Shown: in pieces, positions 1-64,000 of the stretch | How positions within the stretch are numbered: position 1 is the first letter of the stretch | Layout of the letters: each line of letters begins with the position of its first letter | Origin: Elusimicrobiota bacterium | GTDB lineage: Bacteria; Elusimicrobiota; Elusimicrobia; UBA1565; UBA9628 | Direction of reading: 5' to 3' | Length of the DNA stretch: 64,000 nucleotides | NCBI GenBank assembly: GCA_028868375.1 | Contig: JAGWUP010000002.1 | Location: 193,015-257,014 of the forward strand | Program-made: the position numbers and the translations under genes | The notes under the pieces: model-generated | What the model was told of the DNA's origin: nothing | What the model saw: the letters and a program-made list of their open reading frames with translations, nothing else | Databases searched by the model: none

Positions 1-984
1 GCCCTCAAGCCCGCGCTCAAGCCGGCTACCCTCTACGTCGGCGGGGGCACGCCCTCCGAGCTCTCCGCCGAGCAGATCGAAAGCCTCTATGAGCGTCTGG
101 CGCGCGTGGCCGCGGCGCGCGATTTAATCGAGAGCACCTTCGAGGCCAGCCCGGAATCCCTCACGCGCGAGAAGCTTGAGGCGCTGCGCCGCCGCGGGGC
201 GACGCGCCTAAGCCTCGGCCTGCAGACCGCCGACGAAGGATTGCTGCGCGCCGTCGGCCGCCGGCACGGCCTGCGCCGCTTCGTGGAGGCCTACCGCGCC
301 GCCCGGGCGCTGGGCGGCTTGGCGATCTCCGTGGACCTGATGTACAACCTGCCCGGCCAGTCCGTGCGCTCCTGCCTGGACAGCCTCGACTTCGTTCTGG
401 CCCTGGAGCCGGACCATCTGTCCCTCTACGGCCTGCAGGTCGAGGACCGGACCCTGTTCGGCAGGCGCGCCGTCGTCGCCGACGAGGACGCCGGCCGCGA
501 GATGTTCGAGCGCAGCCTCGAGCGCCTGGCGGCCGCCGGCTTCGAGCATTACGAGATCTCGAATTTCGCCCGGCCGGGCCGCCAATCGCTGCACAACCGC
601 ATCTACTGGGAGGGCGGAGACTACCTGGGCCTGGGCTGCGGCGCCGCGAGCTTCTTGGGCGGCTGGCGCGGCGCCAACCGCGACCGCCTGATGGACTACC
701 TAAAGGAGGTCGAGGCCGGCCGCGACCCGGTCGCCGAAAGGGAGCGCTTGGCCGGCAAGGAGAAGCTCGGCGAGGCCTTCTTGCTCGGCTTGAGGCTCGT
801 CGGCGGCTTTAGGCCGACCGGCGAGATGAGGGCGGCCTTCGCCCCCGAGCTGGACAGCCTGCGGCGGCAGGGCTTGATCGCCGACGCCGAGGACGCCGTC
901 GCGCTGACGCGAGAGGGGGTCTTTTTAGGCAACAGGGTTTTTCGCGAGTTCGTGCCGCCGTTCGCCTCAGCGGGAGCGCCATAA
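1..984 (+). CDS. hemW: Radical SAM heme chaperone HemW / HemN-like coproporphyrinogen III oxidase family, 5'-truncated at the window edge
   Basis: The reading frame is open from base 1 (ALKPALKPATLYVGGGTPSEL...). The YVGGGTP motif and the C-terminal HemN_C-like region (NRIYWEGGDYLGLGCGAASF) are typical of HemW/HemN. The annotated ORF 106..984 is the in-frame continuation. Confidence 0.8.
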   Translation, partial: ALKPALKPATLYVGGGTPSELSAEQIESLYERLARVAAARDLIESTFEASPESLTREKLEALRRRGATRLSLGLQTADEGLLRAVGRRHGLRRFVEAYRAARALGGLAISVDLMYNLPGQSVRSCLDSLDFVLALEPDHLSLYGLQVEDRTLFGRRAVVADEDAGREMFERSLERLAAAGFEHYEISNFARPGRQSLHNRIYWEGGDYLGLGCGAASFLGGWRGANRDRLMDYLKEVEAGRDPVAERERLAGKEKLGEAFLLGLRLVGGFRPTGEMRAAFAPELDSLRRQGLIADAEDAVALTREGVFLGNRVFREFVPPFASAGAP

Positions 985-2294
985 TGAAAACCTTCGTCCT
1001 CGACACCAACGTCCTTCTCCACGATCCTTTGGCGCCCTTCTCCTTCCACGGCTCGCAGGTCGTGCTGCCCCTGACCGTCATCGAGGAGCTGGACACCTTC
1101 AAGCGCAACAACGACGAGCGCGGCCGCTCGGCCCGCCTGGTGGCGCGCAGGTTGGACGAGCTGCGCAAGAACAAGGGCAAGCTGTCGAACTGGGTGGAGC
1201 TAGAGCACGGCGGCAAGCTCAAGGTGGAGATCATGGTCTCCGACGGCCTGCCCAAGGCCTTCTCGGCACAGAGCAAGGACAACGAGATCTTAAGCTGCGC
1301 CCGCTACCTCAAGAGCCACGAGGAGCACGTCGTCTTCATCTCCAAGGACATCAACCTGCGCATCAAGGCCGAGGCGCTGGGCTTGGAGACGCAGGACTAC
1401 GAGAAGGCGAAGGTCGACGTCGAGGAGCTCTACCGCGGCTGGCGCGAGCTGCCGGCGGCCTCCGGCGAGATCGACCGCTTCTTCAAGGAGAAGCGCCTGG
1501 CCGTTCCCGCCCAGGAGCGGCCTCTCATCCCCAACGAGTTCGTCGTGCTCAAGAGCCCGAACGGCTCGCAGAGCGCCTTGACCCGCTTCGACGCGAAGGC
1601 CGGGGCCCTCTTGCCCCTGTCGAAATCCGACTCCGCTCCGTGGGGGATCAAGCCCTTGAACGTCGAGCAGAAGCTGGCGCTGGAGCTTCTTCTTAACAAG
1701 GACATCCAGCTGGTCACCATGGTCGGCGTGGCCGGCTCCGGCAAGACGCTGATGGCGCTGGCCACGGCGCTGCACCAGACGCTGGAGGAGAAGCACTACC
1801 GGCGCATCCTGGTCGGCCGCCCGGTCGTCGCCGTCGGCCACGATCTGGGATTTCTGCCCGGCACGAAGGAGGAGAAGCTGACCAACTGGATGGGGGCGAT
1901 CTACGACAACCTCTCCTACCTGCTGGAGCGCCCGAAGGGCTCTCTTGAGACCAGCGACATGGACATCCAGATGCTCATCGAGGAGGGCACGATCGAGATC
2001 GAGGCGGTGACCTACCTGCGCGGCCGCAGCCTGCCCAACCTGCTGATCATCATCGACGACGCGCAGAACCTGACGCCGCACGAGATCAAGACGATCATCT
2101 CCAGAGCCGGCATGGGGGCCAAGATCGTTTTGACCGGCGACCCCTACCAGATCGACAACTACTATCTCGACGCCTCCTCCAACGGCCTGACCTACCTGGT
2201 CGAGCGCTTCAAGGGCCAGGCCCTGTTCGGCCACCTGACCTTCACCAAGAGCGAGCGCAGCCCCCTGGCGGCGCTGGCCTCCGACCTCTTGTAG
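984..2294 (+). CDS. PhoH-like ATPase with N-terminal PIN domain (PhoH2/YlaK family)
   Basis: The N-terminus reads FVLDTNVLLHDP (PIN-like). A Walker A motif MVGVAGSGKT lies at mid-protein and a PhoH-type C-terminal region follows (GDPYQID). The ATG overlaps the hemW stop (ATAATG). Confidence 0.8.
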   Translation: MKTFVLDTNVLLHDPLAPFSFHGSQVVLPLTVIEELDTFKRNNDERGRSARLVARRLDELRKNKGKLSNWVELEHGGKLKVEIMVSDGLPKAFSAQSKDNEILSCARYLKSHEEHVVFISKDINLRIKAEALGLETQDYEKAKVDVEELYRGWRELPAASGEIDRFFKEKRLAVPAQERPLIPNEFVVLKSPNGSQSALTRFDAKAGALLPLSKSDSAPWGIKPLNVEQKLALELLLNKDIQLVTMVGVAGSGKTLMALATALHQTLEEKHYRRILVGRPVVAVGHDLGFLPGTKEEKLTNWMGAIYDNLSYLLERPKGSLETSDMDIQMLIEEGTIEIEAVTYLRGRSLPNLLIIIDDAQNLTPHEIKTIISRAGMGAKIVLTGDPYQIDNYYLDASSNGLTYLVERFKGQALFGHLTFTKSERSPLAALASDLL

Positions 2295-2296
2295 CG

Positions 2297-4978
2297 ATGG
2301 AGGCCAAGCTGGCGCTGGAGAAGGCCTACGACCCCAAGCCGGTCGAGGCCAAGTGGCTTGAGCGCTGGGGGAAGGCCGCGGCCGGCGCCTCGCGGCCCGT
2401 CGGGGAGCGCTCCAAGCGCTTCGCGCTGGTGCTGCCGCCGCCCAACGTCACCGGGGCGCTTCATCTGGGCCACGCCCTCAACGACACCCTGCAGGACGTG
2501 CTGGTCCGCTGGCGTCGGATGCGGGGGGAGGAGGCCTGCTGGGTGCCCGGCACGGACCACGGCGGCATCGCCACCCAGAACGTGATGGAGAAGCAGTTGA
2601 AGGCCGAGGGCATGACCCGCCGCCAGATGGGACGCGAGGCCTTCCTGGAGCGGACGCGGGGCTGGGCCGGAGACTGCAAGGCGACCATCCTCGGGCAGCT
2701 GCGCCGGCTGGGCTGCGCCCTCGACTGGGAGCGCGAGGCCTTCACGATGGACGAGCCGCGGGCACGGGCGGTTTTTGCGGCGTTCAAGGCGCTTTGGGAG
2801 GACGGCTTGATCTACCGCGGCGAGCGGATGGTCAACTGGTGCGTGCGCTGCGGCACGGCCCTCTCCGACATAGAGGTCGAGCACGAGCCGCGGCGCGGCT
2901 GCCTTTGGCATATCCGCTACGGCACCCTGGTCGTGGCGACGACCCGCCCGGAGACCCTGCTCGGCGACACGGCGGTGGCGGTCTCCCCCGAGGATTCCCG
3001 CTACGCGGCGCTGGTCGGCCGCCGGGTGCCGCTGCCGCTGACGGGGCGCGAGATCCCCGTGATCGCCGATGCGCACGTCGACGCCTCCTTCGGCAGCGGC
3101 GCGGTGAAGGTCACGCCGGCCCACGATCCCAACGACTTCGAGATCTGGCGGCGCCATCCCGAGATCGGCGCGCCCCTCCAGGTGATCGGCCCCGACGGCC
3201 GGATCGCCGCGGCCGGCGGCGCCTACGCCGGCTTGTCGCGCGAGAAGGCCCGCGAGAAGATCGTCGCGGACCTTGAGGCCCAGGGCCTGCTGGTCAAGAC
3301 GGAGGACTACCAGAACGCGGTCGGCGTCTGCTACCGCTGCGCCCAGGTCATCGAGCCGCTGCTCTCCTGGCAGTGGTTCGTGCGCATGGGAGAGTTGGCC
3401 GCCCCGGCCCTTGAGGCCGTCGAGAGCGGGCGCTTCGCGCTCCATCCCTCCTCCTGGGCCAAGCCGTACGCCGAGTGGCTCCGGAACATCCGCGACTGGT
3501 GCGTCTCGCGCCAGATCTGGTGGGGCCACCGCATTCCCGTCTGGTACTGCGCGGCCTGCAACAAGATCACTCCGCAGACGGACTTCGGCCAACTGGCCGA
3601 CGCCAAGGTCGTCGTCGCTCAGTCGCGGCCGGCCTCCTGCCAAAGCTGCGGCGGGGCCGACTTCGTCCAGGACCCCGACGTGCTCGACACCTGGTTTTCC
3701 TCCGCCCTCTGGCCGATGTCGGTGTTCGGCTGGCCGCAGAAGACCGCCGAGCTGGCCTTCTACTACCCGACCCAGGTCCTGGTCACCGGCTACGAGATCC
3801 TCTATCTGTGGGTGGCGCGCATGCAGATGATGGGGCTGCGCTTCATGGGCGAGGCGCCCTTCAAGGACGCGGTGATCCACGGCATCGTTCGCGACAAAAG
3901 CGGCAAGAAGATGTCCAAGTCGCTGGGCAACGTCGTCGATCCCCTGGCGATGATGGACAAGTACGGCACCGACGCCCTGCGCTTCTCGCTGATGGCCCAG
4001 GCGCACCCCGGCCGCGACATCCCATTTTCCGAGGACTCGATCACCGGCTCGCGCAATTTCGTCAACAAGCTGTGGAACTCGACCCGCTTCGTGCTGATGA
4101 ACCTGCCGGAGTCGGTCGAGCGGCCCTACGTCCTGGAAGACCTCGACGCCTCCCGCCTGGAGCTGGCCGACCGCTGGATCCTGTCCGAGCAGCAACGCGC
4201 CAGCCAAGCCGCCGGCGAGGCCCTCGAGCGCTACGACGTCGCCGCCGCGGCCGACGCCCTCTACGGCTTTCTCTGGGACGAATTCTGCGACTGGTACGTG
4301 GAGCTGGCCAAGATCCGCCTGCAGGGCGCCGACGGCCCCGACAAGGAGGCCGCGCGGACGATCCTCGTGAGCGTGCTCTCCCGGACCTTGAAGCTCCTGC
4401 ATCCCTTCATGCCCTACGTCACCGAGGAGCTCTTCGCGGCGCTCAAGCCCTACTCCGGGGAAAGCGCCGAACTGCTCCTGCGCTCGCTCGCCCCGCGGCC
4501 GGATACCGCGCGCCGCGATCCCGAGGCCCGCGCGGCGATGGGGCGCTTGATGGAGGCGGTGACGGCGCTCCGCTCCCTGCGCGCCCAGCTCAACGTCCCG
4601 CCGGGGCTGCGCCTGCGCGTCGTCGCCTCCTCCCTGGAGGGCTTGCCCCAGCCGCAGCGAGAGTATCTGCGCGCGCTGGCCCGCGTCGACAGCCTGGAGG
4701 AGGGGCCGCGGCCCGACAAGAGCGCCACCGCGGTCGCCGCCGCCGCCAGCTTCTTCGTGCCGCTGGAGGGCGTCATCGACTTCGCCCAAGAGGCCGCGCG
4801 ATTGCGCCGGGAGCTGGAGAAGGCGCGCCTGGAGCTGGCGAAGATCGCCCAGAAAGTCGACAACCCCGGCTTTCGCGCGCGCGCTCCGCGCTCCGAGGTG
4901 GAGCTGGCCCTCTCCCAGCGCTCCGCCGCCGACGAGCGCGTCGAGCGCCTCAGCCGGACCCTGGCGCTGTTGAGCTGA
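2297..4978 (+). CDS. valS: Valine--tRNA ligase
   Basis: Class I aaRS HIGH motif (PNVTGALHLGHAL), KMSKS motif (KMSKSLGNVVDP), an editing domain and a C-terminal coiled coil. Length of 893 aa is typical for ValS. Confidence 0.95.
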   Translation: MEAKLALEKAYDPKPVEAKWLERWGKAAAGASRPVGERSKRFALVLPPPNVTGALHLGHALNDTLQDVLVRWRRMRGEEACWVPGTDHGGIATQNVMEKQLKAEGMTRRQMGREAFLERTRGWAGDCKATILGQLRRLGCALDWEREAFTMDEPRARAVFAAFKALWEDGLIYRGERMVNWCVRCGTALSDIEVEHEPRRGCLWHIRYGTLVVATTRPETLLGDTAVAVSPEDSRYAALVGRRVPLPLTGREIPVIADAHVDASFGSGAVKVTPAHDPNDFEIWRRHPEIGAPLQVIGPDGRIAAAGGAYAGLSREKAREKIVADLEAQGLLVKTEDYQNAVGVCYRCAQVIEPLLSWQWFVRMGELAAPALEAVESGRFALHPSSWAKPYAEWLRNIRDWCVSRQIWWGHRIPVWYCAACNKITPQTDFGQLADAKVVVAQSRPASCQSCGGADFVQDPDVLDTWFSSALWPMSVFGWPQKTAELAFYYPTQVLVTGYEILYLWVARMQMMGLRFMGEAPFKDAVIHGIVRDKSGKKMSKSLGNVVDPLAMMDKYGTDALRFSLMAQAHPGRDIPFSEDSITGSRNFVNKLWNSTRFVLMNLPESVERPYVLEDLDASRLELADRWILSEQQRASQAAGEALERYDVAAAADALYGFLWDEFCDWYVELAKIRLQGADGPDKEAARTILVSVLSRTLKLLHPFMPYVTEELFAALKPYSGESAELLLRSLAPRPDTARRDPEARAAMGRLMEAVTALRSLRAQLNVPPGLRLRVVASSLEGLPQPQREYLRALARVDSLEEGPRPDKSATAVAAAASFFVPLEGVIDFAQEAARLRRELEKARLELAKIAQKVDNPGFRARAPRSEVELALSQRSAADERVERLSRTLALLS

Positions 4979-4998
4979 CCCCCGAGCCCAGGCGACCC
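4930..4998. repeat. Direct repeat copy 1: last ~69 bp of valS including the stop codon
   Basis: The sequence gacgagcgcgtcgagcgcctcagccggaccctggcgctgttgagctgacccccgagcccaggcgaccc recurs at 10188..10256 with 2 mismatches. Confidence 0.9.
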
Positions 4999-5081
4999 AT
5001 GGAATCGTAGGCCTTTTAGGCCATGCGCCTCTAGGTCCAATCCCCCTGGAGCCCGCCATCGGCGCCAACTACCCTTGAGGG

Positions 5082-8000
5082 ATGAAGGTTTCCCCGCGCA
5101 GGGGGCTGTGCGAAAGGGCATTGGCGTTGTTTCTCTGCCTGGCGCTGGCCTATGGCAGCTGGCCTTCCGGGGCCATCGCCGCGGTGGCTTTGCGGCAAGC
5201 GCCGCCAGTGGCGGGGCCCGAGCTCCCCTTCCTTGAGTTGTCCAGCCAGTTGGCGCGCATCGACGTCATCGCCGCGCAGCCGGCGCCGGGGACGCTGATC
5301 TCCTATCTGACCGACGCGATGCAAGCCTCCAGTCCCGCGCAGGCCGCCACGGCGCGCTTGATTTTCCAGGCCCTGAAACGGCCGGACCGAGTCCTGCCGC
5401 GCTTGCGCCGATCGGCGCTGTCCTCCGTCCAACCCCGGCAGGCCATTGCCGAGGTCGAGCGCCTCCAGGAGCTCGTGGAGTCCTATTACGGGAATAAGCG
5501 CGACAAGAGGGCGCTCGCGCAAGCGCTCTTTGCGGCGTCGCGCAAGCTGCGCGAGGCCGGCTTCGTGTTCGACAACCAGGCGCGCGCCGAGGCCGACAGC
5601 CCGGTCGCCGCTGTCGGTGGAGAGACCGCAGAACCCGGAGCGGCGCTCGAGCATCTTCAGCGCTACTATGCCGAGGCGCAGCGCGAGGAGACTCGTGCGC
5701 GGGCCGATCCGCCGTCTCGCACCCCTGTCGATGTCAGGATCGGAGGATTCGAGCCGAAAAATTTCACGAACAATAAAATCCCCATACTCCTAAAAGCGAT
5801 CGCGCAGGTGTATTTCGATATCCGGCACCTTTTTACCCTGGTCCTCGCCCTAGGCCACTACCGCGCGTTTTCGGGCATGACACAAGGCGTGATGACGCGC
5901 CTTTTCATCGACGGCGACAACTCGAAATACGTGCTTGGCTTTGAGCCCAGCCCGACGCCGAACGCCTGGGTCATTCCAGATCAGACCGTCGAAAGGACTC
6001 CCATCGGGGTCCACCTGGGCTTGCTGCCTTTCCTAGGCAACGAGGATGAGTATGCCGGCGTGCTGGCCCACGAGCTTACGCACCGCAACAAGCAACAAGG
6101 CAAGGCGCTCGCGGATGACCCCCGGATCGCGCGCGTTCTGGAATCCGTGGAGGGTTACGGCGATTTGGCCCCGAAGCAGCGCGAGGAGCTTCGCGCCGAC
6201 CTCGGCGGCGTCGACCGGCTGATCCGCGCGGGCTATAACCCCTGGGCGATGTACGACCGGGAGAAGCGCGTGGGCCGCTTCTTCTCGAAGTCGATGGATC
6301 TTTGGTTGACGCGCCAGATATTCAAGATATTCCATGGGCGGACCTTCGACTATATCGAGGCCCACCCGGCCAGCGAGATCCGCATGGCCGCGATCAAGGC
6401 GTATATCTTGGACCGGGGATTCCGCGAGGATCTCTCCGACGCCACCAAGCGCTACCAGCCGCTCTCTCCCGGTATTGTCTTGCTGCGCGAACGCATCCGC
6501 CTCCTCGCCTTTCCCTTCGTCTCGCCCTGGGTTTCCTACGGCATCATCGCCTATTGCGGGCTCATCGGCGCCCAGGGCATCCTGGGCTTGTTTCATCTTG
6601 CGGCGGCGAGCGCCATGGTTTCAAGGGCGCTCGGCGAGCTGGCCGGAGCTGTCCATGCGCTCTCGGGATCGGCACACCACTTTTTAGCGCCGGTTTCGGC
6701 TCTCATCAAAGCCGTGCTCTTTAAGACGCAGACGGTTATACGGGGGTTTACTTCTCATGTAATTTATCACGTGAGTCGTCAGGCGGGTCACTTTATAAGC
6801 CACGTCGTGTCGGATGTAATCGTATCGATGATGGGGATTGTCGTCGTTGCAGGTATCCCCTGCCTGCTCATTACCGTAAACTACCAAGAAGCCAAGGAAC
6901 ACGGCCTTTTGTACTTGCGATTCATGACCAGGCGGCTGACGAAGAGGGTCGAGCGTGGGGAAAAACGGGGGACGATCGAGCCGGAGAAGATTGCCCGCCT
7001 GCTCGCGATCAACACCACCCTTCTAAAGAAGATACCGGAGGCTTACAGACGGAGCGATTGGATGGTACGCCTTATAGGCGGCTTGAATGCCACGCGCCGT
7101 CGCGCCCTGCGCGCGCAGCAGGCCCTTCTCGAGCTTGCCGCGGCAAGGGTGTCGGAGCTGCCGGAGGATCAGCGGCCAAAGGCCCTGGCCAAATTCGAGG
7201 CGATCCTGGAGCGCATGCCCGCCTATGCGTACGCCGCAGGGGGAATCGCCTCCGCGACGGAGGGATTGCTCTCGGCCGGCGGGGAAGCTCGGGTTGACGA
7301 GGAAGCCACGGGCAGCGCGCAGCGCAGGCTGCGGCTGCTGCGACGCGTCCGCTCCTACGGCAGAGACGCCGATGCGGGCGCTGTCTTTAAGAGCGCCCAG
7401 GACCTGGCCCAAGAAGGCCTCTACGACCTGGCCAGGCGCCTGCTCAACGCCCACCGGACGCGCCTGCTGGCGCATATCTTCTCTCCCGCCGGCGATGACC
7501 CGGAGGGAGGCAGAGCCTTCGCGAAGCTGCACGAGGATGTCGCGTCGAGGACGGACTCGCACTTCGTTCATAAACGGCCGTTTTGGCCGAGGCTGTGGCG
7601 CAATTTCCCGTATTTGCGGGCGCGGATCAATCTCGCGGCGACCCCGATCGGCGGACGATTGTGGCTGGCCTCGCTTTCTCCCGAGGTCGCGCGCGCGGCG
7701 CCCGCGGCGTTTTCCGTCCTGTCTCCGGGAGCATGGCTGCAGCGTTTCGATCGTTGGGCGCTGCGGCGCTATCTCTCAAAACGGATCTCGTCGATCCGGC
7801 AGCTTTCCGAGTTCGTCGACGGCCTTAAGCGCGACAACATCCTGGTGGACAATCTCTCCACGGAGATCCAGGCTGTCATCGTGCGGCATCCGGAGTGGAT
7901 CGAGTCCGACGCTGACTTGAGCTATCTTATCGCCGACGAGGCGTTCTGGCCCAAATTCGGCGCCACGACGCCCGGGCCCCTCGAGGCGATGCTCGTCGCC

Positions 8001-10187
8001 TCCGTGAAGTCCTACGCCCAGCGCTTCCCGGACATCTGGAAATTCGATCCGGGTTCCTCAGAGAAGCTGCAGTCCTATTATCTCGCCGGGCTAAGGAAGC
8101 TGGGAGAATACCCCGGAACATGGGAGGGCCGCCGCCGGCTCTGGCGCCTGCTGGTCACGCGCGGCGTCACGAGCGCGACGGACGCCCTTTTTAGCGAGCT
8201 CTACCGGGAGGCTCCCGCGGGAAAGATTGGCGAGCTGGAGGAAGAAGCGCTGGGCGGGAGAATCTGGGAGCAGGGGCTTAAGGCCGGCATCGTCGAAAAC
8301 AGGATCAAGGCGACGCGGGACTACCGGCGGCTTCTGCTCTCTCGCTCTCCGACGGAGCGCGAGGCCTTGCTGCGCAAGCTCCTGGCCGCCGTGCAGGCGG
8401 AGTTTCCCGAACGCAGCGTCCAATACGTCGAGCTCTTGGAGCGGATGTCCCGAGAGATCGATTCCAGCCAGCAGGAGAGCCGCCTGATTCACGAGGCCAA
8501 GACGATCCGCAGCGGCGAGCGCTCCGAGGACTTCGGCCTGCGCGTCTTTTCCGAGCTCATCACGGAGGCCGTCGGTTGGAAGCGGCGCGAGCAGTGGGAC
8601 CTCGTGCTCTTCCTGCGCGGCGACATCCCGGCCACGCGCAAGATCCAGCGGGCCTTCCGCTCGATCGGTCCCGAGCGCGTGCGGCGCCTCTACGAGGTGA
8701 CGCCCGTGCTGGCGCGCGCCGGCATTCTGGATTCCTTCCTCGATTCTCCCAAGGGATTGTTGGCTAGCCTCGACATCGATCGCGGCTACGCCAAGGTGAT
8801 CATCGACCACGTCCTTCCCGGCGGCGATCCGGCCGCTCGCGAGGTGGCGCACCAGATTCTAGAGGGATTCCTCTACTCGCTTAAAAAAACCGGCAACGGC
8901 GCCCTCCAAAGCTACGTCCTGTCGTATCTCTTGGCCCTGCCGCCGGAAGGCTCCGCCTCGGTGGGCAAGGTCCTCAAAGGCGTGCTGGAGATCTTCGGGA
9001 CCACGGGCGTCAAGATCGGCCAGTTCCTGGCGGCATCGCAGCTTCTGCCGGAATCGGAGACCGCGGAGCTGCGCCAGCTGCAGGAGCACGCCAACGAGCC
9101 CGAGCGAGAGGAGGTGTACTCCGATTTGCGCGCGATCACGGGCAGGCCGCTTCCCTTCGCCCTCAAGGAGATCCTCGGCGCGGCATCGATCAAGTATGCC
9201 GTGCGCGGAGTCGAGACCGGCACGCAGCAGGAGTTGGCGCTCAAGGTCTTCCGATTGGAGGCCGTGGCGCATACCAGAGCGGAGTTCGAGCAGCTCGACG
9301 CGATGGCGCGCTACCTGCGTCGCCGCTTCGGCGCCCGTTACGGCGTGTTCATGGCCATCGTCAAGGCCGCGCGCAAAGCGGTGGAGAGGGAGCTCTCCGC
9401 CGAAGGCGAGATCGCCAACGGACGCCAGGCCGCGGAGACGGTTTACAGCGGCGCTTCGGACAAGGCGGTGGACGTCGCGGTTCCGCGAGAAGCGCTGCTT
9501 CATTCGCGCCTCATCGCCAGCGAATTCGCCCAGGGAACGTCCTTCTTCGACCTTGATCCCGCCTTGAGGCCGCTGGCCGCGGCGAAGATACTGTCCATGG
9601 AAGGAAACAATTTGTTCGGGGATGCTCCAGAGATCCACCTCGATCCGGACCGGCACGCCGGCAACTACCGCATCCAGGTCGTCGAGGAGCCGGCCGGGCC
9701 GAGGCTGCGGATTCGGCCCATCGACCACGGCCAGGGCCTCGCGCTGACGCGCGCCCGGCGCGAGCAGATATTCGAGCTCTTCGCCCTGGCGCAGATTCTC
9801 GCCCGCACCGGCTCGACGCGCTGGGGCGTGGACCGAATCTCTTCCGTCCTGGGGCTTGGGGAGGCGGCCAAGCGGCGGCTTGGCGGAAGCCTCGACGATT
9901 TTTTCACGGGAGAGGAACTGCGCCCGGTGGCGGCTTACTATTCGCTTCTCGCGGTTCTTGAGGAGTCCGGGCACGAGATGGACATCGTCTATTTCGATTT
10001 CGTGCGCGGCATCATCCAGCTCGGCCAATACGAACCCTTTGCCCCGCCTGGAACGCCGCTTCCCAGCGCGCGCCTCGAGGCGGAGACCCTCCGCCGCACC
10101 AAGAGGCTGGAGGCGTCCCTGCGGCTCTCGTGGCCGGAGAAAGCCCGTATTCTCGCCCGGCGGATTAGCGCCAGAAGCAACTGGTAG
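5082..10187 (+). CDS. Giant (1701 aa) secreted/membrane multidomain protein with an M48/M56-like Zn-metalloprotease module, a TM block and a C-terminal ABC1/UbiB-type atypical kinase-like domain
   Basis: Signal-peptide-like N-terminus (LALFLCLALAYGSWPSGAIAA). HExxH motif at HELTHRNKQ (nt ~6070) followed ~36 aa later by REELRADLGG...AGYNP (M48-type third ligand/ExxAD motif). Hydrophobic TM segments at ~6480-6900 (IVSMMGIVVVAGIPCLLITV). UbiB/ABC1 motifs at nt ~9000-9740: VKIGQFLAASQLLPE...LRQLQE, AASIKYAVRG...ALKVFR, HLDPDRHAGNYRI and IDHGQ. Confidence 0.6.
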   Translation: MKVSPRRGLCERALALFLCLALAYGSWPSGAIAAVALRQAPPVAGPELPFLELSSQLARIDVIAAQPAPGTLISYLTDAMQASSPAQAATARLIFQALKRPDRVLPRLRRSALSSVQPRQAIAEVERLQELVESYYGNKRDKRALAQALFAASRKLREAGFVFDNQARAEADSPVAAVGGETAEPGAALEHLQRYYAEAQREETRARADPPSRTPVDVRIGGFEPKNFTNNKIPILLKAIAQVYFDIRHLFTLVLALGHYRAFSGMTQGVMTRLFIDGDNSKYVLGFEPSPTPNAWVIPDQTVERTPIGVHLGLLPFLGNEDEYAGVLAHELTHRNKQQGKALADDPRIARVLESVEGYGDLAPKQREELRADLGGVDRLIRAGYNPWAMYDREKRVGRFFSKSMDLWLTRQIFKIFHGRTFDYIEAHPASEIRMAAIKAYILDRGFREDLSDATKRYQPLSPGIVLLRERIRLLAFPFVSPWVSYGIIAYCGLIGAQGILGLFHLAAASAMVSRALGELAGAVHALSGSAHHFLAPVSALIKAVLFKTQTVIRGFTSHVIYHVSRQAGHFISHVVSDVIVSMMGIVVVAGIPCLLITVNYQEAKEHGLLYLRFMTRRLTKRVERGEKRGTIEPEKIARLLAINTTLLKKIPEAYRRSDWMVRLIGGLNATRRRALRAQQALLELAAARVSELPEDQRPKALAKFEAILERMPAYAYAAGGIASATEGLLSAGGEARVDEEATGSAQRRLRLLRRVRSYGRDADAGAVFKSAQDLAQEGLYDLARRLLNAHRTRLLAHIFSPAGDDPEGGRAFAKLHEDVASRTDSHFVHKRPFWPRLWRNFPYLRARINLAATPIGGRLWLASLSPEVARAAPAAFSVLSPGAWLQRFDRWALRRYLSKRISSIRQLSEFVDGLKRDNILVDNLSTEIQAVIVRHPEWIESDADLSYLIADEAFWPKFGATTPGPLEAMLVASVKSYAQRFPDIWKFDPGSSEKLQSYYLAGLRKLGEYPGTWEGRRRLWRLLVTRGVTSATDALFSELYREAPAGKIGELEEEALGGRIWEQGLKAGIVENRIKATRDYRRLLLSRSPTEREALLRKLLAAVQAEFPERSVQYVELLERMSREIDSSQQESRLIHEAKTIRSGERSEDFGLRVFSELITEAVGWKRREQWDLVLFLRGDIPATRKIQRAFRSIGPERVRRLYEVTPVLARAGILDSFLDSPKGLLASLDIDRGYAKVIIDHVLPGGDPAAREVAHQILEGFLYSLKKTGNGALQSYVLSYLLALPPEGSASVGKVLKGVLEIFGTTGVKIGQFLAASQLLPESETAELRQLQEHANEPEREEVYSDLRAITGRPLPFALKEILGAASIKYAVRGVETGTQQELALKVFRLEAVAHTRAEFEQLDAMARYLRRRFGARYGVFMAIVKAARKAVERELSAEGEIANGRQAAETVYSGASDKAVDVAVPREALLHSRLIASEFAQGTSFFDLDPALRPLAAAKILSMEGNNLFGDAPEIHLDPDRHAGNYRIQVVEEPAGPRLRIRPIDHGQGLALTRARREQIFELFALAQILARTGSTRWGVDRISSVLGLGEAAKRRLGGSLDDFFTGEELRPVAAYYSLLAVLEESGHEMDIVYFDFVRGIIQLGQYEPFAPPGTPLPSARLEAETLRRTKRLEASLRLSWPEKARILARRISARSNW

Positions 10188-18618: not shown

Positions 18619-21213
18619 GGGCTGTAACGGGGTTGGCAGTCCCAGCTCTTGGCGAACGATGTCCTCGATGGCGGAACGCAGCTCGGGATTTTCCGCGGGC
18701 AGCAGGCGCTCCACGACCAGGGGATAGATCGCCTCGAGAAGCTCGCGGGAGGGATTGGCGATGAAATCCAGAGTCTGCTTGCGGCGCTCCTCCATCGGCA
18801 GCGGGGAGTCTGGTTTAAAGAAAGCTCCGAAGTCGCCGGCCGAGCGGCCGCGGCCGTCGGCGGTGACGAAGGCGTTCTCGCTATGGGCGTCTGTCATGTT
18901 GTCCCGGCTGCCGCTCCAGCCCGTCATGTGGGCCAGCATCATCGCCGCGGCGTTGCCGGCCAGGACGGTCGGCGCGGCCAGGTCCAGCGGCAAGGGCAGC
19001 CAGTCAACAAGTTTGCCGGTGTTTCTCAAGCGCTTGCCGTCCTCGTAGCGAAAGATCATCAGGCCCAGGGGATTGGATCTCGTAAAACGACGGAGGCGTC
19101 CGTAGAGGCGCAGAGTGCCCGTCCATTGCCCGAAAAAGAGGGGCTCGGGAGCCAGGCCGGGGCCCTCGCCCTGCGGGGCGTTTAGGAGCTCTTGGGCGAC
19201 TTCGAAGTGGGCCGGACTGATCCAGTCGCGGCCTTTCTCCTGGCCCGGCATCTTCAGCTCGACGGCGTAGCCGCCGGCGCCGGCCAATTGCATCCTGCGG
19301 AAGCTTTCGCTGACGGGATTGACCAGCAGCTTGCCGAGGGCGTATTGAAAGCCCTTGCGCTCGGACCAAGCCATCGTCGGCAGCGCGGAGGCGTTGGCGA
19401 GATTGTAGGGAACGGCCATGCGCAGGAAGCTCAGGGCGGTCAGGAAGACGGAGAGCCTGGCGCCGTGGCCCAAGATCAATGAGAGCTGGGGCAGTTGCCG
19501 CCACATTTGATCCTTCGCCCCGTGGCCCCAACGCTTCCGGCCCAGGGGTTTGAGCCCGCCGGAGCCGTTGGCCGAGGAGAGCAGGCGAGCAAGCCGTCCC
19601 CAGAGGGCGACCAGCGCCGAATTGACCCCCGCCCAATCCACTCCGAGGCTGACGGCCAGGCGCTTCAGCTCCTGCTCCGAGCCTTCCAGCACGATTCGCG
19701 CCAACCCGTCTAGGGCTTCGGAGCGCGCCTGCTCATCGACTTGCGGGACCATGGCCTGTAGCCGCAGCGACGGCAGCCAGATCTTGTGGATTTCCCCGGA
19801 TTGGCCAGGGACGGAATGGGCCAGATGGAGCCGGCCGGCCGGCTCCATGCCTAGGGCCACGGCCGGCTTGTCGCTGGCGAAGACCAGGCTCTTCTCCTCG
19901 CCGTCGCGGGGATCGACGAGCAACAATTTGTTGCCGGAAACGGCGATCAGCCTGCCGTCCGGGGAGAAGCCCAGCGGCCCGTAGCCGGACAGCGGCGCGG
20001 CCCTTTGGTAAATCCTCCGGCCGCTCTGTACGTCCCACAGGGAGAGAAGGCTCTTGCCGTTGTCATCGCTGGACAGCACCGCCAGGCGCCTGCCGTCGGC
20101 GGAGAAGACGGCATGGGTGGGCGACCACCAGTCGGAGCCATTTCTGTCAAACCCGGTTCTGAAAATCTGCCGGCCGTCCGCGTCATGGACGGCCAGGGTC
20201 TTCGAGTTCCAGTGGCTGGTGACGAGCGCGCGGCCGTCCGGGGAGATGGCCAGCGGGAAGCCGGGCAGGCTGCTTTGGCCCAGCAGTCTGCCGCCGGCGA
20301 GCTCCCAGGAGGCCAGGACGCTGTTGTCGTCGCTGTCGTAGGCGGCCAGCAGGCGGCCGTCGCCAGAAAAGCGCATGGCCATGGCGTCTTGAAAGCCCAT
20401 CACGCCCAACGTAGGCTCGGCAAGCCAGCGGATGGGGCCGCCGGGATTGTCGAGGTCGAGCAGCCCGACCTGGGAGGCCTCGTTGGACAGGGCCATCAGG
20501 ACGCCGTCCTCGCTGAACGCTCCGTTGCCGATCGCTGCCTCCTCGCCCGTCAGGTCGCGGAGAATCTTGTTCGACCTCGTGTCCCAGAGGGCGGTCCGTT
20601 CCTTGGACATCTCCAGCAGCAGCGAGCCGTCGGGCGAGAGGATGGTGCGCCCGCCGCCGCCGGACTTCGCGTCGATGAACGAGTCACTAGCTTCCCAGTG
20701 ATCCGCCAGCAGGGCGTCGAGCAGCGCGCCCTCGTGGGCCCGGCGCAGGTGGGCGAGGAAGGAGCGGATCAGGCGGGGCGCCTTGAGCGCCGATTGAGGG
20801 GCAAAGCCCAGGGCCCGCGCCTGCCCCCTGGTCAGCCGCGAGGCGGCGGCTCCGGACGTCAGCTCCCGGTGCAGAAGAAACTGGACCAGCTTGTCCTCGA
20901 CCCCGCGCCGCTGCAGGCGGGCGAATTTCTCCAGCTTCGCGTAGTCGCCGGGCTCGAGAGACGGGGCCCGGCTCAGAGTGATCCCCTGCTCCGCGATGGC
21001 GCCGGCGGCGGCGTCGAGATGGTAGCTCTGGACCTCGCTTAGGGCCGGCGGCAGGCTGGGGGCGACGGCCTCGGGCTGGGCCATCGCCTCCGGTTGGGCC
21101 AGCGCCGAGGACGGCGCCAGGCTTGCCAGAGCCAGGAAGCAGCAGAGAAGCAAGCGCGTCAGCACTGGAATATGATAGCGGCCGCTCAACGCGCGCGAGC
21201 GCCGGCTACTCAT
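18613..21213 (-). CDS. Secreted beta-propeller (WD40/TolB-like) repeat protein, 866 aa, with a C-terminal domain of unknown function
   Basis: Signal peptide (LLLCCFLALASLAPSSALA). Multiple SPDG/SxDG blade motifs (ILSPDGSLLL, AISPDGRALV, VFSADGRRLAV, GFSPDGRLIAV). The ~300-aa C-terminus has no recognisable motif. Confidence 0.6.
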   Translation of the reverse strand: MSSRRSRALSGRYHIPVLTRLLLCCFLALASLAPSSALAQPEAMAQPEAVAPSLPPALSEVQSYHLDAAAGAIAEQGITLSRAPSLEPGDYAKLEKFARLQRRGVEDKLVQFLLHRELTSGAAASRLTRGQARALGFAPQSALKAPRLIRSFLAHLRRAHEGALLDALLADHWEASDSFIDAKSGGGGRTILSPDGSLLLEMSKERTALWDTRSNKILRDLTGEEAAIGNGAFSEDGVLMALSNEASQVGLLDLDNPGGPIRWLAEPTLGVMGFQDAMAMRFSGDGRLLAAYDSDDNSVLASWELAGGRLLGQSSLPGFPLAISPDGRALVTSHWNSKTLAVHDADGRQIFRTGFDRNGSDWWSPTHAVFSADGRRLAVLSSDDNGKSLLSLWDVQSGRRIYQRAAPLSGYGPLGFSPDGRLIAVSGNKLLLVDPRDGEEKSLVFASDKPAVALGMEPAGRLHLAHSVPGQSGEIHKIWLPSLRLQAMVPQVDEQARSEALDGLARIVLEGSEQELKRLAVSLGVDWAGVNSALVALWGRLARLLSSANGSGGLKPLGRKRWGHGAKDQMWRQLPQLSLILGHGARLSVFLTALSFLRMAVPYNLANASALPTMAWSERKGFQYALGKLLVNPVSESFRRMQLAGAGGYAVELKMPGQEKGRDWISPAHFEVAQELLNAPQGEGPGLAPEPLFFGQWTGTLRLYGRLRRFTRSNPLGLMIFRYEDGKRLRNTGKLVDWLPLPLDLAAPTVLAGNAAAMMLAHMTGWSGSRDNMTDAHSENAFVTADGRGRSAGDFGAFFKPDSPLPMEERRKQTLDFIANPSRELLEAIYPLVVERLLPAENPELRSAIEDIVRQELGLPTPLQPE
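21178..21211. repeat. 34-bp perfect direct repeat, copy 2
   Basis: Identical to 18585..18618. It contains the TAG stop of the kinase gene and, in another frame, the first 11 codons (MSSRRSRALSG) of the beta-propeller gene. Confidence 0.9.
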
Positions 21214-23560
21214 GGGCCCTTGGTTTTGCGGCGGCTGAGCTTGCGTCTTTGTAGCCGTCGAAATGCAGGCGCTTCAGGATGTCCACAGCCGACTCTTTTA
21301 GCCTTCCCGTTTTGTGGGTGGCTATTCCCGTCAGCGTTTCAGGGCCGCCCGCTTCGGTGAAGAGCCGTTTTAATTCGCTCTCCGCCTGCTGCGGGCCGGC
21401 GCCGCCGCCGGCGATTTCCCGATGGATATCCCGCAGTATTCCGTCGAGAGCCTCCAACGCTTTCTCCCGGGTTCCGTTGTTCAGCTCGTCGTCCTGGGCG
21501 CGCTGGATTTGATGGGCCAGGCCCAGCAGCCATATGTGCCGCCGCGGGAGATCCTCCTTCGCCATGAGATACTTCAGCCAGCGAAAGAACGTCTCGTAGT
21601 CGTCGCCGTGGCCGCGCCAGGCCTGCAGGCCGGCCTCGAGGATCAGCGGCGAAAGCGGCGTTGCTCCCGGCTCCAAGCCTTCTTTGAGCTGCTCCGAGCG
21701 TCGCACCATCATCAGGACAAGCGTTTGGTAGACCGCTTTCGCGGCTTCCGGGTGCCAGGTCGTGAACTCGGCCAGCAGCAGCAGGTCGTCGAGGGTTTGC
21801 GGCGTGATCTCGCGGTGCCGGTAGAGGGAAATATAGTTGGCGAGCGCCGGGATGGGCGTGGTTCCATAGTCGGAGAGGAGCTTGTTGACGATGAAGCATA
21901 AGAGTTCGCGCAGCGAGGAGGCTTGCTGATCGTCGATCGTATGGCCGTGGCCCCAGAATGCGATCGCGGCCAGACTTTCTCTGTATACGGCGTCCAAGCC
22001 GTCAACGCGTTCCGGCTGTTTTGGAAGGCCCAGGTAGAAGTCCGCCATCTCGGCGCTAGTGCCGGGGTCCATCAGAGACTCAAGCCCTGATTTTCCGCGT
22101 CGCCGCATCCCCCAACGCCGCAGGGGCGCCAAATAGTTGGGCGCGGCCAGACCGGCCGACGTAGTTGTCAGGGCAAGACCATCGAAGAGAAATTTTAGAA
22201 GAGATGTAGATGATGGATCAACGTAACCCGAGAATAAGCAGCCCATCCAGACAACCACCCCGACAGCAGCACCGAGTCCAGCTTTACCACCTGATGTCCA
22301 ATGCATTTCGGAGGCCTTCTCCCGAAGTAGCGGCTTTCGTCGCGTGGCCGCTGGATTCTTTATGAACCCAAGCTGAATTGGACTCCCTAGAGCTGCCTGC
22401 GGCAAAATCGCAGTCCGCTCCAACGCTCGCTTGAACTCGCCGGCCGATTGAAAGCGCAGCTCGGGGCCAAGCCGCGTCGCTTTTTCGATGGCGGCTTGAA
22501 CCGCCGGGGAGACGCCGCGCATCGCCTTGGCGTCCGGCCTGCCAAACTGCGGCGGCGGCTCCAGTCCGGTCACCATCGTATACAGCAGCCAGCCCGCGCT
22601 ATAGACGTCGCTTCTTGCGTCGGTCTGGCTCTTGCCCCATTGCTCCGGCGCCGCGAAGCCCGGGGTGCCCAGCGCCACCGTGTCTGACTTCTGCCCGGGC
22701 TTTAATTTCCTGCCGGCCCCGAAATCGATCAGCTTAGCTCCGGACTCGCTTAAGATCACGTTGCCGGGCTTGAGGTCGCGATAGATCACGCCCACGCCTT
22801 TCCGGTGCATCGCTTCCAGGGTATCGAGCAGCGCGCTGATCACGCCGACGGCCTCGCCCTCGCCCATCCTGCCCCGATTAAGCCGCTGCTCCAGCGTCTG
22901 GCCGGGGAAATACTCTTCGACCAAGTACGGCGGCTCGTGCGATTGCTCGTATGCCCTGGGTTCCGGGATGTTGGGAACACCGGCTCGATTTAACTTTTGC
23001 AGCAACAGAAATTCGCCGCGAAGGGCGGCGCCGGCGTCTTCGGGGCTTATGCCGTTGCCAGTGTTGCCGAGGGCGAGCTTCAATGCATGGCTGCCGCCAT
23101 CGGGACCGTGGACCTTTAAGACGGTGGACATTCCGCCCGCGCCCAACAACTCGTCAACGACGAATTCTCCTATGCTATCGCCAGGCCGCGGGACCGCGCC
23201 ATGCCAATGAGAGACCTCCCCATCGACCAACCGCCGGACTTCCCTTGCGGGAGCGTCGGGGGATGGCCTCGCTGCTTGGAGGCGCGCCGAGCCTACGGCC
23301 GCGGGGAGAGCGGCCGGCGCCGGCGCCGGCAGCCCGGCTGCCGGCGTATAAGATAACGGCGCGGGCGGGAAAGGGACGCCGGGGCGATCGACGGCGCTGT
23401 CTTGCAAGCCCGGCATCCGTCCCGGCACGGAGACGATCGGCGCGTAGAGCGCGGCCGGGATCACGGGGCCTTCTTCCTCGATCGCGGCCAGCGCGGCCTG
23501 CGGCCAGATCAAGGCTAGGCAGAGGGCGGCGGCCAGCAGGCGGCGCAAGGAGGCCAGCAT
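21206..23560 (-). CDS. Hanks-type Ser/Thr protein kinase with N-terminal signal peptide, an internal TM segment and a large C-terminal domain
   Basis: Signal-peptide-like start (LLAAALCLALIWPQAALAA). Kinase motifs: GxGxxS-like (ELLGAGGMSTV), VAIK-like (HALKLAL), HRD (IYRDLKPGNVIL), DFG (LIDFGAGR) and APE (GTPGFAAPE). A hydrophobic TM segment follows (AGLGAAVGVVVWMGCLFSGYV), and then ~330 aa of uncharacterised domain. Confidence 0.8.
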   Translation of the reverse strand: MLASLRRLLAAALCLALIWPQAALAAIEEEGPVIPAALYAPIVSVPGRMPGLQDSAVDRPGVPFPPAPLSYTPAAGLPAPAPAALPAAVGSARLQAARPSPDAPAREVRRLVDGEVSHWHGAVPRPGDSIGEFVVDELLGAGGMSTVLKVHGPDGGSHALKLALGNTGNGISPEDAGAALRGEFLLLQKLNRAGVPNIPEPRAYEQSHEPPYLVEEYFPGQTLEQRLNRGRMGEGEAVGVISALLDTLEAMHRKGVGVIYRDLKPGNVILSESGAKLIDFGAGRKLKPGQKSDTVALGTPGFAAPEQWGKSQTDARSDVYSAGWLLYTMVTGLEPPPQFGRPDAKAMRGVSPAVQAAIEKATRLGPELRFQSAGEFKRALERTAILPQAALGSPIQLGFIKNPAATRRKPLLREKASEMHWTSGGKAGLGAAVGVVVWMGCLFSGYVDPSSTSLLKFLFDGLALTTTSAGLAAPNYLAPLRRWGMRRRGKSGLESLMDPGTSAEMADFYLGLPKQPERVDGLDAVYRESLAAIAFWGHGHTIDDQQASSLRELLCFIVNKLLSDYGTTPIPALANYISLYRHREITPQTLDDLLLLAEFTTWHPEAAKAVYQTLVLMMVRRSEQLKEGLEPGATPLSPLILEAGLQAWRGHGDDYETFFRWLKYLMAKEDLPRRHIWLLGLAHQIQRAQDDELNNGTREKALEALDGILRDIHREIAGGGAGPQQAESELKRLFTEAGGPETLTGIATHKTGRLKESAVDILKRLHFDGYKDASSAAAKPRAHE

Positions 23561-23629
23561 TTATTTAGTGTAGGCGAAGCCCGCCGCGATGTCATGGGCC
23601 GCAGGGCCCAGCGGCCTTAGGCCTTGGTC

Positions 23630-24259
23630 CTAGGACTTCGGGGGCTTGGCGACGGAGCTCGGGCGGGGCAATTCGAAGGCGTCGCCGGTGCGCGCGTACC
23701 AGGAGCCCTCCATGCGGCCGATGGCCTTGAGGTCCTGGTGGCGCGGCTGGCCGCCGTTCCAGAGGGCGTCGGCGATCGACAGATGGACGACCTTGCCGAT
23801 CACCAGATTCCCGGCCAGGGGGCCTTCGCCGATGGTGACGACCCGCAGCAGTTGGCACTCCATCTGCGCCGGCGATTCCTTGACGCGGGGGGGCCTGACC
23901 TTGACGCTGGGCAGCGGGGTCAGCCCGACCTTCTCGAACTCGCTGACCCCGTAGGGGTAGTCGGCGGAGCTTTGGTTGATCGCCGCGGCGTTGGCCTCGG
24001 TGGCGAGGTTGACGACGAATTGCCCGGTGGCGCGCGCGTTGACCAGGCTGTCCTTCTCCCTGCCGTCCCTGTTGTTGACCGGCGCGAAGCAAACGCTCAT
24101 CGGCTTGGCGGTGATCCCGGTAAAAAAGGAGAAGGGGGCGAGATTAGGAACGCCGTCGGGCGAGATGGTCGACACCCAGGCGATCGGGCGCGGCACGATC
24201 AGCGAGATCATCACCGCGTAGCGCTCGCGCAGCTCCAGCGCCTCGGGGTCAAGCTCCAT
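23630..24259 (-). CDS. Flavin reductase-like (FMN-binding split-barrel) domain protein
   Basis: The N-terminal region (VMISLIVPRPIAWVSTISPDGVPNLAPFSFF) is the typical flavin reductase like-domain signature. Confidence 0.7.
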   Translation of the reverse strand: MELDPEALELRERYAVMISLIVPRPIAWVSTISPDGVPNLAPFSFFTGITAKPMSVCFAPVNNRDGREKDSLVNARATGQFVVNLATEANAAAINQSSADYPYGVSEFEKVGLTPLPSVKVRPPRVKESPAQMECQLLRVVTIGEGPLAGNLVIGKVVHLSIADALWNGGQPRHQDLKAIGRMEGSWYARTGDAFELPRPSSVAKPPKS

Positions 24260-25529
24260 GGCGCCTCTTGGACCAGGAGAGCGGATAGCCGCCGTCGGCG
24301 ATCTTGAGGCCCTGGCCGGTGATTTGCAGGCTCTCGAAGAAGGTGTCGAGCATCACCGCCAGCTCCCGGGACATCTTGCCGCGCGCCTTAAGCGAGCGCT
24401 TGGCGGCCTCGCCCTGCGGGCTGTGCGGCAGGCCGGAGGGATGGAAGGTGATCGAGCCCGGCTCGATGACGCCTCTGCGCGCGCCGTAGTTCGCGTTGGA
24501 GAAGAACATCACCTCGTCGCAGTCGACGTTCTGGTGGGCGTAGGGGGCCGGCACGTTCGCGGGATGCCAGCCCTCGATCTGCGGGCGGAAGGTGCAGACG
24601 GCGAAGCCGTTGCGCGGGGCCTCGCCCGACTGGAAGGTCTGGCGCGTCGGCGGGGCGGTGTGGATCTCGCGCGAGATCGAGTGCTGGTCGGCGCTGTCGA
24701 AGGAGAAGGGATAAAGCGCCCCCTGCCAGCCGGCCAGGTCGAAGGGGTGGTGGCCCAGGGTCAGCCGGGTGACCCTGCCGCCGCCGTGCTTGACGAGCAC
24801 GGTGAAGCGCCCGGCCTCATCGCGCGCCGGGGGCAGCTGCGGCAGACCGATCTCGGTCTCCACGACCGGCGCCATCAGCGTCGCCTGCCCCTGGGCGTTG
24901 AGGTAATGGGGGGCGAAATGGATCGGCTGCAGCGACTCCACGATCAGGAAGAAGGCCGGCCCCTTGGCAAGCCGCCAGCGCGTCGTCGTGCCCTTGGGCA
25001 CGAGCAGGTAGAGGCCGGGGCGGAAGGGCAGGACGCCGTACTCCGTCTCCAGGCTGCCCCGGCCCTGCTGGACGAACAAGAGCTCGTGGGCCTCGCCGTT
25101 GCGGAAGAACTCGCCGGCGGGCGTGGAGCGGTCGGGGCGAGAGACGGAAATCGTCGTCGCGGGGCCGGCCAGCAGCGGGCGGCGCGCGCGCCAGAAATCG
25201 CCGCCGGCGGCCAGCCTGGCCGTCCTCAGATGGAAGGGCTGCAGCGGCAACTCCTGGGTCGGCTCCGCTCGCAGGTCGAAATCGGCCAGCCGCGGCGGCG
25301 CCACCTGCTCGGTGGGATAGCGCCGCAGGTGCATCTTGCGCGAATAGGCCCCGGAGAAGCCGTAGACGCCGTGGATCTCCTCCAGCGCCAGCAGTCCCGG
25401 CTTGGCGTGGAACTCGGTGTGGGGGACCTTCGGCACCTTGCCGCGCGTCGCGATCACCGCCATCGCGGCAGTATAGCTATTTTGCCGGTACCTCAAGCTG
25501 CCTCCGGTCTGCCCCGGCTGTGCTGCCAT
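24249..25529 (-). CDS. hmgA: Homogentisate 1,2-dioxygenase
   Basis: Length of 426 aa. Conserved HGD cupin regions (HELLFVQQGRGSLETEYGVLPF; NGFAVCTFRPQIEGWHPA; DEVMFFSNANYG...ITFHPSGLPHSP). It is adjacent to fah. Confidence 0.85.
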   Translation of the reverse strand: MAAQPGQTGGSLRYRQNSYTAAMAVIATRGKVPKVPHTEFHAKPGLLALEEIHGVYGFSGAYSRKMHLRRYPTEQVAPPRLADFDLRAEPTQELPLQPFHLRTARLAAGGDFWRARRPLLAGPATTISVSRPDRSTPAGEFFRNGEAHELLFVQQGRGSLETEYGVLPFRPGLYLLVPKGTTTRWRLAKGPAFFLIVESLQPIHFAPHYLNAQGQATLMAPVVETEIGLPQLPPARDEAGRFTVLVKHGGGRVTRLTLGHHPFDLAGWQGALYPFSFDSADQHSISREIHTAPPTRQTFQSGEAPRNGFAVCTFRPQIEGWHPANVPAPYAHQNVDCDEVMFFSNANYGARRGVIEPGSITFHPSGLPHSPQGEAAKRSLKARGKMSRELAVMLDTFFESLQITGQGLKIADGGYPLSWSKRRHGA

Positions 25530-25950
25530 GATTTCGCCGGTGAAAAGCCGACACGGTCGGGGCTTCAGCTAAGAAGCGCTGAGGTGGGTGACGGCGAGGA
25601 ATGCGGCGAGCGAGCACTGAGGACCTGCGTCACGATAATATGGTTATTTTGGACGGACGATTTTGGAGCGAGCCGAGGAGTGAGGAGCGAGCATAGCGAT
25701 CGCTATGTGAGCGACGAACGACGAAGGCGCAGCCCAAAATCGTCCGTCCCCTTCAGGGCGACCCGATTCCGGTCGATTTCATCGTTGCTCCTCGGTCACA
25801 TGGCCTGCGGCCATGCTCCCTCCTCGCGTCTTGAAATCGCCACGGACTCGGGTCGCCAAAATGACCATATTATCGTGACGCAGGTCCTTTGGGGCGCAGC
25901 GAAGCCGCGTCTGGAGCCGTCAGGACCCGCCGCAGCGCTTCTTAGCTGAG
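25520..25950. mobile_element. MITE-like palindromic element, family copy A (about 430 bp), between the fah stop and the hmgA start
   Basis: Nested inverted repeats: cagctaagaagcgctg (25566-81) pairs with cagcgcttcttagctg (25932-47); ggacctgcgtcacgataatatggt (25621-44) pairs with accatattatcgtgacgcaggtcc (25864-87); ggacggacgattttgg pairs with ccaaaatcgtccgtcc. The centre reads gagcatagcgatcgctatgtgagcgacgaacgacg. Related copies lie at 31000-31465 and 29037-29330. Confidence 0.55.
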
Positions 25951-25952
25951 GA

Positions 25953-26966
25953 TCAGTGGGGCCCGGAGTAGAGCAGCCGCCGCTGGGCTTTCGGCGCGCC
26001 GACGACCTGGCGCAGGGTGCCCAGTCGCTCGACCGTCAGCTCCAGGACGTCGCCGGGCTTGACCCAGCGCTCGAGATCGAGGCCGCAGCCCTTGTAGTAG
26101 GTGCCGCTGCCCAAGAGGTCGCCGGGATAGACCGTCTCCTCCTGCGAGACGTGCGAGAGCATCAAGGGAAAGCTCCAGCGGCGGCCCGTGGAGCTGGACT
26201 CGCTCCAGGGCTCCCCGTTGACCTTCAGGGTCATCTTAAGCCCCTCCGGCTCGGGCAATTCGTCGGCGGTCAGAAGGTAAGGGCCAAGCCCCGTGGCGAA
26301 GTCCTTGCCCTTGGCCGGGCCCATCCGGCAGACCATCTCGCTCTTCTGGATGTCGCGCGCCGAAAAATCGTTCAAGATCGTGTAGCCGGCGATGTGGCGC
26401 GCCGCCTGCTCGACGGAGAGGTCCCTGCCCTTCTTGCCGACGACGCAGCCGATCTCGAACTCGAAGTCGAAGCGGCGCGTGTAGCTGGGCCAGGGGACGG
26501 TGTCGCCGGGGCCGTAGATCTCGCGGTGGTTTCCTTTATAATAGACCGGCTGGTCGTACCACTGCGGCGCCAGCGGCTCGCCCCGGCGCTTGGCGCCCTG
26601 CAGGGCGTGCTCCTCGAAGGCGAAGAAATCGCGCAACGCCCTCGGGCGCGGCAAGGGGGCCAAGAGGCGCGCCTCGTCTTCCTTGTAAACCAGCCGCTCC
26701 CCGCGACTTCCCGCTTCAAGCCTTCCCCGGCGGACGTCCTCCAGCGCCTCGCGCGCCGCCTCGAGGGCCTCGCTTCCACCGTCCAGGAAGGCCAGCATCT
26801 CCGCCGGAAGCAGGGCGTCGGCCAGGCGCCGGGGCGCGGCCTTGCCCTGGGCGGCCAGGCGGGCGGCGCAGGCGAAGTTGAGGTCGACCATCCCGCCTTC
26901 AAGAAGGGCGCCCAGGCGCTCGAAGGGTCCCAAGGGCGTGCTGACCTCGAAGGTGACCAGCTTCAT
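25953..26966 (-). CDS. Fumarylacetoacetate hydrolase (FAH) family protein
   Basis: The FAH-fold C-terminal domain shows conserved acidic/metal-binding stretches (FAFEEHAL, GNHREIYGPGD, FDFEFEIGCVVGKKGRD, GYTILNDFSARDIQ). Confidence 0.8.
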   Translation of the reverse strand: MKLVTFEVSTPLGPFERLGALLEGGMVDLNFACAARLAAQGKAAPRRLADALLPAEMLAFLDGGSEALEAAREALEDVRRGRLEAGSRGERLVYKEDEARLLAPLPRPRALRDFFAFEEHALQGAKRRGEPLAPQWYDQPVYYKGNHREIYGPGDTVPWPSYTRRFDFEFEIGCVVGKKGRDLSVEQAARHIAGYTILNDFSARDIQKSEMVCRMGPAKGKDFATGLGPYLLTADELPEPEGLKMTLKVNGEPWSESSSTGRRWSFPLMLSHVSQEETVYPGDLLGSGTYYKGCGLDLERWVKPGDVLELTVERLGTLRQVVGAPKAQRRLLYSGPH

Positions 26967-27013
26967 GCCCCGCGATTATAGAATTACTTGCGGGCCGCGG
27001 CCAGGCCGCTCTG

Positions 27014-27751
27014 TTGCAAAGGGAGGCGGTCATGGATTACGAGCGCCGGCGCTCGAGCAGCCTGGACAAGGCGCTGGCCTCCTTTCCGTTCTCGAGGCTG
27101 CCGGAGGGGGAGATCCGACGGCTTCGCTCGGCCTTGCGCCCGGAGCGCTTTGGCGCCGGCGAGACGATCTTTCGCGAGGGAGAGCCGGCGGGCGGCTTTT
27201 GGGCTGTGCTGGAGGGGACGGTCCGCATCGTCGGCTTGTGCGGCGGCATGCGCCCCGTCGCTCTCGAGCGCCTGGGGCCGGGGCAGCTCTTCGGCCTTTA
27301 TTGCCGCGCCGGCGGCGGCGGCGAGTATCCTTGCACGGCCCTGGCCGAGCGGGAGGTCCTGGCGGCCCGAGTGCCGGATTCCGCCTACCAGCGCTGGCTC
27401 GGCGCCTATCCGGAGTTCGCGCGCGGCATCGTCGCGGCCTGCGCCGGACGGCTGGCGCGCATGAGGCGAGCCGCCGTCTCCGGGCGGGAGGGGGTCGAGC
27501 CGCGGCTGGCGCGCGCCCTGCTCTTGCGCTCGCGCGCGGACGGAGCGGTGGTGCGCATGACCAGGCGGGAGCTGGCCGGCGAGGTGGGCAGCGCCGTCGA
27601 GACGGTTTTCCGGGTGCTGGCGCGCTGGCGCCGGCGGGGGTGGCTTGCGACCGGACGCGGCCAAGTGCTGATCAAGAAGCCGGAGAAGCTGGCCCACGCG
27701 GCATGCCGCTATGATCGAGGTCATGGCGGCTCTTCGGGGACTTGCCTATAG
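27014..27751 (+). CDS. Crp/Fnr-family transcriptional regulator (cNMP-binding domain plus C-terminal HTH)
   Basis: A cNMP-binding beta-roll (GETIFREGEPAGGFWAVLEGTVRI) and a C-terminal HTH (MTRRELAGEVGSAVETVFRVLARW). The true start may be the ATG at 27032 (MDYERRR). Confidence 0.7.
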   Translation: MQREAVMDYERRRSSSLDKALASFPFSRLPEGEIRRLRSALRPERFGAGETIFREGEPAGGFWAVLEGTVRIVGLCGGMRPVALERLGPGQLFGLYCRAGGGGEYPCTALAEREVLAARVPDSAYQRWLGAYPEFARGIVAACAGRLARMRRAAVSGREGVEPRLARALLLRSRADGAVVRMTRRELAGEVGSAVETVFRVLARWRRRGWLATGRGQVLIKKPEKLAHAACRYDRGHGGSSGTCL

Positions 27752-28826
27752 TGAAAAGATGGCGGAAGATGCGGCGGCGCCATGCCGGCAGCGCGGCCTC
27801 GACGTCCTCTTCGGCAGGGCCTTGGCCCAGGCCCCCGACGGTTTTTGCGTCTCGCGCTCCGGGGTCTTGATCTACGCCAATCGGGCGGCCCAGAGGCTGC
27901 TCGGCTCTCCCGCCGAGCGGCTTTACGGCGGGCGGCTTCGCGAGGCGTTGTGCGCGCGGCTGGACTCCTTGGAATGCGCCGGCGAATGCCCGCTGCAGGC
28001 AGGCGACGGCGAGCGTCACGCGACGGCGTCGCGCGGGAAAGCCCCTGGCGGCGCGCTTGGCCGCGCAGGCCGGCGGGCGCTCAAGGTGCGCTGCCTAAGC
28101 CTCGAGGCCGAGGGGGACGGGCCCGGCCAGAAGCCCTGGACCCTGACCCTCATCGAGGAGACGAGCAAGGATGCCGAGAGGGAGCGGCGCAAGCGGTTGT
28201 GGCGCGGCGCGATCGCCGTGGATCTGCGCTCTCCCCTGAGCGCCGTCGCCTCGGCCCTGCGCCTGGCCGGCTCGCGGGAAAGCGAGGCCGCTTGCCGGCG
28301 CCTCCTGGCCGCGCTGAGCTTTTATCTGGACATCGGCGCCCTGCGGGCCGGAGCGCTGCCCCTGCGCCCGGAGGCGGTCGATCTACTCTTGGCCGCGCGC
28401 CGCTGCGTCTTGGCTTGCTCCGCCTGCGCCGCGCAGAAGGGCGTCGAGATCGGGCTGTCGGGAGAAGCGGGGCTGTCGGCCAGGGCCGATTCCGGGCTGC
28501 TTGCGCGCGTGATCGGCGGCTTGCTCGACAACGCCATTCGCTTTGCGCCCGCGGCGGGGACGGTCCGCCTCTCGGCGGGCCCCGCGCCCGGCTCGCGCGT
28601 GGCCTTGCGGGTGATCAACGAGGGGCGCGGCATGCCCTCCGGGGAGCTGGCCCGCATCTTCGAGCCCTGCGAGCGGGTGCCGCCGGCCCGCGTCGAGCGC
28701 TGGCGCAGCACCGGCCTGGCGTTGACGTTCTGCCGCGAGGCGGTCGGCCGGATGGGCGGCGAGGTGCTCGTCGAGTCCACGCCCGGCAGCCGGACGGCGT
28801 TCACGGTGCTGCTGCCGGCGGCCTGA
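27711..28826 (+). CDS. Sensor histidine kinase (PAS-like N-terminal region, degenerate HisKA, HATPase_c)
   Basis: A PAS-like region (FCVSRSGVLIYANRAAQRLLG). HATPase_c N/G-box regions (LLDNAIRFAPAAGTVRL; INEGRGMPSGELARIFEP; STGLALTFCREAV). The start is uncertain; an alternative ATG at 27759 avoids overlap with the Crp gene. Confidence 0.6.
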   Translation: MIEVMAALRGLAYSEKMAEDAAAPCRQRGLDVLFGRALAQAPDGFCVSRSGVLIYANRAAQRLLGSPAERLYGGRLREALCARLDSLECAGECPLQAGDGERHATASRGKAPGGALGRAGRRALKVRCLSLEAEGDGPGQKPWTLTLIEETSKDAERERRKRLWRGAIAVDLRSPLSAVASALRLAGSRESEAACRRLLAALSFYLDIGALRAGALPLRPEAVDLLLAARRCVLACSACAAQKGVEIGLSGEAGLSARADSGLLARVIGGLLDNAIRFAPAAGTVRLSAGPAPGSRVALRVINEGRGMPSGELARIFEPCERVPPARVERWRSTGLALTFCREAVGRMGGEVLVESTPGSRTAFTVLLPAA

Positions 28827-28860
28827 GCCGGCCGCTTCGTTGCAACAGATTCAAGAGCCA

Positions 28861-29030
28861 TGAACCTGTGCGTGGAGTGCCGCTGGTGCGAGTTGAGCGA
28901 GGATAAGCGCGGGCGTCTGCGCTACGTCTGCCGGCGCGAGGATGGGCGGGCGTTGGGCTGGGACGTCATACGCAAGAAGGCTTGTCCGAGCTTCTCGCAT
29001 CAGCTTCCCTCGGCGGTCTGGGGAGCCTAG
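28861..29030 (+). CDS. Possible small Cys-rich protein (56 aa, C-x2-C ... C ... C)
   Basis: An unannotated short ORF reading MNLCVECRWCELSEDKRGRLRYVCRREDGRALGWDVIRKKACPSF... There is no homology assessment. Confidence 0.25.
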
Positions 29031-29036
29031 CGGCTC

Positions 29037-29330
29037 CTAGTGTAGTGAATCATAAATCCCTTTGCATTTGGAGGCCCAATCCCGAGACGATTTCCAGGAG
29101 CGACGACCGAGAATAGCCGCAGCTATTTGAGGGAGAAGCGACGCAGAAATGGGCCGGGATTGGGCCTCCCCTGACTCTGAAGTCTTGATTGGGGAGGGGC
29201 AGCGCCATTTCGCCCGCCTGGCTTCGTTGCTCGTCGCTTGCATAGCTTAGGCTATGCGCGCTCCTCGCGCCTCGCCAGGCGCCAAACTGGCGCTGCCAAA
29301 TGCAAAGGGATTTATGATTCACTACACTAG
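29037..29330. mobile_element. MITE-like element (294 bp) with perfect 35-bp terminal inverted repeats
   Basis: The TIR ctagtgtagtgaatcataaatccctttgcatttgg (29037-71) pairs with ccaaatgcaaagggatttatgattcactacactag (29296-29330). The interior shares the family core (cgttgctcgtcgcttgcatagcttaggctatgcgcgctcctcgc, compared with cgtcgttcgtcgctcgcata... in the other copies). Confidence 0.6.
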
Positions 29331-30967
29331 AGCGAGCGCGACAGGAGGATCAGGGCCGCGCCGGCGAGAAGGACCAGCCACCACCAGGAAGGCCGCGGCT
29401 TGGCGGCCAAACCGCGCAGCCACAGCCACCAGGCTTGCCAGCGCGGCTGGTCGCGGTTGAACCGCCCCGGCGGGGGAGGCGTGCCGTGCTCGACGGCGGC
29501 GGGCAGGGCCCGAACCTGCTTGGGCGACAGGCCCATCTGGGAAGCCAGCGCCATGACCTGCTGGCGCTCCGCCATCGTCAGCTCGCGCCCGCTCATGCCG
29601 AGCATCCGCGCCACTTTTTCCTCGACGGCGGACATCGCGGGCGAGGCGTTCTGCGGCAGTTGATCCAGGGCGTCGGCGATCTGGGGGCCATCCGTGGAGC
29701 CGTCGTTGGAGGCGTCCTTGAGCATCTTCTGGATGTCGGCCAGCTCCTTTTTTTCCTCGTCGGTCAGCTCGTCGGAGCCGTTGTCCTGCTCGCCGCCCTG
29801 TGAGGCCTGTCCCGACTGCGCCGAGCCCTGAGCGCCGTGCAATCCCCCCGGCGCCAGATCCGTTCCCCCGGAGTCCTCGCCGGGCTGCGGCGCCATGCCG
29901 GAGGCGGTTCCGGCCGCGCCCGAGACCGCCGCCCCCGAGTAGGCGCCTCCTGCTGCGGCCCGGCCGGCGGGGGTCGCTGCGCCGGAAGCGTAGCCGCCTC
30001 GGCCTGCGGCATAGCGCTTGGCGCCGCGGCCGGCCGGAGAATAGCCCGTTGCCGAGGATGTTCTTGCTCCTCCGGGCATGGAGCCGTGGCCGCCGGCGCG
30101 GCGGCTGCCGCCGTTAAGCGCCCGGAAGGCCGCCGCTCCCGCGTTGGGGCCGGCCAGATTGTCCTGCTTCAAGCCGAAGCCGCGCTTGGCCTGATCGGCC
30201 GCCTCTCCGCCGAGAGCGGCTCCCTCGCCTCCGCCGGCCGGATGGCCGCTGACGCTGTCTCCGCCGCCGCCGGAATCGGTGGAGCCGCCCCCGTCGCTCG
30301 AGCCTCCCTCGTCCGCCGAGCCGCCCGCATCGGAGGGGGCGCCGGAGCCTCCCGTCCTCCCTGCGGCCGGAGTTCCGCCGGGCGAGACGGTCCGGTTGGC
30401 GGCCGGGGCCTTGTCCTTGGCGGCCGGAGGGGGAGCGGTTTCCGGCGGCCCGTTTTGTTGGCGGTCTAGGTAGGCCCTGGCGGCGCGGAGATTCCCCAGG
30501 TTTCTGTTGGCGATGTCATTCAGGTCGCCTGCATTAAAATTTTTGGCGCCGACCAGGGCATCCACGATGTTTTTCCTCTCTAAGCTGTCGGGCGGCAACG
30601 GCTTGGGCAGGGCCTGGGCCAGGTTAGGATATTGCGTGGCCAAGAGTTGGTATGTCTTGTTGTCTTGCGCGATCTGCTTCGGGGTGAGCGGCTGGTCGAA
30701 TGCTGCCGGTGGCGCGGGCTCGCCCGCTAGCTCATGCAGGAGCAGGTTGGTGACGGCCAGGCGGCGGTAGGTCAGCTCGTCGCCTGTAAGTAGAACCTGG
30801 TTTCCATCGGCATCGGTCCGGCTCTCGTAGAGGCCGCTGTCGTACTGGGGCAGGAATTGCTTGATTTCCGCCAGGAGCTTCTGTTGGGTGTCCGTCTCCG
30901 CCGCATGGGCCGAGGCGCCCAGCAAGGCGACCAAAAGCAGCGCCGCGCGCATGAGGATCCGCGTCAC
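29327..30967 (-). CDS. Secreted low-complexity Gly/Ser/Ala-rich protein with a C-terminal hydrophobic anchor (546 aa)
   Basis: Signal peptide (MRAALLLVALLGASAHA), an ordered N-terminal ~190 aa, then a long GGS/GSA-rich tract and a C-terminal W-rich TM segment (WQAWWLWLRGLAAKPRPSWWWLVLLAGAALILL). Confidence 0.5.
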   Translation of the reverse strand: MTRILMRAALLLVALLGASAHAAETDTQQKLLAEIKQFLPQYDSGLYESRTDADGNQVLLTGDELTYRRLAVTNLLLHELAGEPAPPAAFDQPLTPKQIAQDNKTYQLLATQYPNLAQALPKPLPPDSLERKNIVDALVGAKNFNAGDLNDIANRNLGNLRAARAYLDRQQNGPPETAPPPAAKDKAPAANRTVSPGGTPAAGRTGGSGAPSDAGGSADEGGSSDGGGSTDSGGGGDSVSGHPAGGGEGAALGGEAADQAKRGFGLKQDNLAGPNAGAAAFRALNGGSRRAGGHGSMPGGARTSSATGYSPAGRGAKRYAAGRGGYASGAATPAGRAAAGGAYSGAAVSGAAGTASGMAPQPGEDSGGTDLAPGGLHGAQGSAQSGQASQGGEQDNGSDELTDEEKKELADIQKMLKDASNDGSTDGPQIADALDQLPQNASPAMSAVEEKVARMLGMSGRELTMAERQQVMALASQMGLSPKQVRALPAAVEHGTPPPPGRFNRDQPRWQAWWLWLRGLAAKPRPSWWWLVLLAGAALILLSRSL

Positions 30968-30999
30968 AAGTTGAGTGTAGCGGCCTGGCGGGGAAATTC

Positions 31000-31465
31000 A
31001 AGCCCCGTCCATCTTCCCGATCCTCGGCTAAGAAGCGCAGGCGGCGGGTCCTGATGGCTGCGGACGCGGCTTCGCTGCGCCCCCGTAGGACCTGTGACAC
31101 GATTATATAGACGATTTGGAGGCATGAGCTTGAGGCGATTTCGAGGCGCGAGGAGGGAGCATGGCGATCGCCATGTGACCGACGAGCAACGAAGAAATCG
31201 ACCAAGATCATGCCTCTGCCCTACGCCCGGGCGATTTTGGGCTGCGCCTGCGTCGTTCGTCGCTCGCATACCGCTGCGGGTATGCTCGCTCCTCGCTCCT
31301 TGGCTCGCTCCAAAATCGCCTCGGCCAAATCGTCTATATAATCGCGTCACAGGTCCTCAGTGCTCGCTCGCCGCGTTCCTCGCCATCACCCACCGCAGCG
31401 CTTCTTCGCTGAAGCTCTGGCCGCGTCGACTTTTCACCGGTGAGGCGAGATCATGGCAGCGCAAT
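31000..31465. mobile_element. MITE-like palindromic element, family copy B (inverted relative to copy A), carrying a duplicated hmgA 5' fragment at its right end
   Basis: The terminal repeat cggctaagaagcgc (31025-38) pairs with gcgcttcttcgctgaag (31398-31414). Inner repeat: ggacctgtgacacgattatatagacgatttgg pairs with ccaaatcgtctatataatcgcgtcacaggtcc. The centre reads gcatggcgatcgccatgtgaccgacgagcaacg. The right flank cttttcaccggtgaggcgagatcATGGCAGCGCAATCGGGGCAG resembles the hmgA start region (ATGGCAGCACAGCCGGGGCAG at 25529) and is followed by a stop after 11 codons. Confidence 0.55.
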
Positions 31466-31488
31466 CGGGGCAGATCGACGGCATTTAG
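31453..31488 (+). pseudogene. Duplicated hmgA start fragment (MAAQSGQIDGI*)
   Basis: The first 7 codons match the hmgA N-terminus MAAQPGQ at 18 of 21 nt, and ~25 nt of upstream sequence is also shared (cttttcaccgg...atcATGGCAGC). Confidence 0.5.
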
Positions 31489-31504
31489 GGCGTCTTAATC
31501 AATA

Positions 31505-31568
31505 AGTGACACACTTCGCTGGGACGATTTTGGAGCGAGCCAAGGTGCGGCGAGCGACGCAGGTCCTT
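31505..31568. repeat. Fragment of the same MITE-like family
   Basis: gacgattttggagcgagccaaggtgcggcgagcgacgcaggtcc resembles the inner arm of copy A (gacgattttggagcgagccgaggagtgaggagcgagc ... ggacctgcgtc). Confidence 0.3.
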
Positions 31569-32385
31569 AGAGGCAGGAGCGCGCGGCCAGATGCGTCGGG
31601 TTGAGGTTCTCGGAGGCGTTGATCGGAGACCAGTAGATGCTCCCGCCGCCGCCGTCGCCGGCCGAAAACCCCGCGGCGCCGCCTCCGTCGAAGAGCACCG
31701 CGTCGGTGGCGCCGAGCCGGCGCATGAGCGCCGCCATCCCGGCCAGGGTGGCCCCGCGCGGCCTGAGGATGTCCCCGCTCAGGATCGACTGGGCCGACTG
31801 CGGCGCGCTGACGATCAGCAATTGCTGGCGGCCGTCGACCGTCCGCAGTCCCACGGCGGTGCGCGCGGCGGGGCGCGAAAGCATGTCCGGAGAAAAGCTT
31901 TCTCCGGGAGTCGAGCCCCGCGGCAGGTTGTCGGCGCTAAGGTCCTTGCCGTCGAGCAGAAGAATCGCTCCGCCGCCCAGATAAAGATCCATCGTCTCGA
32001 TCGCCTCGTCGTCGCGCGCGATCGCCAGAGTGCCTTTGCCGCGCAGCCGTCCCAGCGCCCAACGCCGGCCCAGGTCGACGACCCGGCCGTCGCCGGGGCG
32101 GAGGACTCGGTAGCGGGGATGGTACTCTCTTCCGTCGGAGGCCAGCACGTCGCCCATGGGCTGTCCTTGCCCGAAATAGGTGCCGTTGACGACGACTGTT
32201 CCCAGGCCGCGCGCTCGCCAGAAGCGCATCGGCTCATAGGAGACGATCAAATTGTCGGAGGGACGCTCGATGACGGCGAGAGCGTAATCCACGCCCCTGT
32301 CGTAGGCCTTTTCCCAGCACCGTTGGGGGCCTATGTCCGCGCGCGCCGCCAGCGCCCACGCCGCCGCCGCCATCCACTCGATCAT
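31567..32385 (-). CDS. Hypothetical protein, possibly phosphodiester glycosidase (DUF2233/NAGPA-like) family
   Basis: NGTYFGQG ... GGGAILLLDGKDL ... DGRQQLLIVSAPQS ... AVLFDGGGAAGF resembles the NAGPA-domain pattern (NGGFF...GGPxLLxDG...DGGGS). The assignment is by pattern only. Confidence 0.4.
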   Translation of the reverse strand: MIEWMAAAAWALAARADIGPQRCWEKAYDRGVDYALAVIERPSDNLIVSYEPMRFWRARGLGTVVVNGTYFGQGQPMGDVLASDGREYHPRYRVLRPGDGRVVDLGRRWALGRLRGKGTLAIARDDEAIETMDLYLGGGAILLLDGKDLSADNLPRGSTPGESFSPDMLSRPAARTAVGLRTVDGRQQLLIVSAPQSAQSILSGDILRPRGATLAGMAALMRRLGATDAVLFDGGGAAGFSAGDGGGGSIYWSPINASENLNPTHLAARSCL

Positions 32386-32511
32386 GCCCGCAGTTTACGG
32401 GTGCTCGGCGAGCGCGCCAATGCCCGAAGGACCTATTTAGTTGGCAGTCTTTAGACCCATGCTCTTCGATGTGGCCTTGCGCGATCCGAGTCGGGCAGCT
32501 ATGCTTGTCTC

Positions 32512-33009
32512 GTGAGCGCGAGATATCTCCTGGCTGCCTGTTTCCTGTTCTTGCGGGCTTCGGCCTTCGCCGCGCCGGGATGCCTTTTTCGCTTCAAGGG
32601 AAGTTACAGGGATTCCGGAACGCAGTTTGTCCCTGTTGTCATCGCCTTCCCGGGTTTTATTTGGATTGGGGGAATGACAGGTTCTCTTGATGCCGCGGAC
32701 CAGATTAAAGTTTCGCTCGATGTATTGCAAAAAGGTCGGGCCTGGAGGTGGAGCTACGCCGGGGATTTCAAGCCCTCCGTTTGGCCGCAGGCCGATTTGA
32801 GATGGAGAAGCAACAAAGACGACCCGAAATGCCAGGTGTCTGTCTGGCTTCTGAATCATTACGATCAGTATGGGTCGGTCGCCGCCGGGATTGGACAAAT
32901 CGTGAGCCATTGCAGCGAGCCTGGAAGCCGTTGCCGGGACAGTGTTCCTGAAGGAGTAAAACGCCACTTCCCCAACAAATTCCCGTGGGAGAAGTTCAGT
33001 CTTCCCTGA
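32512..33009 (+). CDS. Small secreted hypothetical protein (165 aa) in a locally low-GC segment
   Basis: Signal peptide (MSARYLLAACFLFLRASAFAAPG). GC is visibly lower at 32440-33010 than in the surroundings. The overlapping minus-strand ORF 32437..32967 has no signal or motif and is considered less likely. Confidence 0.4.
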   Translation: MSARYLLAACFLFLRASAFAAPGCLFRFKGSYRDSGTQFVPVVIAFPGFIWIGGMTGSLDAADQIKVSLDVLQKGRAWRWSYAGDFKPSVWPQADLRWRSNKDDPKCQVSVWLLNHYDQYGSVAAGIGQIVSHCSEPGSRCRDSVPEGVKRHFPNKFPWEKFSLP

Positions 33010-33054
33010 AATCCGTTCCCTTTCCGCGTGAGGGCGCAGGGCTGGGCCTCGAGG

Positions 33055-34023
33055 TCAGTACGAGGCCAAGGCGCCGGGGCGGGCGTAGCCGGCGACCCCG
33101 AAGCGCGTGCCCTTGGGGCGCAACAGGACCAAGTGCAGAGTGACGCCGGAGCGGCGGCCCGCCGCGCCGAGCAGCACGGCGCGCTGGCCGGGCCTGGTGC
33201 CGCCTCCGACGTAGAACTCGACGTGGGTGACGCCGTCGTTGGGAGGGCGCTCGCCGGGCCGCAGGATGTAGGAGTAGGTATTCTGAAAAAAGATCAGGTC
33301 CCCGGGGCGCGGATCGCGGGAGAAGGAGAGGCCGGCGGCGTCGGCGCGGGCCTGGTCGTATTGGCCGTCGGCGGTGTTCAGCCAGGTGGGGGCCTCGGAC
33401 ATCGTCTTGGTGAAGGTTCCGCAATTGAAGGTGTCGATGTTGTTGGGGTGGTAGAGATTGTAGCGGTCGCCGATGTGCTGGGCGGCGTTGTAGAGGGCGA
33501 GTAGGTACGGGTGAGCCAGGCGGGCGAAGAGGCCTTGGTAGCGGACCATGTCCTGGCGGCGCGCGTCGAGCAGCTTGGCGGTGTCGGGATCGACGGCGCG
33601 GATGTCGCCGGGCAGGGCGTAGATGGCCTTGAACAGGGCCAAGGCGGCGTAGATCTGCGGCAGGCTTTTCAGCTGCAGGCGGTGGTTCCAATCGGCCAGG
33701 ACCGCTTTCAACTCGGCCAGCCGCGGGTCCTTCATGGTCGCCGGGCTGAGATAGAAGCCGGCCAGGGACGCGGGCTCGCCGTGGACCGCCGGCGCGGGCA
33801 GGTCCGAGGTTTCTTCTTTAAGGACAGGATGGACGACGGGGAACTTGGGCGCCATCGCGCTGACGAGAGCGTCGACTCTTTCGGCCCGCGCCTTCACCGT
33901 GGCGGTGGAGACATCGCCCGCCTGCGCCAAGCGCGAAATCTCGGCCTGATAGGGGTGGGGCTGGGCGCAGACCCTTCCCGCCAACCCGACGGCCATCGCG
34001 ACGGCGAGGTTGAAGCTCTTCAT
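33055..34023 (-). CDS. Secreted papain-fold hydrolase, NlpC/P60-like (putative)
   Basis: Signal peptide from an internal ATG (MKSFNLAVAMAVGLAGRVCAQ). A Cys...His arrangement (FNCGTFTKTM ... GDLIFFQNTYSY ... THVEFYVGGG) resembles the C40 pattern (DCSG ... GDLvFF ... HVgIYiG). The ORF as listed extends to 34089. Confidence 0.4.
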   Translation of the reverse strand: MKSFNLAVAMAVGLAGRVCAQPHPYQAEISRLAQAGDVSTATVKARAERVDALVSAMAPKFPVVHPVLKEETSDLPAPAVHGEPASLAGFYLSPATMKDPRLAELKAVLADWNHRLQLKSLPQIYAALALFKAIYALPGDIRAVDPDTAKLLDARRQDMVRYQGLFARLAHPYLLALYNAAQHIGDRYNLYHPNNIDTFNCGTFTKTMSEAPTWLNTADGQYDQARADAAGLSFSRDPRPGDLIFFQNTYSYILRPGERPPNDGVTHVEFYVGGGTRPGQRAVLLGAAGRRSGVTLHLVLLRPKGTRFGVAGYARPGALASY

Positions 34024-34112
34024 GCCTTCAGGGTAGCGGAGGCGGGCCGCTCTCGGATGGGCCAAAGGTCCTATTTGCCGAATTTTCATCGTCCTGCTAA
34101 TTCTGCTACAGT

Positions 34113-34916
34113 GTGGCCGTGGACGAGGCGTATTTTCCCTTGCGGGATTGGCGCTTGTTCCGACTGGCCGGAGCGGACCGCAAGGACTTCCTGCACGGCC
34201 TGGTCACCAACGACGTCAAGGCCCTGGCGCCGGGCCGGGAGCTGCCCTGCTGCCTGCTCACGCCCAAGGGCCTGCTACAGGCCCATTTCTGGGTCTATGA
34301 ATGGAAGGAGGCGCTGCTCTTGGCCTGCCCTCCCGAGACCGCGGAGAGCTTGGCGGCCGTAATCCGCAAGCTCGAGGCGCTCAGCGACAGCCGCCTGTCG
34401 GAGGAGTCCGCTCGTTGGCTGGCCTACTGGCGCAGCCGGCCTTGGAAGGAAGGCAGCCTGCCGTTTTCGCCCCTGGGGCCCGGCGGCGCCCTGGTTTTGC
34501 TTGAGCCCGCTCTGCGCGCCGATTTCGAGGCCTGCGGCCGGCGGCTGCCGGACGCGGAATTCGAGCGGCTGCGCGTCGAGGCGGGCTGGCCGCGCTTCGG
34601 CGTCGACATGGACGGCGGGACCATCCCCCTGGAGGCCAGGCTGGAATCGGCGATCAGTTACACCAAGGGCTGCTACATGGGCCAGGAGACGATCTCCCGC
34701 ATCCGTCATCTAGGCCATGTCAACCGCCGGCTCTTCCGCCTGCGCTTCAAGGGCCCGGCGCCCAGGGCCGGCGCGCCGGTCAGCGCCGCGGGCCGCGAGG
34801 CGGGGCGCTTGACCAGCGCGGCCGGGCAGGCCGGCCTGGCGCTCCTGCGCTGCGACGCCGTCGCGCCCGGCTCCCGGGTCCTCTGCGACGGGCAGCCCGC
34901 CGTCGTGCTGGACTAA
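34113..34916 (+). CDS. ygfZ: YgfZ/CAF17-family folate-binding protein (GcvT-like)
   Basis: Signature motif ISYTKGCYMGQE (K-G-C-Y-x-G-Q-E) plus a GcvT-like N-terminal fold. Confidence 0.7.
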   Translation: MAVDEAYFPLRDWRLFRLAGADRKDFLHGLVTNDVKALAPGRELPCCLLTPKGLLQAHFWVYEWKEALLLACPPETAESLAAVIRKLEALSDSRLSEESARWLAYWRSRPWKEGSLPFSPLGPGGALVLLEPALRADFEACGRRLPDAEFERLRVEAGWPRFGVDMDGGTIPLEARLESAISYTKGCYMGQETISRIRHLGHVNRRLFRLRFKGPAPRAGAPVSAAGREAGRLTSAAGQAGLALLRCDAVAPGSRVLCDGQPAVVLD

Positions 34917-34994
34917 GCCCGCGTAGCGGGCTTGCGTCTGGCCGGATAGGGAAAGTGTGTCAGGCCATGACGGCCCGCGTAGCCGGCTTGAATC

Positions 34995-35975
34995 TCAAGG
35001 CAGGCACTTAAGCCACAGCGAGGAGACCAGCCGCCGGCGCAGGCTGGAGCGCTTGGTCCAGCGCGCGCCGGGCGGCAGGGCTGGCGGCGCCTCGGCGCGG
35101 CAGACCCGCGCCAGGATGCGGTGGCGCGTGATCACGTGGCGGGCGCTCTTAAGCGGGCCGCCCGCGGCCAAGCCCAGGTGCCGGGGCTCCGGCAGCCCCC
35201 AGTGGCCGGGCAGGAAGCGTTCCGTGGGGGAGCGCCGCCACAGCAGGACCTCGTCGCCGCGCGTAATCCACAGGAAAGTCCAGCGCAGCTCGAGCGGCGC
35301 GCGGCGCGGGCGCACGACGGGCAGGGCGTTTTGCAGGCCCCGGATTTTCGCGGCGCAGAGCGCTTGAAGCGGACAGGCGGGGCAGCGCGGGGCCTGCGGC
35401 AGGCAGACGGTGGCGCCCAGCTCCATCAAGGCCTGGTTCCAGTCGCCCGGGCGCCGGCGCTCGAGCAGAGCCTCGGCGCGCGCCCAAAGCTCGCGGACCA
35501 GCGCCGGGCTTTTGACGTCGCCGTTTAGGGCGAAGAAGCGGGCCAGGACTCGCGCCACGTTGCCGTCCAGCACCGGCAGCGGCCGCCCGTAGGCGATGGA
35601 GAGGACGGCCCCGGCGGTGTAGCGCCCGACGCCGGCAAGGCGCAGGGCCGCCTTCGCATCGTCCGGAAAGCGGCCGCCGTGCTCGGAGACGATCTGGCGC
35701 GCGGCGCGATGGAGGTTCTTGGCGCGCGAATAGTAGCCCAGCCCGGCCCAGGCCGAGAGCACCTCCGGCTCTCTGGCGGCGGCCAGGCTGTCGACGTCGG
35801 GGAAGCGCTTAAGAAAGCTCGAGAAGCGCGGCGCGGCGGCGGCCACGGTCGTCTGCTGCAGCATGACCTCGGAGATCCAGGTCCTGTAGGGCGTGACGTT
35901 GTAACGCCAGGGCAGCGGGCGCCGGCTGCGCTCGTACCAGGCCAGCAGCTTTCGCTGAAATGTCCGGACGTTCAC
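34995..35975 (-). CDS. mutY: A/G-specific adenine DNA glycosylase
   Basis: HhH-GPD motifs (VMLQQTTV; LAGVGRYTAGAVLSIAYG), the [4Fe-4S] cluster loop C-x6-C-x2-C-x5-C (CLPQAPRCPACPLQALC) and a C-terminal NUDIX-like domain. Confidence 0.85.
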   Translation of the reverse strand: MNVRTFQRKLLAWYERSRRPLPWRYNVTPYRTWISEVMLQQTTVAAAAPRFSSFLKRFPDVDSLAAAREPEVLSAWAGLGYYSRAKNLHRAARQIVSEHGGRFPDDAKAALRLAGVGRYTAGAVLSIAYGRPLPVLDGNVARVLARFFALNGDVKSPALVRELWARAEALLERRRPGDWNQALMELGATVCLPQAPRCPACPLQALCAAKIRGLQNALPVVRPRRAPLELRWTFLWITRGDEVLLWRRSPTERFLPGHWGLPEPRHLGLAAGGPLKSARHVITRHRILARVCRAEAPPALPPGARWTKRSSLRRRLVSSLWLKCLP

Positions 35976-36274
35976 TGGGACACGACCAGGTCGCAGCGCA
36001 CCTCGCGCACGCCGCCCAAGCTCCGCGTCGTTCGCTCGATGGCGCGGCGCTGTTTCCAGGAGGGCACGATTCCCGAGAGCGTCACGACGCCGTCCTGCAC
36101 GTCGATGGAGACGGTGCGAAGGTCCAGGCCGGGGTCGGCGGTCAGGCGCTGCTCCAAGCGGGTCCGGATGCCCGGATCGGAGCGGTCGGCTTCATCGATC
36201 GGGCGCGGAAAACAGGCTGCGGCGCCTGCGCCCAGCGCCAGCAGGAAGGCCAGCGCCTTGCGCCTGAGACTCAC
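35972..36274 (-). CDS. BON-domain lipoprotein (putative; start uncertain)
   Basis: C-terminal BON domain (RTVSIDVQDGVVTLSGIVPSWKQRRAIERTTRSLGGVREVRCDLVV) preceded by a lipoprotein-like signal (LRRKALAFLLALGAGAAAC). The ORF is open to 36514, but that would overlap rdgB. A GTG/TTG start near 36274 is assumed. Confidence 0.45.
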   Translation of the reverse strand: MSLRRKALAFLLALGAGAAACFPRPIDEADRSDPGIRTRLEQRLTADPGLDLRTVSIDVQDGVVTLSGIVPSWKQRRAIERTTRSLGGVREVRCDLVVSQ

Positions 36275-36308
36275 CGCGAAATGATACACTTTTGCCCGCC
36301 CACCGCCA

Positions 36309-38591
36309 ATGAACAGACTTCTCTTGGCCACGCGCAATCCCCACAAGGTCCGCGAAATCTCCCAGCTTTTGGCGTCGGCGCCCATCCTCGTCCTGCCCAA
36401 GCCGGACTCCCTGCCGGACACCGTCGAGGACGAGCCGACTCTGGAGGGCAACGCCGCCAAGAAGGCCCGCGAATGCGCCCGCGCCTGCGGGCTGTGGTCC
36501 TTGGCCGACGACACCGGGCTGGAGGTGGCGGCCCTGGGCGGCGCTCCGGGCGTGCGCTCGGCGCGCTACGCCGGGGAGGATTGCGATTTTTCCGCCAATA
36601 ACGCCAAGCTCCTGGAGGCCCTGCGCTCCAAACCCAGCCGCGCGGCGCGCTTCAGGACCGTGATGGCGCTCTGCGGCCCTTCGGGAGAGCCGGCGCTGGA
36701 AGAGGGCGTGCTGGAGGGCGAGATCGCGGAGGCTTGCCGCGGCGCCAACGGCTTCGGCTACGATCCGCTCTTCCTGATCCCGGAGCTGGGCCTGACCCTG
36801 GCCCAATTGGAGCCGGAGCGCAAGAACGCCCTAAGCCACCGCGGCAAGGCCCTGCGCGCCATCGTCCCCCGCATCCTGCGCGCCTTCGCCCTCTGCGCCT
36901 TGCTGCTGCTGGCCGTCCGTCCGGCCGGAGCCACGCGCACCGAGCCCGGGGAGCGGACGATCTGGGATGAGATCATGGCCTCCCAGGCGCAGCGGGAGCT
37001 GAGGCTGGGGGCCCAGTATCTCGACGAGAAGCAGTACGAGGCGGCCCTCGACGAGTTGCGGCGGGCCGTGGCGGCCAATCCGCAGGACCCGCAGGCCCAG
37101 ATGATGCTCGGCGTGGCTTATTACTGGACCGGCGACGTCGACCGCTCCATCGAGAGCTACCGCAAGAGCGTGGAGCTGGCGCCGCAGGACGCCCAGCCCT
37201 ACATGCTGCTCGGCATCTCCCTGGCCTACAAGGAGCGGATTGCGCAGGCTTACGCCGCCTTCAAGAAGGCGGCCGAGCTGGACTCCTCCCGCGCCGACAT
37301 CCAGATGAACCTGGGCTCCATCGAGGAGAGCATGAACCGCGCCCTCGACGCCCTCGAGCATTTCCGGCGCGCCGTGGAGCTCGCGCCCCACGAGGCCCTG
37401 TATCACTACCAGCTTGGGATGCTCTACCGCAGGCTGGGCCGCGACGCCGACGCCGCCGACTCGCTGCGCCGGGCCATCAAGGATTTCCCGGAGTTCGAGG
37501 ACGCCCTGCTGGCCTTGGGCTCCGTGGAGGAGCGCTCCGGCGAGCGCGCGGCCGCCATCCGGGATTTCGGCAAGGCCGTGGCGCTCAAGTCCAGGGATTC
37601 GGTGGCGCGCTTTAGGCTGGCGCGCCTGCTTCTGGAGGATGGGCGCTTGCGGCAGGCCCGCGCGGTGCTGGCCGACGCCTTCCACCTGACTCCTGAGGAG
37701 GGGGGAGCCGGGCTGCAGTTGTCGATCTCCTACGCCGGCGGCAGGAGCGCGGCCAAGGCGCCGGCCAAGAGCGCTCCGCCGCAGGAGGAGCGGGAGGCTC
37801 CCGCCGACGGGCCCTTGTCGGTGTTCCGGCGCAATCTCGAGCGCGTCCCGCTCGACCAGGGCGCGCTGATGCAAGTCGACGTCCTCTTCGTTCCCAAGGC
37901 GGAGCTGGTCCGCGGCGGCCCCGGCGAGTCGTCCTTAAGCCGCGCTCTCAAGCGCCAGTTGGGCCAGGATCTGCAGGTCCGGGCCGTGCGCCGCCAGTTC
38001 CATATCAATCCCGGCTCCTCGCTCGAGCGCCAGCGCCAGATCGACCGGGTGCTCAAGGAGCTGAAGGCCGTGATGGCGCAGGCCCCGGCGGGGGCCGACG
38101 TGCGGCTCGGCCTCAACCTCACGTTGACCCGCTCGGCGCAGACGGCGGCGGAAAGCGGCGGCGGGCCCGGCGGCCGGCCGCGCACGCCCCCCAAGGTCAG
38201 CTTCCAGCCGCGGCAGGTCGGCAACGATCTGGGCTTGTGGATCATCGGGACGGGCTGGATGCCCCTGGTCTCCGAGGTCCTGCCCGATATCGACGAGGAG
38301 TCCAGCCCGTCCGGCGGCAGCGACTGGTGGGTCGACACCGGCTTGGGCTACGCCGCCTTGGGAGACGGCCAGCGCGCCCTCGTCTCCTTCGAGCGGGCCA
38401 GCAAGCTGGATGAGCGCAACGAGGCGGCGTGGCTGGGGCTGGGAGTGGCCCACGTGATGCTGGGAGACGAGGCCTCCGCCGAGGCCGCCCTGGAGCGGGC
38501 GCTGCGCATCGATCCCAAGGCGCGAGCGGCTCGCGACGGCTTGAAGTGGCTGCGCCGGCCCTCGACCCGGCCCGCGGGAGCGGGGCGATGA
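36309..38591 (+). CDS. rdgB: dITP/XTP pyrophosphatase (RdgB/Ham1) domain fused in-frame to a TPR-repeat protein (760 aa)
   Basis: The N-terminal ~195 aa is a full RdgB (LLLATRNPHKVREI...FGYDPLF...SHRGKAL). A signal-peptide-like hydrophobic stretch follows (ILRAFALCALLLLAVRPAGA). Then ~8 TPR units follow (AQYLDEKQYEAALDELRRAVAANPQDPQAQMMLGVAYYWTGD...). There is no stop between the two parts. Confidence 0.6.
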   Translation: MNRLLLATRNPHKVREISQLLASAPILVLPKPDSLPDTVEDEPTLEGNAAKKARECARACGLWSLADDTGLEVAALGGAPGVRSARYAGEDCDFSANNAKLLEALRSKPSRAARFRTVMALCGPSGEPALEEGVLEGEIAEACRGANGFGYDPLFLIPELGLTLAQLEPERKNALSHRGKALRAIVPRILRAFALCALLLLAVRPAGATRTEPGERTIWDEIMASQAQRELRLGAQYLDEKQYEAALDELRRAVAANPQDPQAQMMLGVAYYWTGDVDRSIESYRKSVELAPQDAQPYMLLGISLAYKERIAQAYAAFKKAAELDSSRADIQMNLGSIEESMNRALDALEHFRRAVELAPHEALYHYQLGMLYRRLGRDADAADSLRRAIKDFPEFEDALLALGSVEERSGERAAAIRDFGKAVALKSRDSVARFRLARLLLEDGRLRQARAVLADAFHLTPEEGGAGLQLSISYAGGRSAAKAPAKSAPPQEEREAPADGPLSVFRRNLERVPLDQGALMQVDVLFVPKAELVRGGPGESSLSRALKRQLGQDLQVRAVRRQFHINPGSSLERQRQIDRVLKELKAVMAQAPAGADVRLGLNLTLTRSAQTAAESGGGPGGRPRTPPKVSFQPRQVGNDLGLWIIGTGWMPLVSEVLPDIDEESSPSGGSDWWVDTGLGYAALGDGQRALVSFERASKLDERNEAAWLGLGVAHVMLGDEASAEAALERALRIDPKARAARDGLKWLRRPSTRPAGAGR

Positions 38592-39961
38592 GCGATTCGG
38601 GACACATGGGCCAGTTCGTCCGGCGCGTCCATTTCGTCGGCATCGGCGGCGTCGGGATGAGCGGGATCGCAGAGGTGCTGCGCAACCTCGGCTACGAGGT
38701 GTCCGGCTCCGATCTTAAGGCCAGCGAGATCACCCGGCGCCTGGAGCGCTCCGGGGTGCGCGTGCATGTCGGCCACGCGGCCTCCCATGCCCGCTCGGCC
38801 CAGGTCCTCGTCGTCAGCTCGGCGGTCGCAGCCGGAAACCCGGAGGTCCTGTGGGCGCGCCGGCGCAACATCCCGGTGATCCTGCGCGCGCAGATGCTGG
38901 CGGAGCTGGGGCGCATGAAGAAGACGGTGACGGTGGCCGGCAGCCACGGCAAGACGACGACGACGGCCATGGCCGCCCTGGCCTTCCAGGCGGCGGGGGC
39001 GCGCCCGACCATGATCGTCGGCGGCAGGCTCAAGGACAGCGGCTCCGGAGCCCGCCTGGGTCTGGGCGATTTCCTCGTCGCCGAGGCGGACGAGTCGGAC
39101 GGCTCGTTTTTGTATTTGTCGCCGTTGGCGGCCGTCGTCACCAACGTCGACGACGACCATCTGGACTACCACGGCTCGCTGGCCAACCTCAAGCGCGCTT
39201 TCCTCCAGCACTTGGAGCGATTGCCGTTCTACGGCGCGGCGATCCTCTGCGCGGAGGATCCGGTCCTGGCCGCCTTGGCCGGCCGGGTCGGGCGGCCGGT
39301 CCTGACCTACGGCTTCGGCCCCCGCGCGGATTGGCGCGCCGCCGAGCTCGAGCTGTCCCGGGAGGGCTCGCGCTTTCTCGTCTTGCGGCAGGGCCGGCGC
39401 GACGCGCGCCTGCGCCTGCGGGTGCCGGGGCGCCACAACGTGCTCAACGCCCTGGGGGCCTTCGCGGCGGGGCGCTTCCTCGGCCTGGACGCGGCGGGCT
39501 TGGCCCGCGGCTTGTCGGAGTTTCGCGGCGTGGGGCGGCGGCTAGACCGCCTGGGCGTCGCCGGCGGAGTCGAGTTCATCGACGATTACGGCCATCATCC
39601 CACCGAGATCGCGGCGACCCTGGAGGCGATCTCTCGCCTCTGGAAGCCCCGGCGGCTGGTGGCCTTCTTCCAGCCGCACCGCTACACGCGCACCCGGCTT
39701 CTGGCCCGCAAGTTCGGGCCGGCCTTCCGCGCGGCGGACCTGGTGCTGGTGACCGATATCTATCCGGCCGGGGAGCGGCCGATCCCCGGGGTTTCCTCTC
39801 GGCTGATCCTGGACTCCTTGCGCCGCGCCGGCGTGCCCTGCGCTTCTCTGTCCGGGGCCGGGCAGGCGGAGGGTCTGCTGCGAGAAGGCGACGTGGCGCT
39901 CACCCTGGGGGCGGGAGATATCCGCGCCCTGGGCGAGGAATTGCTGCGCCGCCGCCGCTGA
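38588..39961 (+). CDS. murC: UDP-N-acetylmuramate--L-alanine ligase
   Basis: HFVGIGGVGMSGIA (nucleotide-binding), GSHGKTTTT (Mur ligase P-loop) and the DDYGHHPTEI C-terminal domain. The ATG overlaps the upstream stop (ATGA). The upstream ORF start at 38429 is out-of-context extension. Confidence 0.85.
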   Translation: MSDSGHMGQFVRRVHFVGIGGVGMSGIAEVLRNLGYEVSGSDLKASEITRRLERSGVRVHVGHAASHARSAQVLVVSSAVAAGNPEVLWARRRNIPVILRAQMLAELGRMKKTVTVAGSHGKTTTTAMAALAFQAAGARPTMIVGGRLKDSGSGARLGLGDFLVAEADESDGSFLYLSPLAAVVTNVDDDHLDYHGSLANLKRAFLQHLERLPFYGAAILCAEDPVLAALAGRVGRPVLTYGFGPRADWRAAELELSREGSRFLVLRQGRRDARLRLRVPGRHNVLNALGAFAAGRFLGLDAAGLARGLSEFRGVGRRLDRLGVAGGVEFIDDYGHHPTEIAATLEAISRLWKPRRLVAFFQPHRYTRTRLLARKFGPAFRAADLVLVTDIYPAGERPIPGVSSRLILDSLRRAGVPCASLSGAGQAEGLLREGDVALTLGAGDIRALGEELLRRRR

Positions 39962-40731
39962 TGGGCAACTCTGCCAGGCTCTCCCAGCATTTCCTGGAGG
40001 ACGAGGCCGCGCGGCAGGCCATCGTCGCCGCCGTCCGCCCGGCGGGGCGGCGGGTGCTCGAGATCGGCCCCGGCCGCGGAGCCTTGAGCGAGCCGCTGTT
40101 GGAGGGCGGCGCCGCGCTGACCGCCGTGGAGCTGGACGACAGGCTCTGCGAGGGATTGCGCCCGCTGCTGGGCCGGGGGCTGCGGCTGATCCACGCCGAT
40201 TTTTTGACGCTCGATTTGGGCCGCCTGGGCCAGGGCCCCTACGCCGTCGTCTCCAACCTGCCTTACGCGGTCGCCAGCCCCATCCTGCGCCGGCTCTTGG
40301 ATTGGAGCGGCTGGAGCGAGGCGGTGCTGATGTTCCAGAAGGAAGTGGCGCTTCGGGTGTGCGCCGCGCCCGGCGGGGCGGACTACGGCCTGCTGAGCCT
40401 GGCCGCGCAGATCAAGGCCGAGCCGGAATGGCTCTTCGAGCTGCCGCCCTCGGCGTTTCGCCCGCCGCCGCGCGTGACCTCCGGCGTGATCCGGCTGCGC
40501 CGCCGCGCCGAGCCGCTGGTTTCTTCCGAGGAAGAGCCGGGCTTCTTCCGGCTCGCCAGGGAGGCCTTCGCCCAGCGCCGCAAGATGGCGGCCTCCTCCT
40601 TGTCGCGGGCCTTGTCGCGGCCGCGCTCAGAGGTGGAACGCTTGCTGGAGGGCCGCGGCGTTTCCGCCCGCGCCAGGCCGCAGGACATCCCGCTGGCGGT
40701 TTGGATCGCGCTCTCGCGGGAGCGGCGGTGA
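39961..40731 (+). CDS. rsmA: 16S rRNA (adenine1518/1519-N6)-dimethyltransferase
   Basis: LSQHFLEDE, VLEIGPGRGALS (SAM-binding) and VVSNLPYAVASPIL motifs. The ATG overlaps the murC stop (TGATGG). Confidence 0.85.
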   Translation: MGNSARLSQHFLEDEAARQAIVAAVRPAGRRVLEIGPGRGALSEPLLEGGAALTAVELDDRLCEGLRPLLGRGLRLIHADFLTLDLGRLGQGPYAVVSNLPYAVASPILRRLLDWSGWSEAVLMFQKEVALRVCAAPGGADYGLLSLAAQIKAEPEWLFELPPSAFRPPPRVTSGVIRLRRRAEPLVSSEEEPGFFRLAREAFAQRRKMAASSLSRALSRPRSEVERLLEGRGVSARARPQDIPLAVWIALSRERR

Positions 40732-40738
40732 GGCGGCG

Positions 40739-42235
40739 GTGAGCGCGCGCCGCCGCCTGGCATTGCTCTGCGGCGCGGCCTTCCTCTATCTGCTTTGCCG
40801 GCACGCCTACTACGTCGGCTTCTTCAACGACGACGCCTTCTACATCATCGGGGCTCGCTCCCTGTTGAGCGGCCGCTACGCCGAGCTCAACGCCCCGCTG
40901 GCGCCTCCGCTGGTCAACTACCTGCCCGGCTTCTCGTTGCTGCTCTCTCCCGTGGCGGCCCTGGCCGGACGCGCCTTGTGGCCCTATCAAGCGGCGAGCG
41001 CGGCGCTGCTCTTGGCGGGGCTATGGTGGTTTTCCTCGCTCGCCTCGGCGCTCTGCCCCGAGGACGCTTGGGCCGCCCTGGCGCTGGCCGCCTTCACCCC
41101 GCTGGCCGTCAGCATGTCCTGGACCGTCCTGTCGGACGTGCCGATGCTGGCGGCGGCGATGGCCGCCTTGGCCTGGGCGCGGCGCCTCTGGCCGGAGGAG
41201 CGTCCCTCGCGCTGGCTGGGCTTGGCGGCCTTGGTCGGCTTTGCGGCGCTGCTGCGTCCCACCGGGGCGGCGCTGGCCCTTGCCTTCGCCCTGGCGCTGG
41301 CTTGCGAGCGGCGCTGGGCCTTGTCCGCCTTGAGCGCCTCCTGCGCCGCGGCTTGGCTGCTGCCGTTTCTAGCGCGCAACTACGCGCTGACCGGACATGC
41401 CCTGCTGTACGTCTCGGAGCTGGCCGCGCCGTACGCGGGCCATGGGCGCTGGAGCATTCTCGCGGGGACCGTCTTATTGAACCTCGCCTATTATCTCAGG
41501 CTGGTCTTCGAGACGATGCTCTTTCGCTGGCCCGTCGCCGCGGCCGCGGGCTCCCCGTTGACGGCGGCCACGGTCGGGCTGGGCTCGGTCGCCGCCGCGA
41601 CGGGCCTGAGCGCCGCGGGCTGGAAGGGGTGGGCCAAACTGCCGGCCCTGTTCTTGGTCCTGTTTTTGGCCGCCCATCTGGCCTGGAGCAAGCAGGCCGC
41701 GCGCTACCTGCTGCCGGTCCTGCCGCTGGCCTTCGCGTATTTTTTGCGCGGCGTCCGGGTTCTCGGCGCGCGCGCGGGCGCTTCCCGCGCGGCCGCGCCG
41801 GCCGCCGCCATCCTCGCCCTGCTCCTGATGCTGCCCACGGACCTGCGCGTGGCCGAGGCCTCCTGGAGGCGCGATTCTTCGGTGACGCGGCCGCCCGAGA
41901 GGACCATGGCCTGGGTCCGCGGCCATACCGCGCCCTCCGACGTCTTCGCCGTCGAGCTGGACGGGCGCTTCTATCTGCTGACGGGGCGGCGCGCGCTGCA
42001 TCTGCGCCGTCTCTCCGGTCCGCGGGCCTTCGCGCGCTGGCTGGCGTCTTCCGGCGCGCGCTACGTGGCGGTCTTTCCCGACGACTACGCCCTGGCCACC
42101 AAACGCGGCGACGCTTTCGACGATCCGCTGCCGGCCGCCGTGCTGCTGTCCTGGCTTTCCGATCCCGCGCGCTATCGGCTGGACTTCTCCGATCCGGCTG
42201 AGCGCTCGGCGATCTACGAGCGCCTCGGACGCTAG
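40739..42235 (+). CDS. Integral-membrane GT-C type glycosyltransferase (ArnT/PMT/GT39-83-like), putative
   Basis: Roughly 10-12 predicted TM helices, a YYVGFFNDDAFYI N-terminal loop with DD (a GT-C DxD-like loop) and a C-terminal soluble domain. Confidence 0.5.
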   Translation: MSARRRLALLCGAAFLYLLCRHAYYVGFFNDDAFYIIGARSLLSGRYAELNAPLAPPLVNYLPGFSLLLSPVAALAGRALWPYQAASAALLLAGLWWFSSLASALCPEDAWAALALAAFTPLAVSMSWTVLSDVPMLAAAMAALAWARRLWPEERPSRWLGLAALVGFAALLRPTGAALALAFALALACERRWALSALSASCAAAWLLPFLARNYALTGHALLYVSELAAPYAGHGRWSILAGTVLLNLAYYLRLVFETMLFRWPVAAAAGSPLTAATVGLGSVAAATGLSAAGWKGWAKLPALFLVLFLAAHLAWSKQAARYLLPVLPLAFAYFLRGVRVLGARAGASRAAAPAAAILALLLMLPTDLRVAEASWRRDSSVTRPPERTMAWVRGHTAPSDVFAVELDGRFYLLTGRRALHLRRLSGPRAFARWLASSGARYVAVFPDDYALATKRGDAFDDPLPAAVLLSWLSDPARYRLDFSDPAERSAIYERLGR

Positions 42236-42265
42236 CTGACGGCGCCTAACATCCGTCCGGGACGG

Positions 42266-42322
42266 CTCGTCGTTTATCGTCCGCCGGGCCCTCAGACGCC
42301 CCGTCAGACGATAAACGACGCG
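42266..42322. terminator. Bidirectional hairpin between convergent genes
   Basis: cgtcgtttatcgtc (42268-81) ... gacgataaacgacg (42309-22) form a 14-bp perfect inverted repeat with a GC-rich loop. It lies between the GT-C gene stop and the hybrid kinase stop. Confidence 0.45.
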
Positions 42323-42405
42323 CCGGTCTGTCCCGGTTCTGCTGTCACGGGTTCACCCGCCAGCGAAAAGTCGACGCCTTCCATGCGGCCGAGGATCGGG
42401 GCAGG

Positions 42406-43533
42406 CTAGATTGCTTGCGCGGTGCTCAGCGGCAGCGTGAAGTGGAAGCGCGAGCCCAGGCCTTGCTGGCTTTCGGCCCAGATGCGGCCGCCGTGCAGCT
42501 CGATCAAGCCCCGGCAGATCTCCAGGCCCAGGCCCAGGCCCTGATGGTCCTTGCGCGTCTCCGAGACCTGGTAGAAGCGCTCGAAGAGGTGCGGAAGGTC
42601 CTTGGCCGGTATGCCGCAGCCGGTGTCGGAGACGGTGAAGCAGACCGAGCCGTCCTGCTCCAGATCGCGCGCGGACAGCGTTATCCGCCCGCCGGCCGGC
42701 GTGAACTTCAGCGCGTTGCTGAAAAGGTTGGAGAGGACCTGCTGCACGCGCTGGGAATCGGCCAGGACGAGGGCGTCGGTGTCGCAGTCGAGACCCAGCT
42801 CGATCTTGCGGCGTCCGATCTCCAGGCGCGCGTTCTCTACGGCGGCATGGCAGAGCTTGGCCGCCGCCACCGGCTCCAGGCTCAGCTCGATCTTGTGGCC
42901 TTGCAGGCGGGCGGACTCGGAGAGCTCGTCGAGCAGGGAGTCGAGGCGCTCGGCGTTGCTGTGGATCGACTGGACGCTGCGGCGCACGTCCTCCGGCTTG
43001 CAGCGGTGGCCCTGATCGAGCAGAAAGGCGGAGTAGCCGTAGACCACGGCCAATGGGTTCTTGAGCTCGTGGGAAACGTTTTGAAGCATGCGGGAGCGGT
43101 GATGCAGCTGGTCTTGAAGCCGCTCCAGCTGGGAGGTCTTCTCGGCCAGCATCCGCGAGAGGCGGTAATGCTCCAGCGCGCGACGCGCCGCCGCCACCAG
43201 GGCCAGGCCCCGGCAGGGCTTGATCAAGTAGTCGTAGGCCCCGCCCTCGCGCACCGCCGCCAGCGCCGCCGCCTCGCAGCTCTGCCCGGCCAGCAGGATG
43301 CCGAGCGACCAGCGATCGAGGGAGCGCGCTTTTTCTAGGACGTCCAGCCCGGAGGCGGCCGGCAGGCGCAGGTCCGCCAGAACCACGGGAAAGCGCCCGG
43401 TGACCAGCTCGCGCGCCGCTTGCTCGGCGCTGCCGGCCGCGGAAGCCTCCAAGCCCGCTCCGCGCAGCGCGGCCGCGGCGGTCTTAAGGAACCGCTCGTC
43501 GTCGTCCACGATCAGGATCGTTCCGGCTTCCAT
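42406..43533 (-). CDS. Hybrid response-regulator receiver / histidine kinase (REC-HisKA-HATPase_c)
   Basis: REC domain (ILIVDDDERFL...VVLADLRLP...DYLIKP), HisKA H-box (SHELKNPLAVV) and HATPase N/G boxes (LSNLFSNALKFTPAGGRI; DTGCGIPAKDL; GLGLGLEICRGLIELHGGRIW). Confidence 0.75.
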   Translation of the reverse strand: MEAGTILIVDDDERFLKTAAAALRGAGLEASAAGSAEQAARELVTGRFPVVLADLRLPAASGLDVLEKARSLDRWSLGILLAGQSCEAAALAAVREGGAYDYLIKPCRGLALVAAARRALEHYRLSRMLAEKTSQLERLQDQLHHRSRMLQNVSHELKNPLAVVYGYSAFLLDQGHRCKPEDVRRSVQSIHSNAERLDSLLDELSESARLQGHKIELSLEPVAAAKLCHAAVENARLEIGRRKIELGLDCDTDALVLADSQRVQQVLSNLFSNALKFTPAGGRITLSARDLEQDGSVCFTVSDTGCGIPAKDLPHLFERFYQVSETRKDHQGLGLGLEICRGLIELHGGRIWAESQQGLGSRFHFTLPLSTAQAI

Positions 43534-43597
43534 GTTCCTAGTATGACTGAGATGGCAGAAATTATACAGAAACTTAGGACCTAGTGATACCCAGGAC

Positions 43598-44632
43598 TTA
43601 AGACCCAGCGTTGCGATCTTTTGGGAAAGCCAGGACGGCGCTAATGCCCCGCTCCGCTTGCTCGACGCCGATGGAGCGGCAGGAGTTCCATTCCGACGAG
43701 ACGATCCCTCCGCAGCAGGGCTCGCCCTTGAGCCGCCAGACGGCGTCGGTGTAGCGCGAGTAGAGGCCGAAGGTTCGCGCGCCGACGGCGTGGGCCAGGT
43801 GGGTCGTGCCCGTGATGTTGCAGATAAAGAGCCGCGCGCGGCGCAGCAGCGCGCCGGTCTGCTGGAGGGTGGCCGCCGGCAACAGCGGCGCCGGCGTCCG
43901 GCAGGCGCGCGCGATGGCCTCGACCTTGCCGCGCTCTCCGGGGCCGGCCAGCCAGCAGAGCCGCAGGTCCGCTCGCGCCGAAAGGCGATCGGCCAGGGCG
44001 ACGAATTTCTCCTCGGGCCAGCGGTTGTCGAACTTCTTGAAATTGCCGGGATGGATGATGATGAAAGCCCGGCCGGGCGGGGCTCCCAGCTCGCCCAGGG
44101 CCCGGTCGGCCCAGGCGGCGGCGGCGGCGCCGATTAAGACCCGCGGGCCGCGCACGCCGGCGGGGGAAGCGCCGAGAAACGCCGCCAGGCGCCGGTAGCG
44201 CTCGAGCATCGGCTCGTCCTCGCGCGGCGGGGCGATGGTCCTGGTGTAGGCTTGGCCCAACAGCCCGCCCTTGCGAAAGCCGACCTTGGCGTCGGCGCGC
44301 GAGAGGGCCATGAGGGCGGCCGCCGATTTGGAGGGGGCGGGGTTTAAGTCGACGACGGCCTGGGAGCGCCGGCGCAGAGCCAGCAGGGCTTGGAGGTTTC
44401 CGCGGGGATGGTGCCAGCGCTTAAGGTGGCGCGATGCGCCGGGTGTTACCATCCCCTGGAGCATCTCGTCGTCCAAGCCGGCGCAGGCCGCGCTGGCCAC
44501 CAGCCTGAAGCGGGCGAGCGGATAGCGCCGGGCCAGGGCGTCCATCAGGGCGGTCGCCATGAGGGCGTCGCCGATTCGCCCAAGCAGCAGGTAGGTCACC
44601 CAGGGGCTGCCCGGCCCCTGCTCGATCTCCAT
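43598..44632 (-). CDS. Glycosyltransferase family 9 (ADP-heptose:LPS heptosyltransferase-like)
   Basis: GT9 pattern: a YLLLGRIGD-type N-terminus and a C-terminal CNITGTTHLAHAVG (C-N-D-T/S-G-x-x-H-L-A-A-A-type motif). The start is assumed at the internal ATG (MEIEQ); the ORF is open to 44764. Confidence 0.65.
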   Translation of the reverse strand: MEIEQGPGSPWVTYLLLGRIGDALMATALMDALARRYPLARFRLVASAACAGLDDEMLQGMVTPGASRHLKRWHHPRGNLQALLALRRRSQAVVDLNPAPSKSAAALMALSRADAKVGFRKGGLLGQAYTRTIAPPREDEPMLERYRRLAAFLGASPAGVRGPRVLIGAAAAAWADRALGELGAPPGRAFIIIHPGNFKKFDNRWPEEKFVALADRLSARADLRLCWLAGPGERGKVEAIARACRTPAPLLPAATLQQTGALLRRARLFICNITGTTHLAHAVGARTFGLYSRYTDAVWRLKGEPCCGGIVSSEWNSCRSIGVEQAERGISAVLAFPKDRNAGS

Positions 44633-44680
44633 CGGCAAATGGTATAACATTGGCCAAGCAACCCCGGCTGGAGGAGCGAC

Positions 44681-45244
44681 ATGATCAGCACATCCGAATT
44701 CCACAACGGCCTCGTTTTCGAGGACGAGGGCCAGTTCTGGGAGATCCTGCAGTATCAGCATCACCGCAAGTCCCAGTCCGCCGCGGTCTACCGCACGACG
44801 TTGCGCTCCCTGCAGACCGGCAACGTCGTCGAGAGGTCCTACGCCTCCGGCACGAAGTTCCGCGAGGTGCCGGTGACCAAGCGCGAGAAGATCTACAGCT
44901 ATGACGAGGGCGCCAACGCAGTCTTCATGGACCAGGAGACCTACGATCAGGTCTCCTATCCCAAGGAAAAGCTGGGGGGGCAGGCGAAGTTCCTGCAGGA
45001 GAACATGGAGGTGCTGGGCGTCTACGTCGACGGCAAGCTGACCTCCATCGAGCTGCCGGCCAACGTCGTGCTCGAGGTGTCCTCGACGGTGCCCGGGGTC
45101 AAGGGCGACTCCGTTTCCAACATGACCAAGCCGGCGACGCTCTCGACCGGCCTGGAGATAGCGGTGCCTCTTTTCGTCAAGGAGGGCGACAAGATCCGGG
45201 TCGACACGCGCACCAGCCAGTACGTCGAGCGCGTCAAGGCCTGA
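44681..45244 (+). CDS. efp: Elongation factor P
   Basis: Length of 187 aa with the three-domain EF-P pattern (FHNGLVFEDEGQFWEIL ... KTSKV-like loop region ... C-terminal OB). It aligns along its length with E. coli EF-P from memory. Confidence 0.8.
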   Translation: MISTSEFHNGLVFEDEGQFWEILQYQHHRKSQSAAVYRTTLRSLQTGNVVERSYASGTKFREVPVTKREKIYSYDEGANAVFMDQETYDQVSYPKEKLGGQAKFLQENMEVLGVYVDGKLTSIELPANVVLEVSSTVPGVKGDSVSNMTKPATLSTGLEIAVPLFVKEGDKIRVDTRTSQYVERVKA

Positions 45245-45286
45245 CCCGCTGAAAAGTAGGGTCAGGCCTCGGATTTCAGCGGGAGC

Positions 45287-46003
45287 ATGATCAAGGCCGT
45301 CATCTTCGACATCGACAACACCCTGACCGACTTCATGAAGATGAAGCGGGCGGCGGTGGATTCGGCGGTGGAGGGGATGATCGACGCCGGGCTCAAGGTC
45401 GAGAAGACCGCGATGGTCGAGAAGATCTTCGACCTATACTGGAAAGAAGGCGTCGAGGACCAGAAGATATTCGACAAGGTCCTGGCCAAGGAGTTCGGCG
45501 GCATCGACTACAAGGTGCTGGCGGCCGCCATCATCGGCTACCGGCGCGCCAAGGCCGGGACGATGGCCCTCTATCCCCACGTCGGCTTGACCCTGGCCGA
45601 GCTGATGAAGATGGGCATCCGCATCGTGGTCGTCAGCGACGCGCCGCGCCTGGAGGTCTGGCTGCGCATCGTCAGCCTCGGCTTGCAGCACTCCTTCGAC
45701 CGCGTGATCACCTCCGAGGACACCGGCTTTAAGAAGCCCAACCCCGCCCCGTTTCGCAAGGCCCTGGAGGCGCTGGGCACCAAGCCGCGGGAGACGCTGA
45801 TGGTGGGCGACTGGGCGGAGCGGGACATGGCGGGGGCGAGGGCCTTGGGCATTCGCACCGCCTGGGCCAAGTACGGCGACACCTTCGACACCAAGGAGGC
45901 CGGCGCCGAGTTCGAGTTGGACGACATCTCACAACTGGTCGGGATCATCCGCTCCGAGAACGCCGGCAAGCCGCGGCGGGCCAAGGCGGCCGCGTCCCGG
46001 TGA
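45287..46003 (+). CDS. HAD-superfamily hydrolase
   Basis: Motif I VIFDIDNTL (DxD), motif II VVVSD, motif III K (FKKPNP) and motif IV MVGDWAERD. Confidence 0.7.
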   Translation: MIKAVIFDIDNTLTDFMKMKRAAVDSAVEGMIDAGLKVEKTAMVEKIFDLYWKEGVEDQKIFDKVLAKEFGGIDYKVLAAAIIGYRRAKAGTMALYPHVGLTLAELMKMGIRIVVVSDAPRLEVWLRIVSLGLQHSFDRVITSEDTGFKKPNPAPFRKALEALGTKPRETLMVGDWAERDMAGARALGIRTAWAKYGDTFDTKEAGAEFELDDISQLVGIIRSENAGKPRRAKAAASR

Positions 46004-47670
46004 GAAAGCTGCTGGCCGTCCTGGCCGCCGCGAGCCTCGCGGCCCAGCCCGCCCTCGCCTTCAAGATCGAGCGCCTGTCTCGTCCGTCCGTCGCCGGAGC
46101 CGCCGGGGCCGCCCCGATCGAGGTCGTGGCCGAGCAGATCCTGGTGAAGTTCGATCCCGCCGCGACCGGCTCTGAGCGTTCGGCCGCCCTGGCCGCCGTC
46201 CGCGGCAAGGTGTTGGGCCAGATTCTGGGCTGGACCATCGTCGAGCTTCCGTCCGGCGCCAGCGTCGTTGCCGCCCTGGCCGTCGCTCGGGGCATGCCGG
46301 GCGTGTCGGCGGCTTCCCCCAACCATGTCTTTCGGCCCCTGGCCGTGCCGAACGATCCCGCGGTGCCGTCGCAGTACTCCTTGCAGCAGGTCAACGCCTT
46401 CGCCGGCTGGGAGTACGAGCGCGGCTATTCCAACAAGGTCACCGTCGTCATCATCGACTCCGGCATCGACGCGACTCATCCGGACTTAAGCGGCAAGCTG
46501 GGCTGGACGGCGGCGAGCGCGGTCAAGCACCAGTCCGTCGACAACAACACCGGGGCGCTGACCGCCGAGGCTTCCCCGACCGCCAGCTGCCTGCACGGCA
46601 CGCAGGTGGCCAGCGTCGCCGCGGCCTCCACCGACAACTCACAGGGCATCGCCGGCATGTCCTGGGGGGCGCAGCTTTTGTCGCTGAAGGTGTTCAACAC
46701 GGCCGGCTGCAACGGGCCGACGCAGGAATGCGGTTGCGCCACCACCGACACCGCGATCGCCTCGGCGCTCGACTACGTCGCCAACACCGTGGCCGCCCCG
46801 GCCAACGCCGCCGCCGTGGGCAGGATCGTCGTCAACATGAGCCTGGGCGGCCCGGGGGCTTGCGGCGTCAACCCCCTGACCGAGACCGCGCTCAAGAACC
46901 TGCAGGCCAAGGGCGTGCCGGTGGCCATCGCCTCCGGCAACGCGCCCTTCTGCTCGGATCCGAATGCCGACGGCACCGGGGTCGACTCGCCGGCCAACTG
47001 CGCCGGCGTGGCGGCGCCGGACGGCATCATCCCGGTGGGGGCCACGGACGCCGCCGACGACGTCACCTCATACTCCTGCACCGGCCCGGAGCTGGCAAAG
47101 CACGGCCTGGTGGCTCCGGGGGACAGGGTGGCGGTGGACACGCCGGGCGGCGGAACGACCACCGATTCCGGGACCTCCTTCGCCGCGCCGCACGTGGCCG
47201 GCCTGGCGGCGCTGATGCTCTCGGCCAAGCCGGGGCTGACCACGGGCGACGTGGAGACCTCCCTGCGCGGGGGCGCCGACTCGATCGGCGGCGCCGCGGT
47301 GGCGGCGCTGGGCGCTCGGCCCTCCGGCAACGTCACCGGCGCGGGCCGCATGGACGCCTTCCGCTCCCTGCGCTTGGCCATCAAGGGCACCCTGGCGGAC
47401 TATCAGGGCGACCAGAAGGCCATCGCTTTCCCCAATCCTTTCCGGTTGTCGCAGACCGGCAGCGTCGCCTTCTCGGTGCCGCTGTCCCTGCAGGCGCCCG
47501 GCGCCACGATCAAGATCTACACGATGGACGGCGTGCTGGTGCGCACCTTGTCGGGCCTGACCTGGGACGCCAAGAACGACTCCGGCAGCCTTGTGGCCTC
47601 CGGCGTCTACATTTTCCTGCTGACCACCGACGCCGGCTCCACGCGGGGACGCCTCGCCGTGATCCGTTGA
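46000..47670 (+). CDS. Subtilisin-like serine protease (S8) with a C-terminal FlgD-Ig/T9SS-type sorting domain
   Basis: Signal peptide. Asp (VVIIDSGIDATHPDL), His (HGTQVASVAA) and Ser (GTSFAAPHVAGLAALM) catalytic motifs. The C-terminal ~80 aa (AFPNPFR ... IKIYTMDGVLVRTL ... ASGVYIFLLT) matches the Por/FlgD-Ig CTD pattern (YPNPF ... GVY). Confidence 0.8.
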   Translation: MRKLLAVLAAASLAAQPALAFKIERLSRPSVAGAAGAAPIEVVAEQILVKFDPAATGSERSAALAAVRGKVLGQILGWTIVELPSGASVVAALAVARGMPGVSAASPNHVFRPLAVPNDPAVPSQYSLQQVNAFAGWEYERGYSNKVTVVIIDSGIDATHPDLSGKLGWTAASAVKHQSVDNNTGALTAEASPTASCLHGTQVASVAAASTDNSQGIAGMSWGAQLLSLKVFNTAGCNGPTQECGCATTDTAIASALDYVANTVAAPANAAAVGRIVVNMSLGGPGACGVNPLTETALKNLQAKGVPVAIASGNAPFCSDPNADGTGVDSPANCAGVAAPDGIIPVGATDAADDVTSYSCTGPELAKHGLVAPGDRVAVDTPGGGTTTDSGTSFAAPHVAGLAALMLSAKPGLTTGDVETSLRGGADSIGGAAVAALGARPSGNVTGAGRMDAFRSLRLAIKGTLADYQGDQKAIAFPNPFRLSQTGSVAFSVPLSLQAPGATIKIYTMDGVLVRTLSGLTWDAKNDSGSLVASGVYIFLLTTDAGSTRGRLAVIR

Positions 47671-47765
47671 GGCGGGCGGGAGATTCGGCGGGAGGCGCTG
47701 GCGGTTGTGGCTTCGCTGCCCACTTATTACAATTGGTGACCGTGAAGGCACGCTTTACTTACACG

Positions 47766-48086
47766 ATGAGGGCGGATGAGGGGCGCTCGCGCGCGCGCGG
47801 GCTTTTGGGGCGCTCAGGCCTGGGCAGCGGGGAGGGCTTGCTCATCACCTTGGGCTTCGCCTCGCGCCTGGTGCCCTGCCCGACGATCCACACCCTGTTC
47901 ATGAAATTTCCGATAGACGCCCTGTTCTTGGACGGGCAGTGGCGCGCGGTGCACGTCGTCGAGAACATGCCGCCGTGGCGCTTCTCGGCCTGGGTGCCGA
48001 GCGCGCGCAGCGTCCTGGAGCTGCCGGCCGGAACCCTGCGCGGGACGGTCAGGGCGGGAGACCAAGTGGAGGTCCGCGCGGCGTGA
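47766..48086 (+). CDS. DUF192-family protein (putative)
   Basis: PIDALFLDGQWRAVHVVENMPPW...SVLELPAGT...GDQVEV matches the DUF192 pattern. The start is uncertain; a GTG at 47736 is also possible. Confidence 0.45.
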   Translation: MRADEGRSRARGLLGRSGLGSGEGLLITLGFASRLVPCPTIHTLFMKFPIDALFLDGQWRAVHVVENMPPWRFSAWVPSARSVLELPAGTLRGTVRAGDQVEVRAA

Positions 48087-49660
48087 GCGGCGAGGAAGAG
48101 CGGTTTAAGACCAGCAGCGGCATCGAGGTCGGGCGCTATTACGGACCCGACACCGTCCCGGCCGCCGATCCGGGAGAGCCCGGGAGCTTTCCCTTCACGC
48201 GCGGGGTCCAGAAGACGATGTACCGCGGCCGGTTGTGGACGATGCGCCAGTACGCCGGCTTCGGCACGGCGGAGGAGACCAACCGGCGCTTCCGCTGGCT
48301 GTTGGAGCAGGGGCAGACAGGCTTGTCGACGGCCTTCGACCTGCCCACCCAGATGGGCTTGGACGCGGACGATCCGCGCGCCGCCGGGGAGGTCGGGCGG
48401 GTCGGCGTGCACGTCGGCACGCTGGCGGACATGGAGACCCTGTTCGATTCGATTCCCCTGGAGCAGGTTTCCACCTCTCTTACGATCAACGCGACGGCCA
48501 TGGTGCTGCTGGCGCTCTACGTCGCCGTGGCCAAGCGGCGCGGCGTCGCCTTGGAGCAGCTTCGCGGCACGCTGCAGAACGACATCCTCAAGGAGTTCAT
48601 GGCGCGCGGCACCTATATCTTTCCGGTCAAGCCCAGCCTGCGCCTGGCCGCCGACACGATGGAATGGTCCCTGGGCCACCTGCCGCGCTTCAACCCGATC
48701 TCGATCTCCGGCTATCACATTCGCGAGGCCGGCAGCGACGCCGTCCAGGAGCTGGCCTTCACATTCGGCGACGCCGAGGCCTATTTGAAGGAGCTGCTTA
48801 GCCGCGGGCTGGCCATCGACGAGATCGGCCCCCGCCTGGCCTTCTTCTTCGGCTGCCACAACCATTTCCTGGAGGAGATCGCGAAGTTCCGGGCCGCCCG
48901 GCGCGTCTGGGCCCGCATCATGCGGGACGGTTTCGGCGCCCGGCAGCCGCGCTCGCAGACCCTGCGCTTCCACGTGCAGACCTGCGGCTCGACCTTGACC
49001 AGCCAGCAGCCCCGCAACAACGTCATCCGCGTGGCGCTGCAGGCGATGGCGGCGGTGCTGGGAGGCGCGCAGTCGCTGCACACCAACGCCTTCGACGAGG
49101 CCCTGGCCCTGCCCAGCGAGGAATCGGCGCGGCTGGCGCTGCGCACCCAGCAGATACTCGCCTGCGAGACGGGCGTGGCCGACACCGTCGATCCGGTCGG
49201 CGGCGCCTACGCGATCGAGAGCCTGACCGACGAGCTGGAGCGCCGCGTGGAGGAGAAGCTCTCCCGCATCCGCGCCGAGGGCGGCATGGTCGGCTTGATC
49301 GAGCGCGGCTTGCCGCAGGCCGAGATCCAGGAGAAGGCCTACGAGCATGCCCGCGGCGTGGAGTCCGGCCGGCGCGTCGTGGTGGGCGTCAACGCCTTCG
49401 CGCTCGAGGACGGCGCCGGCGGGGCGGCCGCTTCCTTGCGGGTCTCCCCGGAGCTGGAGGCGCGTCAGCTCGAGCGCTTGAAGGACTTCAAGGCGTCCAG
49501 GGACGGCCGCGCGGCCCGCTCGGCGCTCGACGCCTTGGCGGAGGCCGCCGGCTCCAAGGAGAATTTGTTTCCCTTGGTCTTGCGCTGCGTGGAAAAGGCC
49601 GCTACCCTGGGGGAGATTTGCGCGGTCTTGCGGAAGCGCTTCGGAGGTTATGGCGGTTAA
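48083..49660 (+). CDS. Methylmalonyl-CoA mutase family, catalytic (TIM-barrel) subunit without B12 domain
   Basis: [55 protein letters not shown] is the MCM substrate-binding barrel signature. The GTG start overlaps the upstream stop (GTGA). The B12-binding module is encoded separately at 52531. Confidence 0.8.
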
Positions 49661-51461
49661 AGGCTTGCGGCGGCACAAGACGGTGGCGGAGATACTATCC
49701 GGCAGAGGGCTCCTGAGCGAGGACCAGCTCAAGGAGGCGGACGCCAACGCCCGCAAGAACGGCAAGCCGCTGCAGCAGGCCGTCCTCGACGCCAATTTCG
49801 TCGGCAAGAGCGTATTGCTCAAGGCCCTCTCGGAGGAATGGCAGGTCAAGGCCGTCGACTTAGACCAGATGGAGATCGACGCCGAGATCGTCAAGATCAT
49901 TCCGGAGGCGGTGGCGCGGCGCCATCGCGCCGTGCCCTTCGCCAAGGAGGAGAGCACCCTCTTCGTCGCGATGGCGGACCCCCGCGACTTCTTCGTGTCC
50001 GAGGACCTCCAACTGCGCACCGGCCTCTCCATCCAGCCCTACCTGGCGATCCCGCAGGACGTGCGCTCGGCCATAGACGGGGCCTATGGAAACATGGCCG
50101 GGGAGGTGGTCCACAAGCTGATCCAGGACGTCGTCGACAAGCAGGCGGGGCCGGAGCTTGTCGTGGATTCCGGCGTCGAGCTGCGCCAGGAGCAGGAGAA
50201 GAAGGCGGAGATCACGGAGGTCGACGCCTCCGCGCCGGAGGTCGAGAAGATCGTCAACGCCGTCATCCTGGGCGCCCTCTCGATGAAGGCCTCCGACATC
50301 CACATCGAGCCCTTCGAGGATCCGGCGGGCAAGCTCTCGAAGATACTCCTGCGCTACCGCGTCGACGGCCAATTGGTTCCCGGGCCCTTCACCGTGCCGT
50401 GGTCCTACCGGCACGCGGTCTCGGCCAAGATCAAGATCATGACCAACTCGATGAACATCACCGAGCGCAGGGTTCCGCAGTCGGGCCGCATCCAGCTGCT
50501 GGCGCAGGGCGATCCGATCGAGTTTCGCGTCGAGATGGTGCCGACCGTCTACGGCGAGTCCTGCGTGATGCGCATCCTCGACCGCAAGAGCGTCCAGGTC
50601 GACATCATGAAGATGGGATTCTTGAAGGACACCCTCGACAAATTCCTGAGCCTGCTCAAGGGAATCGGCGGCAAGAAGAACTTCGGCTTGATCCTGGTCT
50701 GCGGTCCCACCGGCTCGGGCAAGTCCACGACCCTCTACGCGGCCCTCAACCACGTCAATCGGCCGGACATCAAGATCCTGACCGCGGAGAACCCGGTCGA
50801 GTACAATCTCGACGGCATCGTGCAGGTTCCGGTCAACCCGGACCTGAAGCTGGGGGAGGGCAAGAAGTTCGATTTCGCCACCGCCCTGCGCTCCTTTTTG
50901 CGGCTGGACCCGGACGTCATCATGGTCGGCGAGATCCGCGACGAGGAGACGGCCCATATCGCGATGGAGGCGGCGATGACGGGGCATTTGGTCTTCTCGA
51001 CCCTGCACACCAACGACTCCAGCTCCGCGATCTCGCGCCTGGCGGACATGGGGCTGCCGGCCTTCATGGTGGCCACCACGGTCAAGGCGGTCCTGGCCCA
51101 GCGCCTCTCGCGCCGCCTCTGCGCCGACTGCAAGATCGCGCACGACCCGACGCCGGAGGAGGTGCAGATCTTCAAGCTCAACGGCGTCTCCCTGCCCTCC
51201 GCCCAGAAGATCTACGGCCCTCCGCCAGACGGCGGCTCCTGCGCGGGCTGCAAGGGCTTGGGCTTCCGCGGGAGGGTGGGCCTGCACGAGCTGCTGGTGA
51301 TGAGCGATGCGCTGCGCGGCCTCTGCCTTAAGGACGTCGCGGCAGACCCGCTGCGCGAGCAGGCGCGCAAGGAAGGGCTGCGCTTGATCGTCCAGGACGG
51401 GCTTGAGAAGGTCAAGCTCGGATTGACGACCGTGCGCGAGGTCCTGGGGGGAACGGAATGA
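49650..51461 (+). CDS. pilB: Type IV pilus assembly / T2SS ATPase (PilB/GspE family) with an MshEN-like N-terminal domain
   Basis: Walker A (LVCGPTGSGKSTTL), Asp/His boxes (VGEIRDEETAHIAMEAAMTGHLVFSTLHTN) and a tetracysteine motif (CADCK...CAGCKGLGFRGR). The N-terminal GSPII_E_N reads LSGRGLLSEDQLKEA ... AVLDANFVGKSVLLKAL. Confidence 0.8.
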   Translation: MAVKGLRRHKTVAEILSGRGLLSEDQLKEADANARKNGKPLQQAVLDANFVGKSVLLKALSEEWQVKAVDLDQMEIDAEIVKIIPEAVARRHRAVPFAKEESTLFVAMADPRDFFVSEDLQLRTGLSIQPYLAIPQDVRSAIDGAYGNMAGEVVHKLIQDVVDKQAGPELVVDSGVELRQEQEKKAEITEVDASAPEVEKIVNAVILGALSMKASDIHIEPFEDPAGKLSKILLRYRVDGQLVPGPFTVPWSYRHAVSAKIKIMTNSMNITERRVPQSGRIQLLAQGDPIEFRVEMVPTVYGESCVMRILDRKSVQVDIMKMGFLKDTLDKFLSLLKGIGGKKNFGLILVCGPTGSGKSTTLYAALNHVNRPDIKILTAENPVEYNLDGIVQVPVNPDLKLGEGKKFDFATALRSFLRLDPDVIMVGEIRDEETAHIAMEAAMTGHLVFSTLHTNDSSSAISRLADMGLPAFMVATTVKAVLAQRLSRRLCADCKIAHDPTPEEVQIFKLNGVSLPSAQKIYGPPPDGGSCAGCKGLGFRGRVGLHELLVMSDALRGLCLKDVAADPLREQARKEGLRLIVQDGLEKVKLGLTTVREVLGGTE

Positions 51462-52537
51462 GCGCCGGAACGCTGGACGCGGCGATGGCCTTGGAGCTGT
51501 TCTCCATCGCCAACTCGCTTAACTCGACGCGCGATCTCGACTATCTGCTGCAGAAAATCGGAGCGGCGGCGGAAAGGCTGCTGGACTCCGAGGCCAGCGC
51601 GATCATGCTGGTCACCGACGACAAGAAGAATTTGTTCTTCCGGGCCGCTTCCGGCGACAAGGCCGGGGCCTTGAAGACCATGACCTTGCCGATCGGCCAG
51701 GGCATCGCCGGCTGGGTGGCCGAACGCCGACAGCCGGAGCTCGTCAACGACGCCAAGAACGATCCCCGTTTCACGGGGAAGTTCGATCGGGCCTCCGGCT
51801 TCGTCACGCGCTCCTTGTTGTGCGTGCCGATGATCTTCCGAGACGAGCTGGTGGGAGTCGTCGAGGTGCTCAACCGGCGCGGCGGTCCCTACGGCCCGGA
51901 GCACGTCCAGCTGTTGACGACCCTGGCCGGCCTGGCGTCGGTGGCCGTCACCAACACCAAGATCATCCAGGAGCAGAAGAACTTCTTTTCCCACGTGATG
52001 GAGCTCTTGACCAGCGTGATCGAAACGTCCCGGCCGCATATGGAGGAGCACCCCACGCGCTCGGCCAAGCTCGCCTGCGCCGTCGGCCGCCTGCTGGAGG
52101 TCGACGAGTACGAGTACCGGATGCTCTATTACGCCGGCATTCTGCACGACATCGGCTACACCGCCTTCAAGAACCTGAGGGTGTTGGCCGAGCTCGGCGT
52201 GGGCAGCCCGACGGACGAGATGCATCCAGTCATCTCGGCCAAGCTGCTGGAAGGCATCAAGATGCTCGAGGGGGCCATCCCCATCATCCGGCATCACCAC
52301 GAGCGCTTCGACGGCGGGGGCTATCCGTCCAAGCTGAAGGGCGATGCGATTCCGCTGGGAGCGCGCATCCTGGCCGGGGTCGAGGCGGTCGAGGAGCTGC
52401 GGATGGCGGGCCTCAAGGACGAGGAGCTTTGGCGGCGAGCCCTCGCTGAGCTGCGCGCCGGCTCCGGCTCCCGCTTCGACCCGAATGTCGTCGAGGCCCT
52501 CGCCGCGATCGCCGAGCATCCGGAGGGAACATGGTAG
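51458..52537 (+). CDS. GAF-domain HD-GYP phosphodiesterase (putative c-di-GMP PDE)
   Basis: An N-terminal GAF domain ([29 protein letters not shown]) and a C-terminal HD-GYP domain ([10 protein letters not shown] ... [18 protein letters not shown]). The ATG overlaps the pilB stop (ATGA). Confidence 0.75.
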
Positions 52538-52953
52538 GCAATCCGCGAAGGCCGCTGCGCGTGCTCATCGCCAAGCCGGGGCTGGACGGGCACGATCGAG
52601 GGGCGAAGGTCATCGTCCGCGCGCTGCGCGACGCCGGCTTCGAGGTCATCTACACCGGCATCCGCCAGACGCCGGACATGATCGCGGCCACGGCCTTGCA
52701 GGAGGACGTCGACGCCGTCGGCTTGTCGCTGTTGTCCGGCGCGCACATGACGCTGTTTCCGCAGATCGTGGAGGGGTTGCGCCGGAGGGGCCTGGGCTCG
52801 GTCCTGGTGTTCGGCGGAGGAATCATCCCGGACGAGGACGTGCCGCGCCTGCAAGCCGCGGGAGTGGACCGAGTCTTCGGGCCGGGCACGCCCCTGCGCT
52901 CCATCGCCGAGTATCTCAAGGAGAAGCTTGCCTCCAAGACAGTCGCCCGATAG
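52531..52953 (+). CDS. Methylmalonyl-CoA mutase B12-binding subunit
   Basis: Cobalamin-binding motif DxHxxG (LDGHDRGAK) and a Rossmann-like fold ([33 protein letters not shown] ... [13 protein letters not shown]). Confidence 0.75.
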
Positions 52954-53890
52954 CTCCCCCGCAGAGGACTTGGCCCGGCTGGTCTTGTCCGGCGATACCG
53001 GGGCGCTGGCCCGCTCCCTGTCCCTGATCATCGACGAGTCCGGCGAGGCGGACGTCCTTATCCGCAGCTTCTTTCCTAAATCCGGGAGCGCCCAAAAGAT
53101 CGGCATTTGCGGCCCGCCCGGAGCCGGCAAGTCCACCCTGACCGGCCGCCTGGTCGCCTTATATAGGAAGGCGGGCTTGAAGGTCGGAGTCCTGGCCGTC
53201 GATCCCTCCTCGCCGATCTCCGGCGGGGCGTTTTTAGGGGATCGCCTGCGCATCCAGGACCATGCCACGGATTCGGGCGTCTTCATCCGCTCCCTGGCCA
53301 CGCGCGGCATGGTCGGCGGCGTCTCGCACACGATCTTCGGCGCGATCCACGCCCTGGAGGCCTGGGGCTGCGACCGCATCGTCGTGGAGACGGTGGGCAC
53401 CGGCCAGGACGAGGTGGTCATCGCCCGCGTCGCCGACACGGTCGTCTACGTGACCACCCCGACGATGGGCGACGAAATACAAGCGATGAAGGCCGGGGTC
53501 ATGGAGGTCGCCGATCTCTTCGTCGTCAACAAGGCGGACTTGTCCGGAGCGCACAAGGCCATTTCCGATCTTAAGACCGCCCTGGGCCTGGGCCGCGAGG
53601 CAGGCTGCGGCGGCTGGCAGACGCCGGTGCTGGGGATTTCCGCGTTGAGCGGCCAGGGCCTGCCGGAATTGCTCGCCGGCCTTGACGAGCACGCGCGCCA
53701 CCTGCGGGACAGCGGCGAGGGCCGGGAGAGGCTGAAGCGGCAGTACCGAGAGGAGGTGTCGCTGTATGTCTCCCGGCGCGTCTATCAAGACGCCTTAAGC
53801 CAGATGGATTCCCACTTAGACGAGCTGGTCGACCACAAATCGGATCCTCCCAGCGTCGCCGCCCGGATGCTTCGGGGTGGCGCAAACTGA
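52928..53890 (+). CDS. meaB: Methylmalonyl-CoA mutase-associated GTPase MeaB/ArgK
   Basis: P-loop [13 protein letters not shown], a switch region, NKAD (VVNKADL) and SALSGQG (G5). The start is uncertain and could lie slightly downstream. Confidence 0.8.
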
Positions 53891-53896
53891 AAAAAC

Positions 53897-54337
53897 ATGC
53901 CTGACCCCAAATTTCAGTTTCAAGTGGACCACGTCGGGGTGGCGGTGAGGAGCATCGAGGAGGCGCTTCCTTTTTATAGGAAGGCGCTGGGGCTGGAGGC
54001 GGGACACCGCGAGGAGGTGGCCTCCCAGGGGGTGCGCGTGGCCTTTCTCCAGGCCGGCCAGGCCTCCATCGAGCTGCTGGAGCCGATCGGAGAGGAGGGG
54101 CCGGTGGCCAAGTTCCTGAGGCTGCGCGGCCCGGGCCTCCACCATGTCGCCTTCCGCGCCGGCGAGCTCGCCGCCCAGATGGAGCGGCTGCGCCGCGCCG
54201 GCCTGCCGCCCATCGAGTCCGCGCCGCGGCCCGGGGCGCGGGGACACCAGGTCTGCTTCCTGCCGCCCAGGCAGGCGGCGGGGGTCTTGGTCGAGCTGGT
54301 CTCTGGCGGCCCGGGCTCCTTGCCGTCGTCCCGATAG
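53897..54337 (+). CDS. Methylmalonyl-CoA epimerase (VOC family)
   Basis: VDHVGVAV...LEPIGEEGPVAKFL...GLHHVAF match the metal ligands typical of MCE (H, E, H, E positions). Confidence 0.7.
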   Translation: MPDPKFQFQVDHVGVAVRSIEEALPFYRKALGLEAGHREEVASQGVRVAFLQAGQASIELLEPIGEEGPVAKFLRLRGPGLHHVAFRAGELAAQMERLRRAGLPPIESAPRPGARGHQVCFLPPRQAAGVLVELVSGGPGSLPSSR

Positions 54338-54385
54338 GCTTTTAGCTGTTTTTGCCGCCTTCTTCTATTCTAAAATCCGGGCAAG

Positions 54386-55963
54386 ATGGCAGAGCCAGCG
54401 CGTCCCCATAAGCCCCGCCTTTCCTCGAAGGCCGAGGCCTTGCGCCGGCGCCGGGAGCGCGCGATGGCCGGCGGCGGAGCCGAGAAGGAGAAGGCCCAGC
54501 GCGCGGCCGGCAAGCTGACGGCGCGCGAGCGCCTGGATTTGCTGCTGGACGAGGGCACCTTCGAGGAGCTCGACCTGCTGGTCGAGAAGCGCTGCCGCGA
54601 CTTCGGCCTGGACCAGAAATACCTCGCCGCCGACGGGGTGGTGGCGGGCTTCGGCCGCGTCAACGGCCGCGACGTCTGCGTCTACTCCCAGGACTTCACG
54701 GTGATGGGAGGCTCCCTGGGCCTGGCCCATGCCCACAAGATCTGCAAGGCGATGGACTTAGCGCTGGAGGCCGGCGTGCCGGTGATCGGCCTGTGCGACT
54801 CCGGCGGGGCGCGCATCCAGGAAGGAGTGGAGTCCCTGGGCGGCTACGCCGAGATCTTCTATCGGAACGTCCAGGCCTCCGGGGCCATCCCCCAGATCTC
54901 GGCCATCCTGGGGCCGTGCGCCGGCGGCGCGGTCTATTCGCCGGCGCTGACCGATTTCGTCTACATGATCGAGGGCAGCAGCCACATGTTCATCACCGGG
55001 CCCGATGTCGTGCGCAACGCCACCGGGGAGACCTGCGACTTCGAGTCCCTGGGCGGGGCCGCGACGCACAGCGTGCGCTCCGGGGTCTGCCATTTCGTCG
55101 CCGGCAGCGAGCACGACTGCTTCCGCCAGATCCGAGAGCTGCTCGAGTACCTGCCGCAGAACTGCCGCGAGAAGCCGGCCGCCGTGATGGCCTCGGACGA
55201 TCCCGGGCGCAAGAGCGAGCTGTTGGGGCGCGTGGCCGAGATGGACGCGCGCAAGTCCTACAAGATCCACGAGGTCATCTGGGAATTGGCCGACGGGCAT
55301 CAGTTCCTGGAGGTGCACAAGCGCTTCGCCCGCAACCTCGTCGTCGGCTTCATCCGCCTGGGCGGAGAGTCCGTGGGCGTGGTCGCCAACAACCCCTCCG
55401 TGCTCTCCGGCGCGCTCGACATCTCGGCCAGCGAGAAGGGGGCGCGCTTCGTGCGCTTCTGCGACGCCTTCAATATCCCGCTTTTGACCTTGGTCGACGT
55501 CCCGGGCTATTGGCCGGGGATGGAGCAGGAGTACAACGGCATCATCCGCAAGGGCGCCAAGCTCCTCTACGCCTACTGCCAGGCCACGGTGCCCAAGGTG
55601 ACGGTCGTGCTGCGCAAGGCCTACGGCGGCGCCTACGACGTGATGAGCTCCAAGCACATCCGCGGCGACCTCAACTACGCCTGGCCCTGCGCGGAGATCG
55701 CGGTGATGGGGCCGCAGGGAGCCGTCGACATCCTCTTTCGCCGGGAGCTCAAGGCCGCCGGCAATCAGCAGCGCCGGCGCCAGGAGCTCGTCGATTCCTA
55801 CGCCAAGCAATTCGCCTCGCCCTACCAGGCGGCGCAGCGCGGCTACGTCGACGAGGTCATACCGGCGGAGGAGACGCGGCCGAAGGTCGTCAAGGCCTTC
55901 CGTTTCCTCAAGAACAAGAAGGTCGTCGGCGTCGCCAAGAAGCATGGGAACATACCGCTTTAG
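54386..55963 (+). CDS. pccB: Propionyl-CoA carboxylase beta chain / methylmalonyl-CoA carboxyltransferase (AccD-family)
   Basis: Carboxyltransferase N and C halves (GKLTARERLDLLLDEGTFEEL ... FTVMGGSLG ... GYWPGMEQEYNGIIRKGAKLLYAY). The protein is 525 aa. Confidence 0.85.
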   Translation: MAEPARPHKPRLSSKAEALRRRRERAMAGGGAEKEKAQRAAGKLTARERLDLLLDEGTFEELDLLVEKRCRDFGLDQKYLAADGVVAGFGRVNGRDVCVYSQDFTVMGGSLGLAHAHKICKAMDLALEAGVPVIGLCDSGGARIQEGVESLGGYAEIFYRNVQASGAIPQISAILGPCAGGAVYSPALTDFVYMIEGSSHMFITGPDVVRNATGETCDFESLGGAATHSVRSGVCHFVAGSEHDCFRQIRELLEYLPQNCREKPAAVMASDDPGRKSELLGRVAEMDARKSYKIHEVIWELADGHQFLEVHKRFARNLVVGFIRLGGESVGVVANNPSVLSGALDISASEKGARFVRFCDAFNIPLLTLVDVPGYWPGMEQEYNGIIRKGAKLLYAYCQATVPKVTVVLRKAYGGAYDVMSSKHIRGDLNYAWPCAEIAVMGPQGAVDILFRRELKAAGNQQRRRQELVDSYAKQFASPYQAAQRGYVDEVIPAEETRPKVVKAFRFLKNKKVVGVAKKHGNIPL

Positions 55964-55975
55964 CATGGGGGGACT

Positions 55976-56905
55976 GTGAGAAAAAAAGTAACCGTCGTGG
56001 GGGCCGGCAACGTGGGGGCCACGCTGGCGCAGCGCTTGGCCGAGATGGAGATGTGCGACGTCGTCGTCGTCGACATCCCGCAGGTGGAGGGGATGCCGGC
56101 CGGCAAGGCCCTGGACCTCATGGAGTCCGGCCCGATTCTTGGGTATGATTCGCGCGTGAGCGGAACGACGTCCTACGAGGCGACGGCCGGCTCCGACGTG
56201 GTCGTGATCACGGCCGGCATCCCGCGCAAGCCGGGCATGAGCCGGGACGATCTTTTAAAGACCAACGCGGGCATCGTCAAGTCCGTCACCGAGAACGTCG
56301 TCCGCTTCTCGCCCGACAGCGTCCTGATCATCGTCAGCAATCCGCTCGACGCGATGTGCCTGGTGGCGCTCAAGACCTCCAAGTTTCCGAAGCACCGGGT
56401 GCTGGGCATGGCCGGGATACTCGACAGCTCGCGGATGCGTTCCTTCATCTGCGAGGCGCTGGAGGTCTCGGTGGAGAACGTGCACGCCATGGTCTTGGGC
56501 GGCCACGGCGACACCATGGTGCCGCTGCCGCGCTTCTCCACGGTCAACGGCATCCCGATCACGGAGCTCCTGCCCCAGGACAAGATCGCGGCGATCAACC
56601 AGCGCACGCGCGACGGGGGTGCTGAGATCGTCAAGCTGCTTAAGACCGGCTCCGCCTTCTACGCCCCTTCCGCCTCGGCGGCCGAGATGGTCGAGGCCGT
56701 CCTGAAGGACAAGAAGAAGATACTGCCCTGCGCGGCGTATCTGGAGGGCGAGTACGGCGTCGACGGCGTCTTCGTCGGCGTGCCCTGCAAGCTGGGCGCG
56801 CGAGGCTTGGAGCAGATCGTCCAGCTCAACCTCTCCGCCGAGGAGCGCGCCCAACTGCTCAAGTCCGCGACGGCGGTCAAGCAGTTGGCGGCGGCGTTGA
56901 AGTAG
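55976..56905 (+). CDS. mdh: Malate dehydrogenase (LDH-like MDH)
   Basis: [11 protein letters not shown] (NAD binding), [16 protein letters not shown] (substrate Arg) and the catalytic His region (GGHGDTMVP). Confidence 0.85.
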
Positions 56906-56923
56906 GTCTAGGACCTAACGAGC

Positions 56924-57682
56924 GTGCTGCTGGCCGTCGACGTCGGCAACACCAACGTCACCGTCGGCGCCTTCGCGGGCCAAAGCCTGCGGGCGCGCTG
57001 GCGGATGCGGACCGACCCGCAGGCCGATGCCGGGGCGCTCGGCCGCGCGCTGGCCCGCGCGGCGCGCCGGCGCGGCGCGCGCGTGGAGGCCTGCGTCTAC
57101 GGCAGCGTCGTTCCCTCCCTCGATAAAGCCCTGGAGCGGGCGGTCCGCACGAGTTTCGGGGTGGCCGCCGTCGCGGTCACCCCGCGCTCGCCCCTGGGCA
57201 TCCGCCTGCGCGTGCGAGAGCCCCTGCGAGTGGGAGCGGACCGCCTCCTCAACGCCCTGGCGGCCCATCGGCGCGCGCGGGGCGCTGCGGCCGTCGTCGT
57301 GGATTTCGGGACGGCGACGACCTTCGACTGCGTCGCCGCCGGAGGCGATTATTTGGGCGGGGCGATCCTGCCGGGCCCTCGGCTGGCGGCGGAGGCCTTG
57401 CATGAGCGCACCGCCAAGCTTCCGCTGGTGGCGATGGCCAGGCCGCGCCGCGTCGTCGGCAAGGACACGGTGGAGTGCATCCGGGCGGGGCTCTACTGGG
57501 GCTACTTGGGCGCCATCGAGAAGGTGCTGGCGCTGACGCTGCGCGAGCTTGGGGGCAGGCCCAGGCTTTTCGCCACGGGGGGACTGGCTTCCTTATTTCG
57601 AAGGGATTTGCCAGAATCAATGCTGCCGGCGCCGGACCTGACTTTGGAGGGGCTGCGGATCGCGCATGAGCGTCTGCGCTAG
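56924..57682 (+). CDS. coaX: Type III pantothenate kinase
   Basis: LLAVDVGNTNVTVG (ASKHA fold N-terminus), VVDFGTATTFD and the GGLASLF C-terminal motifs. Probable GTG start. Confidence 0.8.
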   Translation: MLLAVDVGNTNVTVGAFAGQSLRARWRMRTDPQADAGALGRALARAARRRGARVEACVYGSVVPSLDKALERAVRTSFGVAAVAVTPRSPLGIRLRVREPLRVGADRLLNALAAHRRARGAAAVVVDFGTATTFDCVAAGGDYLGGAILPGPRLAAEALHERTAKLPLVAMARPRRVVGKDTVECIRAGLYWGYLGAIEKVLALTLRELGGRPRLFATGGLASLFRRDLPESMLPAPDLTLEGLRIAHERLR

Positions 57683-57685
57683 GAC

Positions 57686-58432
57686 ATGAAAAAATTCTTT
57701 GCCGTTTCGATTCTGGCGCTGGGGCTTGCGGCGGGGGCGCCTTTCGTAGCGCCGGCCCTTGCGGACCAGTACGGAGGCTTCCAGCAGTTCGCCGACGCGG
57801 GCTCGATCAAGCCGTTCGCGCGCGATCTGGGAGGCATCCTGGGCTCGGCCACCTTCCACTCCGGGCGCAGCCTGGGATTCTCCGGCTTCGACGCCGGCAT
57901 CCGGGGAGGGATGCAGTTCCGGCCGGACGCCAACGACCGCATCCTGCGCAACAACGCCGTCCACGTCTTCGGCCTGCCGTGGGTGCAGGCGGAGGTCGGC
58001 ATGCCCTTCAAGATCGACGGCTTCATCCGCGGGATCAGCTACCAAGGCCTGACGATCGCGGGGGGAGGCCTGCGCTACGGGCTGCTCAAGACCAGCGACA
58101 AGCCGTGGGCGCCGCAAGTGTTGATCTCCGGGGTCGGGCACTCCGTCGTCCACCAATTCTTCTCGGCCAGCCATTTCGGCGCCAGCTTGGTCGCCTCCAT
58201 GGGCGTGCCGTCCTTCACGCCCTACATCGGGGCCGGCTTCGACCGCACCCGCGTGGTCGTGCGCTCCTCCACCGTCGATCCGTCGCTCGACGGCACGACG
58301 GTCCAGACGCTGGAGAGCCGCTTCACGGCCGGGATGTCTCTGCGCCCCTGGCCCTTCTTTTACGTGAATCTGGCCGCCATCCTCGTCCACGGCTTGCCGG
58401 GGGCGGAGGGCGGCCTGGGCCTGCACTTTTGA
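57686..58432 (+). CDS. Outer-membrane beta-barrel protein (porin-like, putative)
   Basis: Signal peptide (MKKFFAVSILALGLAAGAPFVAPALA), alternating amphipathic beta strands and a C-terminal aromatic residue (..GLGLHF). Confidence 0.5.
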   Translation: MKKFFAVSILALGLAAGAPFVAPALADQYGGFQQFADAGSIKPFARDLGGILGSATFHSGRSLGFSGFDAGIRGGMQFRPDANDRILRNNAVHVFGLPWVQAEVGMPFKIDGFIRGISYQGLTIAGGGLRYGLLKTSDKPWAPQVLISGVGHSVVHQFFSASHFGASLVASMGVPSFTPYIGAGFDRTRVVVRSSTVDPSLDGTTVQTLESRFTAGMSLRPWPFFYVNLAAILVHGLPGAEGGLGLHF

Positions 58433-59376
58433 GCGCTCCCCGCGACGCCGGCCTCGACCTCGTCTTGGACGAGCTCTTCGATTTGACCTTGTACCAGGAG
58501 CTGGCCAAGACCTCCAGCGGTCCCCTGCGCGAAGTGCTCTCCGATTTGATTCCGGTGGAGACCCGGCATCTCTCCTTCTGGAAGTCGTTCTTCAAGATCG
58601 AGCGCTCCGAGCTGGACTGGCCGCGGCGCCTGAAGCTGCGGGCGTTGCTGCTCACGGCGCGCCTGCTGGGGCCGGTCGGCACGCATCTGACCCTGGAAGC
58701 CATCGAGATCTACGGCATCCGGAAATATCTGGCCCTCTGGCAGCGCTACCGAGACACCGAGCTCGGCGAAGCGGTCCGGGGCGTCCTGTCCGACGAGTTC
58801 GGGCATGAGGACGAGATCGTCTCGCGCGCGGGCGCGCGCCGCGTCGATCCAGAGCGCGTGCGCAGCGTCTTTCTAGGCTTCAACGACGGCTTAGTCGAGA
58901 TCCTGGGCGCCGTCTCCGGGTTCTTCGCGGCGCTGGGCAACGCCCGCCTCGTGCTGCTGGCCGGCGTCAGCGTCGCCGCCGCCGGCGCCTTTTCCATGGG
59001 CAGCGGCGCCTACGCCGCCGCCAGCTCCGAGGACGAGGTCGAGCGTCTGGAGCGGGGCCGCCGCGAGTTTTTGGGCAAAGAGCCCGGCTCCGCCGGCGGG
59101 GCCTCTCCCGCCGCCATCGGCTGGCTGGTCGCAGCCTTCTACTTGCTGGGCGCCCTGGTGCCGCTCTTGCCGGTGGCCTTCGGCGCCAGCACCCTGCTGG
59201 CCCCTGTCCTGGCCGGCGCGGTCTTCAGCGTGCTCGTCTCCCTGGTGCTGTCCTTTCTCTCCGGCATGAACGCGCGCCGCCGCATCCTCCTCAACCTCGC
59301 CATGGTCGCTTGCGCCGTCGCCTGCTCCTTCGCGGTGGGCTGCGCGGCGCGCCGGCTTTTCGGCCTGGCCTTCTAG
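58429..59376 (+). CDS. VIT1/CCC1-family membrane protein with an N-terminal ferritin-like domain (putative iron/manganese transporter)
   Basis: An N-terminal ferritin/rubrerythrin-like ExxH pair (LYQELAKT ... ETRHLSFWKSF ... DEFGHEDEI) is followed by the VIT-type TM region (GFNDGLVEILGAVSGF ...). A TTG start overlaps the upstream stop. The listed ORF 57979.. is the out-of-frame extension. Confidence 0.55.
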   Translation: MSAPRDAGLDLVLDELFDLTLYQELAKTSSGPLREVLSDLIPVETRHLSFWKSFFKIERSELDWPRRLKLRALLLTARLLGPVGTHLTLEAIEIYGIRKYLALWQRYRDTELGEAVRGVLSDEFGHEDEIVSRAGARRVDPERVRSVFLGFNDGLVEILGAVSGFFAALGNARLVLLAGVSVAAAGAFSMGSGAYAAASSEDEVERLERGRREFLGKEPGSAGGASPAAIGWLVAAFYLLGALVPLLPVAFGASTLLAPVLAGAVFSVLVSLVLSFLSGMNARRRILLNLAMVACAVACSFAVGCAARRLFGLAF

Positions 59377-59398
59377 GCCGGCGTCAGCCGGGGTGCTT

Positions 59399-59872
59399 CT
59401 AGCTTCTGTAGGAGCCCTTGAAGCTTTTCTCGGCCTCGCGGGCGGTGGCGCGCTTCTTGAGGTCCTCGCGGCGGTCCGGTCCCTTCTTGCCGCGCGCCAA
59501 GCCCAGCAGCACCTTGGCCCAGCCGCGACGAAAGTAGACCTCCAGGGGGACCAAGGTCAGGCCCTTGCCCTGCAGGCGGCCGGACAGGCGATCTAACTCG
59601 CGGCGGTGCATCAGCAGCCGGCGCGAGCGCCGCGGATCCGGGGGGGAGACGGTGGCGAATTGGTAGGGGGGGATGTAGAAGTTGAACAGGGAGAGCTGCC
59701 CTCCATCCAGGCGCCCGAAGCAGCCGTCCAGGGAGGCGCGGCCGCCGCGCAGGGACTTGACCTCGCTGCCCAAAAGGCTCAAGCCCGCCTCGTAGGTCTC
59801 CAGTATCTCGTAGATGGCGCGGGCCTTCCGGTGGGTGGCGACGACGCGCTTGTCGTCGGACTTCGTTTTCAT
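59399..59872 (-). CDS. smpB: SsrA-binding protein
   Basis: Full-length SmpB pattern (ATHRKARAIYEILETYEAGLSLLGSEVKSLR ... GKGLTLVPLEVYF ... KKGPDRREDLKKR). Confidence 0.85.
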   Translation of the reverse strand: MKTKSDDKRVVATHRKARAIYEILETYEAGLSLLGSEVKSLRGGRASLDGCFGRLDGGQLSLFNFYIPPYQFATVSPPDPRRSRRLLMHRRELDRLSGRLQGKGLTLVPLEVYFRRGWAKVLLGLARGKKGPDRREDLKKRATAREAEKSFKGSYRS

Positions 59873-59910
59873 GTAGAATGCCCATTATAGCACTGCCGCG
59901 TTCCGATCGG

Positions 59911-59998
59911 TGGGCAGGTGGCGGAATTGGCAGACGCGCACGGCTCAGGACCGTGTGGCCGCAAGGCCTTGGGGGTTCAAGTCCCCCCTTGCCCACCA
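59911..59998 (+). tRNA. tRNA-Leu (anticodon CAG), long variable arm
   Basis: tgggcaggtggcggaattggcagacgcgcacggctCAGgaccgtgtggccgcaaggccttgggggttcaagtccccccttgcccacca. It has D-loop GGAATTGG, a long variable arm and T-loop GGTTCAAGTCC. The acceptor 5' strand tgggcag pairs with ttgccca. Confidence 0.8.
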
Positions 59999-60034
59999 AT
60001 CGGAACGCGCGCTCCCGGGGCGCCCATAAAGACC

Positions 60035-60063
60035 TTGACAGCCCCGACCCAACGGTCTATACT
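60035..60063 (+). promoter_or_regulatory. Sigma70-like promoter upstream of the first pilin gene
   Basis: TTGACA (60035-40), a 17-nt spacer, then TATACT (60058-63), about 95 nt upstream of the pilin ATG. A weak sigma54-like element (tggccgcatactgctt, ~60097-60113) is also present but off by one in spacing. Confidence 0.4.
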
Positions 60064-60157
60064 TGCGGCGATGGGTGTTCTCTCGCGCCATGCCATGGTG
60101 GCCGCATACTGCTTATTTACCCTTCATCATTCATAGCGTGCCGAAAGGGGGTATAGC

Positions 60158-60595
60158 ATGAGAGGACTCACCAGCAGGAAGCGCACTTCGGGCTTCACGC
60201 TCATCGAGTTGATGATCGTGGTTGCCATCATAGGTATCTTGGCGGCTATCGCCATACCGAAGTTCGCCAGCCTCATCCGCAAATCGAACGAGGGAGCGTC
60301 GAAGGGCAACCTCGGGTCCATCCGTGGAGCGTTGAGCATCTACTACGGAGACCTCGAGGGACAGTATCCCAGCGACATGACTTCCTTGACGATCAACGGC
60401 AAGTACCTGACCGCGATACCGAACGCGAAGGCTCCGAACTACCATCCGGACTCTTCCGCGGTCACGAACCAGACGACATCGGACGACGGCGGCGGCTGGT
60501 CCTACAACAACACGACCGGCGACTCCAACATGGGGACGGTGTGGGTCAACTGCACGCACACCGACACCAAGGGGAGCGTCTGGACGACGTACTAA
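60158..60595 (+). CDS. pilA: Type IV pilin (PilA-like) paralog 1
   Basis: Class III signal and N-methylation motif (RKRTSGFTLIELMIVVAIIGILAAIAIPKF) with a conserved E5. The C-terminus reads VWVNCTHTDTKGSVWTTY. Lower GC than the surroundings. Confidence 0.8.
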   Translation: MRGLTSRKRTSGFTLIELMIVVAIIGILAAIAIPKFASLIRKSNEGASKGNLGSIRGALSIYYGDLEGQYPSDMTSLTINGKYLTAIPNAKAPNYHPDSSAVTNQTTSDDGGGWSYNNTTGDSNMGTVWVNCTHTDTKGSVWTTY

Positions 60596-60626
60596 GCTAA
60601 TCGGGTCCTATCGGGCCCGGACGACC

Positions 60627-60658
60627 GGGGCCCCCTGGCGACAGGGGGCCCCTTTTTG
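60627..60658 (+). terminator. Rho-independent terminator between the two pilin genes
   Basis: ggggccccc-tggcgaca-gggggcccc followed by ttttt (60653-57). Confidence 0.6.
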
Positions 60659-60665
60659 GGCAGCG

Positions 60666-61088
60666 ATGGAAAGCCACGCCGAGGGGTTTACGCTGGTCGA
60701 ACTGATGATCGTCGTCGTGATCATCACGCTGCTGGCCACCATCGCCATCCCGAAGTTCGCCACCCTGGTGCGCAAGGCCAACGAGGGCGCCTCCAAGGGC
60801 AGCTTGGGGAGCATTCGCGGAGCGCTGTCCATCTACTACAGCGACATGGAGGGCGTCTATCCCAGCGACCTGACCTCCTTGACGATTGAGGCGAAATACA
60901 TGCAGGCGATCCCCCTGAGCAAGACTCCCTCCTATCATTGGGACAGCTCCAGCGTCGTCAACGGCGCCGTTTCCACGGACGCCGGAGGCTGGCTTTACGA
61001 CAACATCCAGGCAGACGCCGCCGACGGCAGCGTCTGGGTCAACTGCACCCATACCGACACCAAGGGCAGCGTTTGGACGAGCTATTGA
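60666..61088 (+). CDS. Type IV pilin paralog 2
   Basis: HAEGFTLVELMIVVVIITLLATIAIPKF at the N-terminus. The C-terminus (VWVNCTHTDTKGSVWTSY) is near-identical to paralog 1, and the middle has diverged. Confidence 0.8.
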   Translation: MESHAEGFTLVELMIVVVIITLLATIAIPKFATLVRKANEGASKGSLGSIRGALSIYYSDMEGVYPSDLTSLTIEAKYMQAIPLSKTPSYHWDSSSVVNGAVSTDAGGWLYDNIQADAADGSVWVNCTHTDTKGSVWTSY

Positions 61089-61885
61089 TGCCGTCCTGGA
61101 TCGCGTCGGCGCTGGCGGCTTGGCTGGGCGCGGTCTTGGGCAGCTTCGCCAACGTCCTCATCCATCGCCTTCCGGAGGATGAGTCGATCCTCTGGCCGCC
61201 CTCGCGCTGTCCCCGCTGCCGCGCCTCGATTTCTTGGCGCGACAATATTCCGCTCTTAAGCTGGCTGTTGCTGCGCGGCCGCTGCCGCCGCTGCCGCGGC
61301 GCCATCTCGCCGCTCTATCCGGCCGTGGAGCTGGTCGTAGCGCTGCTGGGCTGGGGTCTGTGGCGGCGCTGGCAAGCCCATCCCTACTGGGCCGGCGCAA
61401 GCCTATTGGCCGCCTGCGACCTGGTCGCCGTCGCCGCCATCGACTGGAAGCATTTCATCATCCCGGACGAGCTTTCCCTGGGATTGCTGGTGCTGGGCCT
61501 CTGCGTCGCGCCCCTCAACCCGATCTTCGCGCAGCCGTCGTGGTGGAAGCCCTTCCTGTTCTCCGTCCGTGGAGCCGCGATCGGCTTTGCCCTGTGCTAT
61601 GGGGCGGCGGCCGTCGGCTCCGCCCTCTTCGGCAAGGAGGCGATGGGCGGCGGCGACGTCAAGCTCCTGGCCGCCATCGGAGCCTGGTCGGGGGGGCTAG
61701 GAGCTTTCGACTGCCTGCTGGTGGGCTCGCTTCTGGGCTCCATCTACGGCTTGAGCCTGCTGGCCGCGGGCCGCTTGCGGCGCTCCGATCCCATTCCCTT
61801 CGGCCCTTTTTTGGTCGCCGCGGCCCTGCTCAACCTCTTCCTCATCCTGCCGCTGGGCTTCCCGCTGGTGCCGATCGCCTCGTAG
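61088..61885 (+). CDS. pilD: Prepilin peptidase (A24 family)
   Basis: N-terminal zinc-binding C-x2-C ... C-x2-C (CPRCRASI ... CRRCRGAI), the conserved Asp in the GGGDVKLLAAIGAW motif and multiple TM helices. The ATG overlaps the pilin stop (TGATG). Confidence 0.8.
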   Translation: MPSWIASALAAWLGAVLGSFANVLIHRLPEDESILWPPSRCPRCRASISWRDNIPLLSWLLLRGRCRRCRGAISPLYPAVELVVALLGWGLWRRWQAHPYWAGASLLAACDLVAVAAIDWKHFIIPDELSLGLLVLGLCVAPLNPIFAQPSWWKPFLFSVRGAAIGFALCYGAAAVGSALFGKEAMGGGDVKLLAAIGAWSGGLGAFDCLLVGSLLGSIYGLSLLAAGRLRRSDPIPFGPFLVAAALLNLFLILPLGFPLVPIAS

Positions 61886-63288
61886 AGAAGGCTGCCGTCG
61901 AAACGCCCGCGCTCCACGAGGCCGTAGGACGCCAAGCGCCGGCGCCAAGCCTCGTCCAAGACGCGCGCCGGAACGAATATCCGCTGACCGGAGGCCCTAA
62001 GCTCGTCCAACTCGGCGGGAAGGGCTTGCGGGCGCGGTTCCCAATAGAAGAGGTTCAGCGGCTTGCGGTGGGCGAAGTAAGGGACGTAGACCTGGTCGTT
62101 GCCGGTGACGACGACCCAAGCGTCGGGCGGGACCTGTCCCTTGAGCCAAAGGGCTTCCCGGTACTCGGGATTGGAGGACGGCTTGGTCTTCGGCAGAATT
62201 CCGGAGATGCCGTTGACCAGGCCCAGAGCCGCGGCCAGCGCCGCCCCCGCCCAGGGCGCGGACTCGAAGGCGACGGCGGCCAGAAACCAAAGCGGGAGCA
62301 GGTCGCTGAGGCGATAGACCATGGTGAACGGCTCCCAGGAAAGATAGAGGGCGGCGTAGCCGGCCAGCCAGAGCAGGCAGAGGCGCGTTTGTACGGCGCG
62401 AGCGCCGCGGCGAGCGCGCCAGGCGCCGAGCGCGGCGGCGCCCAGCAGGCCCAGGCCCAGGGCCAGAGCGGCCCAGCCTTGCGGCCCGGCCAGCGGGGAG
62501 AAGTCGGAGACGATGCGGGCGCTCATCGCGGCCCATTGGCGCAGGCCGGCCCAGCTGTAATAGCGGCCGTGCCAGGCGAAGGCGCGCCGATGGTTGAGAG
62601 CGGCGCTGCCCAATAGCCACAGCTTAAGCTGTCTCCAGGAGTCCGGCTTGACGCAGAAGGCCGCGGCCAGGGCGTAGGCGCAGCCCAGGGTGGCCGCGGC
62701 GCAGGCGGCCCAGCGCCGCAGGGCCCGGGCGCGCTCCCGGCCCGCGGCGCGCCAGAGGGCGTAGGCCGCCGCCGGGGCCGCCATCAGATGGCCCGCATGG
62801 CCCAGCATCGCCAAGCCCTGCAGCATTCCCAGCCGCCCGGGGCGGGGACGGTCGCAGAGCAATTCGCCCAGAAACCAGGCCATCGCCAAGAGGCCCAACA
62901 GATAGACCTGGGCCTCCAGGCTCCACAGCCAAAAGCCGTATGAGAAAGACAGGCCGGCCGCGGCCGCCAGGGCCGCCGGCCTGCGAACCTCGGCGCGGCG
63001 CAAGGCCAGAAAGAAGGAGCCGGCGGTCGCCGCCCCCAGCAGAGAGTCCAAGACCTGGAGGCTCAACAGCGCCGGGCCGCGGTAGCCCAAGAGCGTCCAC
63101 AGCTTGAAGAAGCCCCAGCCCAGCACGCCGTAGGCCAGGTGGTTGCCGTGGACCAAGTGCCTTAAGTCGCCCAGCTCGACCGCGATCGCGCAGGCCACGC
63201 CGTCGAAGTTGTAGAAGTAGGAGTGAAAGCACAGATAGAACAGCGCGGCGGCCGCGGCCAAGAGCGCGGCCAGGCGGCGGTCGCTCAT
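61744..63288 (-). CDS. Polytopic membrane protein (possible GT-C / O-antigen-ligase-like), hypothetical
   Basis: Roughly 10-12 hydrophobic helices and a C-terminal soluble ~150 aa. The 3' end overlaps convergent pilD by ~140 bp. Confidence 0.45.
   Translation of the reverse strand: MSDRRLAALLAAAAALFYLCFHSYFYNFDGVACAIAVELGDLRHLVHGNHLAYGVLGWGFFKLWTLLGYRGPALLSLQVLDSLLGAATAGSFFLALRRAEVRRPAALAAAAGLSFSYGFWLWSLEAQVYLLGLLAMAWFLGELLCDRPRPGRLGMLQGLAMLGHAGHLMAAPAAAYALWRAAGRERARALRRWAACAAATLGCAYALAAAFCVKPDSWRQLKLWLLGSAALNHRRAFAWHGRYYSWAGLRQWAAMSARIVSDFSPLAGPQGWAALALGLGLLGAAALGAWRARRGARAVQTRLCLLWLAGYAALYLSWEPFTMVYRLSDLLPLWFLAAVAFESAPWAGAALAAALGLVNGISGILPKTKPSSNPEYREALWLKGQVPPDAWVVVTGNDQVYVPYFAHRKPLNLFYWEPRPQALPAELDELRASGQRIFVPARVLDEAWRRRLASYGLVERGRFDGSLLYEAIGTSGKPSGRMRKRLSRAAATKKGPKGMGSERRKRPAASRLKP

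Positions 63289-64000: not shown

Follow-up and report, generated by a model that had tools for sequence, protein, structure and literature searches.

Does one gene of an Elusimicrobiota bacterium encode a giant exported protein in which a zinc metalloprotease is joined to an atypical kinase and, if so, on which side of the membrane does the kinase lie? The question is raised by a gene of the window, which is the whole stretch of 64,000 nucleotides analysed here. An earlier note, made from the sequence, had proposed for it a signal peptide, an M48/M56-type peptidase, a cluster of transmembrane helices, about 700 residues of unknown sequence and a UbiB/ABC1 kinase-like domain. The gene is a single complete ORF with an ATG start, encoding 1701 aa plus a stop codon. 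A motif scan located in the protein all the motifs that had been quoted, and the analysis confirmed the order signal peptide, variable linker, M48 core, two hydrophobic segments, helical region of about 670 aa and ABC1/UbiB kinase-like domain (Table 1). Protein P0001 matches the 1701-aa protein over its full length (41% identity, 99% coverage), and P0006, a partial protein from an Elusimicrobia MAG, is 100% identical to it. As described below, the gene product belongs to a family of giants, not described before, that have a Sec signal and almost no cysteine.

Table 1. Parts of the 1701-aa protein and their coordinates in the window.
Feature	Position (nt)	Strand	Evidence
Complete ORF (1701 aa)	5082..10187	+	ORF call, full-length homology to P0001
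Predicted Sec-type signal peptide, aa 1-33	5082..5180	+	Sequence, hydropathy, homologues
Variable linker, aa 34-246	5181..5819	+	Alignment, composition
M48 zinc-metalloprotease core, aa 247-475	5820..6506	+	Pfam, motifs, fold
Hydrophobic segment H2, aa 483-506, weakly hydrophobic	6528..6599	+	Hydropathy
Amphipathic connector, aa 507-578	6600..6815	+	Sequence, low model confidence
Hydrophobic segment H3, aa 579-597 (VIVSMMGIVVVAGIPCLLI), strongly hydrophobic	6816..6872	+	Hydropathy
All-helical middle region, aa 601-1274	6882..8903	+	Conservation, model
Divergent ABC1/UbiB kinase-like domain, aa 1275-1701	8904..10184	+	TIGR01982, motifs, fold

The N-terminus of the protein is predicted to be a Sec-type signal peptide, as the earlier note had claimed. 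It consists of a positively charged n-region (MKVSPRR), a hydrophobic core and a cleavage-type site, in which A-I-A is followed by A. The same type of N-terminus, with a small-x-small site after the hydrophobic core, is found in the alignment of all four close homologues, and 57 of the 100 full-length members of the family qualify under a crude signal-peptide rule. The linker that follows is rich in Ala, Arg, Pro and Gln, variable in length and poorly conserved (alignment A1).

Profile, motifs and fold all agree that the window protein belongs to peptidase family M48. The Pfam profile Peptidase_M48 (PF01435, cut-off 20.3 bits) scored 29.8 bits with the whole protein and 33.2 bits with the N-terminal fragment. 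The motifs HELTH (aa 330-334), REELRAD (aa 367-373, containing E369) and AGYNPW (aa 383-388) were recognised, together with a further one, H428-P429..E432..R434; H330, E331, H334 and E369 are invariant in alignments of the close clade. Searching by sequence matched PDB entry 3c37 (E = 6e-4) over the HExxH and Glu-ligand motifs, and the AF2 model of the core (confidence 70-93) gave 3c37 (E = 9.5e-5) and BepA (6ait/6sar) as best Foldseek matches. Judged by its motifs, the domain is predicted to be catalytically complete and of the soluble periplasmic, BepA/3c37-like type. Of the alternative M48/M56 in the earlier note, M48 is thus the part that stands: in fold the domain comes closest to M48 proteases that are soluble and periplasmic, and no M56 profile was listed by Pfam for the window protein even at E ≤ 10.

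With the soluble periplasmic proteases E. coli BepA (YfgC) and Geobacter Q74D82 (PDB 3c37), its best sequence and fold matches, the M48 domain shares the HExxH motif, the downstream Glu ligand in an E-x-x-A-D context, the H-P-x-x-x-x-R motif and the predicted export by a signal peptide. Unlike in those proteins, it precedes hydrophobic segments and about 1100 further residues, and in half of the giant-protein family the catalytic motif is gone. Identity with BepA itself was rejected, as the window protein scored 11.8 bits with NF052400 (cut-off 570), has no TPR domain and matched no TPR profile; a homologue search with the N-terminal alignment returned only two BepA-like proteins. An HtpX-like topology, with a helix at aa 239-257 spanning the membrane, was also rejected, this helix being short, amphipathic and modelled inside the M48 core.

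The UbiB/ABC1 family, to which the C-terminal domain was compared, is ancient and tied to human disease, and its mechanism is debated (protein kinase, ATPase or lipid chaperone). Its defining marks, known from the COQ8A/ADCK3 structure papers, are the K-x-G-Q motif of the N-terminal extension and a loop rich in Ala where a Gly-rich one would otherwise stand. Both are present in the window protein, as VKIGQ (aa 1310-1314; K1311-x-G-Q1314) and LGAASIKYA (aa 1365-1373; G1366), and both are kept family-wide in our motif tables. Motif alignment further assigned the catalytic residues in ALKV (aa 1386-1389; K1388), HLDPDRHAGN (aa 1519-1528; D1523..N1528) and IDHGQ (aa 1547-1551; metal-binding D1548), with E1435 and E1437 as candidates for the alphaC Glu. 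The best NCBIfam match was TIGR01982 (UbiB), with E = 7.8e-11 over aa 1291-1492. The model of the domain (pLDDT 81.9, pTM 0.73) matched the COQ8A structures 7udq, 5i35 and 4ped with E = 3.5e-8 to 2.2e-7 and target TM-scores of 0.59-0.62. The 12 top structural matches were COQ8A, MSMEG_1954 and Rv3197 (E = 3.5e-8 to 5.5e-5), and ordinary kinases appeared only at E ≥ 1e-3.

The window protein itself gave no match to Pfam ABC1 (PF03109, cut-off 22.9 bits). This cut-off is passed by relatives that align with the window protein over its whole length, namely P0002 and P0007-P0010 in precomputed matches and L016, L018, L025 and L026 with 53.4, 49.6, 76.8 and 79 bits, respectively. Membership in ABC1/UbiB is therefore supported by transitive homology and by motifs, catalytic residues and fold, the window protein having no PF03109 match of its own. 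A PDB sequence search with the kinase-domain profile (A2) found neither COQ8 nor any other kinase, but only chance matches with E > 0.1, so the relationship is visible only through NCBIfam, the relatives and the fold. On the sequence evidence, we regard the C-terminal domain as a divergent UbiB/ABC1 kinase-like domain that retains every nucleotide-binding and catalytic motif, in agreement with the earlier assignment. With the UbiB/ABC1/ADCK family (human COQ8A/ADCK3, E. coli UbiB, M. tuberculosis Rv3197 and MSMEG_1954) it shares the protein-kinase-like fold, the K-x-G-Q N-terminal extension, the Ala-rich loop, the D-x-H-x-G-N catalytic loop and the I-D-[F]-G motif. It differs from these proteins in its divergence, in being free of cysteine and in its place at the end of 1701 residues, where a signal peptide, an M48 domain, a hydrophobic pair and the helical region precede it. 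To our knowledge, all the members studied so far work on the membrane face that is turned to the cytoplasm or the matrix, whereas the window domain lies behind a Sec signal.

The sequence between the hydrophobic block and the kinase-like domain, estimated earlier at about 700 aa, is a family-specific helical region without any Pfam match. It is well conserved from about aa 900 onwards (HPEWI, FWPK, WKYEPGxSEK, RGVTSxTD) and kept in metagenome relatives; aa 880-1274 were modelled as helices with confidence of about 75-90.

An exhaustive profile search returned 123 cluster representatives at E ≤ 1e-30, nearly all of 1400-2600 aa, and even at E ≤ 1e-3 the family profile matched only 687 of 1.84 billion representatives. 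About a hundred clusters keep the order signal peptide, M48, hydrophobic pair, helical region and kinase. The named members belong to Elusimicrobiota (the window) and to predatory Bdellovibrionota (Bdellovibrionales and Bacteriovoracaceae), and the sources label the family as "M48 family metalloprotease" or "AarF/ABC1/UbiB". A profile search of genome contigs with the full-length alignment picked up generic M48 patterns; the matches listed were M48 genes at a distance (from Fimbriimonas, Burkholderiales and others), with no member of the family among them. The architecture had been called undescribed. We found no paper on an M48-ABC1 fusion or on a secreted UbiB, the literature search returning only the co-localisation in plastoglobules and unrelated papers; on the other hand, the architecture is not a one-off, as it occurs in at least 90 database clusters. 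In plant plastoglobules, ABC1K kinases and the M48 protease PGM48 are found at the same lipid-rich compartment (PMC8956952). Unlike the fusion in the window, these are separate proteins of a eukaryotic organelle and are not exported, and the parallel may be taken as a functional likeness only.

Could the protein simply be a UbiB of quinone biosynthesis with an extra N-terminus, or an artefactual fusion due to misassembly or read-through? TIGR01982 is indeed its best NCBIfam match, and gene calling gives L027 and L028 one gene for the M48 part and an adjacent one for the ABC1 part. Nevertheless, the score is 41.2 bits with TIGR01982, against an equivalog cut-off of 487.55, and 17.7 bits with PRK04750, against 667. 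The few matches of the family profile also suggest that the abundant canonical UbiB proteins are largely out of its reach. The fused order runs uninterrupted through dozens of independent contigs of 33-70% GC, and the split in L027 is a frameshift within conserved sequence; both two-gene versions look like the fused gene broken by a frameshift. This explanation is effectively refuted, and with some 1270 extra residues and such a score the protein is not an ordinary cytoplasmic UbiB with a single N-terminal helix either. A giant family found in Elusimicrobiota and Bdellovibrionota is also unlike a housekeeping UbiB gene of the quinone pathway.

The two enzymatic modules are conserved to different degrees. 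An N-terminal M48-like domain was recognised in 92 of the 168 collected sequences, and HExxH is kept in 50 of these and lost in 42. The kinase motifs, by contrast, are retained throughout the motif tables, in over 100 diverse members. Because half of the family is without HExxH yet keeps the kinase motifs, the kinase-like module appears to be the constant functional core, and we infer that in many members the M48 fold is a binding module only. The repeated loss of the protease motif with the kinase motifs kept amounts to a natural experiment.

The opposite view was also considered, namely that the UbiB-like domain is itself a pseudo-enzyme without nucleotide turnover and, on whichever side it lies, binds lipids or ligands as part of a protease complex of the envelope. 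It would suit the strong divergence of the domain (no PF03109 match in the window protein), the absence of COQ8 from the PDB matches of the profile and the replacement of the Phe of the DFG-like motif by His in the window protein and by Gln in P0001. The binding of lipids and phenolic ligands that is reported for UbiB proteins was counted on the same side. However, more than 100 diverse members retain K-x-G-Q, the Ala-rich loop, the beta3 Lys, D..N of the catalytic loop and the metal-binding Asp, which would be unusual for a dead enzyme. Moreover, the ready loss of the protease motif indicates that catalytic residues that are not needed do decay in this giant family. We consider a pseudo-enzyme improbable.

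As to the side of the membrane, topology was read throughout from simple hydropathy and charge counts. The proposed cluster of transmembrane helices turned out to be a hydrophobic block of only two segments, H2 and H3, with a 72-aa linker between them. H2 has a Kyte-Doolittle 19-mer maximum of 1.71 (typically 0.4-1.7 across the clade) and fails the summed biological-hydrophobicity threshold, the hand sum being about +3 kcal/mol; two of its residues, W483 and G502, do not vary in the alignment. H3 reaches a Kyte-Doolittle value of 2.71 with a summed apparent free energy of -0.7, and is the sole segment over the biological-hydrophobicity threshold in the window protein, P0001, P0002 and P0004. 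The connector, modelled with confidence below 50, is His-rich here and carries short Trp/Pro-rich repeats in homologues. Net charges in the clade average +3.0 before H2, -0.95 after H2, -0.1 before H3 and +2.7 after H3, where the 30 residues that follow hold 5.55 Lys plus Arg. A positive-inside reading of these values, which would place both large domains in the cytoplasm, was set aside as non-decisive, since it contradicts the conserved signal peptide.

The reading that we favour, tentatively and with slightly less than even confidence, is that the kinase half is exported. Sec would export the whole polypeptide, the H2-connector-H3 block would form a hairpin that tethers the protein to the membrane or inserts it there, and the protease and the kinase-like module would thus lie on the same, extracytoplasmic side. 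The pair would then act on the membrane or envelope, the protease cutting protein substrates and the UbiB-like module binding or processing a lipid or protein substrate with the use of nucleotide. Since we know of no ATP source in the periplasm, full activity would most plausibly be exerted in or on another cell, or through a nucleotide source still unknown.

A receptor-like bitopic protein, which we hold to be quite possible as a second choice, would lose its signal peptide by cleavage and have the M48 domain, H2 and connector in the periplasm, H3 as the only span and the helical region and UbiB-like domain in the cytoplasm, where ATP is available. In the periplasm, the M48 or pseudo-M48 domain would bind or cleave a substrate, and this event would be relayed through the membrane to the kinase or ATPase. 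In the window protein H3 is strongly hydrophobic and H2, as across the clade, is weak; the more probable outcome is then that the Sec translocon halts at H3 alone and leaves the kinase in the cytoplasm. The Lys/Arg-rich flank after H3 points the same way, as does an extra transmembrane segment after the kinase in P0001, whose positive flank is toward the kinase; nevertheless, the enrichment after H3 may, in our reading, exceed the background of the Arg-rich middle region to a modest degree only. The ATP-binding and catalytic motifs, all conserved, imply nucleotide use, which is difficult to reconcile with a periplasm that is not known to hold ATP, and the repeated loss of HExxH would suit a sensor role of the outer domain.

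What argues for export of the kinase half instead is a set of 13 relatives of full length in which the signal-peptide-like N-terminus is the sole segment of hydropathy ≥ 1.3. Among these are the close relatives P0016 and P0018, with about 1000 bits against the family profile. At the stricter hydropathy of ≥ 1.6, a later segment is missing in 26 of the 57 relatives with signal-peptide-like N-termini, and in them the kinase would be exported. In addition, the hydrophobic segments come paired and in many close relatives are only marginally hydrophobic.

Cysteine depletion also speaks for export. All four cysteines of the window protein lie within hydrophobic segments, so that some 1600 aa of soluble sequence contain none. 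Over the C-terminal 1000 aa the family median is 0.05% Cys, as compared to 1.1% for the other genes in the window, and at 8 of 10 related loci the content is 3-30 times below that of neighbouring ORFs. The depletion thus extends, family-wide and relative to genomic neighbours, over the 1100 aa that a receptor would hold in the cytoplasm. However, P0001 and P0002 lack cysteine before as well as after the extra transmembrane segment, so that cysteine depletion is not a pure marker of compartment. The word "secreted" in the earlier note is plausible for the window protein, and the kinase half may be exported with the rest. In this family the ABC1 domain is permanently joined to an M48 protease or pseudo-protease that is exported, and some members appear to export the ABC1 domain too. 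This would widen the place and use of the fold, and an enzyme type normally cytoplasmic may sometimes work outside the cell.

If the receptor-like layout were right, it would represent a new type of bacterial transmembrane signalling protein, resembling the bacterial receptor Ser/Thr kinases, or BlaR1 in reverse. It would share with BlaR1/MecR1 (M56) and with PknB-type receptor kinases the logic of outer domain, helix and cytoplasmic enzyme. The protease of BlaR1 faces the cytoplasm. Unlike in BlaR1 and PknB, the coupling in the window protein is hypothetical, and neither the M56 nor the Pkinase profile of Pfam matched it.

A bolder version of export, which we regard as rather unlikely, would make these proteins the first secreted branch of UbiB/ABC1. 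They would be cysteine-free, Sec-exported giants, released or delivered by contact, whose marginally hydrophobic hairpin and Trp/Pro-rich connector enter the membrane of prey or host, where the ATP of the victim is used to pull out or alter membrane lipids or proteins. The UbiB-like module, plus an active M48 in half of the members, would be exposed to the target cell. Such a branch would fit the enrichment of the family among predatory Bdellovibrionota and the presence of a neighbouring giant signal-peptide protein in the window. If the proteins are secreted, predatory bacteria and some Elusimicrobiota would possess a weapon against membranes, or an enzyme that remodels the envelope, of a class not seen before. 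A pure analogy is offered by large secreted toxins such as the large clostridial toxins and diphtheria toxin, in which enzymatic modules likewise flank a marginally hydrophobic helical pair in a very large, almost cysteine-free protein. The window protein resembles these toxins in neither sequence nor fold, and no receptor-binding domain or delivery system was identified. An effector role of the 1701-aa protein is speculation.

The surroundings of the gene were analysed as well. A tblastn search of ten window neighbours against L016-L026 found no conserved neighbour, the downstream 2493-aa protein showed no similarity to the M48-UbiB family, PADLOC gave no match to a defence system at the locus and the search for promoters and terminators yielded nothing over shuffled expectation. 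The low-GC patches from which a foreign origin had been proposed do exist: GC is 0.47 at 5740-5850 and 0.49 at 6700-6900, whereas the window as a whole averages 0.676. The case for foreign origin is weak. In fact, the patches are partly driven by amino acid composition (GC2 0.26-0.32). The gene-wide GC3 of 0.81 is modestly under that of housekeeping neighbours (0.88-0.95), a lower value that the adjacent genes share, and the sequences most closely related to it likewise have high GC or come from Elusimicrobiota.

The window protein (the 1701-aa product of the M48-UbiB gene) carries intact catalytic motifs of both enzymes, and every motif quoted in the earlier note was found at its place in the sequence.

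Coordinates of the M48-UbiB gene, its flanking genes and the motifs of its product
Feature	Position	Strand	Remarks
M48-UbiB gene	5082-10187	+	single unbroken ORF, ATG start, 1701 aa
Valyl-tRNA synthetase gene	2297-4978		104 nt upstream of M48-UbiB ORF
2493-aa ORF	10331-17812	+	143 nt downstream of M48-UbiB ORF, same strand
HELTH	aa 330-334		window protein
REELRAD	aa 367-373		window protein
AGYNPW	aa 383-388		window protein
VKIGQ	aa 1310-1314		window protein
ALKV	aa 1386-1389		window protein
HLDPDRHAGN	aa 1519-1528		window protein
IDHGQ	aa 1547-1551		window protein

The protein scored 29.8-33.2 bits against Pfam Peptidase_M48 (curated cut-off 20.3), and its sole sequence match in the PDB was the M48 peptidase 3c37 (E = 6e-4), the aligned part spanning the HExxH and the E-x-x-A-D/AGYNP region. 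Close homologues show no variation at H330, E331, H334 and E369 or in the H428-P..E..R434 motif. In the AlphaFold2 model of residues 225-640, the protease core was confident (blocks of 70-93) and the hydrophobic block fell below 50. The best structural matches were 3c37 and E. coli BepA, soluble periplasmic M48 enzymes with the folds nearest to this core, whereas membrane-embedded ZMPSTE24 was a much weaker match (E about 1). The proposed M48-type zinc peptidase is thus confirmed by profile, motifs and fold, and the M56 alternative is not supported, since an M56 signal is absent from the protein. Identity as BepA itself was rejected (11.8 bits as compared to 570, with TPR absent).

The C-terminal domain belongs to the UbiB/ABC1 family, although the Pfam ABC1 profile (PF03109), by which the earlier assignment could be checked, does not match the window protein itself. 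NCBIfam TIGR01982 (UbiB) matches residues 1291-1492 (E = 7.8e-11), and PF03109 is passed by the homologues P0002 and P0007-P0010, which align with the protein end to end (precomputed annotation); end-to-end relatives from the related loci L016, L018, L025 and L026 reach 53, 50, 77 and 79 bits, respectively. The hallmark motifs of the family are kept as well: K-x-G-Q, the Ala-rich G-A-A-S loop, the beta3 Lys, D-x-H-x-G-N and I-D-x-G. The AlphaFold2 model of residues 860-1701 (pLDDT 81.9, pTM 0.73) found COQ8A as best PDB match (7udq, 5i35, 4ped; E = 3.5e-8 to 2.2e-7, target TM-score about 0.6), followed by the mycobacterial UbiB-family proteins MSMEG_1954 and Rv3197; ordinary protein kinases appeared only at E>=1e-3. 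The domain is divergent, considering that Pfam ABC1 gives no match and that a family profile found none of the COQ8 sequences in the PDB. Orthology to the quinone-pathway UbiB was rejected (41 bits vs. 487).

A word-indexed search turned up just a handful of relatives. An exhaustive profile search (query: residues 860-1695 with homologues P0001-P0003) against 1.84 billion representatives gave 687 matches at E<=1e-3, 291 at <=1e-10 and 123 at <=1e-30. Almost every full-length match is 1400-2600 aa long and carries the matched module in its C-terminal half. Of the 168 collected sequences, 92 have an M48-like domain as detected by a local HMM built for the protease domain; HExxH is kept in 50 of these and degenerate in 42 (for example AKGLA, IRALE, LQIER), whereas the kinase motifs are retained family-wide. 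The repeated loss of the protease motif, set beside the persistence of those of the kinase, suggests the kinase-like module as the core function. The M48-ABC1 architecture is that of a family with conserved order rather than a singleton. At two loci, L027 (7837-12685) and L028 (5113-9637), the M48 and ABC1 halves are called as adjacent genes. The R-x-x-W-D-x-x-L motif, which is conserved, runs on in L027 upstream of the second ATG in another frame, and therefore the break is a frameshift within conserved sequence, reflecting misassembly or a pseudogene; the two loci were rejected as proof of separate genes. The contig of L028 bears the name '2x', perhaps a sign of low coverage.

Some members are built differently. 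The L026 ORF (647-13078, 4143 aa) is another giant architecture around the same type of kinase-like domain (ABC1, 79 bits) and also encodes three HExxH motifs as well as GNAT acetyltransferase and methyltransferase-like domains. P0001 (aa ~1700-2085), P0002 (aa ~1710-2055) and P0015 have an additional hydrophobic segment after the kinase domain, then ~350 aa of cysteine-free helical repeats, HEAT-like by eye; the window protein is without this extension.

Members carry the source names Elusimicrobia/Elusimicrobiota, 'Bdellovibrionales bacterium', 'Bacteriovoracaceae bacterium' and 'Proteobacteria bacterium SG_bin7'; Bacteriovoracaceae, a family within the phylum Bdellovibrionota, are predators. 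The partial protein P0006, annotated '[Elusimicrobia bacterium]', is 100% identical to residues 615-1642, and P0012, from an Elusimicrobiota MAG, shows 54% identity. The SG_bin7 MAG holds two paralogues, P0043 and P0038 (1677 and 2100 aa): HExxH is lost in the former, and its columns lie outside the local HMM alignment in the latter. Database labels are generic ('M48 family metalloprotease' or 'AarF/ABC1/UbiB'), and literature searches found neither an M48-ABC1 fusion nor an exported protein of the UbiB family described; the single link between the two enzyme families was co-localisation of separate proteins in plant plastoglobules. The architecture had been called undescribed, which agrees with these searches, but its order is common to a family and not unique. 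Two known enzyme folds are here joined in a conserved, previously uncharacterised architecture, probably in an unexpected location.

The N-terminus is signal-peptide-like in every close homologue, small-x-small site included, and 57 of 100 full-length members passed a crude signal-peptide rule. For this reason the M48 domain is very probably exported, as fits its BepA-like nature. The claim of a secreted protein is less secure for the kinase half. Of the supposed cluster of TM helices only two hydrophobic segments were found after the M48 domain: H2 (aa 483-506), weak (Kyte-Doolittle 1.71, below the biological-scale threshold), and H3 (aa 579-597), strong (2.71, summed free energy -0.7). We tentatively favour both enzymes lying outside the cytoplasm, at somewhat below even chances. 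A receptor-like arrangement, with the protease outside and the kinase-like domain inside, is only somewhat less probable: it would meet the ATP requirement, H3 is far more hydrophobic than H2, the flank after H3 is rich in Lys/Arg, and the extra C-terminal transmembrane segment of P0001 has its positive flank toward the kinase. However, the hydrophobic segments come paired, with strength differing widely between close relatives, and 13 members, including the close relatives P0016 and P0018, have a signal-peptide-like N-terminus and the catalytic loop but no other segment with hydropathy >=1.3. Cysteine exclusion also counts toward an exported kinase. The four cysteines of the window protein (positions 10, 19, 492, 594) are all in hydrophobic segments, with none in ~1600 soluble residues, as compared to an average of 1.1% in other window genes. 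The median in the family's C-terminal 1000 aa is 0.05%, and at 8 of 10 loci cysteine is 3-30 times lower than in genomic neighbours, although P0001 and P0002 are cysteine-free on either side of their extra transmembrane segment.

In the mechanism that we propose, the polypeptide would leave by Sec, the H2-connector-H3 block would tether it to or insert into a membrane, and the protease and the nucleotide-dependent UbiB-like module (lipid- or protein-handling) might act jointly there. The connector (aa 507-578; 6600-6815) is rich in His in the window protein, where it counts 8 among its 72 residues; in the homologues P0001, P0002, P0003 and P0012 it consists of short Trp/Pro-rich repeats (KPVWDH, APIWTH, SPAWEA and IPWEHF in P0001) that look like membrane-interface motifs.

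As for the suggested foreign origin, both low-GC patches are real (GC 0.47 and 0.49; second-position GC 0.26-0.32; third-position GC, GC3, down to 0.57-0.63) and fall on Lys/Asn/Ile/Phe-rich and hydrophobic stretches. The pattern is no evidence for recent transfer, as the closest relatives are likewise high-GC or Elusimicrobiota sequences; family loci span 33% to 70% GC. GC3 is 0.81 in the M48-UbiB gene, 0.78 in the downstream giant gene, 0.86 in a WD40/beta-propeller gene (18613-21213) and 0.74 in a Ser/Thr kinase gene (21206-23560), and 0.88-0.95 in housekeeping neighbours. The M48-UbiB value would suit an accessory gene or one acquired long ago, and the four genes with lowered GC3 (5082-23560) may form an accessory region. 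Comparison of family loci with the window neighbours found no neighbouring genes conserved alongside the family. The 2493-aa ORF, which gave no Pfam or PADLOC match and no similarity to the family, combines an N-terminus of signal-peptide type with a hydrophobic block in its interior and Pro/Ala-rich linkers; its 'GVCRHKS...HLFLVVDWDG' stretch may resemble a transglutaminase-like Cys-His-Asp core. Two further window ORFs, 29327-30967 (-; 546 aa) and 45287-46003 (+; 238 aa), contain zero cysteine and may be exported proteins too.

What the first reader, a model, noticed from the sequence alone, without database searches (positions are those of the whole stretch)
5082..23560. Four consecutive large secreted proteins (1701, 2493, 866, 784 aa) form a candidate effector island
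A protease-kinase giant, an ART-transglutaminase giant, a signal-peptide beta-propeller with an unknown C-terminal domain and a signal-peptide Hanks kinase sit back-to-back. They are bounded on one side by the valS repeat and interleaved with direct repeats. They separate the HPPD-like gene from hmgA/fah, which normally cluster. Together this looks like an accessory virulence or predation locus rather than core metabolism.
Basis: inference. Interest (0 to 1): 0.6.

Follow-up and report, generated by a model that had tools for sequence, protein, structure and literature searches.

The report
Four separately inserted exported-enzyme genes
In an uncultivated soil or groundwater Elusimicrobiota genome, four big, almost family-less genes for exported protein-modifying enzymes were inserted one at a time into a gene block that about 20 relatives keep uninterrupted, and two still carry the duplicated-target scars of insertion; what the proteins do is not known.

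Summary
All four ORFs exist as described and are real genes. P1 combines an M48 metalloprotease, a TM block and an ABC1/UbiB kinase-like domain. P2 carries an H-Y-D ADP-ribosyltransferase and a weak transglutaminase/papain-like Cys-His-Asp motif. P3 is a WD40/PD40 propeller plus 370 unknown residues. P4 is a Hanks kinase with a TM segment and 335 unknown residues.

About 20 Elusimicrobiota relatives have fah–hmgA-like–flavin reductase–HPPD-like contiguous and convergent with valS. None of the 32 retrieved loci carries a P1–P4 homolog. P4, P2 and P1 have the lowest codon adaptation of 27 window genes. P2 and P3 are orphans, and P1 has four relatives among 5.8 billion protein clusters.

The block is not one co-inherited island. 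P1 is bracketed by a 69-nt duplication of the valS 3' end, and P3 by a perfect 34-nt duplication starting at P4's last codon. A P1 homolog in an unrelated contig is bracketed in the same way (21 nt). No recombinase lies in the window.

The accessory status is well supported. "Secreted virulence or predation effectors" is untested, and P1, P2 and P4 have internal hydrophobic segments that suggest membrane anchoring.

The parts
2297..4978 (+). valS, a conserved backbone gene. Its last 49 nt form the first part of repeat D1.
   Evidence: Pfam tRNA-synt_1 E 3e-130. Convergent with the HPPD-like gene in 14 relatives.
4930..4998 (.). D1 copy 1: the last 46 nt of valS coding sequence, its stop codon, and 20 nt downstream.
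   Evidence: the repeat finder D1, 69 nt, 97% identical. Sequence shown. Local alignment score 128, reached by 0 of 500 shuffles.
4999..5081 (+). 83-nt leader of the P1 insertion.
   Evidence: Lies between D1 copy 1 and the P1 ATG. No second copy in the window.
5082..10187 (+). P1, 1701 aa: signal-like N-terminus, M48 metalloprotease, TM block, long helical region, ABC1/UbiB kinase-like domain.
   Evidence: The family alignment keeps the HExxH and ABC1 motifs. Only 4 real relatives, at 31-43% identity.
5931..6251 (+). P1 M48 catalytic core (aa ~284-390; HELTH at 330-334, with E...AD downstream).
   Evidence: Pfam PF01435 E 6e-7. PDB 3c37 alignment. H330, E331 and H334 are invariant in the family.
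6519..6881 (+). P1 hydrophobic block (aa ~480-600) with at least two TM-like segments.
   Evidence: Kyte-Doolittle scan, segments 488-506 and 579-597.
9078..9785 (+). P1 ABC1/UbiB atypical kinase-like domain (aa ~1333-1568).
   Evidence: Pfam PF03109 at 31.5 bits, above the 22.9 cut-off, covering profile positions 2-230 of 244. TIGR01982 E 8e-11, far below the equivalog cut-off.
10188..10256 (.). D1 copy 2: a displaced copy of the valS 3' end that begins directly after the P1 stop codon.
   Evidence: The single coding mismatch is synonymous, so both copies encode DERVERLSRTLALLS*. The independent Logan contig L001 breaks inside it.
10331..17812 (+). P2, 2493 aa, an orphan giant: signal-like N-terminus, hydrophobic segment, Pro/Ala linker, ART module, Cys-His-Asp module, and about 700 unknown C-terminal residues. 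Its stop overlaps the HPPD-like stop in the palindrome GGCTAGCC.
   Evidence: Only self-hits among 5.8 billion clusters. No Pfam, NCBIfam, PADLOC, PHROG or PDB hit for the whole protein. NCBI record MDE2039417.1, annotated 'hypothetical protein'.
12947..13015 (+). P2 TM-like segment (aa 873-895).
   Evidence: Hydropathy 2.04. The flank before it carries four positive residues.
13955..14542 (+). P2 ADP-ribosyltransferase module (aa ~1209-1404) with the H-Y-D triad: FHGS, GMYFT and MAD-IVVV.
   Evidence: 35 relatives by index-free HMMER. Alignment A2. 24/24 members hit ART-PolyVal, 13 hit DUF3990 and 6 hit PARP. PARP14 and PARP3 are the best real PDB matches at E ~0.1. The H-Y-D definition is from PMC5512222.
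15611..15790 (+). P2 transglutaminase/papain-like candidate (aa ~1761-1820): GVC(1771)RHKS, SH(1801)LFLVV and YVLD(1815)S.
   Evidence: Sub-threshold hit to PF14381 EDR1/CTR1/ARMC3 peptidase-like, E 2e-3, 18.3 vs 27 bits. Motif seen by inspection. No PDB hit. The AF2 model is unusable.
17809..18561 (-). HPPD-like gene (250 aa), a conserved backbone gene stranded between the two insertion sites.
   Evidence: 53-79% identical orthologues in 32 loci. GC3 0.92.
18568..18596 (-). Promoter-like site for the HPPD-like gene. The -35 hexamer lies inside D9 copy A, and the -10 hexamer ends 6 nt before the ATG.
   Evidence: 5 sites found, 1.2 +/- 1.1 expected in shuffles.
18585..18618 (.). D9 copy A: P3's last codon and stop (GAG TAG on the minus strand) plus 28 nt towards the HPPD-like gene.
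   Evidence: 34 nt, 100% identical. Sequence shown. The Logan contig L001 ends inside it.
18613..21213 (-). P3, 866 aa from the first ATG (850 aa from the GTG at codon 17, as annotated at NCBI): signal peptide, WD40/PD40 propeller, then an unknown 370-aa C-terminal region. No internal TM.
   Evidence: Apart from the identical MAG record, every homolog covers only the propeller, 16-43% of the query. NCBI 850-aa record.
19924..20646 (-). P3 beta-propeller (aa ~190-430).
   Evidence: Beta-prop_THOC3 E 2.5e-13. PD40 at 23.1 bits, above the 20.9 cut-off.
21178..21211 (.). D9 copy B: P4's last codon and stop plus the first 11 codons of the long P3 ORF.
21206..23560 (-). P4, 784 aa: signal-like N-terminus, Pro/Ala-rich stretch, Hanks kinase, one TM, then an unknown 335-aa C-terminal region.
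   Evidence: Pkinase E 8e-31. PknB-type E 8e-29. Catalytic motifs GAGGMSTV, ALK, YRDLKPGN, IDFG and GTPGFAAPE are present. No family hit for the C-terminus.
22391..23161 (-). P4 kinase domain (aa ~134-390).
22220..22282 (-). P4 TM segment (aa 427-447). The kinase-side flank is positively charged.
23567..23595 (-). Promoter-like site in the 69-nt spacer between the flavin reductase gene and P4. The -10 hexamer ends 6 nt before the P4 ATG.
23630..26966 (-). Backbone genes: flavin reductase (23630-24259), hmgA-like (24249-25529) and fah (25953-26966).
   Evidence: Pfam. Contiguous with the HPPD-like gene in about 20 relatives. The flavin reductase stop and HPPD-like start overlap or lie <=43 nt apart.

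Best explanation
The 18.5-kb block is a mosaic insertion hot spot in an Elusimicrobiota chromosome. It is not one co-inherited operon or island.

Shown: the ancestral backbone is rSAM-PhoH-valS, convergent with HPPD-like, flavin reductase, hmgA-like and fah. The last four genes form a tight, often translationally coupled unit. Four large, lineage-restricted genes with atypical codon usage now sit at two junctions of this backbone. P1 and P2 lie between valS and the HPPD-like gene. P4 and P3 lie between the flavin reductase and the HPPD-like gene.

Shown: P1 and P3 are each still bracketed by a direct duplication of the sequence at the 3' end of the gene upstream, including its stop codon. P1 has 69 nt of the valS end. 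P3 has 34 nt starting at P4's last codon. P3 therefore arrived after P4, and P1 arrived at the valS side of P2. A distant P1 homolog in an unrelated locus shows the same scar (21 nt).

Inferred: the P1 family travels as a single-gene cassette. The duplications have variable length, always consist of the upstream gene's end, differ by a synonymous change, and no recombinase is present. This fits one of two routes. One is integration of a circular or linear donor that carried a copy of the target gene's 3' end (one-sided homologous recombination with an illegitimate second join). The other is an integrase acting in trans on an att site at the gene end.

Inferred, with lower confidence: all four proteins start with Sec-type signal sequences and carry protein-modifying catalytic modules. 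They are most likely envelope-located or exported enzymes used in interactions with other cells. P2 is the best candidate for a multi-domain toxin or effector.
For: Backbone and absence in relatives:
- 32 loci were retrieved with the HPPD-like anchor. About 20 Elusimicrobiota loci show fah, hmgA-like, flavin reductase and HPPD-like contiguous. 14 show convergent valS 34 bp to 6.9 kb away.
- There is no tblastn hit (E<=1e-5) to P1-P4 in any locus.
- The flavin reductase stop and HPPD-like start overlap (ATGA) or lie <=43 nt apart in relatives. In the window they are 5.07 kb apart.

Composition:
- GC3 is 0.81, 0.78, 0.85 and 0.74 for P1-P4, against 0.91-0.95 for the adjacent backbone genes.
- P4, P2 and P1 have the three lowest codon-adaptation values of 27 genes.

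Rarity:
- P2 hits only itself.
- P3 has only propeller-level hits.
- P1 has four relatives, all on Logan contigs.

Scars:
- D1 and D9, with junction sequences.
- D1 scores 128, reached by 0 of 500 shuffles, and its coding mismatch is synonymous.
- The independent Logan contig L001 maps at 100% identity to window 10197-18614, so it breaks at both repeats.
- In L035 the P1 homolog P0122 is bracketed by a perfect 21-nt repeat made of the upstream gene's 3' end.

Mobile-element links of the P1 architecture:
- An HTH_17 (excisionase-type) gene abuts P0123.
- An IMG/VR contig carrying a large serine recombinase and ParB/RepB genes encodes consecutive M48, unknown and ABC1-like ORFs.

Domains.

The same module classes (zincin peptidases, H-Y-D ARTs, Ser/Thr kinases) dominate conflict effectors (PMC5512222).
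Against: - The nearest relative found is only 79% (HPPD-like) and 71% (valS) identical. The timing of the insertions is therefore unknown, and no empty-site allele of the same species was found (metagenome scans for D9 and D1 gave 0 hits).
- No integrase, transposase or excisionase lies in the 64-kb window.
- P2 and P4 have no detectable flanking repeats. Their insertion is inferred only from synteny and composition.
- Lower GC3 is also seen in a few other window genes. It could reflect low expression rather than foreign origin.
- There is no evidence of a joint function. The four proteins share no domain with each other.
- Signal peptides and TM segments were judged by hydropathy and inspection only.
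- For P4 the N-terminal signal and the charge bias at its TM give contradictory topologies.
- The P2 ART lacks the first Glu of the family's E-G-G-E motif.
Confidence: 0.7

Rival explanations
1. A dedicated effector or toxin island. The four proteins would be secreted together and act on a prey or host cell: protease/kinase, ART/Cys-peptidase, a propeller adaptor and a Hanks kinase.
For: - All four have Sec-type N-termini.
- The module classes match those of polyvalent and polymorphic conflict effectors.
- A signal peptide in front of a Hanks kinase is unusual for a housekeeping receptor kinase.
- The genes are accessory and have atypical codon usage.
- A T2SS/T4P-type ATPase and pilin-like genes lie in the same window.
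Against: - The genes were acquired separately, lie on two strands and share no common regulator or domain.
- P1, P2 and P4 have internal TM-like segments.
- No secretion-system targeting domains and no immunity gene were found. P2 is followed by the convergent HPPD-like gene.
- There are no hits in defence, phage or plasmid collections beyond the generic kinase.
- No host-associated or predatory lifestyle for this lineage was examined or found here.
Confidence: 0.3
2. Ordinary, lineage-specific envelope signalling proteins. P4 would be a receptor Ser/Thr kinase with an extracytoplasmic C-terminal sensor. P3 would be a periplasmic propeller partner. P1 would be a membrane protease/kinase for regulated proteolysis. 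Their clustering would be incidental.
For: - The positive-inside rule at P4's TM predicts a cytoplasmic kinase and an external C-terminal domain.
- P3's best propeller relatives are fusions of WD40 with Ser/Thr kinases, BlaR1-type M56/M48 transducers or ECF sigma factors. These are transmembrane signalling architectures.
- P4 and P3 overlap by 8 nt, which suggests translational coupling.
- P4's kinase is of the bacterial PknB type.
Against: - This reading does not explain P2 (an H-Y-D ART of the conflict-system type).
- It does not explain the signal-like N-termini in front of the P4 kinase and P1.
- The P3/P4 overlap is a by-product of the D9 duplication.
- It does not explain why such proteins are absent from all relatives and nearly family-less.
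Confidence: 0.25
3. The repeats and the gene order are assembly artefacts of strain mixtures, so the 'insertions' are not contiguous in any real genome.
For: - The window comes from a metagenome-assembled genome. In a sister MAG this region is shattered into 1-3 kb contigs.
- Logan contigs break at both repeats. Population heterogeneity would produce the same breaks.
Against: - The D1 copies differ at two positions, so they are not a trivial assembler duplication.
- Any path through the assembly graph requires reads that join the P1 stop to the valS-like 69-mer.
- The NCBI locus tags for P2 and P3 (KGO96_02165 and KGO96_02175) are spaced so as to leave one gene between them, as in the window. 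Both proteins are recorded on two NCBI contigs, the longest 294 kb.
- The same scar type occurs around a P1 homolog in an unrelated sample.
Confidence: 0.05

Closest known systems
Integrase-less, att-flanked genomic islets (cis-mobilisable elements, CIMEs, derived from integrative elements that target the 3' end of a gene)
   Same: The insert is bracketed by direct repeats made of the 3' end of the target gene, which stays intact. Composition is atypical. The insert is absent from relatives. It contains cargo only.
   Different: - Each insert is a single gene.
- Three different repeat sequences and lengths occur (69, 34 and 21 nt) at three different target genes.
- No integrase lies anywhere in the 64 kb.
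- The target is not a tRNA gene.
- No accretion array of repeated att sites is seen.
Orphan-module arrays of Rhs/CDI polymorphic toxin loci, and homology-facilitated illegitimate recombination (both from my own knowledge)
   Same: Incoming DNA that carries the end of a conserved gene recombines at that gene. The old 3' end is left as a displaced copy downstream. The duplication length is variable and no dedicated recombinase is needed.
   Different: The anchor genes here are housekeeping or unrelated genes (valS, an outer-membrane barrel gene, P4), not a toxin core. No toxin/immunity pairs are present. The mechanism is inferred, not shown.
Polyvalent proteins of phages and conjugative elements, and polymorphic toxins (Iyer et al. 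2017, PMC5512222)
   Same: Very large multi-domain polypeptides that combine zincin peptidases, H-Y-D ARTs (PF18760), kinases and Cys peptidases. They evolve fast and their distribution is patchy.
   Different: - P1-P4 are chromosomal and have Sec signals and TM segments.
- They have no DNA-targeting domains.
- They lack virion, conjugation or secretion-system context.
- No immunity genes are present.
- Phage and plasmid collections gave no hits.
Bacterial receptor-type Hanks kinases and STK-WD40 fusions
   Same: P4 has a PknB-type kinase followed by one TM and a C-terminal domain. P3's propeller is most similar to those fused to such kinases.
   Different: P4 has a 130-aa N-terminal extension with a signal-like segment. 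The propeller is a separate, later-inserted gene with its own signal peptide. Both C-terminal domains are unmatched.
M48 peptidases (HtpX, BepA and Ste24 types) and UbiB/ABC1 atypical kinases
   Same: P1 keeps the HExxH...E core and the ABC1 catalytic motifs.
   Different: The two are fused in one 1700-2100-aa protein with a TM block and about 700 unknown residues. Only about five such proteins were found. P1 is not a UbiB orthologue (41 bits against a 488-bit cut-off).
Giant genes of Omnitrophota and other uncultivated phyla (bioRxiv 10.1101/2023.11.21.568195)
   Same: Large, poorly annotated, membrane-associated proteins of uncultivated bacteria, for which extracellular roles are suspected.
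   Different: Those proteins are >10,000-30,000 aa, have many TM helices and carry SecA-like domains. P1 and P2 are 1.7-2.5 kaa with different domains.

Membership tests
Genomic island / integrative element | Absent from the same locus in related genomes | tested here: met
   No P1-P4 homolog in 32 loci. The backbone is contiguous in about 20 Elusimicrobiota relatives.
Genomic island / integrative element | Atypical composition or codon usage | tested here: met
   GC3 is 0.74-0.85 against 0.91-0.95 for adjacent backbone genes. P4, P2 and P1 have the lowest codon adaptation of 27 genes.
Genomic island / integrative element | Flanking direct repeats (attL/attR) derived from the target | tested here: met
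   Met for P1 (69 nt) and P3 (34 nt). Not met for P2 and P4, whose junction alignments are no better than shuffles.
Genomic island / integrative element | Integrase, recombinase or excisionase gene in or next to the element | tested here: not met
   No such Pfam domain in any window ORF scanned. Recombinase or excisionase-like genes appear only next to distant P1-type genes elsewhere.
Genomic island / integrative element | Empty-site or excised circular form in the population | tested here: inconclusive
   Exact-match scans of JGI metagenome contigs for the D9 and D1 cores found nothing at all.
Integron gene cassette | attC recombination site after each ORF, plus intI and attI | tested here: not met
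   No intI in the window. D1 and D9 are unrelated sequences. They share only GTTGAGC, which is compatible with chance (sequences and my estimate).
ART-PolyVal / H-Y-D ADP-ribosyltransferase (PF18760) | Sequence match to the family model | tested here: inconclusive
   P2 alone scores 21-23 bits against a 31.2 cut-off. However, all 24 aligned relatives of the module hit PF18760, with a best E of 1.5e-10.
ART-PolyVal / H-Y-D ADP-ribosyltransferase (PF18760) | Catalytic His (strand 1), Tyr (strand 2) and Asp (strand 5) | tested here: met
   FHGS, GMYFT and MAD-IVVV align with the family's YHGS, GxYFT and HD-xYVIF. The triad definition is from PMC5512222. Enzyme activity was not tested.
Polyvalent protein / polymorphic toxin | Phage, conjugation or secretion-system delivery context, or a downstream immunity gene | tested here: not met
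   No such domains. No phage or plasmid hits. The gene downstream of P2 is the convergent HPPD-like gene.
Transglutaminase-like / papain-like cysteine peptidase | Match to a family model, and a Cys-His-Asp triad in the right order | tested here: inconclusive
   No hit to Transglut_core. PF14381 gives E 2e-3, below its cut-off. C1771, H1801 and D1815 fit the pattern by inspection. The AF2 model is unusable (pLDDT 39).
Peptidase M48 | HExxH zinc motif with a downstream Glu ligand, plus a model match | tested here: met
   29.8 bits against a 20.3 cut-off. The alignment to 3c37 includes HELTH and E...AD. The motif is invariant in the P1 family.
ABC1/UbiB atypical kinase | Pfam ABC1 model above its cut-off | tested here: met
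   31.5 bits against 22.9 over 230 of 244 profile positions.
ABC1/UbiB atypical kinase | Orthology to UbiB (equivalog cut-off) | tested here: not met
   TIGR01982 scores 41 bits against a 487.55 cut-off.
Hanks-type Ser/Thr kinase | Pkinase model above its cut-off, with catalytic motifs | tested here: met
   107.8 bits against 31.7. G-loop, VAIK-type Lys, RD-LKPGN, DFG and APE-like motifs are located.
Sec-secreted soluble protein | Cleavable signal peptide and no further TM segment | tested here: inconclusive
   Signal-like N-termini are present in all four by inspection. Only P3 lacks internal hydrophobic segments. No SignalP or TMHMM-type tool was available.

The most novel reading that the evidence does not exclude
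P1-family genes (M48-TM-ABC1 giants), and perhaps P3, would be a so-far undescribed kind of single-gene mobile cassette. Such a cassette would insert at the 3' end of resident genes. It would leave variable-length (21-69 nt) duplications that include the resident gene's stop codon, and it would carry no recombinase of its own. It would spread exported protein-modifying enzymes among uncultivated bacteria.
Probability: 0.15. Interest if true: 0.75.

Novelty: new variant of a known kind. Interest (0 to 1): 0.5.

Why it matters
The locus gives an unusually clean, stepwise record of how large orphan genes enter a conserved operon in an uncultivated phylum. The backbone, the insertion order and the junction scars can all be read directly from the sequence.

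It also defines a very rare M48-ABC1 fusion family that shows the same scar in two unrelated genomes. And it contains a 2493-aa protein whose only recognisable relatives belong to the conflict-type H-Y-D ART family.

If the proteins prove to be exported effectors, this would suggest antagonistic or host-directed behaviour in an Elusimicrobiota lineage known only from soil and groundwater MAGs. If the scars reflect a recombinase-free cassette mechanism, that mechanism would matter for understanding gene flow more generally.

Tried and rejected
- AlphaFold2 single-sequence models of the P3 C-terminus and of P2 aa 1640-2290 gave pLDDT 38 and 39. I therefore ran no fold searches, because matches would have been meaningless.
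- My idea that the P3 C-terminus (TDAHSENAF...GDFGAFF) is a PI3/4K- or HipA-like kinase has no support from Pfam, NCBIfam, PDB or the model. I dropped it.
- PADLOC hits for P4 are generic kinase matches.
- P2 has no hit in the phage or plasmid collections. P1 has only an M48-core hit on one plasmid. PHROGs gave nothing specific.
- Metagenome scans for D9 and for the D1 core gave 0 hits.
- Relatives with insertions at the valS junction show no duplicated valS end.
- No other gene in the window is bracketed by repeats.
- Decayed repeats around P2 and P4 are not better than shuffles.
- A motif in the cassette leaders that I thought was conserved by eye was not reproduced by MAFFT.
- The 'GGTTCGAATCC' tRNA-like string in L035 is not a tRNA or a fragment scored by ARAGORN or Rfam.
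- The integron-like GTTGAGC shared by D1 and D9 is compatible with chance.
- The four proteins share no cryptic domain with each other or with the ORFs filling the gap in relatives.

Full report
**1. Observation**

The four ORFs are present exactly as described: P1 at 5082-10187 (+, 1701 aa), P2 at 10331-17812 (+, 2493 aa), P3 at 18613-21213 (-, 866 aa) and P4 at 21206-23560 (-, 784 aa). All show a coding GC1/GC2/GC3 pattern.

They are not strictly consecutive. A 250-aa HPPD-like gene (17809-18561, -) lies between P2 and P3. The order on the minus strand is fah, hmgA-like, flavin reductase, P4, P3, HPPD-like.

**2. What the proteins are**

- **P1.** It has a signal-like N-terminus and an M48 zinc-protease core. 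Pfam gives 29.8 bits against a 20.3 cut-off, and the core aligns to PDB 3c37 including HELTH and a downstream E...AD. A hydrophobic block follows at residues ~480-600. The C-terminus is an ABC1/UbiB-type kinase-like domain that passes the Pfam cut-off when scanned alone (31.5 against 22.9 bits). It is far from a UbiB orthologue.
- **P1 family.** Only four real relatives exist among 5.8 billion protein clusters. All are on short Logan contigs at 31-43% identity. They conserve the HExxH and ABC1 motifs.
- **P2.** The whole protein matches nothing in Pfam, NCBIfam, PADLOC, PHROGs or PDB. It hits only itself in the word-indexed search.
- **P2 ART module.** An index-free HMMER search of residues 1150-2349 against 1.84 billion representatives found 35 relatives. 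All of them align to one ~190-aa module, P2 residues ~1209-1404. All 24 aligned members hit PF18760 ART-PolyVal, 13 hit DUF3990 and 6 hit PARP. The family profile's best real PDB matches are PARP14 and PARP3 at E ~0.1. Iyer et al. describe this family as H-Y-D ARTs of conflict systems (PMC5512222). P2 keeps H, Y and D.
- **P2 transglutaminase reading.** This rests on a Cys1771/His1801/Asp1815 pattern and a sub-threshold hit to a transglutaminase-fold peptidase model (E 2e-3). I rate it inconclusive.
- **P3.** It has a signal peptide and a WD40/PD40 propeller (E 2.5e-13). Its 370-aa C-terminal region is unmatched.
- **P4.** It is a PknB-type Hanks kinase with one TM segment. Its 335-aa C-terminus is unmatched.

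All four N-termini look like Sec signals by inspection. P1, P2 and P4 also have internal TM-like segments. For P4, the charge bias at the TM predicts a cytoplasmic kinase, which contradicts a cleaved signal peptide. The topology is unresolved.

**3. Accessory status**

I used the HPPD-like protein as an anchor and retrieved 32 loci from species-representative genomes. The closest are Elusimicrobia/Elusimicrobiota MAGs from soil, palsa and groundwater, at 61-79% identity.

- In about 20 of them, fah, hmgA-like, flavin reductase and HPPD-like are contiguous.
- In 14 of them, valS-PhoH-rSAM lies convergent, 34 bp to 6.9 kb away.
- No locus has any tblastn hit to P1-P4.
- In relatives the flavin reductase stop and the HPPD-like start overlap (ATGA) or lie <=43 nt apart. 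In the window, 5.07 kb (P4+P3) splits them.
- The valS/HPPD-like gap in relatives holds unrelated small or mid-size ORFs, many with signal peptides. It is a variable spot.

Composition agrees. GC3 is 0.81, 0.78, 0.85 and 0.74 for P1-P4, against 0.91-0.95 for valS, PhoH, HPPD-like, flavin reductase, hmgA-like and fah. P4, P2 and P1 have the three lowest codon-adaptation values of 27 window genes, and P3 lies in the low tail.

**4. Not one island: insertion scars**

*Repeat D1 (69 nt, 97% identical).* Copy 1 (4930-4998) is the last 46 coding nt of valS, its stop codon and 20 nt downstream. Copy 2 (10188-10256) starts immediately after P1's stop. The one coding mismatch is synonymous.

*Repeat D9 (34 nt, 100% identical).* On the minus strand it begins with GAG TAG. 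In copy B (21178-21211) this is P4's last codon and stop. In copy A (18585-18618) it is P3's last codon and stop. P3 was therefore inserted after P4. The first 11 codons of the long P3 ORF are target sequence. The NCBI annotation of 850 aa starts at the GTG at codon 17, which still gives a good signal peptide.

*Independent support.*
- The Logan contig L001 maps at 100% identity to window 10197-18614. It breaks exactly at the first k-mers unique to D1 copy 2 and D9 copy A, as expected for true two-copy repeats.
- On the unrelated Logan contig L035 (62% GC), the P1 homolog P0122 (41% identity) is also bracketed by a perfect 21-nt repeat. Copy 1 is the end of the upstream outer-membrane barrel gene running into its stop codon. 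Copy 2 lies 43 nt after the P0122 stop, just before the next gene's TATAAT box.

*Negative results.*
- P2 and P4 have no detectable flanking repeats.
- No other window gene is bracketed by repeats.
- Relatives do not have duplicated valS ends.
- No recombinase is encoded anywhere in the window.

*Mobile-element links of the P1 architecture.* An HTH_17 excisionase-type gene abuts P0123. A 36%-GC IMG/VR contig with a large serine recombinase, two ParB/RepB genes and a Fic protein carries consecutive M48, unknown and ABC1-like ORFs.

**5. Mechanism**

*Shown:* separate single-gene insertions into a conserved backbone, two with target duplications.

*Inferred:* four features constrain the route of insertion. 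The duplication lengths are variable (69, 34 and 21 nt). The duplications always consist of the upstream gene's end. The two D1 copies differ by a synonymous change. No recombinase is present. Two routes fit:
- recombination of incoming DNA that already carried the end of the anchor gene, through a one-sided homologous crossover plus an illegitimate join, or Campbell-type integration of a circle;
- an integrase acting in trans on an att site at the gene end.

A classical fixed-length transposon target duplication does not fit.

Promoter-like sites sit directly upstream of P4 and of the HPPD-like gene. In both, the -10 hexamer ends 6 nt before the ATG, which suggests leaderless transcripts. This would let the stranded HPPD-like gene be expressed on its own (5 sites found against 1.2 expected).

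**6. Function**

Nothing tested here shows virulence or predation. The module set (zincin protease, H-Y-D ART, Cys-peptidase-like, two kinase types) parallels the protein-targeting modules of polyvalent and polymorphic conflict proteins. Combined with Sec signals, it makes exported or envelope-anchored enzymes that act on other cells the most likely reading. P2 is the best toxin or effector candidate.

The main rival is ordinary envelope signalling. P3's propeller relatives are mostly fusions to Ser/Thr kinases, BlaR1-type metalloprotease transducers or ECF sigma factors. P4's TM charge bias also fits a receptor kinase.

**7. Limits**

- Both AlphaFold2 single-sequence models were unusable (pLDDT 38 and 39), so no fold search was run.
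- Metagenome scans for empty sites found nothing.
- The nearest relative is only about 71-79% identical in backbone proteins.
- Signal peptide and TM calls were made by hydropathy and inspection only.

**8. Verdict**

I classify it as a new variant of a known kind, an insertion hot spot carrying conflict-type cargo. The unusual detail is single-gene insertions scarred by duplicated gene ends, without a recombinase, recurring in the rare P1 family. Interest: 0.5.

Noticed in passing
window 25565-25949; 31024-31412; 29037-29330: A MITE-like, very strongly self-folding repeat family. Copy e1 (385 nt, nested 25- and 33-nt terminal inverted repeats, MFE -246 kcal/mol) sits between fah and hmgA-like, where most relatives have only ~15-30 nt. 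A second copy is 81% identical and inverted. A third (e2, 35-nt perfect inverted ends) is more distant. The family is absent from the relatives' loci and has no Rfam match.
   Followed up: partly
window 29327-30967 (-): A 546-aa orphan ORF with a clear signal peptide (MRAALLLVALLGASAHA), no Pfam hit and GC3 0.83. It is flanked on both sides by the MITE-like elements (29037-29330 and 31024-31412), which resembles a composite arrangement.
   Followed up: no
window 17809-26966 and loci L002-L033: The 'HPPD-like' (250 aa) and 'hmgA-like' proteins match the 4HPPD and HgmA models only weakly. Yet they form a strongly conserved four-gene unit with a flavin reductase and an FAH-family hydrolase across Elusimicrobiota. 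The HPPD-like protein alone recurs at 53-56% identity in Myxococcales and Bdellovibrio-like genomes, without these neighbours. This may be a variant aromatic-ring cleavage pathway.
   Followed up: partly
window 17805-17816: P2 and the convergent HPPD-like gene end in the same palindrome, GGCTAGCC. Their stop codons overlap (CTAG) and there is no intergenic base between the two genes.
   Followed up: partly
window 49650-51461; 60158-60595; 60666-61088; tRNA-Leu 59912-59998: A T2SS/T4P-type ATPase (T2SSE + MshEN) and two tandem pilin-like genes with the prepilin motif GFTL[IV]ELMIVV lie in the window. The pilin genes are low-GC (0.59-0.61) and sit next to a tRNA-Leu(CAG) gene.
   Followed up: no
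L039 (IMGVR_UViG_3300002063_000034) 146-11608: A 36%-GC putative viral or plasmid-like contig. It carries a Fic protein, a large serine recombinase and two ParB/RepB genes. Three consecutive ORFs follow (M48, unknown, ABC1-like), which together mimic the P1 architecture. They may be one gene split by frameshifts.
   Followed up: partly
L034 (JGI 3300082588 contig) 5920-14992: P0126 is a weak P1 relative (1663 aa, no Pfam hit). It sits next to an 832-aa orphan and a PD40 protein, inside a region dense in toxin-antitoxin and defence genes (HEPN/MNT, HipA, PIN/Phd, GmrSD, TgpA transglutaminase).
   Followed up: no
window 21206-23560, first 40 codons of P4: The signal-peptide-encoding 5' end of P4 has host-like GC3 (0.93), while the rest of the gene has 0.73-0.74. 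This could mean that the N-terminus is chimeric or of native origin.
   Followed up: no
window D1 (4930-4998) and D9 (18585-18618): Both repeats contain GTTGAGC preceded by GCGC(T). This matches the integron core-site consensus GTTRRRY. One of the two D1 mismatches falls on the G of this motif. It is probably chance (about 0.1 by my estimate).
   Followed up: partly

Follow-up and report, generated by a model that had tools for sequence, protein, structure and literature searches.

The question raised by this locus is what kind of element forms the large palindrome between two genes of one operon, how it came to lie there and what it would do to the genes on either side. The window referred to below is the whole stretch of DNA analysed, 64 kb from an Elusimicrobiota bacterium, an Elusimicrobia MAG. 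An earlier note, made from the letters alone, had described the palindrome as a MITE-like element at 25520-25950.

Extent, parts and fold of the palindrome

The palindrome between the two genes was confirmed as a strongly self-complementary, non-coding repeat of ~450 bp (25506-25956, 451 bp), here called E1. The repeat common to E1 and to a second copy in the window, E2, is slightly wider than had been noted: alignment of E1 with the reversed sequence 31000-31480 (MAFFT) placed the limits of homology near 25506 and 25956, with 88% identity, and BLASTN matched 25522-25954 to 31460-31019. The E1 region is among the few stretches of the window that lack an ORF with a coding-type GC3 signal, and the ORFs listed across it are mechanical. 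Its parts are as follows, R1 being a covariance model built on the family described below.

25506-25956: whole repeat unit (tail, palindromic shell and inner dimeric element), from the alignment with E2
25506-25564: asymmetric tail of ~60 nt, common to E2 only; conserved columns outside the outer inverted repeat
25565-25620: outer palindromic shell, left arm, imperfect, with purine-rich internal loops; contains the left half of the inverted repeat 25565-25589/25925-25949
25888-25949: outer palindromic shell, right arm; pairs with the left arm in RNA and DNA folds
25621-25887: inner element, a T-shaped dimer; homologous dimers of ~270 bp occur in other Elusimicrobia MAGs
25620-25652: A+T-rich outer stem or terminal inverted repeat, left arm; pairs with 25856-25888
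25856-25888: outer stem or terminal inverted repeat, right arm; 33 nt, 97% complementary
25651-25749, + strand: hairpin unit A; + is its purine-rich (GA) strand; core 25670-25731; R1 71.6 bits, E 1e-21
25757-25857, - strand: hairpin unit B; - is its GA strand; core 25775-25837; R1 66.7 bits, E 4.5e-20
25757-25771/25843-25857: local stem of unit B

Three nested inverted-repeat pairs had been claimed for E1, and the nesting holds for the first three pairs found, namely 25565-25589/25925-25949 (25 nt, 92%), 25620-25652/25856-25888 (33 nt, 97%) and 25651-25666/25734-25749 (16 nt, 100%), the last being the local stem of unit A. A fourth pair, 25757-25771/25843-25857 (15 nt, 93%), lies beside the third. 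On re-inspection the arms did pair, with a complementarity of 92-100%. The termini of the inner element read GGACCTGCG.../...CGCAGGTCC and lie 61-62 nt from each core, the same spacing as in the whole family.

RNA folding of E1 gave -230.6 kcal/mol, compared with -154.9 +/- 5.4 for shuffled sequences (z = -14.2), and folding as DNA gave z = -13.3; the mRNA-sense strand folded as RNA at -221 to -231 kcal/mol. At minimum energy the sequence folds into a three-way (T/Y) junction, in which a long outer stem encloses two hairpins of ~100 nt. The single hairpin with ~190-bp arms that had been proposed instead is ~8-10 kcal/mol worse than the minimum-energy fold in E1, about equal to it in E2 and 17-22 kcal/mol worse in a related element, E3. 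It is thus nearly isoenergetic for E1, but the fold conserved in evolution is the T-shape. E1 is best described as a head-to-head dimer, ~267 bp long, of a hairpin module of ~100 nt (25621-25887) set inside a palindromic shell with a 60-nt tail. This composite of shell, tail and dimer occurs twice in the window.

Position between two genes

The genes around E1 are the following.

25953-26966, - strand: FAA-hydrolase-family gene, upstream of E1 (Pfam PF01557, E 4.5e-52)
24249-25463, - strand: cupin gene of the HgmA_N-like type, downstream of E1; starts at ATG 25463, not 25529
23630-24259: flavin reductase gene, after the HgmA-like gene

E1 is located in the 489-nt gap between the stop codon of the FAA-hydrolase-family gene (25953-25955) and the start of the HgmA-like gene (ATG 25463). 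The ATG at 25529 lies inside the tail of E1 and is not the true gene start; the 426-aa 'hmgA' ORF is an example of a wrong start codon produced by the element. The two genes had been named fah and hmgA and assigned to a tyrosine-catabolism operon. They scored 64.6 bits against a cut-off of 375 and 48 against 511, respectively, the FAA-hydrolase-family gene falling below the cut-off of TIGR01266, and neither is a bona fide fahA or hmgA. Because both are below these cut-offs, the operon label is without support.

The C-terminus of the FAA-hydrolase-family protein and the start of the HgmA-like protein were compared with those of relatives. In relatives without the element, which are 74-76% identical in FAH and so are not strains of the same species, the two genes overlap or are separated only by a nitroreductase gene. 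Since they overlap or abut there, E1 is an insertion, in agreement with the earlier note. The stop codon of the FAA-hydrolase-family gene falls within the last 7 nt common to E1 and E2, and the element would have landed at the 3' end of this gene, supplying its stop codon. For the operon we infer only that its mRNA would carry a structure of ~-220 kcal/mol between the two cistrons; the most likely effects would be a loss of translational coupling and a new boundary of RNA processing or stability, and true transcription termination at E1 is unlikely. The suggestion that the element donates a promoter found no sequence support, as no sigma-70-like promoter was detected in E1. The same is true of an attenuator, as a search for intrinsic terminators gave 0 terminator-like sites in 25300-26100.

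Further copies in the window

At least two more copies had been noted in the window, and two were found together with a remnant.

31012-31476: E2, inverted full copy of E1, 88% identical; inner element 31088-31356, cores 31138-31199 (+) and 31243-31306 (-)
29037-29330: E3, a related dimer; its outer stem of 35 nt is a different one and pairs perfectly (CTAGTGTAGTG.../...CACTACACTAG); cores 29090-29151 (+), a 'swapped' variant, and 29217-29278 (-)
31515-31567, + strand: remains of a unit that has suffered a deletion; it stops just short of the downstream ORF's stop codon, matches 31286-31328 over 43 nt in inverted orientation and gives a weak R1 match at 31537-31567 (14.4 bits)

All six units in the window scored 48-76 bits with the family covariance model. 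The outer stem of E2 shows eight differences from that of E1, present on both arms. E1, E2 and E3 make up three of the five non-coding gaps of more than 300 nt in the window, and in three independent short-read assemblies of this same strain, breaks fall midway through E1, E2 and E3.

E1 and E2 are only 5 kb apart and have sequence in common beyond the palindrome on one side. In view of this shared sequence and of the lack of a clean target duplication at either copy (see below), the pair may reflect segmental duplication or recombination rather than transposition. A 23-mer specific to E1 and E2 had 0 matches in the metagenome scan. The closeness of the two copies and their common flank would also suit a local accident, a palindrome made by duplication and inversion of neighbouring sequence that belongs to no family and has no mobility; homologous modules that share this geometry and carry compensatory changes, at hundreds of loci in other organisms, refute this reading, and it can be given practically no weight.

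A family in several phyla

The core pattern was found at more than 116 genome loci among the matches listed, in at least six phyla, and the core also at 120 metagenome loci; these, like all counts for the family, are counts of related sequences and not of independent events. By record titles the phyla are Acidobacteriota, Myxococcota, Elusimicrobiota, Bacteroidota, Actinomycetota and Pseudomonadota. Carriers include the Vicinamibacterales chromosomes OZ242323.1, OZ244130.1 and OZ253664.1 and, among cultured bacteria, Nannocystis radixulma, Luteitalea and Desulfosarcina BuS5. The pattern is expected by chance about once in the whole genome collection by estimate, and it matched none of 100 shuffled versions of the window. 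The usual forms are monomers of ~160 nt or head-to-head dimers of ~270 nt, and other MAGs carry several copies per genome. Viral contigs gave 0 core matches. Plasmids gave no match to E1 and a single match to a monomer, on a Desulfosarcina plasmid without an IS5-type transposase.

When termini were defined by strict X-drop outward extension, the family showed inverted GGGYYCG ends (GGGCCCG, GGGCTCG or GGGTTCG ... RGAATA), GGGGTTG also being among them, with a terminus pattern of TWA-GGGYYCG-N3-RGAATA; their distance from the core is uniform, at 60-62 and 61-63 nt. The same hairpin module also occurs within another set of termini, C-TA-GTG...CAC-TA-G (E3 and loci L046, L081 and L086). Identical 3-nt flanks were present in 14 of 35 candidate terminus pairs, where chance predicts 1/64; seven were TAA, six TTA and one GTA, and the TTA/TAA flanks often stood in a C-TWA-G context. 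A check for target-site duplications, as the earlier note had proposed, was thus positive for the wider family, which shows 3-bp TTA/TAA, but not for E1 itself, where the flanks of the inner element (TGA/TTT) form no clean duplication. The flanks of the inner element of E2 (TGA/TAC) form none either, and E3 has CTAG on both sides, which fits a duplication of TA or CTAG, or a mere extension of the palindrome.

A cognate transposase, which had also been proposed as a check, was not found in the window, beside the copies or on the copy-bearing plasmid: neither a transposase nor an autonomous element with the same termini was detected within 2.5 kb of the 116 loci, in the window or on the Desulfosarcina plasmid. 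No gene recurred next to the copies, the clusters obtained being spurious ORFs across the repeats themselves. Rfam 15, applied at the gathering threshold to the window and 18 loci, returned only tRNA and a cobalamin riboswitch, both elsewhere, and E-value searches over E1 and a monomer gave chance-level matches only. Literature searches yielded no description of bacterial Tourist-like MITEs, tandem-GA repeats or Acidobacteria MITEs that fits the family, and a literal sequence search of the literature returned unrelated primers only. The 'widespread MITE' of Cardinium was set aside as an unrelated derivative of IS982. The family is apparently undescribed, and it is structurally distinctive.

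The core helix and its tandem G·A steps

The core of the family forms a helix that retains three to four tandem G·A/A·G steps amid free covariation of its Watson-Crick pairs. It was paired to 91.4%, as against 76.3% when shuffled and 17-39% when slid. Likewise, the T-shape over 12 dimers (alignment A4, E1 and 11 others) had 92.1% of cells paired, as against 69.7% when shuffled, with compensatory changes in 64 of 84 pairs. The first set of loci had been chosen by the canonical core pattern, so that its apparent sequence invariance is partly by construction; an independent metagenome sample was selected on flanking segments only. In this sample of 104, G·A/A·G stood at steps 1 and 2 in 91 and 90 members and at steps 4 and 5 in 80 and 81, step 8 was G·A in 74, and step 9 was A·G in 41, C·A in 22 and A·A in seven. 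The pairs between the G·A steps switched among C-G, G-C and A-T. In about 10% of the family, the Desulfosarcina copy among them, the helix is of the ordinary kind, paired throughout instead of carrying G·A steps.

Mismatches outside the core were strand-biased (G·T 205 versus A·C 106; G·A 274 versus C·T 53). The orientation of the GA strand with respect to genes was 20 sense to 13 antisense in the first sample and 28:35 in the second, and with respect to GC skew 53:34 and 35:34. Arguments for co-transcription or for the lagging strand based on orientation were dropped, the bias being weak in the first sample and absent in the second. Readings of the core as a Shine-Dalgarno sequence with an AUG mini-ORF, as a dif/Xer-like site or as an attC-like site were all rejected, because the positions on which each would depend are variable or covary in the manner of a helix.

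Probable mobilisation and alternative explanations

E1 is probably a non-autonomous transposable element (MITE), a member of this multi-phylum family, moved by a DDE transposase of the IS5/PIF-Harbinger type acting in trans. It is small and without coding capacity (451 bp, inner element 267 bp), its 33-nt arms (25620-25652/25856-25888) are terminal inverted repeats homologous to the termini of 11 other dimers, and copies are dispersed, with three and a remnant in the window, while the same operon in relatives is without the element. The 3-bp TWA duplication, with termini beginning GG(G/C), agrees with PIF/Harbinger-IS5 (Tourist-like) elements, and TTA/TAA and the termini together would be the insertion signature of these cut-and-paste enzymes. 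PIF/Harbinger terminal inverted repeats with a TTA duplication include GGGCCCGTTTGTTT of ZmPIFa, and OsPIF2 has the terminus GGGGTTGTTTGG (PMC6327408). It is from the signature of termini and duplication alone that we infer the link to IS5/PIF enzymes, and on account of it the family is most likely mobilised in trans by a DDE enzyme encoded elsewhere.

The strand-biased mismatches extend up to the termini and are not explained by a double-stranded cut-and-paste mechanism alone. As the G·A steps are kept amid covariation and the mismatches are biased to one strand, the alignments indicate that one defined strand folds alone at some stage that matters for the persistence of the family. Given the random orientation with respect to neighbouring genes and GC skew, this stage is probably one in the propagation of the element itself, where an element-encoded protein, for instance, would recognise the folded strand or an extruded cruciform; a host regulatory role is less likely. 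It is conceivable, though less likely than not, that the tandem-G·A hairpin module is an undescribed cross-phylum motif that works as a folded single strand (ssDNA or RNA) recognised by a protein, the 'MITE' being what is seen of a novel mobilisation or RNA system that depends on hairpins and not a passive deletion derivative of an insertion sequence. If so, the head-to-head dimer would be an adaptation that places one functional purine-rich hairpin on each strand.

A structured RNA kept by the host, be it a cis stabiliser, a processing site, an operon attenuator or a protein-binding ncRNA, with the repeat nature secondary, would account for the very stable mRNA-sense fold of -221 to -231 kcal/mol and for strong, strand-specific covariation with G·U pairs. 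The alternation of A·G, C·A and A·A at one step would fit sheared-pair geometry, and known bacterial MITEs and REPs affect mRNA stability. This explanation is nevertheless unlikely: the GA strand is randomly oriented to genes, the neighbouring genes are not conserved, relatives have this operon without the element, E1 contains no promoter-like or terminator-like site and has no Rfam match, and terminal repeats with target duplications are unexpected for an RNA gene.

Quite improbable is mobilisation as single-stranded DNA by an HUH-type enzyme, in the way that REPINs are moved by RAYTs and IS200/IS605-derived palindromes by TnpA, where the folded GA strand would be the substrate and the outer stem would only resemble terminal inverted repeats. 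Strand-specific folding that reaches the very ends, as the above mismatch counts show, and non-canonical steps retained under selection both agree with it, and the T-shape, its arms rich in GAGC/GAGG, is reminiscent of the hairpins that HUH Rep proteins recognise, though this is no more than a lead. However, the triplet flanks are true duplications, with the same middle base on both sides (TTA/TTA or TAA/TAA) in 13 cases, and IS200/IS605 elements and REPINs have no such target duplications. The GC-skew bias of the first sample was gone in the second, and no RAYT-like or TnpA-like gene recurred near the copies. The GTAG/CGTC tag, conserved in the REP superfamilies (PMC3733652), is absent.

Relation to known repeats and significance

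The family shares with Tourist-like MITEs, whose parents are eukaryotic PIF/Harbinger and bacterial IS5 elements, its small size, the lack of coding capacity, inverted termini beginning GGG or GGC and a 3-bp TTA/TAA duplication. It departs from them in its interior, which is no deleted transposase gene; what stands there is a conserved hairpin module that has tandem G·A steps and mismatches biased by strand. IS200/IS605-derived elements have no terminal inverted repeats or duplication, carry subterminal hairpins in the same orientation and show a replication-linked strand bias, whereas the present family has inverted termini, duplications, oppositely oriented units and no reproducible GC-skew bias. 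The hairpin-forming repeats of a REPIN study were reportedly proposed to act as single strands. The family resembles REPINs and their RAYT system in being hairpin repeats whose arm complementarity is kept by compensatory change; it differs from REP/REPIN sequences, which are tagged at one end with GTAG or CGTC, are associated with a RAYT gene and duplicate no target sequence, in its GGGYYCG or GTG termini, its duplications and the absence of a recurrent neighbour gene.

Neisseria Correia elements, enterobacterial ERIC, pneumococcal BOX and RUP and E. coli REP/BIME have known effects on mRNA processing and stability (see the MITE review PMC10969869). Like these, the family is intergenic and multi-copy, often stands directly after stop codons and would form stable hairpins if co-transcribed. 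No sequence similarity to any of them was seen, and each of them is confined to a genus or family, whereas the present family spans several phyla and has a distinct non-canonical helix. The T-shaped ITRs of adeno-associated virus are alike in shape only, with a long stem capped by two small hairpins side by side and GAGC-type repeats. Unlike these ITRs, the family does not stand at a genome end, has 0 matches in viral contigs and no Rep gene, and where its purine-rich strands face one another they form G·A mismatches, in contrast to the duplex Rep-binding element.

Locally, E1 would be an example of how an insertion can split a translationally coupled gene pair. Elements of the family also fragment short-read assemblies and lead to spurious ORFs and misplaced start codons. 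With GGGCCCG termini and a TTA/TAA duplication, the family is a bacterial counterpart of the plant Tourist elements. Bacterial MITEs are usually restricted to a lineage and their interiors drift, whereas in this family no other part is as well conserved as the interior, in bacteria from soil, groundwater and gut that belong to several phyla. The conserved G·A helix, for which there is no Rfam model and no description was found, points to a specific structure that is recognised as such, in DNA or in RNA.

Genomic context of the repeat

The genes and repeats concerned lie in the window as follows.

24249-25463, minus strand: HgmA-like gene
25506-25956: E1, the repeat unit, with an inner dimeric element at 25621-25887
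25953-26966, minus strand: FAH-family gene
29037-29330: E3, a more distant element with a perfect 35-nt outer stem unrelated to that of E1 and E2
~31012-31476: E2, inverted relative to E1 and 88% identical to it (BLASTN, MAFFT)
31515-31567: remnant, a truncated module in which a unit's 5' half is fused to the right terminus ...GACGCAGGTCCT, followed by TAG

The genes flanking E1 had been taken in the earlier note for fah and hmgA of a tyrosine-catabolism operon. The FAH-family protein scored 64.6 bits against TIGR01266 (cut-off 375) and the HgmA-like protein 48 bits against TIGR01015 (cut-off 511); because these scores are far under the cut-offs, the genes are regarded as encoding a member of the FAA-hydrolase family and a cupin distantly resembling HgmA, not the classical pathway enzymes. 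A flavin reductase gene comes next after the cupin gene. The true start of the HgmA-like gene is the ATG at 25463, whose N-terminus (MAVIATRGKVPKVPHTEF) agrees with those of homologues; an ATG upstream of it, at 25529, falls within the repeat.

No repeat was found between the two genes in the four relatives L120-L123, whose FAH proteins are 74-76% identical to that of the window. The genes overlap by 17 nt in L120, and in L121-L123 a nitroreductase gene alone lies between them. Because the genes of these relatives overlap or adjoin, and E1 makes up about 450 nt of the 489-nt gap in the window, E1 is, on this comparison, an insertion into an operon; this part of the earlier claim stood, while the gene names did not. 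The FAH stop codon falls in the last 7 nt common to E1 and E2. By NCBI annotation the identical FAH-family protein comes from an Elusimicrobia MAG. Three further assemblies of the same strain were 99.97-100% identical, and their contigs start or end in mid-E2, mid-E3 and mid-E1, as is typical for repeats; the breakpoints inside the palindromic elements correspond to window positions 31194 (start of L117), 29185 and 25809 (ends of L118) and 29064 and 25882 (ends of L119). A 56-aa gene that the gene caller predicted within E3 is spurious.

Fold and copies within the window

The palindrome noted at 25520-25950 was present and comprised four inverted-repeat pairs (25565-25589/25925-25949, 25620-25652/25856-25888, 25651-25666/25734-25749 and 25757-25771/25843-25857). 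The mRNA-sense strand of E1 folded as RNA at -230.6 kcal/mol, whereas dinucleotide-shuffled sequences gave -154.9 +/- 5.4 (z = -14.2), and the DNA fold gave z = -13.3. The single long-arm hairpin proposed earlier was not the preferred form, however: the minimum-energy folds of both RNA and DNA were a long stem opening into two hairpins side by side. Compared with the minimum fold, the arm-to-arm hairpin was 8-10 kcal/mol worse in E1, approximately equal in E2 and 17-22 kcal/mol worse in E3.

The further copies that had been expected were found in E2, E3 and the remnant. Because the truncated module is also present at 31515-31567, the elements cluster: all four that the 64-kb window contains fall within 6 kb. 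E2 lies on one side of this remnant and the stop codon of the ORF 31567-32385 on the other. The 33-nt outer stems of E1 and E2 differ at 8 positions, the change being carried by both arms in each copy. The inner element of E1 is enclosed by a further palindrome, the outer shell (25565-25620/25888-25949), beside which lies a 60-nt tail common to E1 and E2 only (MAFFT); a metagenome scan for a third copy of this composite gave none. The outer stem of E3 is A+T-rich and fully complementary over its 35 nt, with CTAG on each flank, which suggests a recent insertion.

Elsewhere in the window, a 63-nt imperfect palindrome at 42263-42325, whose 31-nt arms are 84% complementary around a 1-nt loop, has no relation to the family; it lies about 30 nt past a TAG and is not followed by a T run. 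Besides E1-E3, only 32395-33057 and 58873-59401 exceed 300 nt without convincing coding signal. The former contains a 176-aa ORF without a Pfam match; the latter lies between an ORF end at 58872 and an ORF start at 59402, with tRNA-Leu(CAG) (59912-59998) following some 500 nt further on. The composition profile in 2-kb bins showed strong A/T skew of opposite signs at 40001-42000 (-0.36) and 62001-64000 (+0.27), and no tandem repeat was reported in either bin.

Distribution, termini and relationship of the family

Both inner hairpins of E1 contain the same core, about 60 nt long. The core pattern (GAGGAGSGMGCAT-N8-18-ATGYRASCGASGA) matched 5 of the 6 window units and none of 100 shuffles, and in a collection of species-representative genomes it was found at more than 116 loci among the matches listed. 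According to record titles, these belong to Acidobacteriota (mainly Vicinamibacterales), Myxococcota (including the cultured Nannocystis radixulma), Elusimicrobiota, Bacteroidota, Actinomycetota and Pseudomonadota; viral contigs gave no match. When a covariance model was trained on 69 non-redundant units, it detected 118 units across 100 loci and 6 in the window, where a unit on the plus strand is followed by one on the minus strand three times. Most elements outside the window are single hairpins (monomers), and dimers of two units head-to-head occur mainly in Elusimicrobia MAGs. In 12 dimers the T-shape was 92.1% paired, compared with 69.7% when shuffled and 32-40% when slid, and compensatory changes occurred in 64 of 84 pairs. 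In a dimer, a purine-rich hairpin comes first, 5' to 3', on either strand. Some Elusimicrobia dimers carry extra insertions of 40-110 nt (L064 6342-6444, L084 2433-2515, L078 ~4560-4676) between modules or within a single module; the junction and loops thus accept, or attract, additional insertions.

Full-length monomers measured 158-166 nt by strict outward extension. A targeted search placed the termini 60-62 nt 5' and 61-63 nt 3' of the core, the 3' distance being 168-170 nt in dimers. First-class termini read GGGCCCG, GGGCTCG, GGGTTCG or GGGTCTGTCAC, then RGAATA. Identical 3-nt flanks, frequently in the context C-TWA-G, were seen in 14 of 35 candidate terminus pairs (7 TAA, 6 TTA, 1 GTA), several of the 35 being spurious pairs with wrong geometry. 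The inner element of E1 has homologous termini at 25621 and 25887, at the proper distance from its cores. Its flanks are TGA/TTT, and those in E2 are TGA/TAC; the identical flanks expected of the target-site duplications that the earlier note had proposed looking for are seen in the family but not at the inner elements of E1 and E2. A second terminus class, C-TA-GTG...CAC-TA-G, was found in E3, L046, L081, L086 and L017, with the same hairpin modules as the first.

The first-class signature of terminus and duplication equals that of PIF/Harbinger elements and Tourist MITEs (miniature transposable elements with inverted repeats); ZmPIFa, for example, has the terminal inverted repeat GGGCCCGTTTGTTT and a TTA duplication (PMC6327408). 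By these sequence features the E1 family is a MITE in kind, Tourist-like in its termini. The bacterial IS5 family is a related group, with duplications of 3-4 bp (TNA/YTAR). Tests for membership of REP/REPIN, of IS200/IS605 derivatives, of intrinsic terminators (for E1) and of any Rfam family were all negative.

A conserved helix with tandem G·A steps

Listed inwards from its outer end, the core helix of the first sample was G-C, C-G, [G·A, A·G], G-C, [G·A, A·G], G-C, S-S, [G·A, M·R], G-Y, C-G, A-U, U-A, with an extra [G·A, M·R] step outside the run. Of 69 sequences, 37 had G-C and 31 had C-G as the S-S pair; for M·R, A·G and C·A predominated and a few sequences had A·A. Because this sample had been chosen by the core pattern itself, the analysis was repeated on metagenome matches chosen on the flanking segments only (GGCAAGGCGYGA ... 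GYAACGCAGCC). These gave 106 distinct matches with 104 distinct helix inserts.

Table. Helix steps in 104 metagenome inserts
Steps 1-2: G·A 91, A·G 90
Step 3: Watson-Crick (C-G 53, G-C 35, A-T 11)
Steps 4-5: G·A 80, A·G 81
Steps 6 and 7: Watson-Crick, covarying
Step 8: G·A 74
Step 9: A·G 41, C·A 22, A·A 7
Step 10: G·U 65, G-C 19

Since only 4 carried the canonical sequence and the pattern was still kept, it is the geometry, tandem purine-purine steps at fixed spacing, that is conserved, not the sequence. Steps of the type 5'-GA/3'-AG form sheared pairs in RNA and DNA, in which A·G, A·A and C·A can replace one another. A unit in E3 and another in L046 are 'swapped' variants (GCGACGACCGAGAAUA...UAUUUGAGGGAGGAGC), with the G-C pairs that separate the G·A steps reversed. 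About one-tenth of members have a fully paired ordinary helix instead. One of these, TTA|GGGTTCGCAC...GCGCGAGCCC|TTA from Desulfosarcina sp. BuS5, is the sole copy on an annotated plasmid and represents a natural control for the G·A helix. This copy (L124 6001-6167, NZ_CP087953.1 100042-100208) has perfect TTA duplications, first-class termini and a helix of the same length as the G·A helix; it carries no annotation and, on a conjugative-type plasmid, separates a hypothetical gene from another gene.

The folding strand and its orientation

Among related sequences, arm mismatches outside the core were G·T or T·G in 205 cases versus A·C or C·A in 106, and G·A or A·G in 274 versus C·T or T·C in 53, a bias extending to the terminal nucleotides. 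Judged from these counts, the fold is preserved on the purine-rich (GA) strand, and the direction is clear. A purely double-stranded reading is therefore excluded; the folded strand may be RNA or DNA, both being compatible with the bias. The GA strand was sense to neighbouring genes in 20 cases and antisense in 13 in the first sample (28:35 and 29:27 in the second), and relative to GC skew the ratios were 34:53 and 35:34. Its orientation is random in both respects, and no recurrent neighbouring gene family was found beside the copies. These findings speak against both a cis-regulatory role in the host and transposition that depends on the lagging strand. They fit a trans-acting enzyme that inserts the element at random, with selection on those copies that propagate.

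Expected effect on the operon and classification

The suggestion that E1 acts as a promoter donor or attenuator found no support, as scanning of 25300-26100 revealed neither a sigma-70-like promoter nor a terminator-like site. On the minus strand at 25467-25496, just beyond the repeat, there is a promoter-like pair, TTGAGG - 15 nt - TATACT, which ends 6 nt before the HgmA-like ATG. Its spacer is below the range accepted by the consensus scan, and the pair is given little weight as a promoter; if used, it would yield a nearly leaderless HgmA-like mRNA. In a transcript covering both genes, a structure of about -220 kcal/mol would follow immediately on the FAH stop codon, 41 nt ahead of the start of the HgmA-like gene, and the insertion would have abolished the gene overlap seen in relatives. 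The known effects of REP, ERIC and Correia elements serve as a model for mRNA-borne repeats. By this analogy, E1 would probably act as a 3'-protective or processing boundary and reduce coupling, and termination at E1 would not be expected.

No description of the module, a hairpin of about 100 nt with the conserved core, was found in the literature by sequence or keyword; novelty is judged from this absence in literature and databases, which is not proof. We classify the elements as a MITE family that spans phyla and whose conserved part, a helix with tandem G·A steps, is strand-specific.

Follow-up and report, generated by a model that had tools for sequence, protein, structure and literature searches.

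The question raised by this locus is whether the 294-bp stretch at 29037-29330, bounded by perfect inverted repeats, is a small mobile element, as a first-pass annotation made from the letters alone had proposed, and what its interior stands for. We call it element B, and we call the window the whole stretch of Elusimicrobiota DNA that was analysed (64,000 nucleotides). The features of element B and of its relatives in the same window are the following (TIR, terminal inverted repeat):

29037-29071, no strand: left TIR of element B, 35 bp, AT-rich; its outer ~15-26 nt are common to the copies on contigs L038 and L074 (see below)
29296-29330, no strand: right TIR of element B, exact reverse complement of the left TIR
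29037-29040, no strand: left CTAG, which may be the tip of the repeat or a target duplicated as 4 bp or as the TA within CTAG
29327-29330, no strand: right CTAG, in which 29327-29329 (the first three bases) form the TAG stop of ORF 29327-30967(-)
29070-29169, minus strand: module B1, degenerate copy; covariance model hit at 29052-29175(-), 70 bits; closing stem 29070-29084 / 29155-29169
29170-29191, no strand: linker between the modules, not conserved among elements A, B and C
29192-29315, plus strand: module B2, canonical copy, 102.9 bits; invariant core at 29224-29268 (TCGTTGCTCGTCGCTTGCATAGC-TTAG-GCTATGCGCGCTCCTCGC)
25620-25888, no strand: sister element A, 269 bp, with 33-bp TIRs (97%); modules at 25633-25755(-) and 25751-25875(+)
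31087-31357, no strand: sister element C, inverted relative to A, 271 bp, with 33-bp TIRs (97%); modules at 31100-31223(-) and 31219-31343(+)
31500-31566, minus strand: fragment D, internally deleted, which keeps a portion of a left end, the beginning of a module and a right end of A type (...GACGCAGGTCC); its limits were taken from the sequence

The repeats of element B are as perfect as the first-pass annotation had stated. All 35 positions of the arms 29037-29071 and 29296-29330 are complementary (100%), with 224 nt between them; the left arm reads CTAGTGTAGTGAATCATAAATCCCTTTGCATTTGG, the ends are of the CTAGTGTAGTGAATC type, and the 35-mer was found at just these two sites of the 64-kb window, a match appearing in 0 of 100 shuffles. 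The arms are also AT-richer than their surroundings, as had been noticed, with 37% G+C by hand count versus ~68% in the window. Both tips carry CTAG (29037-29040 and 29327-29330), and the caveat that had been attached to them was correct: because CTAG is palindromic, a duplication of TA, a duplication of CTAG and a mere tip of the repeat are inseparable in this copy. With 294 bp the element is below the ~600 bp limit for a MITE, and the ORFs contained in it are mechanical only. Two convergent genes flank it, a small Cys-rich ORF that ends at 29030 and ORF 29327-30967(-), which codes for a Gly/Ala/Ser-rich protein of 546 aa with a signal peptide and a C-terminal anchor. The stop of this Gly-rich gene does lie inside the right TIR, its TAG being the reverse complement of 29327-29329, within the terminal CTAG. 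A histidine kinase gene precedes the Cys-rich ORF and the Gly-rich membrane protein gene among the neighbours; in the protein collection it had no close relative, matching only itself. The context is one of chromosomal housekeeping genes, and on this ground a single-strand promoter or origin of a conjugative plasmid was discarded.

Either strand of element B is predicted to fold into the 35-bp terminal stem plus two internal hairpins (-171 kcal/mol, z = -12.6), the interior consisting of two inverted copies of a hairpin module of ~100 nt. The long terminal stem had brought up a retron (msr/msd, with a1/a2 repeats) as a candidate, which was rejected given that there is no reverse transcriptase nearby and that target duplications are present. 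No promoter-like or terminator-like site was predicted inside element B, and therefore there is no sign of an RNA of its own.

A covariance model of the module found exactly six full modules in the window, two in each of the elements A, B and C, and also picked up a fragment at 31500-31586 (12 bits, E=0.12). A degenerate pattern detects the motif in the same three elements too, the exact 38-mer occurring once. Hence the family motif that the first-pass annotation saw in three elements was borne out by both methods, but not its description of the two sisters as larger palindromic elements, since A and C are of the same size as B. It also missed that the module in the interior is far better conserved than the terminal repeats. 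The right end of fragment D (...CAGGTCC) directly adjoins a TTA (31567-31569) that serves ORF 31567-32385(-) as its TAA stop.

Elements A and C are each located inside an inverted segmental duplication of ~455 bp (25502-25957 and 31017-31478, 88% identity) that spans the upstream region and the first ten codons of a dioxygenase-like gene (24249-25529). The duplicated gene start, at 31451, reads MAAQSGQIDGI* and then stops. The block between the duplication arms is 5.1 kb long and contains an FAA hydrolase, a Crp-type regulator, a PAS histidine kinase, the small Cys-rich ORF, element B and the Gly-rich protein; recombination between the arms could invert it. When the TIRs of A and C were compared, nine differences were counted by hand on one arm and seven were found mirrored on the other, therefore the arms co-evolve, whether through selection for pairing, templated correction of quasi-palindromes or conversion from other copies. 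An outer, imperfect inverted repeat of ~35 nt (…TCAGCTAAGAAGCGCTG-GG-GGGT…), at 25565-25600 and 25915-25952, encloses A, and a corresponding sequence encloses C. Between this outer repeat and A there are non-pairing purine-rich stretches (GCGGCGAGCGAGC and GCGCAGCGAAGCCGC) that resemble the arms of the module, and A may have been inserted into an older palindromic element.

The module has two outer stems, wholly different between copies, around a near-invariant core of ~50 nt. The core reads C-TCGTYGYTC-N-TCGSTYRCAT, next a 6-bp hairpin (CATRSC/GSYATG) whose loop of 3-6 nt has no conserved sequence, and then ATGCKCSCTCCTCRC-GCCT. Both arms of the core hold the same 9-mer, GCTC(G/C)TCGC, in direct orientation. 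Once folded, these arms pair at isolated positions only (G-C, C-G, a central G-C or C-G, G-C and C-G), and between the isolated pairs there are invariant T·C and C·T mismatches that on the other strand read 5'-GA-3'/3'-AG-5'. The latter is a stable tandem G·A arrangement; the purine-rich strand should form a continuous helix and the pyrimidine-rich strand open loops. As the loop varies in length between 3 and 6 nt and the stems covary, the family to which element B belongs is non-coding. Peptide coding, or start-stop mini-ORFs in the core, had been considered as well and were discarded, the codons after the conserved ATG not being conserved and the loop length being variable.

In an alignment of 31 diverse copies of the module 30 columns were invariant. 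Over 85 distinct copies, 92.6% of the cells expected to pair did so, versus 64.5% in shuffled alignments and 33.5-46.3% when the partners were slid, and 21 of the 23 pairs had changes on both sides. The isolated pairs of the core covary as well (CG/UA, GC/AU/CG and CG/GC/UA), including the central G-C/C-G (columns 47 and 81), and the mismatch columns are fixed in 82-85 of the 85 sequences. On the strand with the pyrimidine core G·T pairs outnumber A·C (36 vs 16), which points opposite to the tandem G·A argument, since that one favours the other strand. Covariation of the stems alone is no proof of function, as templated repair can keep quasi-palindromes complementary. The mismatches, in contrast, would be erased by neutral decay or by a templated "perfecting" of the palindrome. 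That they are retained across phyla, while the stems and the termini diverged, argues for a strong purifying selection on the folded form of the module core, mismatches included. Adjacent modules showed the same (-,+) arrangement in 18 of 18 pairs, so that on either strand the 5' module is in the purine form and the 3' module in the pyrimidine form; this fixed order is also expected if each end of the element bears a "repeat plus module" unit in a set orientation.

To see how far the module extends we scanned one genome per species (185,579 species) with the core pattern. It gave 72 sites in 70 loci, all in MAGs, carrying labels of at least six phyla and placed under quite different terminal repeats; none of the 70 loci comes from the source genome of the window. 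The labels include several Elusimicrobia, Myxococcales or "delta proteobacterium" bins, Thermoanaerobaculia, Vicinamibacteria, Longimicrobiales, Nitrospirota and "Ca. Obscuribacterium magneticum", and Elusimicrobia GWA2_69_24 alone accounts for more than 20 loci. Another genome rich in modules is MFD01476.bin.1.33, whose contigs reach Mb scale. With the covariance model 107 modules were recovered from the 497 kb of this 70-locus set, and the ~5.6 kb beyond the window contained no further one. Searches of RNA, plasmid, phage and viral databases gave no relative. Rfam had no match with E up to 1 across 25000-32000, and at gathering scores a tRNA was its sole match in the whole window. BLASTN of the element retrieved nothing from 72,556 plasmid records or 50,697 phage records, the core pattern had no match in the IMG/VR viral contigs, and six 15-mers of the core, in DNA and RNA forms, had none in a full-text literature search. 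We could not match the family of element B to any family described in the databases and literature searched.

In the other genomes each module is found within an element bounded by inverted repeats of 25-37 bp. Forms with one module, ~160 bp long (e.g. L001 at 7745-7905), come from Thermoanaerobaculia, Myxococcales, Longimicrobiales and others, and forms with two or more modules (260-385 bp) from Elusimicrobia. In Elusimicrobia GWA2_69_24 there are longer two-module versions of 382-385 bp (L007 at 7156-7539, L019, L020, L023 and L040) with extra G+C-rich hairpins between the modules (e.g. CCCTGCGGCG…CGCCGCAGGG), so the interior grows by the addition of hairpins. Two classes of termini were distinguished, a GGG type (ends such as GGGCTCGCAATGAAATAAG...) and a CTAG type (CTAGTG...). 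Among the elements with termini beginning GGG/GGA, 17 of 30 are flanked left and right by an identical triplet, TTA or TAA in every case, and a further 9 of the 30 show TTA or TAA at a single side. As it matches within each copy but differs from copy to copy, the triplet is a true 3-bp target duplication. For the CTAG-type termini, the class of element B, the arrangement CTAG-TG...CA-CTAG was found in 10 of 12. The two kinds have the interior in common and also, by our own reading, a layout in which about nine bases separate G(G/T)(G/A) from an AAT(A/T)A-like box, which is followed by TTT(C/G)G.

Copies with the termini of element B itself were found on two contigs. One of them, L038 (Elusimicrobiota MAG JBDREN010000182.1), has a complete element at ~6095-6412 with 33 of the 35 positions of the left arm identical to element B, CTAG before this arm, CCAG at the right flank and an interior 79-85% identical, and a second copy, of which only the right end is present (1-128), beside different genes. 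The other, L074 (metagenome contig Ga0116202_10001918, of low G+C), was the single hit in metagenomes and contains a 230-bp element (395-624) with a left arm identical at 29 of 30 nt and CTAG on both sides, but with an interior unrelated to that of element B and without the module. This interior is made of palindromic units of the GTTCGTCCTGAG…CTCAGGAC type, which we take to be of the sort translated in many annotations as spurious "PFVVSLSNHE"-like peptides. The flanking genes are different for every copy with these termini, and the exact repeat of element B is present in one copy within the ~70 kb of the source genome that was read. Ends and interior are thus separable, one set of ends being found with different interiors and one interior under different ends. 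Near-identical termini with CTAG flanks at unrelated sites, together with the TTA/TAA duplications in the sister families, support the identification of element B as a MITE that had been made in the first pass. In ~16 of 54 elements (~30%) a boundary lies no more than 4 nt away from the stop of a flanking ORF, in some on both sides, and the orientation of one-module elements relative to the upstream gene is random (16 vs 14), as expected for a transposon.

We consider element B to be a non-autonomous cut-and-paste DNA transposon (MITE), with a probability of about 0.8. A DDE transposase supplied in trans would bind the outer ~15-26 bp of each terminal repeat, excise the element and insert it through staggered cuts in a target that contains A/T, CTAG here and TTA/TAA in the sister families. 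At 60-70% G+C, TTA, TAA and CTAG are rare outside stop codons, so insertions would pile up at gene ends, and, as the target is duplicated, the stop codon would be restored after the insertion. Duplication of targets at stops would explain the overlaps at 29327-29329, where the Gly-rich gene ends in the right repeat, and at 31567-31569. About the interior we can only be tentative. The module might be a functional structured nucleic acid (a single-stranded DNA or RNA bound by a protein, an enhancer or regulator of transposition, or an undescribed class of ribozyme or non-coding RNA) which MITEs with different repeats would have carried into at least six phyla, under a selection stronger than that on the ends. 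The role that we favour, though loosely and as less likely than not, is that of a putative cis-acting site in transposition or its control. The folded module would then be the binding site of a protein acting in these processes, presented either in single-stranded form (DNA or RNA) or in hairpin DNA that the palindrome extrudes, and its purine-rich strand would give a helix stiffened by tandem G·A pairs.

The first-pass annotation had also pointed to other copies and to a transposase with matching TIRs as a check. The copies do exist (two on L038 and one on L074), but a transposase with matching ends was found neither in the window nor in the ~5.6 kb beyond it nor in the 497 kb of related loci, by a crude tblastn with an approximate IS5 transposase query. 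Neither was there an autonomous copy, that is, a long-range pair of inverted repeats with these termini, in any locus. The nature of the enzyme can be approached from the target. The target duplicated by IS5 is Py-T-A-Pu (YTAR), in most cases CTAG (PMC5493358). In Harbinger, whose superfamily also includes the bacterial IS5 family, the duplications are of 3 bp for canonical elements and of 0-3 bp for related ones (PMC12730594). The cognate enzyme is most likely of the IS5 / PIF-Harbinger kind, which is the most economical choice because one superfamily covers both the 3-bp (TNA/TWA) and the 4-bp duplications, here TTA/TAA and CTAG. IS630 inserts at TA with a preference for 5'-CTAG-3', according to the mention of Tenzen & Ohtsubo 1991 in PMC2170065, and an enzyme of this type, duplicating TA inside CTAG, is an alternative for the element B copy. 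The C-TA-G found at both tips of element B fits a duplication of TA only; the 3-bp duplications of the sister families that share its interior do not.

The extreme stability of the predicted fold (-171 kcal/mol, z = -12.6) might also point to a structured non-coding RNA as the key unit, be it a small RNA gene or a site in the 3'-UTR that acts in cis on the stabilisation or processing of the mRNA, in which case the terminal stem would be a part of the fold and mobility secondary or absent. Variable helices around conserved unpaired or non-canonical positions are typical of functional RNAs, and the many copies just after stop codons would be co-transcribed. However, the TTA/TAA duplications and the presence of repeat-bounded copies in unrelated places indicate mobility, and L074 has the same terminal repeat with a wholly different interior, so the terminal repeat works independently of the module. 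The lack of orientation bias relative to the upstream gene among one-module elements (16 vs 14), of promoter-like or terminator-like sites and of any Rfam match also speaks against an RNA, and we consider this explanation unlikely. An RNA role is compatible with a MITE, as the module can be its RNA cargo.

The pairing of two inverted hairpin modules into a larger hairpin recalls REPINs and raises another alternative, namely that these are REPIN/BIME-like doublets or some other single-stranded DNA element moved, with no DDE transposase, by a HUH enzyme (RAYT or IS200/IS605-type) that reads the imperfect hairpin. The conserved mismatches beside the small hairpin resemble the imperfect palindromes read by Y1 transposases, the GCTC-type repeats of the module presumably resemble Rep-binding elements, and the shared (-,+) arrangement of 18/18 adjacent pairs would fit too. 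Elements mobilised by HUH enzymes lack target duplications and long terminal inverted repeats, but here matched TTA/TAA triplets were found in 17/30 elements, together with repeats of 25-37 bp, and the termini of L074 move without the module. No recurrent neighbouring protein family (transposase, RAYT, RT or TnpB) appeared among the 584 ORFs of the 70 loci, which also counts against such an enzyme, and we regard this alternative as very improbable. That the palindrome arose by chance or from a faulty assembly seems to us next to impossible. Assembly is difficult here, as shown by short-read contigs of three runs that end inside the repeat at 29064, but up to the repeat three independent Logan assemblies agree with the window (0 mismatches), an NCBI MAG contig of 294 kb has the flanking histidine kinase gene, 0/100 shuffles matched and homologous elements are present in many other assemblies.

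Taken as a MITE, element B can be compared with several known systems. Those of the IS5 / PIF-Harbinger group (Tourist-like in eukaryotes) are also short and non-coding with TIRs of tens of bp, and share the 3-bp TTA/TAA duplication of the sister families or the CTAG site of element B; many termini here begin with GG, GA or GT followed by an A/T-rich box, as in that group. They differ in that the interior here is not the remnant of a deleted IS but a module far better conserved than the TIRs, and in that one module is found under very different TIRs in several phyla. MITEs of the IS630 / Tc1-mariner type, such as Nezha of cyanobacteria, are similarly small and intergenic, with inverted repeats and TA inside CTAG, but they duplicate TA only, while sister families with the same interior here duplicate 3 bp; plasmid and phage records, besides, showed no similarity in sequence to element B. 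Correia elements, which duplicate TA as well, are intergenic like ERIC, BOX and RUP; all of these fold into long hairpins and are frequently co-transcribed, being placed at gene ends. The conservation of ERIC across genera is unusually high, and the modules that make up BOX vary in number. The sequences of all these are unrelated to ours and belong to cultured bacteria, in contrast to the uncultured high-G+C lineages found here, in which conservation spans phyla and is concentrated in a ~50-nt core with invariant mismatches. A general review of the small repeats of bacteria is available (PMC2229807). REPINs and BIMEs, mobilised by RAYTs, have in common with our elements the doublets of inverted hairpin units forming a larger hairpin and the many copies per genome, but they lack the signature of TIRs plus target duplication, their units are of 20-40 nt, and no RAYT association was seen here.

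The interiors of MITEs are usually regarded as disposable. Here the interior is the most conserved part, while the ends to which the transposase would bind have diverged beyond recognition. The module is near-identical in MAGs labelled as Elusimicrobia, Myxococcota, Acidobacteriota, Gemmatimonadota, Nitrospirota and a Melainabacteria-like lineage. This reversal of the roles of interior and ends suggests that a small transposon depends on, or delivers, a folded nucleic-acid signal, and with the module there is a defined sequence on which the requirements of non-autonomous elements, apart from their ends, can be tested. For element B itself the practical message is modest, that it is most probably a genuine MITE and not a regulatory site of the host. 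For the annotation of high-G+C genomes from metagenomes a rule can be drawn, that such insertions are to be looked for in TTA, TAA and CTAG, often stop codons, where they break short-read assemblies.

Elements A and B do fragment the k-mer assemblies of this organism. The contigs L071-L073 (SRR32006840, SRR32006849 and SRR32006850), from three independent assemblies, share an end point at 29064, within the left repeat of B, and one of the three begins at 25882, within the right repeat of A, the other listed positions being 26296 and 26311. Contig ends inside repeats were considered as a sign of many copies, an explanation that was discarded, since it takes no more than a perfect inverted repeat of 35 bp to break a k=31 graph.

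Other repeats were observed along the window. A perfect direct repeat of 34 bp (GCGGCCGCTCAACGCGCGCGAGCGCCGGCTACTC), at 18585-18618 and 21178-21211, brackets almost exactly an ORF for an 866-aa beta-propeller protein (18613-21213). Another direct repeat, of 69 bp (97%), at 4930-4998 and 10188-10256, marks the 3' ends of two large ORFs that follow one another (2297-4978 and 5082-10187) and covers the stop codon and the first downstream bases. The second of these ORFs and the following one, 10331-17812, are giant (1701 and 2493 aa); across 10331-17812 no ORF reaches the third-position G+C of 0.80 that served as the threshold for calling genes, so this value is lower there than in the neighbour genes. 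At 60190-61080 two tandem units of ~490 bp, 73-74% identical, correspond to the paralogous small ORFs 60158-60595 and 60666-61088. Finally, a palindrome unrelated to the module is found at 42263-42325, with arms of 31 nt (84%) separated by 1 nt and an A/T-containing centre (CGTTTATCG / CGATAAACG); ORFs 40739-42235(+) and 42406-43533(-) converge on it, and it is possibly a terminator for both directions.
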